Positions 1 to 64,000 of a stretch of 64,000 nt of DNA are shown in pieces. This DNA is from Massalongia carnosa. Taxonomy: Eukaryota. The translations under genes and the position numbers were made by a program. How positions within the stretch are numbered: the first letter of the stretch is position 1; each line of letters begins with the position of its first letter. Location of the stretch: assembly GCA_965645245.1 (NCBI GenBank), contig OZ287088.1, forward strand, positions 930,001 through 994,000, written 5' to 3'. The notes beneath the pieces are model-generated. The model saw only the letters and a list, made by a program, of their open reading frames with translations, made no database searches and was not told where the DNA came from.

Positions 1-3000
1 GAGCAGCGCTCATTGCCCCAAGACTGGCCTAGCAAGAATCAAATCCAGGCCCTAGTTGAGATGGCCATTCCCCTGTTTATCTTCGCTGCCACGGCCTGTC
101 GATTTATTGAAGATAAACGAGACAATCCTAAAAAGCGCTTGGAGAACATTCTTCAGTATCAAACGACAAATCAGGTCTCCAAGCTGGATAGAACGTATCT
201 TCCAATTCTAAATCAGTTATTTGATGATAAAGACGAGGTAGACAAAGAGAGGAGGACTAGCGAATTCCGAGAATTAGTCGGGAGTATTGTTGTTCTGGAG
301 AGTCCCCTCTCGATTGTCTCACTTGCACACCTCCTTAATATTCCTAAAGAGGATATTAGCTGCAGGCTAGACTTACTACACTCTGTGCTCAGCATCCCTG
401 TTGACGAGGATATGCCCATAAGGCTTCTACATTTATCTTTTCGTGACTTTCTCCTTGATACTCAAAAGCTTGGGAAGAGCCCGTTCTGGGTAGACGAGCG
501 GGAAACGCATAAGAGATTAGCTAGCAAGTGCATTCAACTAATGTCCAGTCCAAAGGGTCTAAGGCAAAACATGTGCAACTTAACGAGGCCTGGAACTCTA
601 AGAAGCGAGCTCAATAATCAGATAATAGACAATGCTTTATCACTAGAAGTCCGATACGCCTGCCGCTACTGGGCGCACCACTTAAAGCAGAGTGAAGGCT
701 GTATCCGTGACGGAGACCCAGTTCACGTATTTCTACAAAAGTACTTCCTTTACTGGCTAGAAGCTATGAGTCTTATGGGAGAGACATCCAATAGCATTTG
801 TATAATTAACAACCTGCAACCGCTTACAGATGTAAGGTATTATTAGGCCCTTTGTATTGGTTCCTATTCTTACTTGTCAATCTAGGCCGATAAAAGTGCC
901 GCGATATCGGCCTTTCTTCACGATGGAAAGCGCTTTGCCCTGCGGAACAGATCAATACTAGAAGAGGCACCTCTACAACTCTATTCTTCAGCCTTAATCT
1001 TCGCTCCAGAGATGAGTATAACACGGAAAATATTCGACGATCATATTCCTAAATGGATTACTAGACTACCAAAGGTGCAAAAAGATTGGAATGCCTTACT
1101 GCAGACGCTCGAGGGTCACTCGAGCTGGGTCATCGCTGTAGCCTTCTCGCCGGACGGCCAGCTGATAGCGTCTGCCTCGCTCGACAACACGATCCGGCTC
1201 TGGGACACAGGTACAGGGTCTTGCCGCAGCACTCTCGAGGGTCACTCGGCCGTGATCAAGGCTGTAGCCTTCTCGCCGGACGGCCAGCTGATAGCGTCTG
1301 CCTCGTACGACAAGACGATCCGGCTCTGGGACGCAGGTACAGGGTCTTGCCGCAGCACGCTCGAGGGTCACTCGGACGAGGTCAGGGCTGTAGCCTTCTC
1401 GCCGGACGGCCAGCTGATAGCGTCTGCCGACAAGACGATCCAACTCTGGGACGCAGGTACAGGGTCTTGCCGCAGCACGCTCGAGGGTCACTCGGACGAG
1501 GTCAGGGCTGTAGCCTTCTCGCCGGACGGCCAGCTGATAGCGTCTGCCTCGGACGACAACACGATCCGGCTCTGGGACGCAGGTACAGGGTCTTGCCGCA
1601 GCACGCTCGAGGGTCACTCGGGCTGGGTCAGGGCTGTAGCCTTCTCGCCGGACGGCCAGCTGATAGCGTCTGCCTCGTACGACAACACGATCCGGCTCTG
1701 GGACGCAGGTACAGGGTCTTGCCGCAGCACGCTCGAGGGTCACTCGGACTGGGTCAGCGCTGTAGCCTTCTCGCCGGACGGCCAGCTGATAGCGTCTACC
1801 TCGCTCGACAACACGATCCGGCTCTGGGACGCAGGTACAGGGTCTTGCCGCAGCACGCTCGAGGGTCACTCGGGCTGGGTCAGGGCTGTAGCCTTCTCGC
1901 CGGACGGCCAGCTGATAGCGTCTGCCTCGGGCAACAGCACGATCCGGCTCTGGGACGCAGGTACAGGGTCTTGCCGCAGCACGCTCGAGGGTCACTCGGA
2001 CTGTGTCAGCGCTGTAGCCTTCTCGCCGGACGGCCAGCTGATAGCGTCTGCCTCGTACGACAAGACGATCAGGCTCTGGGACGCAGGTACAGGGTCTTGC
2101 CGCAGCACGCTCGAGGGTCACTCGGAATGGGTCAGCGCTGTAGCCTTCTCGCCGGACGGCCAGCTGATAGCGTCTGCCTCGTACGACAAGACGATCCGGC
2201 TCTGGGACGCAGGTACAGGGTCTTGCCGCAGCACGCTCGAGGGTCACTCGGGCTGGGTCAGGGCTGTAGCCTTCTCGCCGGACGGCCAGCTGATAGCGTC
2301 TGCCTCGTTCGACAAGACGATCCGGCTCTGGGACGCAGGTACAGGGTCTTGCCGCAGCACGCTCGAGGGTCACTCGGGCTGGGTCAGGGCTGTAGCCTTC
2401 TCGCTGGACGGCCAGCTGATAGCGTCTGCCTCGGACGACAACACGATCCGGCTCTGGGACGCAGGTACAGGGTCTTGCCGCAGCACGCTCGAGGGTCACT
2501 CAGACTGGGTCAGGGCTGTAGCCTTCTCGCCGGACGGCCAGCTGATAGCGTCTGCCTCGTTCGACAAGACGATCCGGCTCTGGGACGCAGGTACAGGGTC
2601 TTGCCGCAGCACGCTCGAGGGTCACTCGGACTGGGTCAGGGCTGTAGCCTTCTCGCCGGACGGCCAGCTGATAGCGTCTGCCTCGGGCGACAAGACGATC
2701 CGGCTCTGGAACGCAGGTACAGGGTCTTGCCGCAGCACGCTCGAGGGTCACTCGGCCGTGATCGAGGCTATAGCCTTCTCGCCAGATGGTTCACATCTAA
2801 AGACTGATAGAGGGCAAATCTCCATTCCTTTATCTCTCCATAGTGCTCCTTTCCGTCAGAAAAAAGAGCTATGTTCTGTCTTTGTTGAAGATCAATGGAT
2901 AGCTTTTAATGAACAAGGTTTTCTTTGGCTTCCATCCGACTATCGACCGATATGTTCAGCTATTTACGGGAACTTTATCTGCTTGGGATATGTATCCGGT

Positions 3001-3129
3001 CATCTTACCTTTCTCGAGTTTAATTTTGAAAGTATACCTTCGCATAAAGAACCTGCACAGAGCTCTATGACCCTTATCGGTGCCGTTACCTTCGCTTGCG
3101 CTGGGGGGGCTTTTAATTGGATGAATTGA
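1..3129 (+). CDS. NACHT-WD40 NLR-like protein (HET-E/HNWD type), 5' end outside window; exons <1-831 and 886-3129
   Basis: Post-NACHT motifs (LFIFAATACRFI, LHLSFRDFL, YACRYWAHHL, FLYWLEAMSL). Intron 832-885 (GTAAGG..CTTAC..TAG, 54 nt) splices in frame into ADKSAAISAFLHDGKRF..APLQLYSSALIFAP, followed by WD40 repeats. Confidence 0.93.
1105..2790 (+). repeat. Tandem 126-bp WD40-coding repeats: 13 full units (unit 3 is 120 bp) plus 1 degenerate unit
   Basis: Units start at 1105, 1231, 1357, 1477, 1603, 1729, 1855, 1981, 2107, 2233, 2359, 2485, 2611, 2737; consensus TLEGHSxxVxAVAFSPDGQLIASASxDxTIRLWDAGTGSCRS. Confidence 0.97.
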
Positions 3130-3762
3130 TTTGAATGCTTGAATTTGATTGGGCATGGGAACGACACAGGTCAGCCCGGGCAGGCCTAGGCACGTGACTC
3201 GGGGTCGGTGCTGAGGTGAGAACCTCATCTTCTAGGCCCGAGGCGTCTGCTGACGCTCAACGATCCGATAGATGATGCCCGACGGCAGTGCCCGACGGCG
3301 ATGATCTAGATGGAGGTGCCCGGCGGCGCTCCGGATCGATGCCCTGGTTGACCTGTACGCCCATCGCTCACTTAAGGTGGCTTCTAACTAGCTATGAATC
3401 TCGGGTGGCCGAGGGTGGGGAAAAGCAGCAAGCACTGACAGCGAGGTAGGGGCACCGAGACAACGTGGGGTCGACGACGAGTCAGTGAGATGGATGAGGC
3501 CGAGTGAGAAGAAGTGGATGAGGAAAGAATTTTCAGAGGGTGATTCTTAATTTACTTTGACTCAGGGGCCTCACGTGACATAGAACCATCTCATCTATTT
3601 AACTTTAAATTTAGAGTTTGTTTTTAAAGATCCCGTGAACTCCTATGTTAGATCTAGTCTTAGCGATTATTAAGTATATCATTCAATAATTCATGTGTTA
3701 ATATATCTTAGTGTTTCTTTATAATCTCTATTGCATAGAGAGGTTTGGGGGACCTTAGATAT

Positions 3763-3954
3763 TGTGATAGGGTGAATAGGGACAAGGGCAGGTGCTGAGG
3801 GGAGGGGGGGGATTGGTGTGGACGGAGCGGAGGGGAGGTTTTTCCGGGGCTGAGGCGCCCATTTTTCTATAGATAGGGGAAGTTTCACCCTCTAGACAGC
3901 CAGGCAATCAACATTTTTCTTTCCTTCAGAGTCAGTATTCGTGTCCGAGTGACA
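3763..3954. mobile_element. LTR-like repeat (TG...CA), second copy at 63141-63331
   Basis: ~190 bp nearly identical to 63141-63331; starts TGTGA, ends GTGACA. No TSD seen, so the right boundary is uncertain. Confidence 0.6.
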
Positions 3955-6166
3955 GTGTCAGAGTGGCCGAGTCGTCACCGCCAACGTTCTGTTTGTTGTT
4001 TTCACGTATGTTCCTTGTTTGCTTTCTGCCGGTCTTCTCTCCTTGAGGTCATCACGTATGCACCACCCACGACTACCCCTCTTCAATATTTATATTGAAA
4101 GAGGCGTGCTTCTAGTATCTTCTAGATGTTTCGTTACGGGGCTCTAAAACCTATACTGATAGCGGGTTCGGGAGTCACATTTTCCGGAGAGGCCTTGGCG
4201 AGGGTCAGGTGAAAGTCTCTCCTTTTTATATAAAATTATGCAATCACATAAATGTTAAATATGCGAGTTTTTACGAGAATTTTTATCTTTAAGAATATTA
4301 CAAATCGCATTTGAGTTGATTAAATTATTTGAAAAAATAACTAATGAACACTTCCAAAAATGTTGAATATTCAACTTCTACCAGCAAAGCATCGTAGATG
4401 GACAAATTAGACTTAACTACAGGAGGCTCTTGGACAACGTTACAATATCGAACGGCCTGTCGATTTGACACTACCTGACTCTGGATAGGTAAAAGTGTTC
4501 GGTCTGCAAACGGCGAAAGAGATGGCGAATCGGCGGTTTCCATGCGGTTGATGCTGTCAGGCCTAGTTGGTGCTATCGAAATGCGGCAAAGTCGAGTGGG
4601 CTGGAGGCAAGGCTTGAGATGGAGATGCAGAGTGAATACTGTTATCGGAGTGTGAGAAAGGGCGCGGAAGGGGAGTACGATGGTTACGTTACTTTGAAAG
4701 ATCGAATTTCGGAAGAAAGAAGAGCAGGAATTTACTGTTATACCCTAGCTTTTGTATTTGCAATGGTAGCATTTATCCTTGAAGACAATGCAATTCCTCA
4801 TGCAAGCCACCTGTGTCTTCATGGGTTGAGTTCGAGTGATATTCTGTAAAAGATTGAAGCGGGTGAAACTATTTAATGACCGCTTTCAGGGAGCACAGTT
4901 GACTGTTGCCCGTATGTACATAGCTTCCTCCTCTAGCGAAAGCCAAGCGACCACACTTAGTTAAGCGATCTCCATTGGAGAATCTCAGCTCGCATATTCT
5001 CGTTCTCCGGAGTTTGCCTCGACCATTCCATGGGAGCAGCTCGAGTACGAATGCTAACTATAATATTTTAGTCCTCTGCCTACTCTAGAGTTCTAGCATC
5101 TTAGTAGACGTGCTATCTAAAGGATTTACTCATCCATTTCTATTGTTTTGGCCTTCTTCTTGCTATTGCTTGCCTCAACAGTATTCCGTGTCCTGGATGT
5201 TGTAATTGCACATGATAGTTATTCAGTAGAATTATCGTTATCTTCATCCTCTGCCAGCAGTGTTGTATTATTCGAATCTAAAGCAGTATCGAGAGTGGGA
5301 TTTGATCCAAAGTTAAACCGTCAATTAGAGACGCAAGACTATAACTACTCTAATACGTCAGGAGTATAAAAGTCCCTGTTCAAATTAGTTCATGAAGAAA
5401 CTCTACTACAGAAAAGATAAGAGTTATTCAGTTTGACGAACCAGTCTGCGTCTATATTCATCAAAATCTTATCAACCTGGAACCAGAAACTTCCTTCTTT
5501 CTTTTCCATCTGCTCAAGAACAACATATCTCTATCATTCATTGATATTAGCTTTTGCAATAAACAAGATGCAAGATAACAGGATGAAGGGGAAGCCTACC
5601 CAACAAGCTGCTGCTTCCGACAAAGACATATCATTGTCCACATGTTTGGTTTCCGAGTCCACTTCTGACCTTAAGCATTCGGCAAAATCCGCAAGAGGTT
5701 TATCGACAACATCGTGACACTTGAGGAGTCGTTCCTTTAGTTTAGCCTTTTCCTCTATGCGGACTTTCCCCACTAAAGCGACAGCATTGTCTGGAAGTAT
5801 TAGGTCGGAAGGAAAATGACCTCGTAATGAGGTCTTAACGATAGTATTAGCTATGGAATACCAAACGAGCCTAAAGATAACGTACTAGGTATTACTTGCT
5901 TGGGATCGCTCCATGTGCTTTCTTTGTATCGTTCCAAAGTTAAGCGTCGAAAATAGGATTTGATCGATTCAAAATACTCACAACAGTCAAAAGGAGACTC
6001 TGGTTGCGGGTGATCGCATTTATTGTATAGCTATCTAGAATAGGTTCATTGAACAATCGACATGTTCAATGAACAAGGCTTAGCGCCATCTAAGCGACAC
6101 CCAGTCCCAGCTGTACAAATCAACCGCCATTTAACACTCCCCTTGCGGTGCGATATTCATTCTCCT

Positions 6167-9100
6167 TCACAATCTTTGCAGTCCCAGTTGATCGATGAAG
6201 CGTTTGAAGATAGGCTTGTTCAAAGGCTTGGTTAGCCCGTCAGCGATCATTTCTTCGCTTGGCACATAGTCGACATGAATTCGATTTCGCTTGTGTAGAT
6301 CTCGAATATGATGGTATGCCACGTCTATATGCTTAGACCTATCATGAATGTGAGCGTCTTTAGCCAACTAGATGGCAGCCTAATTATCTCCCTTCAGCTG
6401 TATTGGAAAGTCAACCTGATTGCTTGCCGTTTTCGCGAATGTTGACACTGGGATCGAAGTATTTAGCAAAGCCTATATCCTTCATTAGCTGAACGAGCCA
6501 AATGCCCTCTTTAGCACATGTGGATAGAGCCATGTATTCTGCTTCGGTGGTTGAAGTAGCAACCGACTTCTGCTTTCTGCTCATCCATGATATAGGTAGG
6601 CCCTCCTCCTAACATGAATACATATCCTAAAATCGACTTTTTCTCAAGTCTATCGGCCGCGTAATCTGAATCGGAGTATCCAATGAGACTATGATTTCTC
6701 TCTGTTCCGTAGAGTATGCCAAGATCGATGGTGGATCGAACATATCGAAGAAGTGCCTTGAGCGCATGACCGTGATGAATAGCAGGATCGCTTAATAATT
6801 GGCTTAGCCTTCCAAGAGCGAATGCTATATCTGGTCGTGTGTGAATCGCAGCGTACATGAGACTTCCAACGATTTGCTGATACTCCTTTTGATCTATGCG
6901 TTTGTCGTCTTTTCCAGCTGGTCGCAGTGAATCGTAGCCATTCATGGGAATTTCGGTAGTCCTATGCTTGTCAGCGCTCATGTGCGTTCTTTCCATCACA
7001 TATTTGAGATAGTGTGTTTGATCCATTCGGAGTATGCGATTCTTGCGATCTCGGGTGACTCGAATGTCTAGAACTTTTGACACTTCTCTTGATCTTTGAT
7101 GCTGACGGCAGTGTTGAATTCTCGTTTGAACCAGTTGATTTCCTTCATCATCTTGGCGGCTATCACTAAGTCATCTACGTGCATGAATATAATGATACCT
7201 TTGACAGGATGAGTGAATAAGCATGGATCGGAAGGGCATTGTGCGAAGCTTAGCTCGATCAGCTCATTGGTGCAGCAGCTATGCCATTCTCTAGCGGATT
7301 GCTTTAGACCGTAGAGACTTTGCAGAATCTGAAGAGCTCTACCGGGGGCGACCTTGACTCCTTCCGGTGCAGTCATATAGATGGTATCCTTTAGGGATGA
7401 CTGAGTGAATGCGTTATTCACATCTACTTGATGGCATTCCAAATTCTCCAGGGCTACTATAGCGAGTACTGTGCGTAGAGTGTCTGATCTTACCGTGGGA
7501 GCAAAAGTGTCCTCATAGTCGATGCCGTATTTCTGGGTAAATCCACGGGCGACTAATCTTGCCTTTAACTTCTCCAACGAGCCGTCGATATTCAGTTTGA
7601 CCTTGAATACCCATTTGCAAGTGACAATATTCGTTTTTGGAGGTGGGACAACTTCTTTCCATGTCTTATTGCTAATCAGCGCGTTGATCTCGGTGTCCAC
7701 TGCTTCCTTCCATAACTCCCCCCACACTGGATCATTCACCGCTTCGCGATAAGATCTAGGTGTTGATATGTTCTTTCCTGACGAAAATGTATTTGCGGAC
7801 ATGGCAGACTCCCATTTGAGATGTCCATATTCGTCATTGTCCATTGTCATCAGCGAATAATGCCAGGAAGGCGCGAGGTATTTTGAAAGCCGGTTCCTCG
7901 GGAGCTAAATCTTCATTGGATCGTTTGCGCTTAGGGATCGCCACATGTGAGAATATGGGTGCGATTGCGGCAGGAGCTGATGTGGCTGCAGCGGGAGCTG
8001 GGTCATTCGTGATTGGGGCTGGATCGGGAATTGATGTTGATGATGCGTCTTGGGTGACATAATTGTTTGGATTTAATTGATCAGGAGCTTCATGTGTTGG
8101 TTGATCTTCGTTGCTAGGAATCTCCACATGCGAAAATCTTTCCGCGATTTTGGCAGCAGGTTCGTTGTTTTTCATCTCCTTTTGTGGTCTTCCTACCGGG
8201 CGTCTTTCGGGTAAAATGTTGAGAGTCTGCTTTCGCAGCTTCAAATCCATGTCGCCACCCTTCAGATTTTCAGCAAACTTCACCACAAGACTTCTGATAA
8301 CTCTCCCTAGATCAGGTTCCCAGAGACGATACTGCTTGGTAGTCTCTTCTACGTACCCCATGAACACTCCTACCCTTCCTCTATCCATGAACTTGTCCCG
8401 TCTTCCTCCTGCAGGCAGCGATTTGGGGTCGACGTATGAGTAGCATTTGCAGCCCCAGACGCGGATGTGATCAATGGATGGCTTGATGCCGGTGAAAGCC
8501 TCCTCTGGTGTGCTTGTATTGCCGTCGAGAGTTGGTCCACATCCCGTACGATTGCGAAGATATGCGTCCGCTTCCATAGCCTCCTTCCAGAATTCGATAG
8601 GGAGTCCTGCGTCCTTTGTCATGGCTCGCACCGAGTTCTCGGTGGTGCGGATGACCCGCTCGGCGACTCCGTTTTGAATGGACATATGGGGTACGGTGTA
8701 TTGTGGGACGATGCCGATTGAAGAACACCATTCGTCCAATGTGGCCTTCAATTCGGTGGCATTATCGCTTCGTACAGCCAGCAATCGTTGTCCGCTTTGC
8801 AGCTCGACCTTTAGCCTCCACTTCCGCAGTTCTCCTGGTGCTTCTTCTCGTTTCTTGAGCGGAATGGACCACATCTTTCTGGAATAGTTATCCACAATTT
8901 CCAGGAAATATATGTATCCTTCTCGAGAAGCAGGCAAAGGACCGCAGATGTCGATAGAGACTAACGCCAAGAGAGAGGTTTTTCGTTCGGTTGTCTTCCC
9001 TCTTTTATTGGTGAGCTTGGTGAGGGCGCATACCTCGCAGACGTGATCTTCATCTTTGCTGATTGGAATGGGCTTTTTTAGAGTGGTCACTTTGTGCAGA

Positions 9101-10803
9101 TTGCGCAGCTTTTGTCGACCTAAGTGGGCAAATCTTCGGTGCCATAGCCTGTACATTTCGAGGATCTTGTCAGCCTTGTTTGGAGTGGGTGTTGACGCTG
9201 TTTCGATATTCATTTGATCATGTGGCAGGGACGTTGAATCCGTGCGGCGCGGTTTTACCTGATCCTGCATGCTTGGAAAGGCAGTGTCATGATGCATGGA
9301 TGCGATTAAAGCAAATTCATCGATATCTTTTGCTATTTTCTCGACAATATATACTCCCCCTCGCTGTCGTGCTTCCAAGATTTCCTTACCTTGCTTATCA
9401 TAAATTCGTAGCCCATGCTGATTGAAACTTCCAATGACACCCTTCTCACACATTCGCCTGCCAGATAGAAGATTAACCCCCAACTTGGGGACGTAGAGAA
9501 CAGAAGTAAGAAATCCTCGATTGCTATGCTTGTCCTTAATCACACATGTGCCGCGATGATGAGCGTATAGCTCTCCTCCGCCGACCTTTATCTTTCGTCT
9601 TCTGATTCTGGTCAGAGGTCCACTAAATAGTTGAAGGGCGTCAGTCATATGAGACGATGCACCGGAGTTAGCTACCCATTTTGATCTGGGGATCTTAGTG
9701 ACTGCTTCTCCAGAGAGGGCCACAGTTTCTTCGGGGTCATCATCATTGCTTGATGCGAAATCTTCTTCTTCATCTTCCTCTTCTAATTCGCCGGCGAGAT
9801 AGCTTCGATGGCGCTTGGCGGATTGCTTGCCGATTCTCTTCTTCCTCTTTGCCAGGTCTTTAGCATGCGAACGTGCGCTCTCTAGGAAGTCACATTCTCT
9901 CATTCGATGAGACTCGTCCCCGCAGATGAAGCAGCCCTTTCTTGATTCTTCTTTGTCCTTTGCTCCTCTTCTTGAGCTCGTGGAGCTATGGCGCTTGGGC
10001 TGTTTGGATGGGCTGTGGCTTCTTGATGAATTAAACGGCCTTCGCTCTCGCTTTTGCTTTGCGAGCACAGCTTCTTCGACCTTTGATTGTGTCAGCTGCA
10101 TTTCCTTGTCTTCCAGTCTTTTTATGCCGATTTCGGCATCCACCCCTCCAATCGCGTCAATTCCGTCTCTGATAACGGCGTATTCAGCCGGGAGCGATTG
10201 TAGAAGCAGTTGAAAGAGTTGCTGAGTGGAAAATGCATCGCGAAGTTTGGGCGTGGCCATGATGACCTTGTCTCCCAACAACAGAAGTTCCCCCCATGCA
10301 TCCTGAATGGTGGTGTTTTGTTCCATCTTGTATGACACTAGCTCTTGGAGATATTGTCTTCCTGATGTGGGAAGTATGTTGCTGTATTTGTTGAACAGCG
10401 AGATCCATTTCTCTGCCGCTGTTTTCATTGCCCGTACGCGTTCTTGATCGAACTGACCTAAGCAAATGGTAATGAGATAAGATGCCTTTGCGTTATCCTT
10501 TTTCCAATTTTCTGATTTCACGATTGGGGTACCTGGAGTGAGAGGACTGCTTGTCTTCTCCTTTCCTTTTCCATCAATGCTCAGTTTGTCCATTTGCTGC
10601 TGGAGAAGTGCTGTTGGATTGAGGTTTGGCTGTGGGTCGCTGATGGTGTGGAAGATGCCCTCCGCCTCGAAGTGCATTTCGGCTAGTTCGAACCATCTTT
10701 GATAGATTTCCCTAGTTAAAATGGGCAAAGGTCTTCTTTTAGCTAGATCGTCTGCAATTGTTGTCATTTTGTAACTTGTGCTTGTTGTTTTCCTTCGTAT
10801 CAA
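6167..10803 (-). pseudogene. Copia gag-pol, frameshifted (~7840, ~7075, ~6590) and with stops
   Basis: Zn knuckle CFICGDESHRMREC; protease WVANSGASSHM (D>N); LWHRRFAH; rve (SIDICGP, RSDNA, QNGVAER); RT (KARLVARGF, SLYGLKQS, HVDD); RNase H (YSDSDYA, RSKHIDVAYH, MIADGLTKPL). Confidence 0.93.
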
Positions 10804-10820
10804 ACTGCCGATAGTGCGTG

Positions 10821-10952
10821 TGCTGATTTTCCCTACCTAAGGGAATCGTAATGAGCTGCCGAAGTACTGATTCTTCCAATCTAAAGGAATCGTAATGAGC
10901 TGCCGAAGTGCTGATTCTTCCTCTCTAAAGGAATCGTAGTCGAGCTGCCGAG
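10821..10952. repeat. Three ~44-bp tandem repeats in the Copia 1 leader
   Basis: TRCTGATT(C)TTCC..CTAARGGAATCGTARTGAGCTGCCGA x3. Confidence 0.85.
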
Positions 10953-11105
10953 ATAGCGATTTGCGAAGAGCTATATCCTTTTCTGATATTCGGAAGCTTC
11001 TTGCTGACCGGGCTCATAACCAGTTAAAAGGAGACTCTGGTTGCAGGTGATCGCATTTACTGTATGGCTATCTAGAATGAACATTCGACATGTTCAATGA
11101 ACAAG

Positions 11106-11610
11106 TCAGATGGAAATGCTCAGCAGAGAGCGGTTTATTCTTATCAACGCCGAAGCGATCGATATTGGTGGCCACTGTTTATTTTTTTTGTTAAATGCTG
11201 CTGCGCTCAATGCATACAAGCTTTATCTAATTGATGACTTCAGAACAGAAGGAAAAAAACTCACTCGTACGGATTTTACTCATCATTTTGCCCTCAGTCT
11301 GATGAAGAATCCCGCTGGACAAACCCGACGACATGAGTCAAAGATAAGGATTCAGACCAACTCTGAGCCTTTTGTTTCTACCCCCGAGCAGCATTATATT
11401 TATTCATCTGGAGAAGAAGCGGAAATGCGAGCCCTGCAATGTCAATAAAACAAGGCCCTCCAAAAGAAAACGGGAGCCTTTGGCTGAAAGAGACGCTAAT
11501 GGCAGGAAAAGAAAGTAGCGAGGTTCTCAAACAAGATGGGCGTGTCATCCAATCAGACCTTGTTGTTAAAATCAGGCCTGCTGGGCGGCAATACATTTGA
11601 ACTTGATTGG
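11106..11610 (+). pseudogene. piggyBac-type transposase C-terminal fragment
   Basis: Across frameshifts it reads SDGNAQQRAVYSYQRRSDRYWWPLFIFLLNAAALNAYKLY, then a Cys-rich tail KCEPC..TRWACHPIRPCC..ACWAAIH. Confidence 0.7.
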
Positions 11611-13162
11611 GCAATTCTTAAATAGGGTCAGAAAGGGGTAGCAAGCCGCTTATCTAATTGGTAGATATTTAAGGTTTCGGGAGCTCTAAACCATCTATAG
11701 CTAGTGCGGGGGGGTGCCAATTCAGCAGCGAGAGGGATAGGTGCCCCGCGCCCGGAACGTCATCGTACCTACTTGGGCGCTCATGTATTGCGCCCGCTGG
11801 CTAGCAGTACTGAGTACCGCTGTAACAAATGCGATCAATGTTTCGTCGAATGCAAGCAGTATTGAATGCAAATGAAGATTATATTAAATATTAGTTATAT
11901 GTAAACAAATAATCGCATCCTTTTACTGAAACGTTGATTTTGTAACAGCAACATAGATAATTCATAAGTTACAGCTCTGGAATTCGTTTAAATTGGCCTA
12001 TCCGGACACTAACGACCTATCATAATAGTGTTGTTTGGTCTATCTTTTGATGTAGTATCGTCACGGGAGCTAACATCAGTCATCACATGAACAGGCTCAT
12101 TCTATCCTTATTGCGACACAATTAATATTCTATAGCTGCAGTGTCATCCCTTCACCCGCCGTTTTGCTTGCGCTAACCCACTTGATCATCGTTATGCCTC
12201 CTCACCTCGTATTGTGAATTACGGGGTAGTCCGATACAGCGGAACAGTAAGTAGGAATATAGCCGACGAGGGGCGGATTCATCCAGTCTGGCTCGGCCCG
12301 GCCAGCCTGGCCAGCCATGGAAACGTCGAGGCCAGCGGTGGATCCGGCTTTGAGGCTTGAACTCGTCCAAAGGGCACAATCTGCGTGGAGTCGATGTGCT
12401 TGTGATTGGTTGTGCCGACATCCGGAGAGGAGAACAGAAACCCAGCGTATAAAAGTTCGATAGAGTTTGCGTTAACGCGTTATGTATCCTGCATCTGCTG
12501 CATGTGCTGCATCCTTGTGGTATACATACCGGGATGATAAAAACGCATGACTATACCTATCTCCACCAATTAAATACTTATATGATGTGTTTCTATGAAT
12601 TGATCCTTTTGCACAAACTATTAGCGCGTTGTTATGCGTGTGTATACCGCGCTACTCAACCCTCCCATTTCAGATTGCGGACAGCGCGGAATGTGTGCTG
12701 GACTGATGTGATGTAAACGCTGAGGACCATAGTACACGTAAAGTCAATATGCTGAAGAAAAAGAAGAAGAAAAAACCGCCAGGACCGAGGAGTGTCGTAG
12801 AACGGTCTGGATGTTTCGAGTCACTTCAAGAGACAATAACGGTACGAAAACCATTAAGTACTTTGGAATTTGCGACAGCTTGGTCCTGATTCGAGTTGAG
12901 CGATGGCGCTGCTCGGTCATATCGTGCATGCCCCCGACAAATTAAATACTTGTGTTGAATAGTGAGACGCTGCAGCCGGCGGACATCCCCAACCGAAGTA
13001 CTACAATATAGAGTTATCAATGCCACATTCAAACCCAATCATCGGGTTATTACGTCACGTCATCTCCAGATCACCACCTTCAGGTCATCATCTTAGGAGG
13101 TCATCATCTTAGATTGAGGGGGTTGAACCTACTTCATGATATGCAACCGACGATTGACTCAC

Positions 13163-13596
13163 ACGATCCCACCAGTAATGCCCCGCCGTACACGGCAAGG
13201 AGGACAGCGATCCAGATTTGCACTGTTGGCTCTCGTCAGCGGCGTCCCTCATCCCACCGCGGGGGGCTATGTATTACCATCGTTGTCGTCCACATGGATC
13301 CGATGTGGCAAAGCGTAGGGAAGGACGGGTATTATCTGCAACTCGGCTCAGTCATCAGGTCGTCCATCAGCCGCAACAACGATCCTCACCGTGCCAAACA
13401 GAAATACATCCTGTGATTTTCGTCAGCCTTGTTGAATCATGGAAAGCGTCAGGTGCGGGAAGACCCACGTTGAAGATTGCCACACACACGGTAAGCAGGA
13501 TAAAGGAGGGCGATGAGCGTAATCGCAAGAACGGCGACGGCGACGGCGATGGCGACGGCGACGCGCTTGTTGCCCTGACATCTCAGCGGTGATCAT
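13163..13596 (-). pseudogene. MFS transporter exons 1-4, inverted relative to the rest of the gene (13596-13469, 13410-13390, 13335-13278, 13222-13163)
   Basis: Spliced minus strand reads PFLRLRSSPSFILLTVCVAIFN|DVFLFGT|IIPVLPYALPHRIHVDDNDV|QIWIAVLLAVYGGALLVGS. Three GT-AG introns of 58/54/55 nt, a fourth donor GTGAGT at 13162, and a 1-nt frameshift near 13562 after MITAEMSGQQA. Confidence 0.88.
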
Positions 13597-13694
13597 GTTC
13601 AAAATGAAATTGCGAGACGGAAATTATTTCGCAGGGCGAGTCGAATGTCCTGCCGGAAGCCCTTGATGGCCAATGAACTGACATTCGATGAAAG

Positions 13695-15032
13695 TGGTGT
13701 TCGGTTGGGTTGGTGATATGTTACCACGGCGACATGCTCTGTTTCTCTTTGGGCTTTTGATACTGCTCGTAGCGACCGTGATCCTTGCATTTGGCCGCCA
13801 GATCGAGGTGTTGATCATCGGACGCCTTTTGCAAGGGTTGTCGGCCGCCGTGACGTGGACCAGTGGCCTAGCGATGCTGACCGACATCTTTGGCCAAGAG
13901 AGGTACGGTGAGGCGGTCGGATACGCTCAGACCTCAGTCAGCGTGGGCACGACTTCCGCCCCGCTGCTGGGTGGTATCGTGTATGCGTGGGGTGGATATT
14001 CGACCGTGTCGGCAATGAGCATTGGAACCATCACCATCAGCTTGGCATTAGCATTGCTCATGCTCGAACCCAAGGTGAAGGCGGGATGGGACGAATCGGC
14101 TCCTGCATTGCCGGTTGCAGGGAAAACCTACGAACCCGTTGCGCCGGGCGAGGTCAGCAAAATCAGACGAGGAATGCCGGGTCCCCCCGCGCTCGAGCCG
14201 GCTTCGAAACTTCCAGACGAACGAACCAACCTGATTCCACGCAGTCGCAAATACCGTCCAGCCTACCCCTTACTACTGCGTTCGGGGCGGGTTCTCGCGG
14301 CGATGGGGGGAATTCTCATCTATTCTTTCGTCATCATCAGTTTTGAGAGTTTGATCCCTTTGTTTGTCAAGGAGACGTTTCATAGGGACTCGACACACGC
14401 GGCCTTGATATTTCTGGCATGGATCATTCCGGGGTTCTTGGGATCTCTTGCGGGAAGGGCATCGGACAGGCTCGGGTCACGGTGGGTCGCGGTGGGAGGA
14501 TTGCTTTTCTCGGTCCCACCTCTGGCGATGATGCGATTTGTCACGGAAGACAGCACTTCGCACAAAGTGCTCTTGTGCGGTTTGCTCACCCTGGTTGGTA
14601 AGTGCTTCCTCGGGTGCTCATTCTGTGGGGCTCGGCCGACACCCATGAAACCGGTCAACTGATGAAGGCCGGCAATGCATAGGTTTAGGGCTCGTGTGGA
14701 TCATGCCCGCGTGCGTATCGGATCTTCGGGCGGCTGCAACCGACCTGAAACGCAAACGTCCTGGTGATTTCGGCGACATGGGTGCCTCGAGTCAGGCGTT
14801 TGGTCTCTTCGTGTTTGCTTATTCGTGCGGGACCATAGCCGGACCGACGGTGGTCGGGATCATAAAAGCCAAGGTGGATTGGGGCGCGGCGACGTTGATT
14901 ATGGCATTTGCATGCGCGGCGGCGTGTGTACCCATCGTAAGTGTCATCCGCTATCCACCCCAGCAATCCATTGCTCATCGAACGTGTGGAAAGGTGCTTA
15001 AAACCCCTCAACCCTCCCGTAAGCATACATGA
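13695..15032 (+). pseudogene. MFS transporter exons 5-7 (13695-14597, 14683-14936, 14994-15032), DHA1/vesicular amine transporter-like
   Basis: VFGWVGD..GRLLQGLSAA..APLLGG motifs; acceptor AACTGAC..AAAG at 13694; introns 14598-14682 and 14937-14993 (GTAAGT..AG). The N-terminus is not on this strand. Confidence 0.88.
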
Positions 15033-15972
15033 ATCTCGAAGACGACACAATTACAAGGAGCATTTCATCCAGATGTTGCGCGGTAAAAGGAAAAGCGTAT
15101 ATGAGCGCTCGTTTCTACTTGGTTCACGAGAAAATGTACAAATGTAACATTATCATGATAGGAGAATTGACCGCGATAAAAGTTCTGACATCGCAAACAA
15201 TCAACAATCTTTCAGTTATAACGAGAAGAGACGCAATAGAAAAAGAAAAACGATTGCTGAACCGGTCCTGACCGGCATAGTTTTATGTATGTACAGATCG
15301 TCAGAAAAAAATTTTGATTACTCGCGAGAAGCTAATTTGAACGACGTTAATTTCATTTATTTGCGATTATAAGTTTTTTCAAATTGAAGATTAAAGGTTT
15401 ACATATATTCAATCAACAATTATTGACAAAAATATAAGAATCTATTCATGACATCTCTCGTTTGACTTTATAATAATGATTATATATTTATATTTCGATA
15501 TGTCATCGATCGTAGGTCGACTAATGAGACTAAAGCTATCTCAGTTATATTGCATGAATACGCAGCGCAACGCGTTGGATTTTCGTCACAAAATTGTTTT
15601 CTCGTTATCAGATTTTTCTTTCAAAACTCAATTATATCCGTTTGCAAAATAATATTGCGAACTTTGAATACCGAAACTGCGCGATAATAAAACAAGCGAC
15701 AGAACTGAATCACAGATCAGAATTTGATGCAGTAGTTAACAATTCTTCTTCTCTTCGCATCGTCTTTTGCAGTCTGTAGAATAAATGATATGTGATATTT
15801 TCATGTAGATATTTTTTCTTGCTTTCTCGTAAGTTTAAAAGCCATAAAACTATTATTTAACATTATCAAACGTCAGATTATAAGTTTCAAATTAAATTCA
15901 AATAAAAATAATAACAAGATTATAATTGCTGTTAATGTCAGCTTTAGACAATTACGTAAGATAAGACGTAAT

Positions 15973-16349
15973 TGTAAGACGTATGCTTCTACTCAGAGGG
16001 CGTGTTGGTCACGTGAAGGGGGTGTCTCAATAATGTATGTTATTGATCGATGCCCTTAGAATAAGGTGGGCATCGACCTCTTTATCCTACAGACGTGTCT
16101 CCCCCTAAGACTCCCTTATCGGATAGCCCCCAGCTATCTGATTAGTCTAAATGGCTCCCGGCCCCTTTGGGCGGTTAGTGCCATCCGACATGGGTTTCCA
16201 GCCGTCCCCCTCGCCAGCAGTCCCCCTGAGACGGCATGTGGCCGGCAGCGGAATCAGCCCATTAGGGTCGGGCCGGGTTCGGCGGCCGAGTCCATGCTGA
16301 TGCCCCTTTTCCGTATCCTTCTCCGTAGTCTCTATGGCAGGTCCTGACA
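15973..16349. mobile_element. Solo LTR (377 bp) with 5-bp TSD GTAAT
   Basis: GTAAT|TGTAAGAC...GTCCTGACA|GTAAT; a GC-richer island in AT-rich degenerate DNA. Confidence 0.9.
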
Positions 16350-16584
16350 GTAATTAAAAATAGTTTAATAAGATTGCAAAACTTCAGCTTGCTGCTAATC
16401 GGCGCAAGTAACTGAATCAACAACAAATCCATAAATTATTCGTGTATCTGAATCAGAGACATATCTCTTATTTAGGCGAAATGTGCAGATTTTTCTATGA
16501 TGAATTCGACGTCTTGATAAGCGAGTCTCCGGTTCCTCGAACTCTGAAGCAGATTGCAACTTCTACCAGCATTGCCTAGCCCAT

Positions 16585-19500
16585 AGTTACCGATATTGAG
16601 TCGCCAACTCGCCGCCGAGGCGGAACACGTTGTGATCGGCGATTTCAATCTACACCACCCGCTCTGGAACGGCCCTACGAGGCCCACTCAACACACCGCA
16701 GCCGACCATCTGCTAGATCTAGTAGAGAATCACGACCTATCGTTAACACTGCCCAAAGGCTCAGTGACGTGGGAAGCTCGAGGGTCGTTCAGCACCATAG
16801 ATCTAGTATTCATGTCGGAATACTTAGCAGAAAGAATAGAGCATTGCAAGACGAGACCCGACTTAAATCAATCGTCAGATCACATCCCGATATCTACCCG
16901 CATCCTACTAGGCTATGAGATACCTAAGTCCATCAAACGCCGAGCCTGGAAGCTTCTGAACATGGAAAAGCTAAGAGAGGCTGAGCAAACCGCCCCCCCT
17001 ACGAGTCACCCACGCTCGCGCGAGGAGATTGACGAATACACTCACACCATACAGAAGTTTCTTCAGCGGGTGATCGCCGCTTCCGTTCCGTGGGCGAAAG
17101 CAAGCGCACACGCCAAACCCTTTTAGAATCCCGAATGCAACGACGCCACAAAGCAATCCCGCAGACTGCGCAGAATATGGAGCGCCACACATCTCAGGGA
17201 AGATTGGATAGCGTACATGAAGGCGAACGACAAAAAACAAAAGATAATTCAAAAAGCGAAAACGCTCTCGTTTCGTAAAAAGATAAGCCGCGCCACCGAA
17301 TCGCCCCAGGGAATCTGGAAACTCGCCAAATGGGCCAAAAACAAGAGCAATGCAGGCCGCGAAGTACCGAAAATGCCATCGCTCGAATTCAACGATCAAA
17401 AAGCGTTCACATTCGAAGAGAAATCCGAAATGCTTAAGAGCACTTTCTTTCCAGCACCGCCCCCGGCGGATCTACGCGACATACCCGGAGCGTTCTATCC
17501 CGCCGAAATCGAATGCCAGAGAGAATAACGAGAGAAGAGGTTCTTACGAACATCCAACGACTCAGTGCGGACAAGGCGTCCGGACCGGACGGCATTTCCA
17601 ACAGAATCCTAAAAGCATGCGCCGAGAAGCTAACGGACCTACTCACCCCACTGTATCAGGCCTGCGTAACGCTCGCGTACCATCCTCGAGCCTTCAAAAT
17701 CGCAAACACAATCACGCTGAAAAAACCGGGCAAAGACGATTACACGACCCCGAAAGCCTATCGACCGATAGCGCTATTGAACACAATAGGCAAGGTACTA
17801 GAAGCAGTGATCGCAAGAAGAATCACCCACATGGCCGAGAGCAACAACCTGCTACCCGACATGCAGATGGGGGCTCGTAGAGGAAGATCCACCGAATCGG
17901 CACTGGAACTTCTCACGGAACAGGTGCACACGGTCTGGGGCCAGGGCAACGATAAGGTGGCAACACTGCTCAGCATGGACGTAGCAGGAGCGTTCGATAC
18001 CGTATCTCACCAAAGATTGATACACAATCTGCGAAAGAGAAAGATTCCCAAATGGATTACCGATTGGACCGAGAGCTTCTTGAGCGAAAGAAGGACAACG
18101 CTTACGATCCAACGACGCACCACCGACGTATTCGATGTGAGAACAGGGATCCCCTAGGGCTCTCCCATTTCCCCGATTCTATATTTATTCTACAACGCAG
18201 ACCTGCTGGAAATATGTCAAAGACCAGGCACGAATACAAGCTCACTGGGCTTCGTAGACGACGTCAACGTTCTGGCATACGGCAAAAGCACCGAGGAAAA
18301 CTGCAGAACGCTAGAAAGAATTCACAAGGAATGCGAGAGATGGTCCTTACGCCACGGCTCCGTGTTTGCCCCGAGCAAATACGAGCTTATTCATCTGTCC
18401 AGAAATCTGAAAAAATTCGACATGACGGCCACCATCAGGATAAGCACAAAAACGATCGAACCCAAACCGGATATCAGGGTGCTGGGTCTACAAATCGACA
18501 CCAAACTGAGATGGGGAGCCCATGTAAGGAAAACTCAAGAAAAAATGACGAAACAATCGGGTGCACTGACCAGGATCTCCGCGTCCACCTGGGGAGCCTC
18601 GTTCTCGAAGGCCAGACAGGTTTATATTGCGGTCGTTCGTCCGGCAATGACCTACGCATCCGCCGTATGGCACACACCGAAAGAAATAGGGAAAAGCAAA
18701 GCCGCGACGAGCAAGCTGGCGGTCATGCAAAACAAGTGCTTGCGAACAATAACGGGTGCATTTCGGGCCACCCCGATTCCATTATTGGAAACCGAAACGC
18801 ACGTGACGTCTATAGAATCGCATTTGGAAGAATTACAAGTCAAAGCGAGATATCGCCAACGAACCGCCGGGCAAACGAGACTCATCTCGTCTTTCTGCAA
18901 GGAGATAGAACGCAAGTTGCGCGGAAAAGCGGGCAAGAAAAGATCGCCGAAACCGACCCCAGGAATGCTCAAGCACGAATGGGCCAAAAACACAGTGATC
19001 AGCGCCATACCCACCGCAGACCCAACGCCGCACCCACCCTGGATCACGCCTACGGAGCAACACATGCTCACAGCCAATGCAGTAAGGATGAGTCGCAGCG
19101 CTCACACGAAAGCCACAAAAGCGCATTACAAAACGAAATGGCAGACAACCTGGAAAGCATATCAAGATCGCGTACCCTTTCCCACCGAAGCACAGCGTGC
19201 TTCCTTAACCAAAGGAAGAATCAAAATACACGACAATCTGGCAAAAGCGGAAAGCGCGTTAGCTACCCAAATTCGCACGGAAAAAATAGGTCTGGCAAGT
19301 TTTCTATTTAAACGACGAGTTCCCAACGTGACGACGGCGGCCTGCAGCTGTGGTTGGCCCCAGCAAACGGCCAAACACGTAATCATGCACTGCCCATTAA
19401 TGACGGGAAGACAAGAGCTGTTTCGGCGTATAAATACCAACGAGTATCGTACGATACTCGAAACATCCAAAACATTGAAACAGGTAACGAGATGGATTAT

Positions 19501-19759
19501 CGAAGTTGGCGTTTTGGCGCAATTTTCCTTATCGGCAAGCTTGCTATACAAGCAATAATTTTCTTTTCATTCAAGGGACTCATCGAAAAAGCACACGAGC
19601 AGCACAGCTGGAGGTCGTTGGGACCTCGTACGCGCAGCGTTGGCAATGGGTTTTTATTCCTCTTGAAGGTTTTCCTGTAGCATAGTAGTCCATCCCGCAT
19701 GGGCCGGCCTTCGGCCGGTGACATATCGGCGTAAGAATATATCTATCTATCTATCTATC
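16585..19759 (+). mobile_element. 5'-truncated Tad1-like LINE, ORF2 (endonuclease-RT-Cys motif) with stops at 17124 and 18155 and a frameshift at ~17520; (ATCT)n tail
   Basis: APE motifs VIGDFNLHHPLW and SDH; RT motifs KASGPDGI, YRPIALLNTIGKVLE, SMDVAGAFD, GFVDD; CSCGWPQQTAKHVIMHC; tail at 19739-19759. Confidence 0.92.
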
Positions 19760-22700
19760 AGTGAACCAGCGATCTTGGAAAAGCCTCTTATGAAACGTCG
19801 ATAAAACTTACAGAATCCTATGAAAGATCGCACTTCACGAAGACAGGTGGGGACTTCCCAACTGACTATGGCCTGAACCTTGGCTGGATCCATTTTTATT
19901 CCTTCCGTGGTGATGATTAACCCCGAAGTACTTGACTTCAATAACATGAAATTCGCACTTGTCTACATCCACTTGAAGACCAGCTTCCTGAAGTTTGGCC
20001 AACACTTTTCGGACATGTTCTCGATGTTCTGTAATATTCTTGCTGTAGATCAAGATGTCGTCCAAGTAGGCTGAGCAGACTTTATCCAGGTACTCGAACA
20101 GAATGTCATTGATGAAATGCTGCCAGGAAGAAAGTCCGCCGGTCAGTTCGAATGGTAACTCCTTGTATTTGTACGCTCCAAAGCGGCAATTGAAGGTGGT
20201 AAGGTCCTCTGATTCCCTGGCCATTCTCAGCTTGTGAAAGGCCTGTCGAATTTCCAGTTTGGAAAACACTTTGGCTTCCTTCAACTGGGCTAGCGTTTCA
20301 TCAATCAAGGGCAATGGATATCTATCTTTCTTACTTAGTTGATTCAATTTTCTGTAATCAACACAGAAACGGAGTCCTCCACCTGGTTTCTTGGCTAATA
20401 GGATAGGAGAAGAACATGCGGCATGACTGGCCTCTATGAACCCCTTTCTTAGATTGTCGTCTAGATATTTCTTCACGAACTCCAATTCCATGCGGGACAT
20501 ACTCCTCAAAGAGCTGTGTCCATGATCTTGGTCTCCGGTCAACAGGACCCTGTGCTCGTATGGACGATGAGGTGCTAGCTCATCTGATTCAGCTTTGGAG
20601 AAAACCTTCAGAATGTCATGATATTCTTCAGGAACTTTGATCTTCGGGTCGGTAGGAGTCGAACTTTCCTTGTTTAGTTGATAGTCAATGTCCCTCAGAG
20701 AAATTGCGAATAGTTGAACGTCTTTCTCCTTGGTCAGTGATTTGTAGGCCGCAGCCCCTATGAGGGCGCAGTCTATCGGCTTATCTTCGGCAGATGACTT
20801 TTGTGATATTCTTTCTGATAGTCCTTTTCCGATTTCCTTAAAAGGGACCGACAATGGGGCGGATCGTTCCGTACAGGTCTCTTCCGGTCGGACCAGGATT
20901 TGTCGGACCGTTCGGGTCTGTTCTGGTTTGTTCGAAGCCGACGTTGTCTGCCTCATCATTTTCATTGGTGTTGGCAGTCCAGGGGCGCCAGGATGGGTGC
21001 AATGCCCAGGCCAGAACATGATCTTGTCGTCCTTCATGTCCAGGAGGAGTCCGTGCTTCCTCATCCAAGGTTTTCCTAGAATCATTCCGTGCTGTCCTAG
21101 TTTGGTGATCAGCAATGGTAATAAGTTCTCACGATGATCCTGCATCGTCATGGTAGGATAAATGGCATGGGTTATATTAGGGGCCCGTCGTCTATCAAAC
21201 CCTCGCACCGGTTTGGGTTTCGTCAGTTTCTGGGGTTCGATTTGAAGTTGTTCACAAATAGTGCGCACCATTGATTCGTCGATAAAAGCATGTCCCGTAG
21301 CACCGGTGTCTAAAAGAGCATCAAGCTTTATCTCATTCTTATTACCTAACGTACATGCATGAACAAAAGGTTCATCAGTGAACAAATCACCAGGTAAATA
21401 GGAAGAGAAGATCAATAGAGGTTCCTCCTCATCCGCGCCTTCAGATGAGGTTATTCTTTTCCCGTCTCGCCGCTCATTTCGTGGATAGTGGCTTTGGAAG
21501 TCTTGCTACAGTCTTTTGCCAAATGTCCCTTTTCTTTGCAGTAAAAACATCTACCTTCCTTCGTTAATTGTTCTCGTTCCACCTCAGTCAAACGTCCCGA
21601 TGTGACAGCAGGTTCAATAGGGACGGAGTGAGAAGGTAAGGTTGAAGGTTTGGATGCAGGAGTGTCCACTCTAGGCTTGAAGGGTGTTGATGTTTTGATG
21701 ACGTTTTTCCTTCCTTCGTTCATTCGATCATAGCTCGCTTTTAAACTCTCGACATCTTTCAAAGCTTGAAAAATTCGCTAACAACGATGAGCATACTCAT
21801 AAATGTCCGTGGGTTCCTGATTTCCGATGGCCAATTGCTTTTTCATGTCCAAGGAGAGCTTGTGAGTGAGTTCATCAATAAGGAGGGGCTATAATCTAAC
21901 TCCGAAGATAATCGTTGAAAGTCGGACCAGAAAGAATTGAAGTCCTTACTTCCCATGCGCAAGGCCCTAAATGCCTTCATAGCAGTGTGTTTTCGATTGG
22001 GGTCCCCATAAATTCGTTCCAATAATTCCAACATTTCCTCAGCGGTCTCGAAAGGTTTGGCGGCCCCTTTCCTCAATCTGGCTTCCATGTGTCGCATGGC
22101 ATCACCATTCACTCGGTTCTCTACATAGGCTTTTCGCAATATCTCGGTTGGCATATGGTCCTCATTGGCCAACAACTTGCTTCGCATTTTGGCTAGCCAA
22201 TGATCGATGTTCGGTTCCTTTCTGTCGGAAAATACCGGTGGGTCAGGAAGCTTCAAGGAACGTTTTTCCTTCTGACTGATGTGGAAAAAGAGGTAGTAGC
22301 AACATCCGGTCGTCGCTCTTCGATCAATGTCAACCTAAGCTTTTCGACTTCCTTTTGTAAGTAATTCACTACTCCTTCTTGTTGTTCGGTCAGGAAGAGG
22401 AGTCGGCTCGTGGTGTTCTTTCCTTTGGCCGCTTCAGCTTGGGCCTCTTCATAACTTTCCTTGATGGCTAGGATCATCTGTAACACTGCCTGCTCATCCT
22501 GGAGCATCCATGTCCTCGGATGTTCTATGGTCTGGATCATGGAAGGGTCTTCTGCTTCCAGTTGAGTTTCTTCTTCTAGCAGGGCCGGATAATGAACGGA
22601 GTCCTGTTCTGGTTCTTTTTCATGACGATTCGCCATGGTCTCTAATTCTGGTTCTGTATCTAAATAGGGTTCTGGGTGCCACGCTGTAGGGGTGGGGCCT

Positions 22701-22960
22701 TCTGGTTCTGGGTCTATGGGGTAATTCTGGTTCTGGATGCCACGCTGTAGGGGTGGGGGCCTTCTGGTTCTGGATCTATGGGGTAATTCTGGTTCTGGAT
22801 GCCACGCTGTAGGGGTGGAGGCCTTCTGGTTCTGGATCTATGGGGTGGGTTATTTTGTATCCTCCATGATGGATAACAGTTTGGTCAAACAGTCTTTCTG
22901 CCCTTTGTCCCTTTCATCCATTTGTGTTTGCTTAGAAGGTCGTTCCAATGCGTCCCTTTC
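19760..22960 (-). mobile_element. Ty3/Gypsy fragment: gag (22636-21451, frameshifted), protease-RT (21415-19760); no LTR, RNase H or integrase retained
   Basis: KLPDPPVF; CFYCKEKGHLAKDC; LLDTGA; GGLRFCVDYRKLN; YLDDILIYS. Cut off at the LINE tail. Confidence 0.9.
22668..22846. repeat. Three ~61-bp tandem repeats upstream of Gypsy gag
   Basis: GGTTCTGGRTGCCACGCTGTAGGGGTGG(G)GGCCTTCTGGTTCTGGRTCTATGGGGT x3. Confidence 0.9.
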
Positions 22961-23023
22961 AGTCCTTTCAGACCTCCGTTGATTGCCCCTATGATTGCTA
23001 AAAGGGTTGAGTAACGGAAGCGG

Positions 23024-23940
23024 TTAGTGCGCCGGCAGATGCCGTACTTTCCTTTGATTGGCCTTGGGTGGATGTGGTTGAACCGTGACAGCAACGAAAT
23101 AACGTTTCTGAAACCCATCGACGGGTTGAGTGACACCATGTCGGCACGAGTGAAGCTTTCCCCCCGACAGCGCCTGCAAAGAATTGGCCACGTTTATCAG
23201 GGCACACCCGGGCTTCGGCTCAATAAATGCCCACGCCTTGGTTTCGGGATCCTCCAACATATTGCCCTAAGGGTCGCAGAAGAGGAGCGTCAAGGTGCCG
23301 CCGTCGGTGTGCGATGTGTCTGCCCAGTCGGCGCGCTTTGCTTTTCCTCGGCTCGGAGACGAGCTTGAAGCTAGCGTCGCCAGGCTTGTCGTCACGATGG
23401 CTATTCTCGAAGCGGCTGGCATCGTCGAGCTTGAGAGCGTCCGACAGGCAAGACAGCATCGTACAGGTGACGGAGTGGCAGAGCATTGAGAACCACTCGA
23501 GCAGCCGTGCGTGATCGTCCAAGATTGGAGGGATGGCAAGCGTTTTTTGAATCATTTCGTCGCGCGAAATCTGAGACGGCACATGTGAGCGAAAATCCAA
23601 TGGGAAAAACGATCGGAGGAAGACCGACCTCAAAAGACCCCGCGTGCGGACTTGGCTTGTAGCTTGGTGATTATATATCTCAGCATTTACCTACGCACGC
23701 CACGAGCTCGTGGAGTTGTGCACCCACCCACGCTCCTGCTCGGCCCTCTAATCCTTCATCTTCACCTCGTGCGGCTCATCGAAGTATTTCTCCGAAACTG
23801 CATAAAACTCGGGCAGGTCTGCCAGGAGCTGTTTTGCAGGCTCGTTCTAAAGGTCGAGATAGAAAAATCCCGGCATCTGGGAGTCCAAGCGTCCAAGATC
23901 GATTGTCTCCAGGGGCACAACATCGACTTGATATCCGCAT
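23024..23940 (-). pseudogene. Fe(II)/2-oxoglutarate oxygenase (IPNS-like family), with stops and frameshifts
   Basis: VVPLETIDLGRL..GFFYLDL*; SHTDGGTLTLLF (HxD); INVANSLQALSGGKLHSCRHGV..QKRYF (distal His and Arg). Confidence 0.85.
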
Positions 23941-24555
23941 GTTTTGTGGCAGGCTTACAAACGAAGCAACGGCAAAGATGAGGTGGGAGTAGTAGTGCAC
24001 GATGTATTTAGATTTCTAGTCCCTTTTCACGAGGTGCTCGCTCCTTAAAAATATCAAAATGTCTGTTAGCCCTTGACAACCGGTAATGTTCGAATGTTAC
24101 CGCGTAATATTTATTGTTTGCCGTTACCAAGTACAGCAGTATACAATTACGGTGATTCACGAAATATAAGAAACATGCCGTCCGAAAAGCCTCGTTCGCT
24201 TTCTCAATCTAGCAATTGATGACGATGGCGTGTGGATCTTATCTCCAACTCAATGACAAACTCAATGCTGGAGTCGTGCAACCGAGTTTCTCCATCAGTC
24301 GACACAAGACGATTAACACGCCAAAAGAGTGTTGAAGTGAGTTGTTGATCACTATAGTGCATGTACGAATATTTAGAAGGAATAGTTTTGTGCTTTTGAG
24401 CACCCACATCGGCTAAACTACCCTAGGCCCATTCCGGCCAAGCAGTCACCAACTGCCTGACACTTGTCCGTTAGGCTAATGTTTAGCGTAACATCAACAC
24501 TCCCACTCAGGCATGGTGTCTGCCTTGGTTGTTGCTATTCAGAAATTGCCCTGCC

Positions 24556-27500
24556 CTACCTCATGCCCATCATGGCCTTAAAGGCCTTGAACCTTGCTGG
24601 TGGTAGCGGCTTTCTCATCCCATCTGCTATCATTTCATTCGTTGAAATGTATGTGATAATTAGCTTTCGGTCTAGTACAACTTCCCTTATCCAATGATGT
24701 CGTACGTCAATATGCTTTGTTCGTTTATGGAACTCCGGGTTGGCAGTAAGGTCAATTGCCCCTTTGTTATCTGCTCGGAGGTCGGCTGGTTGATTAGGTG
24801 ATCGATGACCGAGGGCCTCGAGGAAGCGAGTGCACCACAAGGCCTCCTTACCTGCCTCGGTGATAGCCATGTATTCGGCCTCACAAGATGACAGAGCTAC
24901 GGTCGGTTGTTGTTTTGATTGGTGTGAAATTGGACCGCCCGAAAGCATCCAAACGTACCCACCGGTCGACTTTCTTCCATCTACGGTCCCCGCCCAATCA
25001 GAATCAGTATATCCAATTAGTTCATCCGGAGAGTCAGCCGAAAATGTCAGTCCTATGGTCAGTGTCCCTGCTAAATAGCGGAAGATTTGTTTGACTAGCT
25101 GTATGTGGGTGGGTCCGGGGTTGCTGCAATAGCGGCTAAGGACTCCCACAGAATAAGATATGTCGGGTCGGGTATGGACTGCTGGCCACATCAGTGATCC
25201 AATTGCTGACTGATACCAGGCCACAGTGGCTTTGTCCGCCACCTGTTTTGAGGGTAGAAGGGAGCTTGCTACTCCCGGATCCATTGGTATGGAGGATGAT
25301 TTGCAGTCGGTCATTCCGAAACGTGCCAGGACCTTCTTAAGGTAGGTGGTTTGTCGAAGGATTATGGTTTTTCCCACGTCAACGTCAATTTCCATTCCCA
25401 AATAGTGGGACACGTCACCCAGGTCCGTCATTTTGAATCGGTCAGAGAGTTCCTTTTGTATGAACTCGAGGCGGGGTATGTCCGCCCCAAAGAGTAGTAG
25501 GTCGTCGACATAAATTGCTATGAATTGCTTCTTGTCATCAGAAACAAACACTCCATGATCAAGTTCCAAGCGATAAAATCCTAGTTTCTTCAGGAAATCA
25601 ACAAGGGTCTGGTACCACACTTGTGGCGATTGTTTCAGTCCATAAAGTGCTTTGATTAGCTTACAGACTAAATGGGGGGTGGTAATGAATAGATGAGGTT
25701 GTTCAACATAGATCAATTCGTCGAGGTAGCCATAAAGGAATGCAGTCACCACATCCATGTGACGTACGATAAACCCTCGTTTGACCCCAACACCCATCAT
25801 TGCTTTGTATGACATGGGCTTGACCACTGCAGCGAAGGTGTCGATGTAGTCTAGACCTTCTTCCTGCTTATAACCATGAACCACCCATCGTGCTTTGTAT
25901 TTTAGGATATTTCCATGTCGATCTTTCTTCAGTTTGAACACCCACCGTCCGGTGATTACCCGTCGATCTTTTGGTGCTTCGGTCAACTCCCACGTACCAT
26001 TTTCAATATGAGATTCAATTTCGGTCTTCATGGCCTCCATCCATTTGGGCCAATCAGGCCTAGCCATAGCCTCTTTGAGCGAGAGGGGTTCGTCTGGCCC
26101 TTCATTGTCAATGTTATTTGCAAGCATGGTTAGTGCCTTCATCATATGTATGTGGGATTTTGCCACGTTTGTGCTAGTGAAGTTAGTTCATTTCGGTAGC
26201 CTACCTGGTCCATAAAAAATTTCATCAGGATATTGTGTTCGTTTGACTGGTGCCCGCTTGGACCTTCTCAATGGAACATGGTCAGAGGTGGAAGAATGGC
26301 CTTCCGAGGCCTCGGGGGCCTCGGTGTCGGTGGCCTCGGCCTCGGGGTCATGGGCCGGACTATCATAAAGTCTATCAGAATTTCCCCCTCCATAATTTTC
26401 TTCGACATTTCCCCCTTCTGGCCTTGTTTGTTGTGAATCTCCCACTGAATTTTGGTGTGAATGTTCCGTGTTTGGAGGAGAATCGGGGGGTGTAGGTAGG
26501 TGAGGTTTATTTGACCGAGGGGTGTAATAGTCCTCGGGTTTGTTATTTCCCTCGTCGTCAAAATCGTCTGGATTTCCGAACTGATCATCGTCTGTTTGTG
26601 CCCATTCGTCGTCAACAAGCTCGTTTGATTTGTAAGCTTTCCGATCAAATAGGTTCTTTCATCAATAGTTACGTCTCTAGTAACATGAACTTTGCCTGTG
26701 CAGGGGTCATATATCCGATACTGATTAGTGCCTTCATAGCCCACATGGATGCCCTGCCAGGACCGTTCGTCTAGCTTCTTTCGCTTTTCCTTGGGAATAT
26801 GAACCCAAGCACGTGCACCCAACACTCTTAGATGACCGAGGTTGGGCTTTTTGTTGTTTAGTTTCTCATATGGTGTCACCCCGTCCGTGTTTGGACTTCT
26901 GTTCTTCAGATAACACACTGCTTTGCTGATTTCAGGCCATAGGCCCTTCGGTAATTTCATCGCTGATAAGATGGACCGAACTGAACTCATCAGAGTATAA
27001 TTCAGTCGCTCGGCCTTTCCATTTTGCTCGGGTGTGTATGGGGCATTGCATTTCCATCTGATGTGTTGTTTCTTAAGATAGTCCTGAAAGGCTTCATTGT
27101 CATATTCACCTCCCCTATCCGTATGGAGTGCTCCCATCTGCATGCCTGTTTCCTGAGACGCCCATTCGATATATTCCTTTGCCTTCTCAAAGGCCTGGCT
27201 CTTTAGCTTCATTAGATAAACATGATACGTTCCAGTGGCATCATCTTTGAAAGATATGTAGTATTGTAATCCGTTTCTGGAGGCCGGGTATGGGCCTCCC
27301 AAATCACTATGAACCTCTTCCAGGAATTTTGAAGCTCGGGGCATGGGAGTTCGTGACGGCTTACGTTGCTGTCTACCCTTCATACAGGGCCCACAAATTT
27401 CCTCTGGGACCGGCCCTTTCACCTCAATTCCTTCAGCTATTTGTGGAAGTTTGAGGATGTTTCGATAACCAAGGTGGCCCATTCTTTGATGCCATATTTC

Positions 27501-30500
27501 AATGGTTGGTTTAATTGCATTCACTACTGGTTTAGTGTTTGCGAAGTTCGTCTGCATAATCTCCGGGTTTTTAATCCGAAGAACATATTGTCGATTGATA
27601 ACGTCAGCTAGTCCGTGGATTTTGTTCTCATGAATTAATTGAGTAGGAACATTCGTACGTCTCAGGAACACCTCAACACCTTTCATTGCAAGGGGAACGG
27701 TGCTCAGTAAATTGTGGCCTAGGGCCGGTGCCCAGCTTACATCTTTTACTGTCAGGACATTTATTGATCCGTCCTCCTGAATCATATTTAGGACTACGTC
27801 ACCATACCCGAAGGCAGGAAAAGCTTGTCCCGAGCCCGTTTGGAACTCATGGTAGTACTCAGTGTAGGTGGTAAAAAAGCCTCGATTTGAGAAGAAATGG
27901 TCGGTGGCCCCAGAGTCTATGATTACGTAGGGGTTTAGTTTTGGAATGACTGCAGCCACTGACTTACACGTCAAATGAACGGCCCCCATTCCTTTCTTCT
28001 CTTCGACCTCATTGGTCGGTGTGATCGGTATGGTCTTTCTGATAAAGCAAGATAGCCCTTTGGTGGTTGCCTCTGGGGTGGTCGTCTCACTTTCCTGGTT
28101 CGTCTTGTTCTTTTTACAGAACTTCTTTATGTGGCCATGTTTACCACACCCATTACACTCCGCTTTGTCCATCCAGCAATCACCTTTTCCATGCGTTTTC
28201 TTGCACCTGGTGCAGACATACGTGTCCTTGCTGTCGGTAGTGTTATTGGAGTTGGAGTTGGAGTTGGAGTTCTCCCCCGGCTTTTTCTTTTTACCGGAGT
28301 CCCCACCTTTCTTTCCTTTCTGTGTGTAGTTCGCGGTTGCTTTGTCCTGATTGGCTAGTCGTAACTCTTCATCCTCCAAGGCCTTTGCTAGGACCTCGAA
28401 TGTTGAAAGTTCTGCTTTCTCCCTCGACTCATGACTGAGGATGGCCAAGTAGGACTTGAACTGAGTGTCTAGCGAATTAAGGGTATGAATTGTAATTGCC
28501 TCATCCATGGTGATTTTCAGGTCATTGATTTCTGAGTTAATATCGCGAATTTTGCTGATAAATTCCGCAACATTCTTGCAATCTCTTTGATGGATGGAGT
28601 GTAATTTTCCAAGCGTGTTCCACTTAGAGGCCCAATTTTGTAGTGTATAGCGGATTTGTAAATGGTCCCACAGCTCTTTTGGAGTCCATTTTGCTAATTC
28701 ATTCTTGGAGAGAAGTTCCTTTTGCACGGTCTCTGTGCACATTCTCCCAATTTTCGCTACCGTTCGGCGCGAGTCGTCATTGAAGTCTTTGATCTTCAGG
28801 GACCGTTGGTAAATTCTTTCGGCCCTTTCTTCATCATCATTTGTGGTCGCTACCAATGTTGGAGGTGGAATAGCCCTTCCTAGAACATGGTCCCATAGCT
28901 TAGCTTCCTCCAACGCAAAAGACATGTCTCGCGTCCATTGCTTGTAATTAACCGTGCGGCTCACCTCCATGACGCTATCATCTCCATGACGCATTTCTCA
29001 AACTATTTACATTATATCCATTGATTGACCCTTTCAAAATGAAGCTATTCAAAATCAAAGGCTGACGTTCATCTATCCAGCTTTCGGCCTTTTTACCCAC
29101 CAAGCCAAACCGTTTAGCTATCGCTTTTCCATAGAGAAATATTTTCTTTTGTCTAGCCGTCTCAGCACGCTTTTGACGACCCTCCTCCCTTTCCATCTCT
29201 TCTTGGGTACGATGTAGGTGATTGTGCCTCACATCTCGAACGGTAACGATTCCTCCCTTCTGAACAACGGTACCAGCAAGCTTTTTTCGGGCCCTTTTAG
29301 CTAATGCAGCTGTGTGTGTGGCTTGCAAGTCGCGTTGCGTCAATTCTACGGAGTAGTAAATTAGCGTTTGCAACCGACCCTTTGATAAAACGTCGCATTC
29401 TTTCTGGAGTAATTTCTTTATTATTATTCATTCGCTGAATAATGTTTTCCCCTTCCTTAGCAACGTCTTTGGGCTTTTTGGGGGTATGAGGTAGGATTAT
29501 TGTCTCCGAAGATGATATTGGTAGTGGTAGTAATGCCGGATTTAAAGCACGAATTTTGGTCAAGACTACCTCCGGATTATAAGGTATCAACCCAGTTTTT
29601 TCCCAGGCTGATTTGATAGTAGATGATTTAAATGCCTTTGTACAAAATTGATTGAATGCGGCCAGAAAATCCAGACGATTGAAGTCAACGTCACCCAACC
29701 GAATGGCGTTGTCAACCGCTTCAGCATGATAATATTTCATTGGCTGAAAAATACCAACGTCCAATGGCTGCGTCAAATGGGTTGAATTGGGGGGGGGGGG
29801 GTAATCTGAATAAACAGATATTATTTTCTTTCGAATATTCCCAAAATTCATTCGTTAGATGAGATCCATATCCATCCAACAAAAGAAGCCTAAACGCTCC
29901 TTTTTGAACCTTTTTTGAATGAGCATTAAAATGCTAGACAATCATTCGAATAGCCGCTATCGCTTGTAGTCAACACGATATCATCTTTCAAATCATTCTC
30001 TAAGGCCCATTTGTGAAGTATGTTGACCCCTTTCAAAATCAAAAAGGATGGAACGCTTCCGCCAACTTCATTGATGCATTCGACCGAAGTTATATAGTCT
30101 CGATTGTCTGGATCAGCGATCATAATTCGTTTATGTGATGATAGTGTCACCACCAAATGGGTTACCCCACAGCCAACTCGAAGCCTGTCTCATCCATATT
30201 CCATATATCATCTGGAGTTATACCAAGAAGGGCTACAGTCGATTGAAATGAAGAGAAATAAGTTTAAATATCCGTAACATTATGAGCGTTTTTCCTTTCG
30301 GCTGCTAATGGCTTGCCTTTTTGCATGAAAAATTGGGGATTTCTTTTCAAGAATCGTCCGGTCCAGCATTTTCCTACGCGGGTAAGAGAAGTTGAAGACG
30401 AGGAAGGATGTTGCAATTGCAACAAATGATTAGCTGCACCGCGAATCAATGGCAATCTTATTGATAATTCAATATCATCAAAAAATTCAATATACTCCTT

Positions 30501-30897
30501 CAGGGCTAGTTCTAGTGCAGCAGACTGCCTCATATTGACTGCTTTTCGCTTGCTATATCCATGTAGTCTTCTTTGAAATAGACGAGGTGAAATATCGAAT
30601 TCTTTGGCACAGGCTGCGGCTGATTTGTATGTGTTCTTTGCAAATGCATTTAAGGCCTTTGCAATGTTAGCCTCTCGTTTCTTGTACGAATCAGACATGA
30701 TATGGTTGAATAATAAATGGTTGATGATAGATGATAGAAATTTTTTAAAAATGCGTCATGGAGATGATAGCGTCATGGAGGTGAGCCGCACCCCGAGCGG
30801 AGCTCGGGATGCGGTCCATCGGATTTACCTCGGTCGCACGGTTAGTTGAACCGGTCAGCTTTTTAAAGCTATAATCATACTTTGCATCAGATCCCAT
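24556..30897 (-). pseudogene. Copia 2 gag-pol (ATG 30897; split by insertion 28951-30842; frameshifts at ~26200-26650)
   Basis: MGSDAKYDYSFKKLTGST|NYKQWTRD rejoins across the insertion; IIDSGAT; WHQRMGH; HTDRGGEY; KARWVVHG; YVDD; KRTKHIDVRHH. Confidence 0.92.
28951..30842 (-). mobile_element. Fot1/pogo DNA transposon A, TA target duplicated; transposase 30698 to ~28990 frameshifted; non-matching outer ends
   Basis: TA|ACCGTGCG...CGCACGGT|TA; WNMDETG, DPDNRDYITSVECI, LDGYGSH, PPNSTHLTQPLDVGIF. Confidence 0.92.
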
Positions 30898-31490
30898 GGC
30901 TGCGGTACTGAATATGATTGGTCGTTGGTCGGTCGGGTCTGGTCGGTCTGGTGCGTCTGCACCGTTTGGTGGGTCGGAGCAAAAGTTGACTGGCTGGTCG
31001 ACTATTTGCTTGTTTTGGGTCGCAGGAACGGCTGACTGGTTGGTCAGTTACCTGATTAGAATGTATTCGTAGTGACTATGTAATTGTCATGCAGGTACGC
31101 ATCCGGGTTCTCATAACCTGTTGAAGTGAGTTGTTGATCACTATAGTACATGTACGAATATTTAGAAGGAATAGTTTTGATTAATTCTATCGTGGGTGCT
31201 TTTGAGCACCCACATCGGCTAAACTACCCTAGGCCCATTCCGGCCAAGCAGTCACCAACTGCCTGACACTTGTCCGTTAGGCTAATGTTTAGCGTAACAT
31301 CAACAAAGAGCAACGTTGCAGGCGAAATATGCGCAGAAGGAATCCTTGCATTTCTTGGGTGTCATCGTGACAGCGCCAGAAGCAAAATTACGTGTATATT
31401 ACGGTAATTGACCCGCAAATAACCCCCAGGCAAGATGGGGGGGTTATTTGGGGTCATCTCAGTAATTTGCCGTTCTTATTCTCGTAACTA

Positions 31491-33404
31491 ATCGTGCTAA
31501 ACCACTTTCGGAATGGAAGGGCATCCCTTAGTGCTTACCATCTCAATGACGCATTGGGCTCAATGTCGTTTTTTTCACCATCTACCCACCATCTTTGACA
31601 CGTAAACACCCCACACCATGCCTTCTGATTCTTATTATAAACTCGAAAATCGTATTGAAGAGGCCATCGACGCGCTTCATGATGGTTGGTATAAGAATTG
31701 CACCAAGGCTGCGCGTGCATACGACGTGCCCATTCGTCAACTTCAAAGACGATGGAATGGGTCCAATTCGAAAAGCACCCGCCCCAGCACCAACAAAGCT
31801 CTTACGGAGGAGCAAGAGGAGGCAATTCGCGAGTATATTGATCGATGTGACCGGTTCAATATGTGCGCTAGGCCAAAGATGATTGTGGGGGCGGCGAATT
31901 ATTTGATTCGTTCAGAGAATCGAAAGGTGGGGCATCAGTGGTTCAATCGATTTCTTGAAAGAAATCCACAGTACAAAAAGCGCAAACAAAAGCCCCTGGC
32001 GACGGATCGAAAAAACAGTCACAGTCTCACAGATATGCGGGATTATTTCTATAAATTGAAGGCTGCTATTGAGAACAAGGGCATTACTGACGTGGACGTT
32101 TGGAACATGGATGAAACAGGCTTTCGCATTGGCTGTGGGCGGGCTCAAATGGTGATTACCATGGACCCGAAAAAGCCTTTGCGAATGACGGACCCGGACA
32201 ATCGTGATTATATCACGACGGTGGAGTGTATAAGTTCTGGAGGGGAGGTGATTCCCCCTTTGATCATCATTTCAGGGGTGCAGATTTTGCATAAATGGTG
32301 TCAGGAAAATGATCTACATGATGACATTCTCATTGGCACTAGCGACAGTGGTTATTCAAATGATGATTTAGCTATGGACTGGTTAAATCACTTCATCGAG
32401 CATACGAGTAGCAAAAGGCAAGATGCATGGCTACTTTTAATCATTGACGGTTTTGGATCGCATATGACCATCCCATTTTTTGAATTAGCCACTGCCAACA
32501 ACATCGTTTTGTTTCGATTACCAGCTCATTCGACTCATCTCACCCAGCCATTGGACGTGGGTGTTTTTCAACCGTTCAAACACTATCACACCGAGGCAAT
32601 AGATCGGGCTGTCCGGTTGGGGGACTGTCAGTTTGGTAAGCTGGAATTTCTCGCTGCATTTCAGGGCTTCCAAAATGAAACGTTCAAACCATCCACCATC
32701 CGTCATGCGTTCAAATCAACCGGAATCGTACCGTTTGACCCAAACGTTGTCCTGGACAAAATTCGAGAAAAGGAGGCACGATTGAGGGAGTCAGTCATTC
32801 GAACTCCCTCCCCCCCCCCCGCTTCCATTGAATCAACGCCCACCCCATGGGCCCGAATCGGTTGTTCGGTACGGTCGAAAGCTTCAGAGAGCCATTGCCA
32901 AAGCGGGACCTAATGATAAACTGGAGGTTCAACAGGTTGAACGGTTCGTTCGCGGTTCGGTGGCATCCGCTCATGCTCTGGATTTGACCACTCGATGCCA
33001 TGCAGGAAGCAGCTTCATCACGTCAGAAACGAGCCGTTCTTGGTGGACAGGTGGCCTCTCCGGGTGGAATTATCAAGGTAAGTCAGTGTAGGAAGCTTTT
33101 TTCAAAAAGAAAGCAGAAGGAGGAGGAAAAGGCGAAACGGAAGAAGGCTAGGGAGGAGAAAGCGGCTGAGAAAAAAAAGATTCTCAGCTGAATCAAATAG
33201 CCTTTCTCATCAACGACACATCTTTGGTAGATTAGTCAATTCCCTACGTATCAAAATTGAAACATTCACAATCGGGGTTGTTTTGATGATGTGGTGAATT
33301 GTTTGGTGGGTAGATTGTGAAAAAAACGACATTGAGCCCAATGCGTCATTGAGATGGTAAGCACTAAGGGATGCCCTTCCATTCCGAAAGTGGTTTAGCA
33401 CGAT
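31491..33404 (+). mobile_element. Fot1/pogo DNA transposon B with ~101-bp TIRs and TA TSD
   Basis: 31491-31591 is the reverse complement of 33304-33404 with one mismatch; flanked by TA. Confidence 0.96.
31618..33191 (+). CDS. Fot1/pogo transposase (HTH + DDE); frameshifts only after the catalytic domain (poly-C ~32815, ~32995)
   Basis: VWNMDETGF, IIDGFGSH, LPAHSTHLTQPLDVGVF in the 431-aa ORF; the C-terminus continues in other frames. Confidence 0.88.
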
Positions 33405-33516
33405 TAGAGCGACTTGACTTCTCCGCTTCTCGTGGGGAGTTATCTTGAACCCTCATCGATTCTCAGGCCTTCTCCTTTCAAATCTTGTTATTCCTAAACT
33501 GTCTCCAAGCGTAGAA

Positions 33517-34832
33517 ATGGCTGATGATCCTGACGATCCGTCTTCCAGTGAGTCCTCCTCCAATCCCGGCCTCGGCCTGCTCCGGTCCTTGCTCGCCGCG
33601 AATCCTTCGGTGGAGTTCGTCCGGCTCCAATGGGTCGATTTTACCGCCTCCGTGCGCACCCGACTAGGCCCTTCGCATGGCTACCCACGGGTTATCCGTT
33701 AGTGTCGCCAGCCCAATGGCCAGTGGTCTTATGATCGATGGCTCGCTCAACGAAGTTACTCTGGGTGCCAAGGACTCGTTGATTCCGGACTGGTCGACAC
33801 TGGTGGTGTGTCACTACCAGGCCGGTCATGCTGCCGTCATGTGTTTCATCGACGAAAAACGGCCAAGGGTTCGAGTGCTGCCCGCGGTCTAGGTTGGAAA
33901 CCTACGAGTGCGAGGTGAAAGAACAGCATGGCGTCACCTTTGCCGTCGGCGTAGAGGTGGAGTTCTACCTCACAGCATCAGCGGAGTCGACGTCGCCCGT
34001 ACAAGATGTTGTCCCGTACTGTTCCACGGCGTCGTTAAGAACGCCATACCTGGCCGTGCTCGAAGACTCCGTCCGCGCCGTCGAGCGGGCCAACATTGCC
34101 GTGTGGACATTTCATTCCGAGATTGTGTCGGGCATGTTCGAGATCTCGACGGAGCCCATGGCCCCGTTGCGGGCGGCCGATGCCCTGGTATACATCCACG
34201 AGGCCATCAAAGCCACGGCTGTCCATCACGGTCTCCACGCGACCATGCATCCCAAGCCCTTCGACAAAACCGACGGCATTGGCCAGCACCTGCACGTCTC
34301 CCTCTCGACCGACGCCAAGGACGACTCTTTCCTGGCCGGGGTCCTGAATAGCGTGCCGGCCATCTCCGCGATTTCAATGCCAAACTACGACAGCTACCTC
34401 CGCCGCGATTTCGCGGGCGGGGAATGGGTGAGCTGGGGCCTGGAAAATCGCCGATGCAGCATCCGCAAGGTCCGCCGCGCGTACTGGGAGTGTCGGTTCA
34501 TCGACTGCACCGCCAACAATTACCTCGCGCTGACCGCCATCCTCGGCGTGGGCATGGCAGCGTGGGAGCGGGGCCAGGAGCTAAAGATGAAACCCATGGC
34601 GGTTCGGGCCGCCAAGCTGGACGTGGAAAGCCGGCGAGACCTGGGTATCGAGAAGCCGGTCCCGCTCGACCTCAAGGACGCCATCGCCGCACTGCGGGAG
34701 GACAAGGCCGTGATGGCCGTGCTGGGGAAGAGGCTATGGGAGCATTTCATCAAGTACAAGGAAAAGGAAGAGGAGAAGTTGGGCACGCTCACGCTACAGG
34801 AGCGCAGGACGATAGTCATGGGGATCTTTTAA
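33517..34832 (+). pseudogene. Glutamine synthetase-like protein (FluG C-terminal / gamma-glutamyl ligase type), frameshifts at ~33670 and ~33857
   Basis: VEFVRLQWVDF; FAVGVEVEFY; FHSEIVSGMFEI; ATMHPKP; GQHLHVSL; WVSWGLENR; WECRFIDCTANNYL. Confidence 0.88.
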
Positions 34833-35584
34833 AGCGGGTGTTTTTTTTTCCTTTTTTGAATTTTTAAATAAAAGCTTCAACAGCCGCCATCTAAAATTCT
34901 AGCTTGCTTTTTCTCACTCTTTTTTCCCCCTTTCTCACATCTTGCTCATTAATTAATCATTCAATTAATCACCCTCCTCTCAATTCACCTCTCGTTCGCA
35001 AAAGTAAAAAAAAAAAAAGTCAAATACTACACACATACATATAGAAAATAAATCCTACTTCGGTCCCTTCTCCCTCCTCCCTCCTCACATTCCTCAAATC
35101 TCCCACATCTTTCCGAAACTCCCCATACCTACCAACCTGCCTACTACCTATTGACGAATGAACAAGCTCGTAAAATCGTGGGTCCCTATCTTGTATTTAT
35201 TTATTTATTTCGCTCACATGATAAGAAAAACCAAATAGGGAAGAGATAAGAAGAAAAGCCGTCTCAAGCTTGGTTACATTTATTAATATGAATATAGGTT
35301 AAATTTTCGTTTCAAAGAGATTATGTTATCGTGTTTTCTTTTTTCGACCACTATCTCGATTTCGAAAATAGAGTTTATATGACGATACGCATAACGTTCT
35401 TATTTTCTAAGAATAAGTCAGAATCTATTCTAAATCTTTCAAGAAAAAGAAAAGAAAAAACTTAATATCATTGTAAAATGCCGAGAAACTTTTGGTTTTT
35501 TTTTGGAGGGACAGCAGAATTGCCCGTTCGTCATAGTGAGACGGGTTTATTCTCCATCTATCTCCTATCTAATAAAATGGATGC

Positions 35585-36505
35585 CTAAGAAAATCTATTG
35601 GATGGAAATGCCTCCGCTCTGACTTCGTTCTGGCCAAAACAGCTCGCGATCTCCGCCCTTCCTAGGCCATACCCTCGGTGAAAATCCGCGTTTCGGATCG
35701 CGTCGTCCTTGAGCTCCTGGAAGCATACTTCCAGACAGTCGCGCTCTCTGCGCACGATCTGCAGCAAGCCAGCCGTGCTGGTACGGGAGAGTAGCTTCGA
35801 CGACGAACGATTCGAGGACGCAAGGACTGTTGAACCATAGCGGGAGCAGTTTCGACAGATCGGGGGTTACTGGGGTATTCATAGTGGGGTGGGGATATAG
35901 TAGAGGCGTAGGAGACAGGGGTGATTCCTCCGACGGTAGGTCGACCATGGAGATAGGCGACAAGACTGGGTAGTCGACGCGGATGTCTTGCTCGTGGAGG
36001 GCCCGGTTGGACAAGGTTTCGGCTCGGCCGACGAACGACCAGTAAATTTGCGGATTGGGATTTTCCAACGCGTCGATCCATCGCTTGACGGCTTCAACCT
36101 CGTTCTGCGTAAAGGATCCAAACATCTTGCCTTCCCAGGACAGCTCCTGAATCAGTTTGCTCTTGCTGCTATCACCCCTGTATACCTATGGTTTCATGTT
36201 GCTCGGGTCTAGGAAGTCCATCTGCCATTTTTTCCCCGCGAAGGCCTGTGGATCCAGCCAATCCACCAATTTCCGGCCTCCAATCCTCATGCGGCTGTTG
36301 CAATGGATTTTGTGCGCAACAGGCGCTTTCGCTTTGAAGATTCGGATCACATCCGCTTCCCGTTTGTTGCGGGGGGAGGAATCAACGGCGGGGGTTCGCC
36401 GAGGAGGACACTGAGGTGATGCGGAGAGCTCCTTGGAGAGGATGAAGCCTGCCTGGACCCGCTTCCAGGCTTGATGTGCCGAGGACCTTCCCTGCGTCTC
36501 GTTTC
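35585..36505 (-). pseudogene. C-terminal fragment of a fungal 'iron-containing redox enzyme' (heme-oxygenase-like fold family); N-terminal catalytic part and an internal segment deleted
   Basis: QAWKRVQAGFILS..VIRIFKAKAPVAHKIHCNSRMRIGGRKLVDWL..LSWEGKMFGSFTQNEVEAVKRWIDAL..FHRGYGLGRAEIASCF, recognised from memory of this family; not verified by search. Confidence 0.65.
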
Positions 36506-36530
36506 TTATTTTTAAGTAAAGATCAAGATG

Positions 36531-38579
36531 TTACAAGATCAGGTCAGTTGCTCGGGTCCTTGGAGTGCGATTTATTTTCCGCTGTTGTCTACCCATCATG
36601 CATGGGCCGCATACTTCTTCTGGTATGGGTCCTTCGATGGTGACTCCATTGGCTAAGTGATTTAGTTTTAGGAGGTTTGGATAGCTGAGGTGGCCGAGTC
36701 GTATTTGAATAGGGGACTTTGCAGAATTTGTGGTGATGAGGGCCCGTGCACCGATAGGGCTGATGGTGGTTTCCAAAATATATTGATTATTTATCGTTTT
36801 GGCCAGTCCAATCACCTTTCCTTTGTGCACTAATTATGCGGGCTGCTCGTCCGCCATCAGGTATGTTGCTATGCCTTTCAATGGTGCTGATGAGGTTAAA
36901 TTTTAGGCGTGGGGAGTATAGGACATCGGTCAGAATGAGGTCAGTTTGACTCCCATTGCCATTGTCCAGCGGGATAAGCAGAGAGCCTATGCCCTCTGTT
37001 GGTAATACTTCTCCGGACCCTGTCTCTAGAAAGTTGTACTCGCTCCGAAAGGTTCCTTCTAGAAAGAAGTCCTTGTTGCAGAGAATATGTGAGGTTGCAC
37101 CGGAGTCGAGTAACAAGCTTTGGGGACGTTGGGGGCTTTGGGACGGTTTTGCCATACAAATAAGCGGTGTTTCCTGGGTACTTTTCCCGGAACATTCCCT
37201 TATCATACAGACTATTTGTGGCTTTGAGGCTTCATGCCCCCCTTCCTCGCAAACGCTTTCTAAATGGCCTACTTTACCACATGTTTTGCATTTGGAGTCG
37301 ATATACCTGCATGTTCCGGGGTGAAACTTCCCGCAACAGTTGCATTTGGTCTTACCCTCTCCGGACCTTGCTCCGGAGGGGTGCTTTTTGTTGTTAGTCT
37401 TCCCTTTTGTCTTTAGCACATTGGCTGTGGCAATGGGGTCCTGGCGCATGCGAGCTTCCTCGTCCTCCAGGTTTTTCAACAAAGTATCCAGCGCAGGGAA
37501 TTTATCCTCACGCCGGGCTTGCTCGTTCGTTATTGTAAGATAGGTGCTGAACGAGTTTCCTAGTCCATTCAGGAGCCTGAGCACAACTATTTGTTCGACA
37601 GTCAGGGCCATGTCGGTGATCTCGGCCTTGATGTCCCTGACAAGGCTTCCGTATTCTTCGATGGACTTGCACTATTCATATTTTATCTCCTCTAGCCGAT
37701 TGAAGGTGCTCCATTTGGCACTCCGATTCTTTAGAGTGTACCGGGTTTCTAGATGTTCCCAAAGATCTTTTGGGTCCCAGACTGCTCCATTAGCTAGGTG
37801 TCTCATGGACAGGAATTCTTGCTGCACGTCGTCCGTGCACATCTTTCCTATCTTACCAACTACCCTGCTTTATTTCTCCGAGAACTCTAGTCGTTCAAGG
37901 TCCCTTTGGTCTCTTTTGTCGAGTTGTTCTTCTGTTTCTGATGTTTCCTCCGGAGGGTCTCCCTCTTTCTCACTAGGTTTATTAGGTGGAAAGGGAATCT
38001 CTCTCGGGGCATTTTCCGAGCACCAGTCACATAACTCCAGAGTTCCGCTTCCTGCAGGGCGAAGGCCATGTCTCTAGACCATTTCTTATAGTTACCACTC
38101 CCCATGAGTTTGGGGAATGTGTACAGACTCTCTCCTTTAGCCATGCCAGAGAAAGTGGTGTAGAAGCAGGGAAGGGTCTCCCGGTATGGAGGGGACACTA
38201 GCAGGGAATATATATATATATTGAAGGATGGGGCAGATGGAGAGGTGGAGGTATGTTTTGACAATCAATGTGGGGGCTTATTCGACGAAGTGGAATTGAG
38301 CCGGGCTCATAACCTGATGAATAGTAAAATTCACGTGTAGGTATAATAATAGCATGATTGTCATTGAAGGTAATTATCTATGTGGGCTATCTACCTGATT
38401 TTATAGCAGTCACATAACAGTAATGCTGTAGGCCTCCCATAGCTGCCTGTTAGGCACCTCCATAACTGCCTATTAGGCACCTCTTATAGATGCCTGGCAG
38501 GCACCCGTGGGACTCACGATGGATGCCTATATTGATGGTAGCCTAACCATCTAACCGATGGTAGCCTCACCATTTAACA
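36531..38579 (-). mobile_element. 3'-truncated Ty1/Copia retrotransposon 3; 5' LTR 38315-38579
   Basis: LTR TG..CA with ~22-bp internal repeats; PBS GGTTATGAGCCC (38303-38314); gag MAKGESLYTFPKLMGSGNYKKWSRDM related to Copia 2; LLDSGATSH; ends inside the integrase N-terminus. Confidence 0.9.
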
Positions 38580-39399
38580 CGCGTGAGTCTTCACGTAGGC
38601 GTTCTTGAAAGAGATGTTCTCTCGCATGTGCATTTCCTCCATAAACCGGGGGGGGGGGGGTTTTTTGGCTTTCTTTGAGCGACGATGCATGGAACGAACA
38701 ACTCGTGATGCAGAATGAAGATGCTGAATGAAGTTAGATAATGCCGTAACTAGTTAAGCTTCTTGAAACATGCTTCACGACGGAAGAAATGCAATGACTT
38801 CGACAATAGATATTATTGTCTCTCTCTCGCTGACTGATACAATGAACATCACCGGCCTGCCTAGTTTGTGATGCGGAAAACTTTTGTTTCCGAGATTTGA
38901 TGTTATTCTATTATCAGTGGAAGGGATGGTTAATTAGTCGGACCCGACTATCGAATGCACGTCACAGTTTCAAGGCGGGAGTGGTCGTCTCGTCGATTAT
39001 GTTCTGTTAGAAGTTTGTCTCGTTAAAACTTTCAAACTCGGCCCGACAAACGGGTTTAAACATCGGATGATTTTATCAATCTAAGTACAAAAACCTTGAT
39101 GTTGTTCTTGCGCAATACATTTTCCACTTTGTCAGTAATCTTTAGAAACTTAAACGCCAGCCTCATTATTCAAAGAGATTGCCATCAATGCTTCATCACA
39201 ACGGATCTTGTTATCTTATTCGCATCCTCCTTCCTGCAACAAATTCCAGATCCGACACATCGAGAGAAAAAAAAGGAGCTTGAAAGTAGGCTACTAGCGA
39301 TGGAAAGACCCAACGGTTGAGTATCAACTATTGTAAGCGCTGTTGCAGTATTTGTGGAAATCATCCGATAACGCCACGCAGTTGGATTTGTGGAGTCGT

Positions 39400-41406
39400 T
39401 CACTGCAAAGCTCTATACGGAGGTTGCTCTGTGGGTAAGTAGGGGGACGATTCCCACCAATTTGATTCATTGCCGCTCCTCCCCGCCTGCTCGAGTTTTT
39501 TGCGGACGATCTCCAATGTCCTGGTCCCGACACAGCTTTCTTCGTCTTGACGAGATAAATTGTCGTTCGCTGCTTTGGCCTGGGCATACTGGATTCGGGC
39601 TTCCTGCCATCTACCAAGCCAGGTATTGTGAAGAGCCATCTCCGCAAAACCGCTGATTCCAAGTGTTTGATTCATTTCAAGAGCCGCGTCAAGATCGAGG
39701 TATATTTGAACGAAGAGCTCACTTGCTATCGGGTATCTGCTCAATCGAGAGTTGATGACAGCTAGACTAAGGACTCCGCCTACTATATCTGACCTTTCAA
39801 TTTGGTCTTGAGGTAAAGCCCTTTGTAGTATTAGTCCGAGCTTATCGAGTAATGACTCTCGACCCGAGAATTCCCCAATTCCTGCGTTATGATGTTGTAA
39901 AATACCCAATGTTTTAATGCATATATCAAGATCAATGCATTTGTCAAGATCAATGCATTTGTCACGATATAAACTGTTGGTTCGGGTAAATCCGTCTAGT
40001 ACCTGAACAAGAAAAATCTTCGCTTCCTCCCATCTATCCTGGAAGTGTAATAAATCCCCTAGATGAAAAAGAGATAAGGTTAATCGAGTTTGATTATTAT
40101 GTAATGGGCACCCTTGAATATTGTTGGGAGTTTGGTTATCAAGTAATCGGTACTCTTGAATAACTTGGCGAAGAAACGATTCCGCTTGATCAAGTTTGTT
40201 ATGGTTAAGACAGATCACAGCAAGACGATGCGTCGCTTCCAATGCCTTAGCTGAGTGGTCCGGCTCGTGTTGGGATAGTAGACGCGAAATCACAACCTCG
40301 ATATCCTCAAGCCTTTCTTGCTTGGAATAAACATCTATGAGGCCCTGAATAGATGTCATAGTAGAAGCATGAGAGGATCCAAAAAGCTTCGAGCAGGTTG
40401 CGACTACTTCGTTATATTCACTCTCAGCTTGCGATAACTGGTTTTTTCGCAAGTGGAGGGAAGCAATTTTGGAAAGCGCGTCCATAGTGTACTCATGAGT
40501 CCGTCCCAGCAAGGAGCTGTATCCCTGTAGCACTTGAGCGAAAAGTGGCTCGGCGTCGTCGAATAAGTTTTCTTCCTCCTTCTCTTCCGCTTCATGAAGG
40601 ATTTTATCTAACGCTCTCTTGTTCAGGCCGTTCCACGTTAAGCAAAGAATGTCTGGTGTGGAAGACGCAGGATGAGCTGTAGCACTAGAAGCGTTATTCT
40701 CGAAGGCATCCAATTCTTGAAGCGAAGATGATGTGCCAAGGGATAAGGCCGGTTCCCCAGTGAGGTCCATGTCGTGATCTGATAAAGCGTTATGGACTTG
40801 CGTAACGCTAACGGTCTCCATTTCTTCTGGGCTTGGGGGCTGTCCAGTAATGGGTGTCTTGTGTGGCGTTTTATAACTGATGTGACCTGGCGTGTCTGAC
40901 ACAGTATGCGTAAGGATTTGGCATCCACACAATGCCCAAACCGAGAACTCACCAGCGGGAGTGGATGAAATATCACTCTCGGCCACATGTTTTCTCTTTT
41001 GATATCGTTGCACCTTCTCCGGAGGAACAACGCGTCCTCCGACCGTGAAGATTGTAGCTTTGTTCTCCTCGGCTTTGCGTTTTTTCTCTTTCTTCATAAT
41101 AATCCGCATGTCCGATTCCTGAACATTTTTCGTCATGCCCCAGGCTTTGAATTTGTCCTTGTACTGTCTTTCACTAGGAATTCAAGGCTTAGCATCTTCA
41201 GCATGTTCAGATATATGGACGCCATGTCAACAATACCTGGCATGAAACCCATGTTCCTCTTGCATGATCATCATCGTCTCTGATAAGCTTTTGTCCTCTT
41301 CAATATACAGATGACGTATGATAAGGTGATGTTTGTTCCACTCTCGAGGGCTGATACGGCGTCGACGACCGGGAGTGGATTGCCCAGAATATGAATGTTG
41401 CTCCAT
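39400..41406 (-). CDS. Clr5-domain + TPR-repeat protein; exons 41406-41237, 41173-40953, 40895-39400
   Basis: EWNKHHLIIRHLYIEEDKSLSETMMIMQEEHGFHA|SERQYKDKFKAWGMTKN (Clr5); introns 41174-41236 and 40896-40952; TPR-like AEPLFAQVLQGYSSLLGRTHEYT. Confidence 0.87.
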
Positions 41407-41974
41407 GACTAAGGATGCGGTCGTGACAAGTGATTGAACCAAGTTGACAGAGCTTAGGCAAGCTTCTTACCAAGAAAGTTGTGGAAGATACGGAAAGCTC
41501 TGAACGAGTTGCGGAGATATTCATGGTTCTTATATTCCGATGAAGCTTCTGCAGCAAGAGTTAGATATTTGTTGCCCATCCAATCATGTTTCTAACGGTG
41601 TGTGGCGTTCATTCTGCAGCTTTGTTCATGCAATGGTCATGAGAGCGCAACGTCCCCAAAAGTCCTCAAAAGTCCATCTGTCACAACGACGAATCAGACA
41701 CAAGATCGTTCTCCGAACACAAGGCTACTACATTACGCTTCTGGTAAGGAGGCCATGCAACTTGTCGTTCATTGGATGAACAAAAGACCATTCCAAAGGT
41801 GACATTCGAAACAAAGTATCGGTGGTAGATACAGCTAGAGGAAAGAGAGATGGCTGTCGGTCCACCAATTGCGGGCCCTCGGTTTCAAGAACTGCATTTC
41901 CAAGAATATTGGGGCGGGTGCACGCGGGGATCACCCTGGACAAAAGTTTCCGCGACCCCACCTACCCCACCATC

Positions 41975-42066
41975 ATCTTTTTTTAAAATTATTCCCACCC
42001 TTGTCTAGTGGCGGAAGCTAATGCAAGCTAAAATACGCTAGCCAGGACTTCTTGTGTCATCCTCCG
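41975..42066 (-). mobile_element. Orphan left end of the Tc1 family found at 43485-45177
   Basis: Diverged reverse complement of 43485-43575; ends CATCCTCCG|TA. Confidence 0.85.
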
Positions 42067-42298
42067 TATATCGGAATCTTTTTCTTTTTCTTTTTCCACT
42101 TTTCATTGAACATGCGAAAGACCCAATCGTGACGTTTTCCTGTGCCTCGCTCTATCGAACATTCGTCGTTTCAAATGTACAGCTTTCATTCGTCACCAGT
42201 CCCCAAGCTCCCAGTAACTACGGCGGACGGTAAATTCCAAACCGCCATAACGAAAATTTGAAACTGTCAATCGCGACCTCGCACCTTACAAGTTAAAA

Positions 42299-43305
42299 AT
42301 GCCTCCACGATTTATTGGTTTGGAAGCATACAAACTGTATGTTACAGGTTTGATACAACAAAAACATACAGTCTTAGAAATAAGACAACTTTGGTCTCAA
42401 AATCATTCTGTACGGGTCAGTAGAAGAACTCTGGAACGACGTTTGAAAAGCTGGAATCTTGGCACACATGTTATAACTTCACCGCTGATCTTAGATTAAA
42501 GATGTTGCTCTTGCGTACGAGTCTTGCTTCAATGATACAGACACACTACATGCTCTTGTGCAAGAAGGTTTTACTAATGCACCACGAGCTTTATGTTGGT
42601 CAGGTTGGGTTCTGGAATGATCAACCAGCTTTCTCTAAGATTCTCCACACAGTAAATAAGGTGAGAGACAGACTGAAAATAGGCTTAAACTATGTAATGA
42701 CTGGCTAGCTAATTTACAGAGAGAAGATACAGCTATTATATAGAAGTTGAGACAATTCCTCCTATTTGCAATGACTCCTCCGAGCTCATCGTATACCTAT
42801 GATTAGTAATGTCCAGCTTACTCTCTGACTCAGATTGCGTATCTCGATACTTGCTTGAGCCTTCATAGCTAAGCGCTTGATAATGAATGTAGCGTTGATA
42901 CTAATCAATCAAGAGGCAACGGCTCAGTTCAGGATACGATTACCTAATTAGGCATAGACTTAATGCCGTGGTGGATGAGGCGGATGAGGCGAAAAGCACG
43001 TTGAATGAGGTCATGTCAACAACTCGTCAATTAGCAACAGTATGGACCGTTTCAGCCTCGTCAGCGTCATCTATACCTAACTGCCGACGACCCCTCTTGG
43101 GACGTTCTAGACGCAGCGGTGTTACCAAGTCGACCCCCACTTGCGAGATTAAAGGCAACACTTTACAACGAATTCGAAAATCCATGAGCATATACAAACG
43201 AGTGTCTATTGTCAATAAAGCGGAAGCGGACGCTGAAGCAGAAAGACTGGTGCGTCAGGAACTGGATTCAGGAGTTATGGATGGATTCGGACGTGGACAT
43301 TTATC
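42299..43305 (+). pseudogene. N-terminal fragment of a Clr5/HTH + integrase-core-type TE-like protein, split by a solo LTR
   Basis: MPPRFIGLEAYK..VSRRTLERRLKSWNL..LVQEGFTNAPRAL|QRIRKSM..ELDSGVMDGFGRGHL rejoins in frame when the LTR is removed. Confidence 0.6.
42594..43160. mobile_element. Solo LTR (567 bp) with TSD CTTTA
   Basis: CTTTA|TGTTGG...GGCAACA|CTTTA. Confidence 0.92.
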
Positions 43306-43484
43306 GAGATGTTTAGGGAGATGCTTAGGGACAGTCCCCCCCGACCGTCCTCTGTGTAAATCTTTGCTAGTAAACAGCCATTTCACTGCTCATCCAGGGT
43401 GCGAACAAGCTAGTAATGCAACTGCCAACAGCACATTAAACTCTTTTCGGTTTAAATCGTATGACGTGTTATTGCTACACAGTA

Positions 43485-45177
43485 CAGAGGATGACATAGG
43501 AAGTTCTGGCTAGCGTATTTTAGCTTGCATTAGCTTCCGTCACTAGACAAGGGGGTGGTAAAATTTTTAAAAAAAGGAGGTTCTCCAGGCATCAAGAGAT
43601 AAAATGCTTCAATATTTGTAATTTATAGTTGATTTTAGTTGATATTTTGTAGCTATCATCATCATGACTCGTCCTCAAGATAACACACTGACTCTCGCTC
43701 AAAGACTTCAGGCTTTGACTCTCGTAGAGCATGGAGTATCAGCCAAAAGAGTAGAGGAAATCACTGAAGTCTCGACGAGATCTATCAGTCATATCAAGAA
43801 GAAAGCAAGAAGCAGAGGATATGATCCCGAGATCTCACGAGTCTTGAAGATGGGATATGTAGAAGATGCACCTCGTTCAGGCCAACCTTCTAAAGTAACA
43901 CCTGCATTGGAGGAGGCTATATTGACTGATGTACGCAAAAGATCGAAACGGAAGGAGAAGTCTTCAGCTATGCTGGCTTTGATCATGAGCTGAGTTCTTC
44001 CACTATTTTGAAGGTTCTTAAAAAGAATGGATTTCGAGCCTGTAAATCAACGAAAAAGCCTGGCCTTAATTCGATCATGAAGGAAGCACGTCTGAAATTT
44101 TGCATTGATCATCAGCATTGGACTCTTGAAGACTGGAAGAACGTCATCTAGAGTGACGAGACGAGCGTGATGCTGAATGCAGTAAGAGGAAGAAGACTGC
44201 AATGGAGAACCTCGAAAGAAATGAATGAAATAACATGCATTCGTCGTCGATGGAAAGGACACTTAGAGTTCATGTTTTGGGGGTGTTTCTCGTACGATAA
44301 AAAAGGTCCTTTTCATCTCTGGAAGACTGAGTCTGCAAAAGAAAAGAAGACAGCTGAGGAAGAGCTGAAGCTTCTCAATAAGAGGTTGGAATCAGAGGCG
44401 AAGCTCAATTGGGAGTTAGAAAATGGAATGAGACGAATGAGACTAAGAAATTCAGGAGGACGACAGCCTCGATGGATATGGGATCAAAAACATGGAAAGA
44501 TCGTGCGAGATAATAAAAAGGGAGGAATTGACTGGTATCGCTATCAAAAGAATATTTTGATAGACAAACTTCTTCCATTCGCTACCTAATGCATGAAAGA
44601 TCGTCCAAACACGGTGGTTCAAGAAGATATGGCCCCCTGTCATACCTCCAAACATCAGGATGTGGTGTTTATGGACTTTCGAGTGCTTCGATTTTTGTGG
44701 CCTGGCAACTCACCTGATCTCAACATGATTGAACCATGCTGGCCTTGGATGAAAAGACGTACGACCCTCCTCGGAGCTCCACGAAGCAGACGGGAGGCCG
44801 AAGTAGCATGGAATGAATGTTGGGACGAGCTATCGCAGGAGCAAATACAAAGCTGGATAGAGAGAATGCCTCGTCACATACAGACTGTCATTGAGTTAGA
44901 AGGAGGAAACGAGTACAGAGAAGGAAGAACAGGAGGAATGGTACGACCTTACGATGCTGAGGAGCGGCGCAGTCGATATCTGCGTTCAAAGAGAGGTCCT
45001 ACTGAAGATGAGGAGGAGTGGGCCAATGTAGACTGATGAGGAGGTGGATAAGAAGGTAAAAAAGGAATAAATAAAGGAGTAAATAAAGGAGTTTATCTTC
45101 CTAGGGCTGAGCCCCTTGTAGGTGGCTTATTTAGCGTGCATATTAGCGTCAGCCAGAACTTCCTGTGTCATCCTCCG
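43485..45177 (+). mobile_element. Tc1-like DD34E transposon, ~26-bp TIRs, TA TSD; transposase 43664-45036 disrupted
   Basis: TA|CAGAGGATGACATAGGAAGTTCTGGC...GCCAGAACTTCCTGTGTCATCCTCCG|TA; DAPRSGQP, *SDETS, QED-34 aa-E (WPGNSPDLNMIE). Confidence 0.93.
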
Positions 45178-45249
45178 TACACATCTCATTCGCAGGATTA
45201 TCTAATAAATTTCTATCAACATCGAGAAATTCAATTTGTGCATGCATAT

Positions 45250-45745
45250 ACTACTAAAGCTAGTAATGCACATTGAAACGTGGCATTTGACTTTCGAAAT
45301 AAGGTCAATTCCGGCTCTTGCTGACTTTGAATGTGATCTGTTACTGCTTGTCGCAGTAGTAAATACGCCACGTATTGCGTACGATCTTGTGATTGATTAT
45401 GAAAAGCATCTGCTGCAGTGATAGTGTTGATGTCAATGTCAAGTCCTTGCATGATTTCTTGAATCCATTGCAAGGTTGTCCCAGGAAGATATTCATCAAT
45501 GGCTGTAACATCATTAGTCTCGTACGTGAAATGTTGAAGTCATAACATGCTTACGCCATTCTACCACGTCGTCTTGCAAGATTTGTAACAATTCCGCATT
45601 TGGCTGAAGGCGATGATCTTCTATTCCTTCAGCGGGATAATTGTACAATCTGACAGGTTGACCAGATAAAGAATTGGGTCGCTGATGCTGTTTGCGCATC
45701 CTACATTCCACAATCGTTCGAATCTAAAGAGATCTCTCGCCGAAT
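45250..45745 (-). pseudogene. C-terminal fragment of the same Clr5/integrase-core-type family
   Basis: RLWNV/RMRKQHQRPNSLSGQPVRLYNYP..DDVVEW [intron] ..DEYLPGTTLQW..QEPELTL; family recognition from memory. Confidence 0.5.
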
Positions 45746-45758
45746 GATAGTTAGTAAC

Positions 45759-46530
45759 TACGAGACAGTGCCATCTCAGACCTGAGATGTTTCGAATGAA
45801 AAAATCTAATTTACTACTACTTTTCATTTACTTACTATTTGGCTTGCTATTTTTTCATGCGAATCTCAAAATATCTCTGATTTCTGCTCCGGATATGCTT
45901 CGCTTCGCTCCGCAACGGCCTACGCTATCTCCTCCTTGGCACCCGCCAAAGCATCTGTCAAAGCATCTTCCAAATAGTCTCCCAGATAGCCTCCGCTGAT
46001 TTTTATAAGGCCCGACATCTAGCCCCTATATAGCCTTTCAAATAGTCTCCGCTGCTTTTCAAATAGTCTCCCAGATAGCCTCCCAAAAGCCTCCCAAAAG
46101 CCTCCCAAAAAGCCTTTCAAATAGCCTCCCCAAATAGCCTTTCAATTATCTTCCAAGTATCTCTCAAATATCTCCCAAATAGTCTCACAAATATTCCCCC
46201 AAATAGCTATCAAATAGCCTCCCAAATAGTCTCCGCTGCTTTTCAGATAGTATCTCAAATAGCCTTGCATAAAGCCTCGCATAAAGCTTCCCAAATAGCC
46301 TCCCAGATAATCTTCACCGCTTTCAAATAGTCTTCCAAATAGCCTCCCAAATAGCCTTCCAGATATTCTGCTTAGCTATCAAATAATATCCCAAATAGCC
46401 TCCCAAATAGCTTTCCAATTAGCCTCCCAAATAGTCTCCCAGCTAATCTCCGCTGCTTTTCAAATAGCCTTTCAAATAGTCTCCCAAATAGTTTCCCAAA
46501 TAGCTATCAGATAGCCTCTTGAATAGCCTC
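45759..46530. repeat. Unclassified element end with ~12-mer array (AAATAGCCTCCC-like), copy 1
   Basis: Begins TACGAGACAGTGCCATCTCAGACCTGAGATG; ~200 bp unique sequence, then a degenerate array; colinear with 57222-58101. Confidence 0.9.
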
Positions 46531-47261
46531 AATATCTATCTCCCTCGTTATCAATTTTCTTTTTCCGCCGCTTTTCGCATAGCTTCTTTAGCTTTTTGGT
46601 CTCGTGCATCTTGAATTCGTCTATTTTCTCGAAGCTGTCGATAATGAGACACTCTAGAAGCGTAAAATTAATCGACTCCGTTTTCTCTCTTCCAACCCGA
46701 TTTTCTATTATATGTCGTTTGACGTGAATATAAGCCCGTCCGTCTCGAGTCTTATCTATATCATCGTTTATTTTTTTCGTCAAAGTATCTTCCGTTAATA
46801 TTCCTGTATCGAGTTCACGTTGATATTCAGCGGTGAAAGGAGCTGCGATGAAAAGGCTAGGATGAAAAGAGCTGCGATGATAGGTAAATAACACGAAAAG
46901 CACCGTAAACCCAATCGAGTCCGCGTTAAATCTCTTATGGACGATTTCAAAGAAAATCTGATGCTTCGCAAAGAGACCTCCTCCCCCCACCGCAAACGGG
47001 CGAAAAAGCACGCAAGTTTCGAGATATCGACTATGGTTGATGTGATTATTAGGTCTGCAAAGTTTTACGATATCATACGATGAAATGTATGCTCGCAATG
47101 AGGTGCCTCTTTTTGGTCCTTTCCGTACGGCGTCCTCTCCGCATTATTTGATAACTCAGTACTGTTCCGCAAGCCGTTCCCTTTTTCAGGTTAAACCTGA
47201 CCGCATGAGGTTGGATCTAACCGAATGAGGTAGTGTTGCCCAAAGTAGCAGGGGAACTCTT

Positions 47262-47428
47262 TCAGTAATATATAGATTAGTCTCCATGCATTGTCTTTGT
47301 TTTTTTTTGAGACGGAGGCGATAAGGGCACTCATTGAACGAAACTTTGGTATTGGCTCGCACCCGGTCTTCCTCTACTTTTCTGGTGTTTCTAACTCTTT
47401 TGTGATGGCGTGTGTAGTCTAATACGAT
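47262..47428 (-). pseudogene. MULE transposase FAR1-like fragment (downstream half)
   Basis: IVLDYTRHHKRVRNTRKVEEDRVRANTKVSFNECPYRLRL..AWRLIY; continues in frame from 56633. Confidence 0.7.
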
Positions 47429-47458
47429 TAAACGCACCAGCTTGCTGGCTATTGAAGT

Positions 47459-50400
47459 TGTCACCGTGACGGGCGGCACCCAGGCGTGTGAGCTTGGATA
47501 GAGCCGGACGCTAGCAGGGAGGTGAAAACTCTTTCACCTCTTCCACCTCCTCTTCCACCTCTTTCTTTCTCCTCATCAAAACTCATCATAGATCGTGTTT
47601 CGCTGTTTCTTCATATCCCCATCTCAAAGCAGACCTATTATCTACATCCAATTCACATCATGAACACACGCAGTCAAATCGGGCGAGAAAATCGCCAGAC
47701 GAATCGTCCTCGCGGCGCGCCCGCCAATCGTGGTCGAGGCAGAGGCGCACGCAGCCGAACAAGCCTAGTCACATCCCAACCAGACTCCAGAGAAGCCACA
47801 ATTGAAAATGATTCACGCCACCCCTCCCCTGAGGTGACCCCGCCACCAGACCGTCGAAGCCGAAAGACCACGAGCCGAAGCAAAAACCAGGGAAATTGAA
47901 CAAGAGGAGGCGGAACTCGAACGCGAAATAAAACACCTCAGAGACGAGGTGGCGGCGTCCTGCACAGAAGCCGCACAACCCACGAATCCTCTAACACTAC
48001 CAGCGAGACCGAGCGCGTTCGCGACATTTCATGCTGAGGGTGCGTCTCCTATATTTCATTCTCTGATAGCGAGATTCCCAATGGTGGACACGGAACACTT
48101 CAAAAACATCCGCGACAACAAGTTCAAGGTCGAAAACATTATGAAGCTGTCAACCGAATACGAGTCAGTTCAGCCCAAAAACAAATACTTAAGAATTGGA
48201 TCAACCGAGGTGGAATACCGGGAAGAGGACGCTCTTGCCTCGGACGCAAGAGGAATCACACATCTTCTTCGCGCGTTCCTTATATACTGTCAAATCGTCA
48301 TTCACATTACTCACGCGGGCACACAAATGGAACTGCAGGCGGCAATGCACGTCTACATTGATCAATTACTAGGCTGGTCTCTTCTATACACATTCGAATC
48401 AATTCGTCAATTTCAATTCGGCTTTCACAAAGCTCGCCTTGTAGAGGGCGTAGATGATCCACGTGGTTGGCGGACCCTGAATAGAGGTTTAGAAGAACGA
48501 AACCTTCGTCGGAAAATCGAATACAACGCGGGTTCCAATCTTCGTCGAATACAAAGCACGAACTCCGTCGTTCAACGCACATCAAGTCAAGACGATCAAC
48601 GCGGCATAGCAGCGTGCAGACGGTACAATAGCGGTGGCGAATGCCCAACCAACTGCACTTTTCGTCGCATGTGCGCGTCATGCGGACGTCATCATCCTCA
48701 ACGCGATTGTCGTACGCGTGTAAATCCATACCCTCAACATCAAAGCAAGCCCACCTCATGACTATCCGTCCCAAGCGCCCTCTCGTCTATTTCCGAAGGT
48801 TTTCCATACCGGATAGACACCGACGGGTATGCGGACGAGGTACGGTGCCCGCTTAAGTCAGCGGGATGGAAACGACGATTAGAGAAACATCCAGATAGAG
48901 TCTACAAAAAGACGATTCTTAACATCATTCGATACGGGGCAAGAATTGGCTACACAGGACTAAAATAGCGTATCATAAGCCCGAGCTTATCCTCGGCCAA
49001 AGACCACCTGAAGTGTTATCCAAAGATTTAGACGAACAAATTCGACAGCACCGAGTGATACCCGTAGGGGAACCATCGTCTCACTTTATGTCCTCCCCGC
49101 TGGGCCTCGTCCCCAAGCCCAATGACAAATGACGAAGAATTCATCACTTGTCTCATCCACGCAAAGGCTCGGTTAATTATCACATTCCCGCTGAATGGGG
49201 CGCCCTAGAATACACGTCAATTGACGAAGCATTAGAAGCTCTTCTTGACGTCGGACGAGGAGCATATCTCGTGAAACGCAACCTCGCGGACGCCTTCCGG
49301 CACATTCCCGTCGCAAGAACGGGAATGCCCGCTGAGCAAGTGGTTTCTGAACGTTATACCACCAGGCTCAGAGCCAAACATATCAATGAGAAGGAGATGA
49401 CAGCAATTCTGCACGCCATACGGCTGTGGCTCCCCATGTGCAAGGGGGCTCATCTTCTTCTTTATTGCGACAGCTTTGCTGTAATGTTCGGGGTCAAAAA
49501 GACCTCCATTCGGGGCGGGGCCATGCATCCCCTCCGGAATATCGCCATGATGGCGGCAATATATGATATTGAGATTGAACCACACTGGCTGTCTACCAAA
49601 GAAAATTTCTTAGCAGATTGGTTGTCCCGAGGACTATTTGGAAAAATTGCTGACAATCACCCCAACCTGCAGGGCATTTCATCGAACAAATAACGGCGTC
49701 ACTCGCCCGCGACCCCCCAGAGACTTGGTATAACGAGGTTCCGCTGGATCGCCGAGTAGCCAGATATTTATGGTGGGGCACAGCAATTAGGACTCGAGGG
49801 CTATACGATGCAGCCCGGAAAAGCTACACGACTCACTGTCAATTGGCAACCAATTTCCCTTCCTTTCCAGCGACAATTCGAAGTCTTTCGGCATGGATAG
49901 CCGCCCTGGGTCAGCGAGGGCTCCACCCGAAAACTATCAAAAACTATTTAGCTGGAGTACGATCGAGCCAATTGGATATGGGCCTAGGGGACCTGGAGGT
50001 CTTTCACCATCCAGTCCTAGACAGAATAATAGCGGGAATAAAACGAATGCACGGAGAACCAGAAAGACGAGAAAGGCTACCAATCACACGCAACGTTTCG
50101 ATAAAATTGCTACGGAAACTGGACAATGCCAACGAGGTCTAGGCAACACTTCATGCAGCATACAGCATCCCATTTGCCGTCTTCTTAAGAGCGGGAGAAT
50201 TTACCTACAAACAAGGAGAAATGCAAGACTCCAGTTTCGATTCATGGCATTTAACTAGGAAATCGGTGGATCTACCAGCGGATCGAATAATTCTTTCCCT
50301 ACCGTGATCCAAGACGGACCCTTTTCGAAGGGGTAGAAAAATTTATATCGCAGCAACAAACGACGAAGCATGCTCGATCACCTCCATTAGGAACTTGTTT

Positions 50401-50879
50401 ACCCGATTCCCGAAACCAGCATCGTCCCCATTGTTCCAATTTTAGGACAAGGCCTTCACTCGTGCATATTTAGTGCAGGCCCTACGGAGTGACCTCCGGG
50501 CAATTGGCGTCCGAGGGAATTACTCGGGTCATTCGTTTCGACGGGGTGCAGCAACAACGGCCAAGAACTCGGGCTTGCTAGAGGAAGATATTCAGACCTT
50601 GGGCCGATGGAAATCAGACTCGTATCAATTGTACATTCAGACACACCCGGACCAATTAATAGCGACCTCCCTTCGTTTTCAACGACCCCCCGCCACGTTC
50701 CGAACAGCACCACCGTAGGTGGGCCATTCCCTGCTTGGGGTTGGGAGTTTTTCCCCTCACTGCTGCCAAAACAAATCCATTATAGGAGGGGCCCTCAGCA
50801 AAACTGAGCGCCAGCAGGGCAGCAGCGAGGGGAGAGTTGCCCAAACATAGATAGAAATTATGTATATGTTCAGCTGACA
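47459..50879 (+). mobile_element. Tyrosine-recombinase retrotransposon X (Ngaro/DIRS-like): gag 47660-48761, RT/RNase H with large internal deletion 48760-49693, YR ~49700-50718
   Basis: Gag Cys/His finger CRRYN..ECPTNCTFRRMCASCGRHHPQRDC; SSPLGLVPK; NLADAFRHIP; HINEKEM; YCDS; NFLADWLSR; YR box GHSFRRGAAT..LGRWKSDSYQLY; ends TGTCACCGTGAC...TTCAGCTGACA. Confidence 0.88.
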
Positions 50880-52071
50880 CGATGGAGCCCGCGACTTACC
50901 GCAAAATTATATGATCAAAGACGAATTACGTTCATTTCTGGGGTTTTATCATTTGCGGCCAAAGTGGTCAAACCAGGCAGAGCCTTTCTACGCCGCCTAT
51001 TTACTGCCGTCGGCGAAGACACGAGTCGGATCCGCATTGCCGGCGACATGCGATTAGATCTATTATGGTGGCAATACTTCTTGCCCCGATGGAATGGCGT
51101 TCAAATTTTGCGATCGCTGAACACTAGAGATGAGATAAGTTTATGGACAGACGCTTCGGGAACATGGGGAATGGGCGGGTACTATTCGGTGCACCGAACC
51201 CCACACTCCACCGAAGCGGGCACGCTTTCTCGTCGTTCAAACACACAAATATTAGACACAACCGAAACATAGCGTGCGTTTGCCGAGGTATCTCTCCCAA
51301 GACAGGGTGTTCTCGCGAGACCCCCTCATTGGATGCCTTCAAAGATGAAGAACTCAACCTCTTTCGAGACGTCTTCAGACAACGAGTTAAGGATACAAGA
51401 TGTCCGGGTCACGCAGTCTCAGGGGATAGTCGGGGTGATAGACGACGAGAATTCCAGCAAATTCCTAGTCACACCTGCCGGGACGTCCGCCATACGGACC
51501 TCGTCCGGGGACATCGCAATGCGAACCTTTAAATCCGGGACAACCGAGATAACCGAAGAAGGAAGTTAACAGCGAATTTCTAGAGGTGTCTGCCGAGGTG
51601 TCTTCGATGCGGACGGCTGTGATGACAAACGAAGAAAATTCTAAAGAACTTCTCGCTGCATCTGCTCGAGGTATCAAGGGTTCATCGGACCTCGTCCGGG
51701 AACATAACGCGTCACGCATGACACATCACGAAATAACCGGGATGATCGACGAAGGACATTCAAAGGAATCTCTAATCTCATCCGCCGAAGTATTCTCGAT
51801 AAGGACCTCATTTAGAGATATGAAAAAGCATATCAATGTCAAAGAAATGATGGCTGTACTACACGCATTGCGTAAATGGTTACCTATTTTCAAATGATCC
51901 AAACTCGTCATATATGGCGACAATCAAGCGGTCGTAAATGGACTACGGAACGGCTCCATACGTGGCCCGGCCATGAAACCTCTAGGAGATATCGCCATGC
52001 TATTAGCATTACATGACATCGTCATTGAATCACATTGGATCTCATCAAGAGAAAACACTCTAGCAGATATG
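50880..52071 (+). mobile_element. Second YR retrotransposon Y, RT-thumb/RNase H fragment with internal repeat expansion
   Basis: AKVVKPGRAFLRRLF; LWTDASGTWGMGGY; HINVKEMMAVLHAL; YGDNQAV; ENTLADM, then interrupted by an LTR at 52072. Confidence 0.8.
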
Positions 52072-55000
52072 TGTAGGTACCAAAAGGGGGATTCCAGAAG
52101 GGGATTCTAGGGGAATTCTAGAAGGGGACTAGCCAGATAAGGCTAGAATGGAATAGATCGGAAGGGCTAAAACAAGCGGGCACGTGCTTATCACGTGTTC
52201 GCCTACTATAGATAGTAGCCCTTCCCAGATAGAATCCATTCATCATCCACCAAACCAAGCACCAAGACGTAGTCATCGTATTACGCCAGGTGCAGGTAGG
52301 TGGACCCACACTGATCAGTTTTCGAATTCAGATCAGAAACCACCTTCGGAATCAACTTCTAGAAACCTTCTCTCACCTAGCCCTCAGATCAGAAACTTTT
52401 TCATCTAGTCGGCAAATCAGAAATCATCCAAAAATGTCGAAGCAACCAGACCCATCTCACGAGGAATCCAGTTTTCTTGAAGGAATCAGCACCATGAATC
52501 TCGATCCCACCGCGGCCATCGCCGACATGACACTCTTTCGTAAATACTCCACCAGCGCATTTAACGAGTACATCAAAGCCAACATGGAAGATTTTCGTCT
52601 TTGGGAAGCCATATACTACGACTTCCAGAATTGGGAGGAAAAACATTGGAAGGCACTGGACACCGTTACCTGGGCTCTCATCAAGGATTGTTGCCTACCC
52701 TGCGGAATTTAGATCGATAACTTTGGCAAGAAGGGAAGTAGAGCCAAAATCATGATAAAAGTCGTCCAAGATGACTACGATGGAGAATGGGACCTAGAGA
52801 GAATTTTGTACGTGGAGAAGAACTATCATCGTTTGTCAAGGTATATCCAGAGTCGTAAAAATCATCTGCTAGGTAGAACTAGTGATGCCTATGCATCTGC
52901 ACCTCCAAGTCCATCGATAGCACATGCAGGGGCACCGCCACTCCCACCTACCGAAAATCAACCCCTGGGTCAACCAATAGGGCAGCTTCATTTTTCCCCT
53001 GCTGCCCCGATACGGCAAAACCAACCTATGGCTCGACCAATCAGACAGCCTCGTTTACCATCTGCAACGGGAAATCCGATCTATCAAGATCGACCGACAC
53101 CCTACAACGTCTCTCGGCATCCCGAGCCTTCATACGCCCCGCAGCGGCAAATGCCGAAACCTTACGAGACTGCCTATTACGAGCCACCGGCACCTACATG
53201 AGCCCCAGGACCAACACCTGGACCAAGTCAATATTCCAATCCGACTCCTGGCCATCAGTCTCACTATTCCAGTCCGACCTCAGGAACTCAGTATTCCAAA
53301 GAATTGACTCAGTTAGACAAAATCTACAAGTCCGAAGACAAATTTAGCGGTACCGGAGACAATTTCTCTTTTAAACTAACCATCTACTATGACAAATGCA
53401 GACTGGTCGGATTGCCGCCAGAGGCCTACATTCAGGGAGCCTCGATCATGCTTTCTGGACAGGCTCAAAATCACTACTATGCAAATCGGGGGGATGCTGC
53501 CTCATTTGAAGAATTCTGTCGGAAGATGCAACTCTTTTTTGAAGGTCCCGAATGGCAACGTTTGAATTTGGCTAAATGGCAAACAGTCAGCCTAAACGAT
53601 ACAATTGCGGCAAACCCCACCTTGAATACTACCGAATGCCTCCGGAAGATGTGTACCGAGATCGACACTATTCAACGAGGCATCGATCCCGCATACCATG
53701 GACCAGTACACCTCCGAGAAAACATCATACGGGCCTGCCGCGGGCATCCCGCGCTCGCCGCCGGCCTCACCAATCCTGTCTCAGACACCTCCGGTCTGGT
53801 CAATAATCTATACGCATCAATTAGCAATTACGAGGCGGTGCACAAACCCACTTCAACGAGTGGATACGTGCAATCTTACAACGAGGGGGATGACGAGGCG
53901 GAGGCATACTTCACCGACCGACGGTACCGAGGACCCGGTCGAGGCAGAGATGGGTTCAAACCCTACCTCTCAGGCGGACCTACACCATCCCGACAGTTCG
54001 GAGTCCCGTCATCCCGAGGGTTCTCGCGTCGGAAGAAATGCTTCGTATGCGGAAAAGAAGGATGTTGGTCTAGTAATCATACTCAGCAAGAACGGGATGA
54101 TTCCAAAAAGCGATTCGCTAATCGCTTTCCTCAATACAAGAATCGTTCGGGATACGATCAGTATCTTCAGCAATACATCGCTCACTGTGAGGGCGATGAA
54201 GATGAAAATGATGTAGCCTACTTTTTCGACAATCTATCAATTGATGCTATCAATGACCCCATGCATGCGTCCGAGGCAGCGGAGAATGAGCTATTCCTCA
54301 CCTCTATTGGTCGAATCAAAATTCCCGAGTCCGAACAGACGACCAACTTACTAGCCGACAATTCTTTTAAACACCGAATTACATCGACAGATGAAACGAT
54401 CACTTCCATCGCTCCGATTCCCTACACGTTCAACACGTCATCCAATTCCCGATACGATGAATCAGAATTCAAGGGACTATTGATAGACTCGGGGCCGCCA
54501 CCAGATCCACGGGTGGCATCGGCCAGTTAAAAGCTCTGCAGAAAATTGACGACTCGATAAAATTTGACGTCAGCACTGCCGGGTCAGCCAGTTTTACATT
54601 TGGAATTGGAAGCACCGCATCTATAGGGACGGTACTATTGGAGACACCCATGGGACCAATTACATTCTACATAGTGAAAGTTAATACACCGTTCCTACTA
54701 TGTCTGGCAGACATGGACCGGTTGGGAGCATTTTTCAACAATACCATTAACCAAGTTGTCCAAATCGGGCCCGGCACCGGTCGTTCTCATCCAGTCATTT
54801 GGCGGTACGGTCACGCATTTCTTCTATGGCGTACATCTGCTTACTCGGTCATCACCGAGTCTCTCAGCCAGAATCCTTGCTTTCTGACCGAAATAGAATT
54901 ACGTCGCCTGCACCGCCGCTTCGGACATCCATCAGTACGCCGCCTACATCAGATTCTAGAACGATCCGGACATGAAGTGGAAATCCAGGCATTGCAGCAT

Positions 55001-56316
55001 TTGACCAGATATTGCGAGCATTGCCAAAAGTATGGAAAATCGCCTGGCCGATTCAACTTCAACATTAAGGAAGACGATATCAACTTCAATTTCAACGTCA
55101 TAGTGGACATTCTTTACATACAAGGCAAACCGGTTCTACATCTGGTCGATGAAGCTACTCGGTTTCAGGCGGGACGATGGTTAAAAGACATCTCTGCCCG
55201 GCATGTTTGGGACCAGCTGCGGACCTGCTGGATCGATACCTATCTCGGCCCACCAGATATCATCTCCTCCGATACAGGGAAGCAATTTACATCTCGGGAA
55301 TTTAAGCAATACGCGGCAAATATGGGAATTGTCATAAAGAATGTTCCAGTGGAAGCTCATCATTCCATTGGAATGGTTGAACGGTACCATGGACCACTAC
55401 ATCGGGTATACAATATAATCACTTCTGAAATTCCCGGGATCGACCCTGCGCTGGCCCTGCAGATGGCATTCAAGGCAATCAATGACTCGGTCGGTCCGAA
55501 TGGACTAGTGCCCACTCTATTGGTATTCGGAGCGTACCCAAGAATGGTGGAGTCAGATACCACTCCGACAATTACTCAACGCGCTGTAGCCATGCGGAAG
55601 GCAATGGATGAGGTCAGAAAAAGCATAGCATCCCGTCAGATCAACGATGCGCTTAATACTAGAAATGGACCATCTACGGATTCCATACATGGACTGTCAC
55701 TAAACTCCCCTGTCTTAGTATTCCGAGAGGGTAATGCGGGACAGACGGGGTCATGGAAGGGACCGTTCCGACTCATCTCCATGCAGGATGAGTCGATCAT
55801 CGTCGAATTGCCGAGTGGTCCGACCAAATTTAGAAGCACGTCAGTCAAACCATAATACCATCTAAATCCCGAGAATGAATTTCCCAATGCTGTCGAGAAT
55901 GAAATTCCAAATAACGCAGAATCGGACCCGACAAATCATGAACCACAGAATCCCGAGTCCGATCCAATCTCGGAACCAGTCTCGGCACCAGTCAAACGTG
56001 GCCGCGGGAGGCCCAGAAAGCATCCAGCCCAGGCTAACCTTTGTTTCGTCATGAAAGAAGACGAAAATCAATTTCCCATGAAAAAGGGAAACCAATTTAC
56101 CGCATCAAGGCAAAAAGAAATTTCCGGACTACTGGAAAAAGGAGTATTCAAACTCGTTCAATTCGAAGACATCCCGGCCGGTGCCCGAGTCTTCAATTCC
56201 CGATTTGTAGATGAGATAAAGAATGCCGGGACTGAAAAAGCATTCGAAAAATCGAGACTAGTGGTACAGGCCTACAACGATATCAATAAAAGCCTGGTAC
56301 TTACTCAATCACCGAC
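52072..56316 (+). mobile_element. 3'-truncated GalEa-type Copia; 5' LTR 52072-52310; gag-PR-IN-start of RT, disrupted
   Basis: TGTAGG..CCCACA followed by palindrome ACTGATCAGT; CFVCGKEGCWSSNH; LLIDSG; LRRLHRRFGHP; VDILYI; VERYH; FEKSRLVVQAYND..LTQSPT (integrase before RT). Confidence 0.85.
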
Positions 56317-56632
56317 ATCACATATATCTCGACGGATCCTTCTCACAAAAAGTCCACGCTTTACCCGAACTCTCTTCACATCTACACTGCAGCCGCATCA
56401 TCGCCAGACTTCGCACGCTCTAACCCTTTCCTCTGCGAGGAACACGGTTTTGGGGTTTTGGGAGTATGTCTTGACCCCAGGGTTCGCATCTACAGCGTCC
56501 ATGGACCTCGTAGCCTACCCGATTCGGCTCCGTACCCTGCGTGGACGGCGCACGAACGGTGTCATGCCACACCCTAGGGTCAGGACTTTGCCCAAACATT
56601 AGAATAGCAATATACACAAGGTGGCTGCGTTT
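56317..56632 (+). mobile_element. 3' end of YR retrotransposon Y
   Basis: Shares TTGGGGTT..GGGAGT and TTGCCCAAACAT..AG motifs and a stem-loop with the 3' end of element X; terminus CAAGGTGGCTGCGTTT is an imperfect inverted repeat of 47430-47444. Confidence 0.7.
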
Positions 56633-56830
56633 CACTAGATGGTTTTTCTTATCGTGAGTTTCTATGACCAACGCGAAGCCTTGGGTGAAGGCATAGTCTT
56701 GAAGACGAGTCTTTGCCTTCTTTCAAGACGAAAATAACTCATTCTCTTGCGGAGGGAGGAGGTGAGGTGAGGGTAGAATGGCAATGGCATGTTGCTTTCG
56801 TGCATTCAAAGAAGTGGGATCGAACTCCAT
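56633..56830 (-). pseudogene. MULE transposase N-terminus (upstream half)
   Basis: MEFDPTSLNARKQHAIAILPSPHLLPPQENELF..KTRLQDYAFTQGFALVIETHDKKNHLV (two frameshifts). Confidence 0.7.
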
Positions 56831-57221
56831 CGCGATGAGGAGTAGTTAAATATATAATATGAGGTATAGCATAAGTGGAAGTAGAGATTTAGAGAGGGCA
56901 AAGGGTTAGGACAAGGGCAAGGGCAAATGGTAAGTGAGGGTGAGGGTATGCTTTATTAGACCGAGTAGGATAATTATAAGTAGCAATAACAGGTCATACG
57001 ATTTAAACCGAAAAATGTTTAATGTGCTGTTCGTACGCATCAAGAAATGGTGCAAGATCTGGATTTAGCGGAGGAGGGTCTAGATGAAAACGCTCAAGAC
57101 GATGATTTTCTGGAGGATCTGCATATTGCGTTATAAGAAGAGATTAACTCACTTATTGTGAGCGTACGAATGATTTTTTCAGGGTTATAATTTGTTCTAG
57201 TTTTATTCAGACGTACTACTG

Positions 57222-58101
57222 TACGAGACAGTGCCATCTCAGACCTGAGATGTTTCGAATGAAAAAATCTAATTTACTACTACTTTTCACTTACTTACTA
57301 TTTGGCTTGCTATTTTTTCATGCGAATCTCAAAATATCTCTGATTTCTGCTCCGGACCTGCTCCGCTTCGCTCCGCAACGGCCCTGCGCCATCTCCTCCT
57401 TGACACCCGCCAAAGCATCTGTCAAAGCATCTGTCAAAGCATCTGTCAAAGCATCTGTCAAAGCTTCTGTCAAAGCATCTGTCAAAGCATCTGTCAAAGC
57501 TTCTGTCAAAGCATCTGTCAAAGCATCTGTCAAAGCTTCTGTCAAAGCATCTGTCAAAGCTTCTGTCAAAGCATCTTCTAAATAGTCCCCCAGATAGCCT
57601 CCGCTGATTTTTATAAGGCCCCACATCTAGCCCCTAAATAGCCTTTCAAATAGTCTCCGCTGCTTTTCAAATAGTCTCCCAGATAGCCTCTCAAAAGCCT
57701 CCCAAAAAGCCTTTCGAATAGCCTCCCAAATAGCCTTTCAATTATCTCCCGAGTATCTCTCAAATATCTCTCAAATAGCCTCCCAAATATTCCCCCAAAT
57801 AGCTACCAAATAGCCTCCCAAATAGTCTCCGTTGCTTTTCAGATAGCATCTCAAATAGCCTCCCAAATAGCCTTTCCAATGCCTTGTATAAAGCCTCCCA
57901 AATAGCCTCCCAGATAGTCTTCACCGCTTTTAAATAGTCTCCTAAATAGCCTCCCAAATAGCCTTCCAGATATTCCGCACTGCTCTCCAAATAACTGTTC
58001 AAATAGCCTCCCAGATAGCTATCAAATAATCTCCCAAATAGCCTCCCAGATAGCTATCAAATAATTTCCCAAATAGCCTCCCAAATAACTTTCCAATTAG
58101 C
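57222..58101. repeat. Unclassified element end with 12-mer arrays, copy 2; includes ~14 x CAAAGCWTCTGT (57411-57577)
   Basis: Colinear with 45759-46420; truncated by the LTR at 58102. Confidence 0.9.
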
Positions 58102-61100
58102 TGTAAGGGGTCAAGTCTAACAGCGTGACTACTATATGGATTCGTGATGAATGTACGAATAGAGAGTGGTAAATCAATAAATTGATCAGTGACCCCTCGA
58201 AAGAAGTAGGCGATCAGGTCTTTATCCTATAGCCCCACTTCTTAGGGTCACCAGTCCGTTGATTTAATTACAGTGATTATGATTGGTACAATGAAAAGAA
58301 GAATACGAACACGAGCCGTGTCCTAGTCAGAGATCGGAGATCGGTTATAACTACCGATTCGCTTATGTCAGGACGTGCGTGACCTGACATTACCCTCCTT
58401 CTAGGGCTCATGTCCTCAGGAGCCCGATGTGGAAGTTCTGTATAACTTCATGTCGCATGTGGTTCCGGGTACTGCCCGAGTACTAGGGATAGCATCTTCA
58501 GACACACGTTATCCGTGTTCAGTCTAGAAGTCATGCTTGCTGTTATGAGTCCAAGTCTCAACTCTTTCTTATTTGTTTGTTGACGTCTCATCAGTCTTAA
58601 CCCTTTGTTGTTGTTGAGCGTACCTTGCTGGCGGTGCCAAATTTATTGGGCTTAGTGTCTTCTTTCTTTTCATATCAACAGGTAGGGTTCGTTGTTTCTT
58701 TCTCTTCAAACATCACCTCACCTAACTCCGTACTCCATATTTTCATCAATCTTTCATCACTTTACCATCAATCACTCCATCATCAACTCTCATGTCGAGG
58801 TCTAAACAACCTCGGCGTGTTGTTCCGGTTTCTGCCCGTTCATCGCGGGCCAAGCGGTCCCACCCGGCCGTTTCCCCCCCTCCTCGCCCCCGCCGCCCTA
58901 CCACTCCTGGTCCGCAGGACCATGTTTTCCTGGGTGTTTTGGTTTCCCCCGCCGCGCCACCCGTTTCCACCCCGGTTCGTGGCGGCTCCCCCTCTGCCTC
59001 CCCCTTTTCCGCTCCTCCACCCGCCCATTTGGGTGGGGCCTACCACGGAGGTAAGTGTTTGCCTCCGGTGTGTCAAGCAGACCCTTGGGGGCGACCCTGT
59101 CGCCTGTGAGTGGTCCGAGGAGTCGGGGAAGTGTGGGGAGTGTCGCCGGAAGAAGGATAAATGTTTTCCGGTAGGTGGAGCTCTGTTATGGAAAATTTGG
59201 TCTAATTTGGGTAGGTTCCAGTCAATTTCCGCTGCTCGGTGGTTCATCTCTTGGGGGAGGTCTAGTGTCGAATTAATTTAATCATTTTTTGACACTTTTA
59301 GGCCGGATTAGAGGTTGGACCCCCTCCAGGGGAGGATATTTTGGTGGATTGAAAAGGGGGTGAAGGGGTGAGAGAAGGTGGTTGTGGTGTGGTAGATAGC
59401 AGTCTGATCCTGGATCATTCGACTCCAATGGAAATTGTTCATGCCTTCGATTTTCTTTTCTTCCTCGTAGGAGTTCTGGACGGTTTTTCCGGATATTGAT
59501 TATGATAGGAATTAATTAATTCCTGTGATCCTTCCATGTCTTCTACGGATAACCATTGATTATCCGTATCAGAAAATCCTCTCCATTTCACCAGATATTG
59601 GAGTTTTCCATAGTGAATTCTACTATACAGCACCTGTTCTACCTCCCATTGTTCTTCCCCTTCTACTTCTATGGGTAGAGGTGGTTCAGATATTTTGTTC
59701 GGGTCGTATCTATAAGGTTCCAATAGGGAAACATGGAACACATTATGAATGCCCTTCAATAACGGAGAAAGTTGGAGTTTGTAGGCCTGTTTTCCTATAG
59801 GAGAGACAATTTCGTATGGCCCGTAATATTTGTAGTCCAGTTTTTTGGACGGACGAGTGGATTTAATATTGTTTGCGTTCAGGAGGACTTTATAACCCAC
59901 ATTATACGTCTTGGGAATATGTTTCTGATCATGATATCTAGCCTGGGTGCTTGAAGCTGTTTTTAATAATTTCTCCAGGTGTTTTCTTTTGTCCATTATG
60001 TCAGTGGCCAGGACGCGTGCAGCAGGAACCTCGGACCCCTTTTCAGTCAGAATATCGTCTTCCCATTTGGGCGCTTCTACAAATATAGCTTCGAAGAGGG
60101 TCATTTTTATGACACTATGTAAGCTATTATTATAAGCGAATTCTGCCAAGGGTAACCAGTAAGTCCAGTCATCCTACTGATAATTGACGTAGCATCGTAG
60201 ATATTGTTCCAGTGTCTGATTTTGTCTCTCGGTTTGACCATCCGTTTGTGGATGAAAGGCTGTACTGTAACTGAGTCGAATTCTCAAATGATAACAGAAA
60301 TGAGACCAGTATTTTGAGGTGAATAAACTACCCCTATCCGAGACAATAGACACTGGCATACCTCATTTGGTAAATATTTCTTCCACTAGGACGTCAGCCA
60401 TGATTTCAGCATTCCAGTCCTTCCGTGCAGGAATATATCGAGAATATTTACCGATCCACCATGACAAGAATCGCATCATAGGCCACGGTTCGGCGGAGAC
60501 TCGGGGGCAGATCCGTTATGAAGTCCATCGTCCAATTTTGTCTAGGCCCTTTTGGTACGGGTAGGGATTCTAATAATCCGAAGGGCTTATGTCTGGACGA
60601 TTTGACTTGATGACAACGAGTACACGATTCCATATAATGCTTGATGTCCTTGACCATTTCGGGCCAATAATATTTCCTCTGGATCAATTCCAACGTTCTG
60701 GAATAACCAAAGTGGCCCGCATTGGGATCATCATGATTCTGCCGCAAAAGTTCAGCACGTAATAGACCAGGGGGAATATACCACCTATTGTCCCTGCATA
60801 GGATATTATCCTTCATGTGCCATCGGGTTTTTTCTAGGTCTCCTTCGACTTCGCCCCCCGACTCCCGCCCGTCTCGGAGCTGAGAGCCTGACGAGTCTTC
60901 GTTACCCCCCGATTTATCCCTCGACGCGTCATGTAGTCGTCCTATAGAATTCCGCCCCTCTTCCATCGACGATGCAATGGAGGGCCGTTTCTTCTGCACT
61001 AGTTGATCAGGCTCTTGCAGAATTTGTAAAACGGTGCGTAGTTCTATTGGGGCGGCCCCAAACGCCGAGTCTTTCTCAGAGAAATTTTTATCTCTTCCCG

Positions 61101-63080
61101 AGAAATTTCAAACTTCTCATCCGAAGTTTCCACGGCTTGAGTCCAACTGATTTTAAATTAATCAATTTCTCGTGTAACTGAGAGGTATCCGAACTACATC
61201 CTGATTTTTTCCCCTTAGTTCTTCCAACAACCTCAAGAATTTCAGGAATTTCGACAATTTCAGCCGAATCAATTCCAATTCCTTCAGTGGTTTGTTGGGC
61301 CTGCGTAGTACTCCAACAATTTTTGTCGACAACGGGTGGACTCATCAAATTGCGATTTGCCCCGTCTGACAAATTATTTATAGTAGATTCCCAATCCACA
61401 GCATCGTCAGCTACTTGAGATTCATCAATCCCAAGGGCCATTGTCCAATTTGACGTAATGAGCTCCTCTATCCACCCCGATTCCCCTCCGAGACCCCCCC
61501 GAATCTTCTAGGAATTATAGCTCCGGCTTGATGAGACAAGTCGTGCCTTTCTTCCATATAATCTAGGCGTCTAGAGGGTCCATCGGCTGGATTATGACGA
61601 CCTGGACGATATTAAATGACGAGATCAAGACTAGAAAGTCTTTCCCACCATCTCGCCTCTCGTCTAGATAAAGTTTTGGTATTAAGAAAGGTACTAAGAT
61701 TACAATGATCGGTTATTACCCGAATCGAATGTATCGCCCCCTCAAGATAATGTCTCCACTCCTTACATGCTTCAACAATGGCCAACATTTCTGTTTCGCC
61801 AACGCCGTAGTTTAATTCGGCTGAATGCATTTTTCTTGACTAAAAAGCAATTGGATGCCACTGTCCCGTCGATTCAACCAATTGTGATAAAATAACTGAA
61901 ATCGCGACTCCGGACGCGTCCGTCTCTAATTGTATTTTCCGCTTAGGGTCAAAATGCAATAACATAGGAGCGGTGGTAAAAGCATGCTTGAAACGACGAA
62001 GTGATTCTCTTGCTTCTTCGGTGAATGAGAATTTAATATCGAACTTTCCTTTCTTTCCCCCTTTTAGTAGCGTCGTTAAGGCGGCCAGAATGCGCGAGAA
62101 TTCGTTGATAAATCGCCTATAGAAATTTGCAAACCCGAGAAATACTTGAACATCTCGATGATTTTTGGGCTCAGGCCAATTTATAATCGTCGCCACCCGA
62201 GACGAGTCCATAGATATACCATTCCGATTTACAATAAATCCCAGAAATTCAATTTCAGTCTAGTCAAAAAGGCACTTGGATAAGTTCACCTGTAGACTAA
62301 ATTTCCGTAATTTCTCCTGGATTAGTCGGACATGAAATGTATGATCTTTCATCGATTTGGAGAATATCAAAATATCGTCCATGTACATATACCACTACAA
62401 AGTCGTCTAAACATTCCCGTAGGGCTTCGCTTATGCAGGCCTGGAGTGACGCAGGGGCGTTGACTAGTCCGAAAGGCATAACCCGGTATTCAAATTGACC
62501 GTACCTGCATTGAAAAGCCGTTTTCCATTCGTCACCGGCCCGTACCAGGATTTTATGATATGCATCCCGGATATCGAGTTTAGTAAAGTAGACGGCACCA
62601 ACTGGAACATTTAATAGGTTCATGATCAAGGGTAAAGGATATCGATTTTTGATGGTAATAGCGTTCAGTCCCCGATAATCAACACATAGTCTCAGACCAC
62701 CATCTTTTTTCTTGACGAATAAAATAGAAGCACCGGCCGATGAAGCGCTAGGAACTATAAATCCTTTGGCCAAATATTCGTCGAGGTACTCCCGTAATAT
62801 TTGTAACTCGGTCAAGGATAAATTGTATATTGGACCGAATAGAGGCTGTTTTCCTTCCGTATCGATAGCATGATCCTGAGGTCCATGTTCAGGCAACTTC
62901 TGTGCATTATCTTTCGAAAAGACGTCATGGAAATCTGAATATTTGGAAGGGATTTTATTTGTAACCTCCGTCACCGAACCGACTACGGTTCAGGCCCGAT
63001 CGAGCTTCTCGATATGTAAAAGGAATGCCTGAACTCCATCTTTTTCACAAATGTCCCAAATTTTGTCCCTGCTCACTATC
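58102..63080 (-). mobile_element. 5'-truncated Ty3/Gypsy chromovirus; 3' LTR 58102-58389; pol RT-RH-IN-chromodomain with stops
   Basis: TGTAAGG..CCTGACA and PPT (+ TTACCCTCCTT); [67 protein letters not shown]. Confidence 0.93.
58792..59265 (+). other. Antisense spliced ORF in the chromovirus 3' region: Pro/Arg-rich N-terminus + six-Cys motif; 1-nt frameshift at ~59028; intron 59171-59214
   Basis: CLRC-x10-C-x8-CGEC-x6-CFP|VP; GTAGGT..CTAAT..TAG intron; GC-rich island between pol stop and PPT. Confidence 0.6.
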
Positions 63081-63140
63081 GCTACGTGGGTCCACCCAAT
63101 TTAACCAGGGTAGGCCTAGTATCATATCCACCCCGAACAT

Positions 63141-63331
63141 TGTAAAAGGGTGAATAGGGACAAGGGCAGGTGCTGAGGGGAGGGGGGGGGATTGGTGTGG
63201 ACGGAGCGGAGGGGAGGTTTTTCCGGGGCTGAGGCGCCCATTTTTCTATAGATAGGGGAAGTTTCACCCTCTAGACAGACAGGCAAGCAACATTTTTTCT
63301 TTCCTTCAGAGTCAGTATTCGTGTCCGAGTG
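63141..63331. mobile_element. LTR-like repeat, copy of 3763-3954, interrupted 3 bp before its end
   Basis: Near-identical to 3763-3951, then switches to TGTAATG. Confidence 0.65.
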
Positions 63332-63657
63332 TGTAATGGGCTACGAGACCAGTAAGCTTATCACGAGCGACACTGATCTCGAAAGGGGAAATGCTCAGCG
63401 TGAGAGGAGGAAGATAGCTACTACGTGCTAGTCTCCGAGAGTATACGTGATCCAAAGAACTAATGGATGTGGAAGTGCTTAGACCAAGAGATCTCGTCCG
63501 AGACCCAAACGTAGGTTGTTCATAGAATAAAGACTAATTGCTAACGAATACTACAAGATTCGTTCTGATATTTATCCTACTCACCCCAAGCCTATAGCCT
63601 TGGGAGCCTTGGAACCTTAGGAGCCTTGCAAGCCTTGGGAGTCTTGCGAGCATTACA
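63332..63657. mobile_element. LTR of an element probably continuing beyond the window
   Basis: TGTAATG...CATTACA perfect 7-bp inverted termini; no TSD, so not solo; contains short GAGCCTTG repeats. Confidence 0.7.
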
Positions 63658-64000
63658 GCCTTGCAATCCACATCCGACTTTATCGCATTACATCCAACCA
63701 TCCCTCAGGATCCATCCACGAACTCGGCGTTCGCTGGATCATCTAGTCAGCCTCGAGCAGCCTTCTAGATCTTCCCTTGCAAGGTAGAACAATTCTACCC
63801 CCGGCTAGATCCCTCACTACATGCCTCAGGCTATGTAGCTTCATTTCGCCGTCACCACTACCTAGTGATGGAAGGTTACCTCCGACTGAATACCTCGCTA
63901 CACTGCGGACCTGCCTCTAGACACAAGGTCTAGACAACGAGGTCATGTAGGTTCATTCAGCCGACATCACTACCAACGTAGTAATAAAGGTTGAAGCTGA

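What the first reader, a model, noticed from the sequence alone, without database searches (positions are those of the whole stretch)
13123..15032. MFS transporter gene whose first four exons are flipped onto the opposite strand
Seen: minus strand 13596-13163 holds four exons with canonical introns, encoding exactly the N-terminal helices missing from the plus-strand ORF. Exon 4 ends in phase 1 (GGA TCG T|GTGAGT) and the plus-strand exon at 13695 starts in phase 1 (AAAG|TG GTG TTC), giving ..GGALLVGS-L-VFGWVGD. The block is bounded by short inverted matches: CATGAT (13135-13140) / ATCATG (13592-13597, overlapping the first ATG), plus TTGAAC (13123-13128) / GTTCAA (13597-13602). A 16-bp tandem duplication (13082-13112) sits next to the left end. 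Re-inverting ~13135-13597 restores a 7-exon gene with a ~125-nt intron 4, apart from one 1-nt indel near 13562. The exons carry no in-frame stops, so the event looks recent. Inference: most likely a microhomology-mediated knockout inversion; alternatively a reversible ON/OFF DNA switch (I know of none for a fungal transporter), trans-splicing, or a local misassembly.
Basis: partly seen in the sequence, partly recalled or inferred. Interest (0 to 1): 0.85.

Follow-up and report, generated by a model that had tools for sequence, protein, structure and literature searches.

The report
Small inversion splits fungal transporter gene
In this lichen-fungus genome a 0.5-kb piece of DNA carrying the start of a membrane-transporter gene has been flipped, base-perfectly, relative to a close relative that still has the intact gene, so the gene is most likely a recent casualty of an ordinary small inversion.

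Summary
An MFS transporter gene related to vesicular amine transporters has exons 1-4 on the minus strand (13596-13163) and exons 5-7 on the plus strand (13695-15032). A Sticta homolog aligns residues 22-88 to the minus strand and 89 onward to the plus strand.

It is not a misassembly. Independent contigs from two samples of organism A (4077 and 3209 nt, no differences) span both junctions. A third run crosses the right junction.

A lichen-metagenome run about 2% diverged (X4) carries the segment in the opposite, collinear orientation. That fixes the breakpoints at 13152/3 and 13648/9.

The flip is base-perfect, with a 2-nt inverted microhomology (GA/TC). Undoing it gives a 56-nt intron 4, the same length as in a 64% relative. 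All 5 of 5 more distant loci with upstream DNA are collinear, so the window's state is derived.

There are no long inverted-repeat sites, and none of 80 ORFs encodes a recombinase, so a switch is unlikely. Exon 1 also has a frame break, and an invariant Trp is Arg. No RNA data were available.

Verdict: a real, recent, gene-splitting inversion of a known kind. An earlier scan note records a similar flipped exon in Euglena.

The parts
13152..13649 (.). Inverted segment. The core is 13154-13647. The 2-nt ends GA (13152-53) and TC (13648-49) fit either side of both junctions.
   Evidence: table 5 lists two X4 joints on opposite strands, 13152<->13650 and 13153<->13647, each with 'both'=2. Table 8 shows X4 record 22 as rc(13563..13152) joined directly to 13650..15248, and record 21 as 12546..13153 joined to the reverse strand running leftwards from 13647 (115 letters).
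13469..13596 (-). Exon 1, with ATG at 13596. The ATG frame and the conserved frame (..FLRLRSSPSFILLTVCVAIFN) differ by one base. A (CGGCGA)n hexamer repeat lies at 13531-13563.
   Evidence: P0027 residues 22-42 align to 13531..13469 at 81% identity.
13390..13410 (-). Exon 2 (DVFLFGT)
   Evidence: It is flanked by ..cag and gtgagg. P0027 reads DIFLFGT.
13278..13335 (-). Exon 3 (IIPVLPYALPHRIHVDDND-)
   Evidence: P0021 residues 12-32 align to 13341..13279 at 67% identity.
13163..13222 (-). Exon 4 (-VQIWIAVLLAVYGGALLVGS-), ending in phase 1
   Evidence: P0027 residues 66-88 align to 13232..13164 at 70% identity.
13154..13162 (-). First 9 nt of intron 4 (gtgagtcaa), carried along with the flipped segment
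   Evidence: L001's intron 4 starts with the same 9 letters.
13597..13647 (-). 51 nt of the gene's 5' leader or upstream DNA, flipped with the exons
13650..13694 (+). The 3' 45 nt of intron 4, with branch-point-like ctgac and acceptor aaag, left in place
   Evidence: 9+2+45 = 56 nt, equal to L001's intron 4.
13695..14597 (+). Exon 5. It hits MFS_1 and is open throughout. AGG (Arg) at 14384-86 stands where 57 of 57 homologs have Trp.
   Evidence: One search gives PF07690 at 111.7 bits against a cut-off of 33.4.
14683..14936 (+). Exon 6
   Evidence: P0014 residues 320-406 align to 14679..14939 at 74% identity.
14994..15032 (+). Exon 7 (VLKTPQPSRKHT, then stop)
   Evidence: P0014 ends ..PIVLKTSASS...
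13082..13112 (+). 16-nt tandem duplication, not part of the event
   Evidence: In one search, X4 record 21 covers it, and all 11 window letters that X4 lacks are listed elsewhere (9 at 12576, 2 at 12891).

Best explanation
A single, base-perfect inversion of about 496 bp (13152/4-13647/9) arose in the lineage of this lichen-forming fungus. One break fell 9 nt into intron 4 of an MFS (VMAT/SLC18-like) transporter gene. The other fell about 52 nt upstream of its start codon. The flip turned exons 1-4, which encode the first two membrane helices, onto the opposite strand and cut them off from exons 5-7.

The gene can no longer give one collinear mRNA and is most likely a young pseudogene. This part is inferred.

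The breaks were probably rejoined by end joining, or by replication template switching at minimal homology (2 nt). A weak imperfect inverted repeat just inside the segment ends may have helped. This mechanism is also inferred.
For: Shown:
1. The N-terminal residues of homologs map to the minus strand and the remaining residues to the plus strand, with contiguous residue numbering (88 then 89).
2. The window's arrangement is reproduced without a single difference by Logan contigs of X1 (4077 nt, 11924-15500) and X3 (3209 nt, 12792-15500). These come from two samples of one study. An X5 contig crosses the right junction (13590-13783, 0 differences).
3. X4, a lichen metagenome from another study, differs by 29 letters in 1599 nt. 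It carries the same DNA with the segment reversed. Two of its contigs give the two junctions of the collinear form.
4. X4's allele is the protein P0002. Its 5 amino-acid differences from the window sit exactly at 5 of X4's listed base differences.
5. No base is gained or lost. Undoing the flip gives a 56-nt intron 4, equal in length to L001's and with the same first 9 letters.
6. 5 of 5 related metagenome loci that have upstream DNA (L001-L005; L006 lacks it) are collinear, and annotated full-length proteins of Sticta and Candelina are collinear too. The window's state is therefore derived.
7. Further damage in the window: exon 1 has a frame break (65 nt from the ATG to the conserved frame). 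Arg stands at a position that is Trp in 57 of 57 homologs, while X4 keeps Trp.
8. The gene sits in transposon-rich DNA (Copia, LINE, Gypsy, pogo-like).
Against: - No RNA run was available, so loss of expression or function is inferred, not shown.
- Exons 5-7 are fully open. Only 2 of the 5 amino-acid differences from X4 are derived in the window; I read the other 3 as derived in X4, two of them from variable columns. X4 also has a change (Leu to Met) at a site invariant in 57 of 57 homologs. There is thus no clear excess of decay in the inverted copy.
- Contigs drop rare variants, so a minority of cells with the other orientation in X1 or X3 cannot be excluded.
- X1 may be the sample the window was assembled from. 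X3 is from the same study, and X5 (apparently a proximity-ligation library) may belong to the same genome project. Independence of the three supports is therefore limited.
- The junction microhomology of 2 nt is expected by chance in about 1 of 16 cases (my estimate). The inner inverted repeat is matched or exceeded by 665 of 20000 random pairs. The proposed repair route is weakly grounded.
Confidence: 0.85

Rival explanations
1. Local misassembly: the true genome is collinear and the assembler flipped a 0.5-kb piece.
For: Small inversions are a known assembly artefact. X1 may be the source of the window, so agreement with it is not fully independent (caveat).
Against: Logan's separate de Bruijn contigs of X1 and X3 span both junctions with hundreds of letters on each side and 0 differences. 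X5 crosses the right junction. There is no long repeat at either junction that could confuse an assembler. No collinear-form joint was found in X1, X3 or X5 (table 5).
Confidence: 0.03
2. Reversible ON/OFF DNA switch: the segment flips back and forth and toggles the transporter.
For: Both orientations exist in nature in backgrounds about 2% apart. The exchange is base-perfect, as conservative recombination would give.
Against: The two junction regions share only 2 nt, plus a weak imperfect repeat on the inner side. The outer half-sites do not match, as read. 0 of 80 ORFs of 120 aa or more in the window match a tyrosine or serine recombinase family; only retroelement integrases and DDE transposases were hit. 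X1 and X3 contigs show one orientation only. The window's copy carries further lesions, a frame break and W230R, which a working switch would not tolerate.
Confidence: 0.03
3. The gene still works in two pieces, either by spliceosomal trans-splicing of an exon 1-4 RNA to an exon 5-7 RNA or as two separately made polypeptides (2 helices plus 10 helices).
For: The exon 4 donor (GTGAGT) and the intron 4 branch and acceptor are both intact. Exons 5-7 have no stops, and an in-frame ATG at 13688 could start a truncated product (P0002 was called from it).
Against: The exon 1 frame break stops the N-terminal piece being made from ATG 13596. Exons 5-7 have lost their promoter-proximal leader, and twelve ATG triplets lie on the plus strand between 13152 and 13687. 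From recall, not tested here: routine mRNA trans-splicing is not known in ascomycetes.
Confidence: 0.04
4. The inverted form is ancestral for this species group, and X4 re-inverted or never had the flip through lineage sorting. On this reading the flip is an old polymorphism kept by selection.
For: Only one collinear close relative (X4) was seen. The window's exons 5-7 show little decay.
Against: All more distant relatives are collinear (5 of 5 loci; annotated proteins). Parsimony therefore places one inversion on the window's branch. Divergence inside the segment (6 in 412 nt) is like that of the flanks (29 in 1599, 11 in 608), so there is no sign of an old, separately evolving haplotype.
Confidence: 0.04

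Closest known systems
Microinversions and small inversions with precise reverse-complement copying and short flanking inverted repeats (Potapova, Kondrashov & Mirkin 2022, PMC8755829; abstract read)
   Same: The inverted DNA is the exact reverse complement with no bases lost. Short, imperfect inverted repeats sit at the ends. Template switching or microhomology-mediated repair is the proposed cause.
   Different: The described events are 17-33 nt long, whereas this one is about 496 nt. Here the repeat is weak (3.3% of random pairs match it) and lies inside the segment rather than flanking it.
Gene-disrupting intragenic inversions, such as the F8 intron-22 inversion in haemophilia A (recalled, not checked here)
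   Same: One break lies in an intron and one lies outside the gene. The 5' exons are turned away from the 3' exons, and the gene is inactivated without loss of coding sequence.
   Different: Those events arise by homologous recombination between long inverted duplicates and span hundreds of kilobases. Here there are no long repeats and the event is 0.5 kb.
Programmed DNA inversion switches (Hin/Gin/Fim invertases; FLP/FRT of the yeast 2-micron plasmid; recalled)
   Same: A short segment holding a gene's 5' end occurs in two orientations, and the exchange is conservative.
   Different: There are no matched inverted recombination sites and no recombinase gene in the window. Only one orientation is seen per sample. 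No such chromosomal switch is known in filamentous fungi (recalled).
Fungal MFS_1 transporters related to vesicular amine and acetylcholine transporters (SLC18). Assignment to the DHA1 group is recalled.
   Same: Exon 5 matches PF07690. The 39%-identical full-length homolog P0076 has VAChT and VMAT2 as its best solved matches (E 1.3e-17 to 4e-13, residues 70-213). One source names a homolog 'related to vesicular amine transporter'.
   Different: In the window the first two helices are encoded on the other strand and the frame of exon 1 is broken. The substrate is unknown.

Membership tests
Major facilitator superfamily, MFS_1 (PF07690) | Profile match above Pfam's gathering score | tested here: met
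   window:13682-14659 scores 111.7 bits against a cut-off of 33.4. The exon 6 ORF scores 26.1 bits, below the cut-off on its own.
Major facilitator superfamily, MFS_1 (PF07690) | One collinear gene encoding both six-helix halves | tested here: not met
   homolog residues up to 88 map to the minus strand and residues from 89 to the plus strand. Exon 1 is out of frame with its ATG. This is a broken member of the family.
Programmed DNA inversion switch | Matched inverted-repeat recombination sites at both boundaries | tested here: not met
   One search shows only 2 shared letters at the joints. In one search the best local pairing of the ends scores 7, a value reached by 665 of 20000 random pairs. 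One search lists no inverted repeat at 13152/13649.
Programmed DNA inversion switch | A site-specific recombinase encoded nearby | tested here: not met
   80 of 80 stop-to-stop ORFs of 120 aa or more were scanned. None matched a tyrosine or serine recombinase family. Spliced or shorter genes could be missed.
Programmed DNA inversion switch | Both orientations within one clone or sample | tested here: inconclusive
   X1, X3 and X5 show only the window's form and X4 shows only the collinear form. These are contigs, which drop rare variants.
Precise small inversion (structural variant) | Segment is the exact reverse complement between two otherwise collinear sequences, with both junctions observed | tested here: met
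   tables 5 and 8: two X4 contigs give both junctions, with no letters between the sides.
Precise small inversion (structural variant) | Polarity: the derived state can be told from outgroups | tested here: met
   5 of 5 loci with upstream DNA are collinear; annotated homologs are collinear.
Spliceosomal trans-splicing | Mature RNA joining exon 4 to exon 5 from separate transcripts | not testable with these tools
   One search listed no RNA holder.

The most novel reading that the evidence does not exclude
The flip is not a one-off accident but a recurrent, reversible, base-perfect inversion. Both states exist in near-identical backgrounds. On this reading it acts as a heritable ON/OFF toggle of a transporter in a lichen fungus, using a mechanism that needs only minimal homology at a hairpin-prone pair of ends.
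Probability: 0.03. Interest if true: 0.8.

Novelty: new member of a known kind. Interest (0 to 1): 0.3.

Why it matters
The case is clean and fully resolved. Both alleles of a natural 0.5-kb inversion were recovered, with junctions known to the base and a clear polarity, in lichen-forming fungi, where structural variation is little studied.

It shows how a gene can be inactivated without losing a single coding base. It also shows how ORF- or exon-based annotation would still report a plausible truncated transporter; P0002-type calls start at an internal ATG.

For annotators, the lesson is to check N-terminally short MFS models for flipped 5' exons. Beyond that it is an ordinary pseudogenising structural variant in transposon-rich DNA.

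Tried and rejected
- **Whole genome:** none is held for this window, so paralogs and other inversions could not be sought.
- **RNA evidence:** no RNA holder was listed, so expression, splicing and trans-splicing were not tested.
they are present, but X4's joints lie elsewhere. Rejected as breakpoints.
- **16-nt tandem duplication as part of the event:** rejected. X4 record 21 spans it, and all 11 window letters that X4 lacks are accounted for elsewhere.
- **X5 record 26:** it stops matching at 13157, 4 nt from the left break, and runs on for 383 unlike letters. I first took this for a possible third allele. All 4 of 4 internal alignment ends of X5 pieces (12187, 13157, 13590, 13783) fall at GATC or GANTC sites, against 33 such sites in 4001 nt. 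I therefore read them as proximity-ligation chimeras; this is an inference.
- **X1 joint 12774 to 13533 (side 21 letters):** it links two low-complexity runs and is below the 30-letter guide. Treated as spurious.
- **25-nt direct match 12907-12931 vs 13962-13986:** 84% identity, blastn E 0.012 in a 2-kb search. tblastn finds nothing around it, so it is chance or a tiny relic and was not pursued.
- **Is the exon 1 frame break shared by X4?** The output does not settle it. X4 records 21 and 22 overlap by 31 nt in window coordinates, where neighbouring contigs overlap by 30. That would fit one extra base in X4 between 13534 and 13578, which is what the frame needs. This is only a hint.
- **Literature:** two full-text searches found no paper on this locus or on small gene-splitting inversions in lichen fungi.
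- **Earlier scan notes:** nothing for this genome. A word search gave one analogous note on other DNA.
Full report
**What is there**

The window is fungal, and its best protein relatives are from lichen-forming ascomycetes (Endocarpon, Candelina, Sticta, Bacidia).

On the plus strand, 13695-15032 holds three exons of an MFS transporter: 13695-14597, 14683-14936 and 14994-15032. The large exon matches Pfam MFS_1 at 111.7 bits against a cut-off of 33.4.

A full-length homolog, P0076 (39% identical to exon 5), has vesicular acetylcholine and monoamine transporters as its closest solved relatives (E 1.3e-17 to about 4e-13).

The plus-strand part starts at ..VFGWVGD, which is just after the second membrane helix of homologs.

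The missing N-terminus lies on the minus strand. tblastn of Sticta P0027 maps its residues as follows:

| P0027 residues | Window coordinates | Strand |
|---|---|---|
| 22-42 | 13531..13469 | minus |
| 42-68 | 13413..13279 | minus |
| 66-88 | 13232..13164 | minus |
| 89-385 | 13694..14599 | plus |

Reading the sequence gives four minus-strand exons: 13596-13469, 13410-13390, 13335-13278 and 13222-13163. Their introns have GT..AG ends and are 58, 54 and 55 nt long. Exon 4 ends in phase 1 and exon 5 begins in phase 1.

**Is it real DNA or an assembly error?**

Five public runs hold this stretch. I laid four of them on 11500-15500.

- **X1 and X3.** These are two samples of organism A from one study. 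In each, a single Logan contig reproduces the window without any difference across both junctions: X1 has 4077 nt covering 11924-15500, and X3 has 3209 nt covering 12792-15500.
- **X5.** This run comes from another study. One of its contigs crosses the right junction (13590-13783, 0 differences).
- **Other X5 pieces.** Some break off abruptly. All 4 of 4 such internal ends lie at GATC or GANTC sites. I take this as the signature of a proximity-ligation library, not of another allele.

There is no long repeat at either junction that could mislead an assembler. Misassembly is therefore very unlikely. The caveat is that X1 may be the window's own source sample.

**The other allele, and the true breakpoints**

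Run X4 is a lichen metagenome from a different study. It holds the same locus at about 1.8% divergence (29 differences in 1599 nt).

- Its 2035-nt contig reads the reverse complement of 13563..13152 and then continues directly into 13650..15248.
- Its 731-nt contig reads 12546..13153 and then continues on the opposite strand leftwards from 13647 (tables 5 and 8).

X4 therefore has the segment in the opposite orientation, which is the collinear, normal gene.

In both joints two letters fit either side: GA at 13152-53 and TC at 13648-49, which are reverse complements of each other. No letters lie between the sides. The inversion is therefore base-perfect, spans 13152/4-13647/9 (494-498 nt), and has a 2-nt inverted microhomology.

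The left break is 9 nt into intron 4. The right break is about 52 nt upstream of the ATG. Undoing the flip gives an intron 4 of 9+2+45 = 56 nt. That is exactly the length of intron 4 in the 64%-identical locus L001, which also begins gtgagtcaa.

The protein P0002 (98% identical, from a 2035-nt contig) is X4's allele. Its five amino-acid differences coincide with five of X4's listed base differences.

**Which state is derived?**

Five of five related metagenome loci with upstream DNA (L001-L005; L006 has none) have the N-terminal exons upstream on the same strand. The annotated full-length proteins of Sticta and Candelina are collinear as well. The window's arrangement is therefore the derived one.

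Divergence between the window and X4 is similar inside the segment (6 in 412 nt) and in the flanks (11 in 608 and 29 in 1599). This points to a recent event, not an old, separately evolving haplotype.

**Other damage**

- **Exon 1 frame break.** The ATG at 13596 and the conserved frame (..SPSPFLRLRSSPSFILLTVCVAIFN) are 65 nt apart, not a multiple of three. A TGA at 13585-83 closes the conserved frame upstream. In L001 the same distance is 45 nt and in frame. The break lies in or beside a (CGGCGA)n repeat and is present in the X1 and X3 contigs.
- **Is it shared with X4?** The output does not show this. An odd 31-nt overlap of X4's two contigs, where neighbouring contigs overlap by 30, hints at one extra base in X4. 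This is unproven.
- **Amino-acid changes in exon 5.** The window has Arg (AGG, 14384-86) where 57 of 57 homologs and X4 have Trp. X4 in turn has Met where 57 of 57 have Leu. Of the five amino-acid differences, I read two as derived in the window and three in X4, two of those three from variable columns.

There is no clear excess of decay, which again fits a young event.

**Mechanism**

The conservative exchange with only 2 nt of shared sequence fits two routes. One is two breaks rejoined by end joining. The other is replication template switching or microhomology-mediated repair, as proposed for precise microinversions (PMC8755829, abstract).

The inner ends of the segment form an imperfect inverted repeat (13152-13160 against 13638-13649). 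In a test of same-spaced pairs, 665 of 20000 random pairs did as well, so this is weak support.

**Why a programmed switch is unlikely**

- The two junction regions do not share recombination-site-like sequence.
- None of 80 ORFs of 120 aa or more in the window matches a tyrosine or serine recombinase. The hits are retroelement integrases, reverse transcriptases and DDE transposases.
- Each sample shows a single orientation.
- The inverted copy carries further lesions.

Contigs cannot exclude a rare minority orientation, so I leave about 3% for this reading.

Trans-splicing or two-piece function could not be tested, as no RNA run was listed. The exon 1 frame break argues against it.

**Context**

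The gene is an island in transposon-rich DNA:

- Copia-type elements at about 6.5-10.8 kb and 24.5-29 kb.
- A LINE-like element at 16.6-19.6 kb.
- Other reverse-transcriptase ORFs at 19.8-21.5 kb.
- pogo/Tc5-like transposases at 29.3-32.9 kb.
- A chromodomain Gypsy element at 59.4-63 kb.

A stretch at 11500-12035 has 20-250 times the single-copy depth in all four runs.

**Verdict**

This is a real, precisely resolved, recent inversion that splits an MFS transporter gene. It is a new instance of a known kind of mutation. Interest is modest.

Noticed in passing
window 11500-12035: This stretch has summed contig depth 20-250 times that of the neighbouring single-copy contig in all four runs, for example 121654 against 792 in X3. 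It is covered by many short variant contigs. It is a very high-copy repeat, perhaps an LTR of the adjacent Copia element, lying 1.1 kb from the left break.
   Followed up: no
window 6514-10836 (-), 24559-28997 (-), 16587-19555 (+), 19838-21505 (-), 29300-32910, 54461-55852 (+), 59442-62989 (-): The window is dominated by transposable elements: two Copia-type polyproteins, a LINE-like endonuclease-RT, RT/aspartyl-protease ORFs, pogo/Tc5 DDE transposases, and a chromodomain Gypsy element. Host-like genes are few: WD40 at 886-3126, the MFS gene, a glutamine-synthetase-like ORF at 33783-34829, and a TPR ORF at 39403-41181.
   Followed up: partly
window 13531-13563: A hexamer repeat (CGGCGA, 5.5 copies) lies inside exon 1 and encodes (SP)n in the conserved frame. 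X4's contigs break exactly here and extra depth appears in that bin, which suggests length variation among strains.
   Followed up: partly
window 12907-12931 vs 13962-13986: A 25-nt direct match at 84% identity links the upstream region with exon 5 (codons for PLLGGIVYA). blastn E is 0.012 in a 2-kb search. It is isolated and is either chance or a tiny relic.
   Followed up: partly
window 13641-13649 / 13680-13688: A perfect 9-nt inverted repeat (TCGAATGTC / GACATTCGA, 30 nt apart) straddles the right breakpoint in the window's form. In the collinear form the same letters would be a direct repeat.
   Followed up: no
run X5 pieces on window 11924-13783: X5's partial contig alignments end at GATC or GANTC sites in 4 of 4 cases. 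This suggests X5 is a proximity-ligation (Hi-C-like) library whose contigs are ligation chimeras, so joints from such runs should not be read as alleles.
   Followed up: yes
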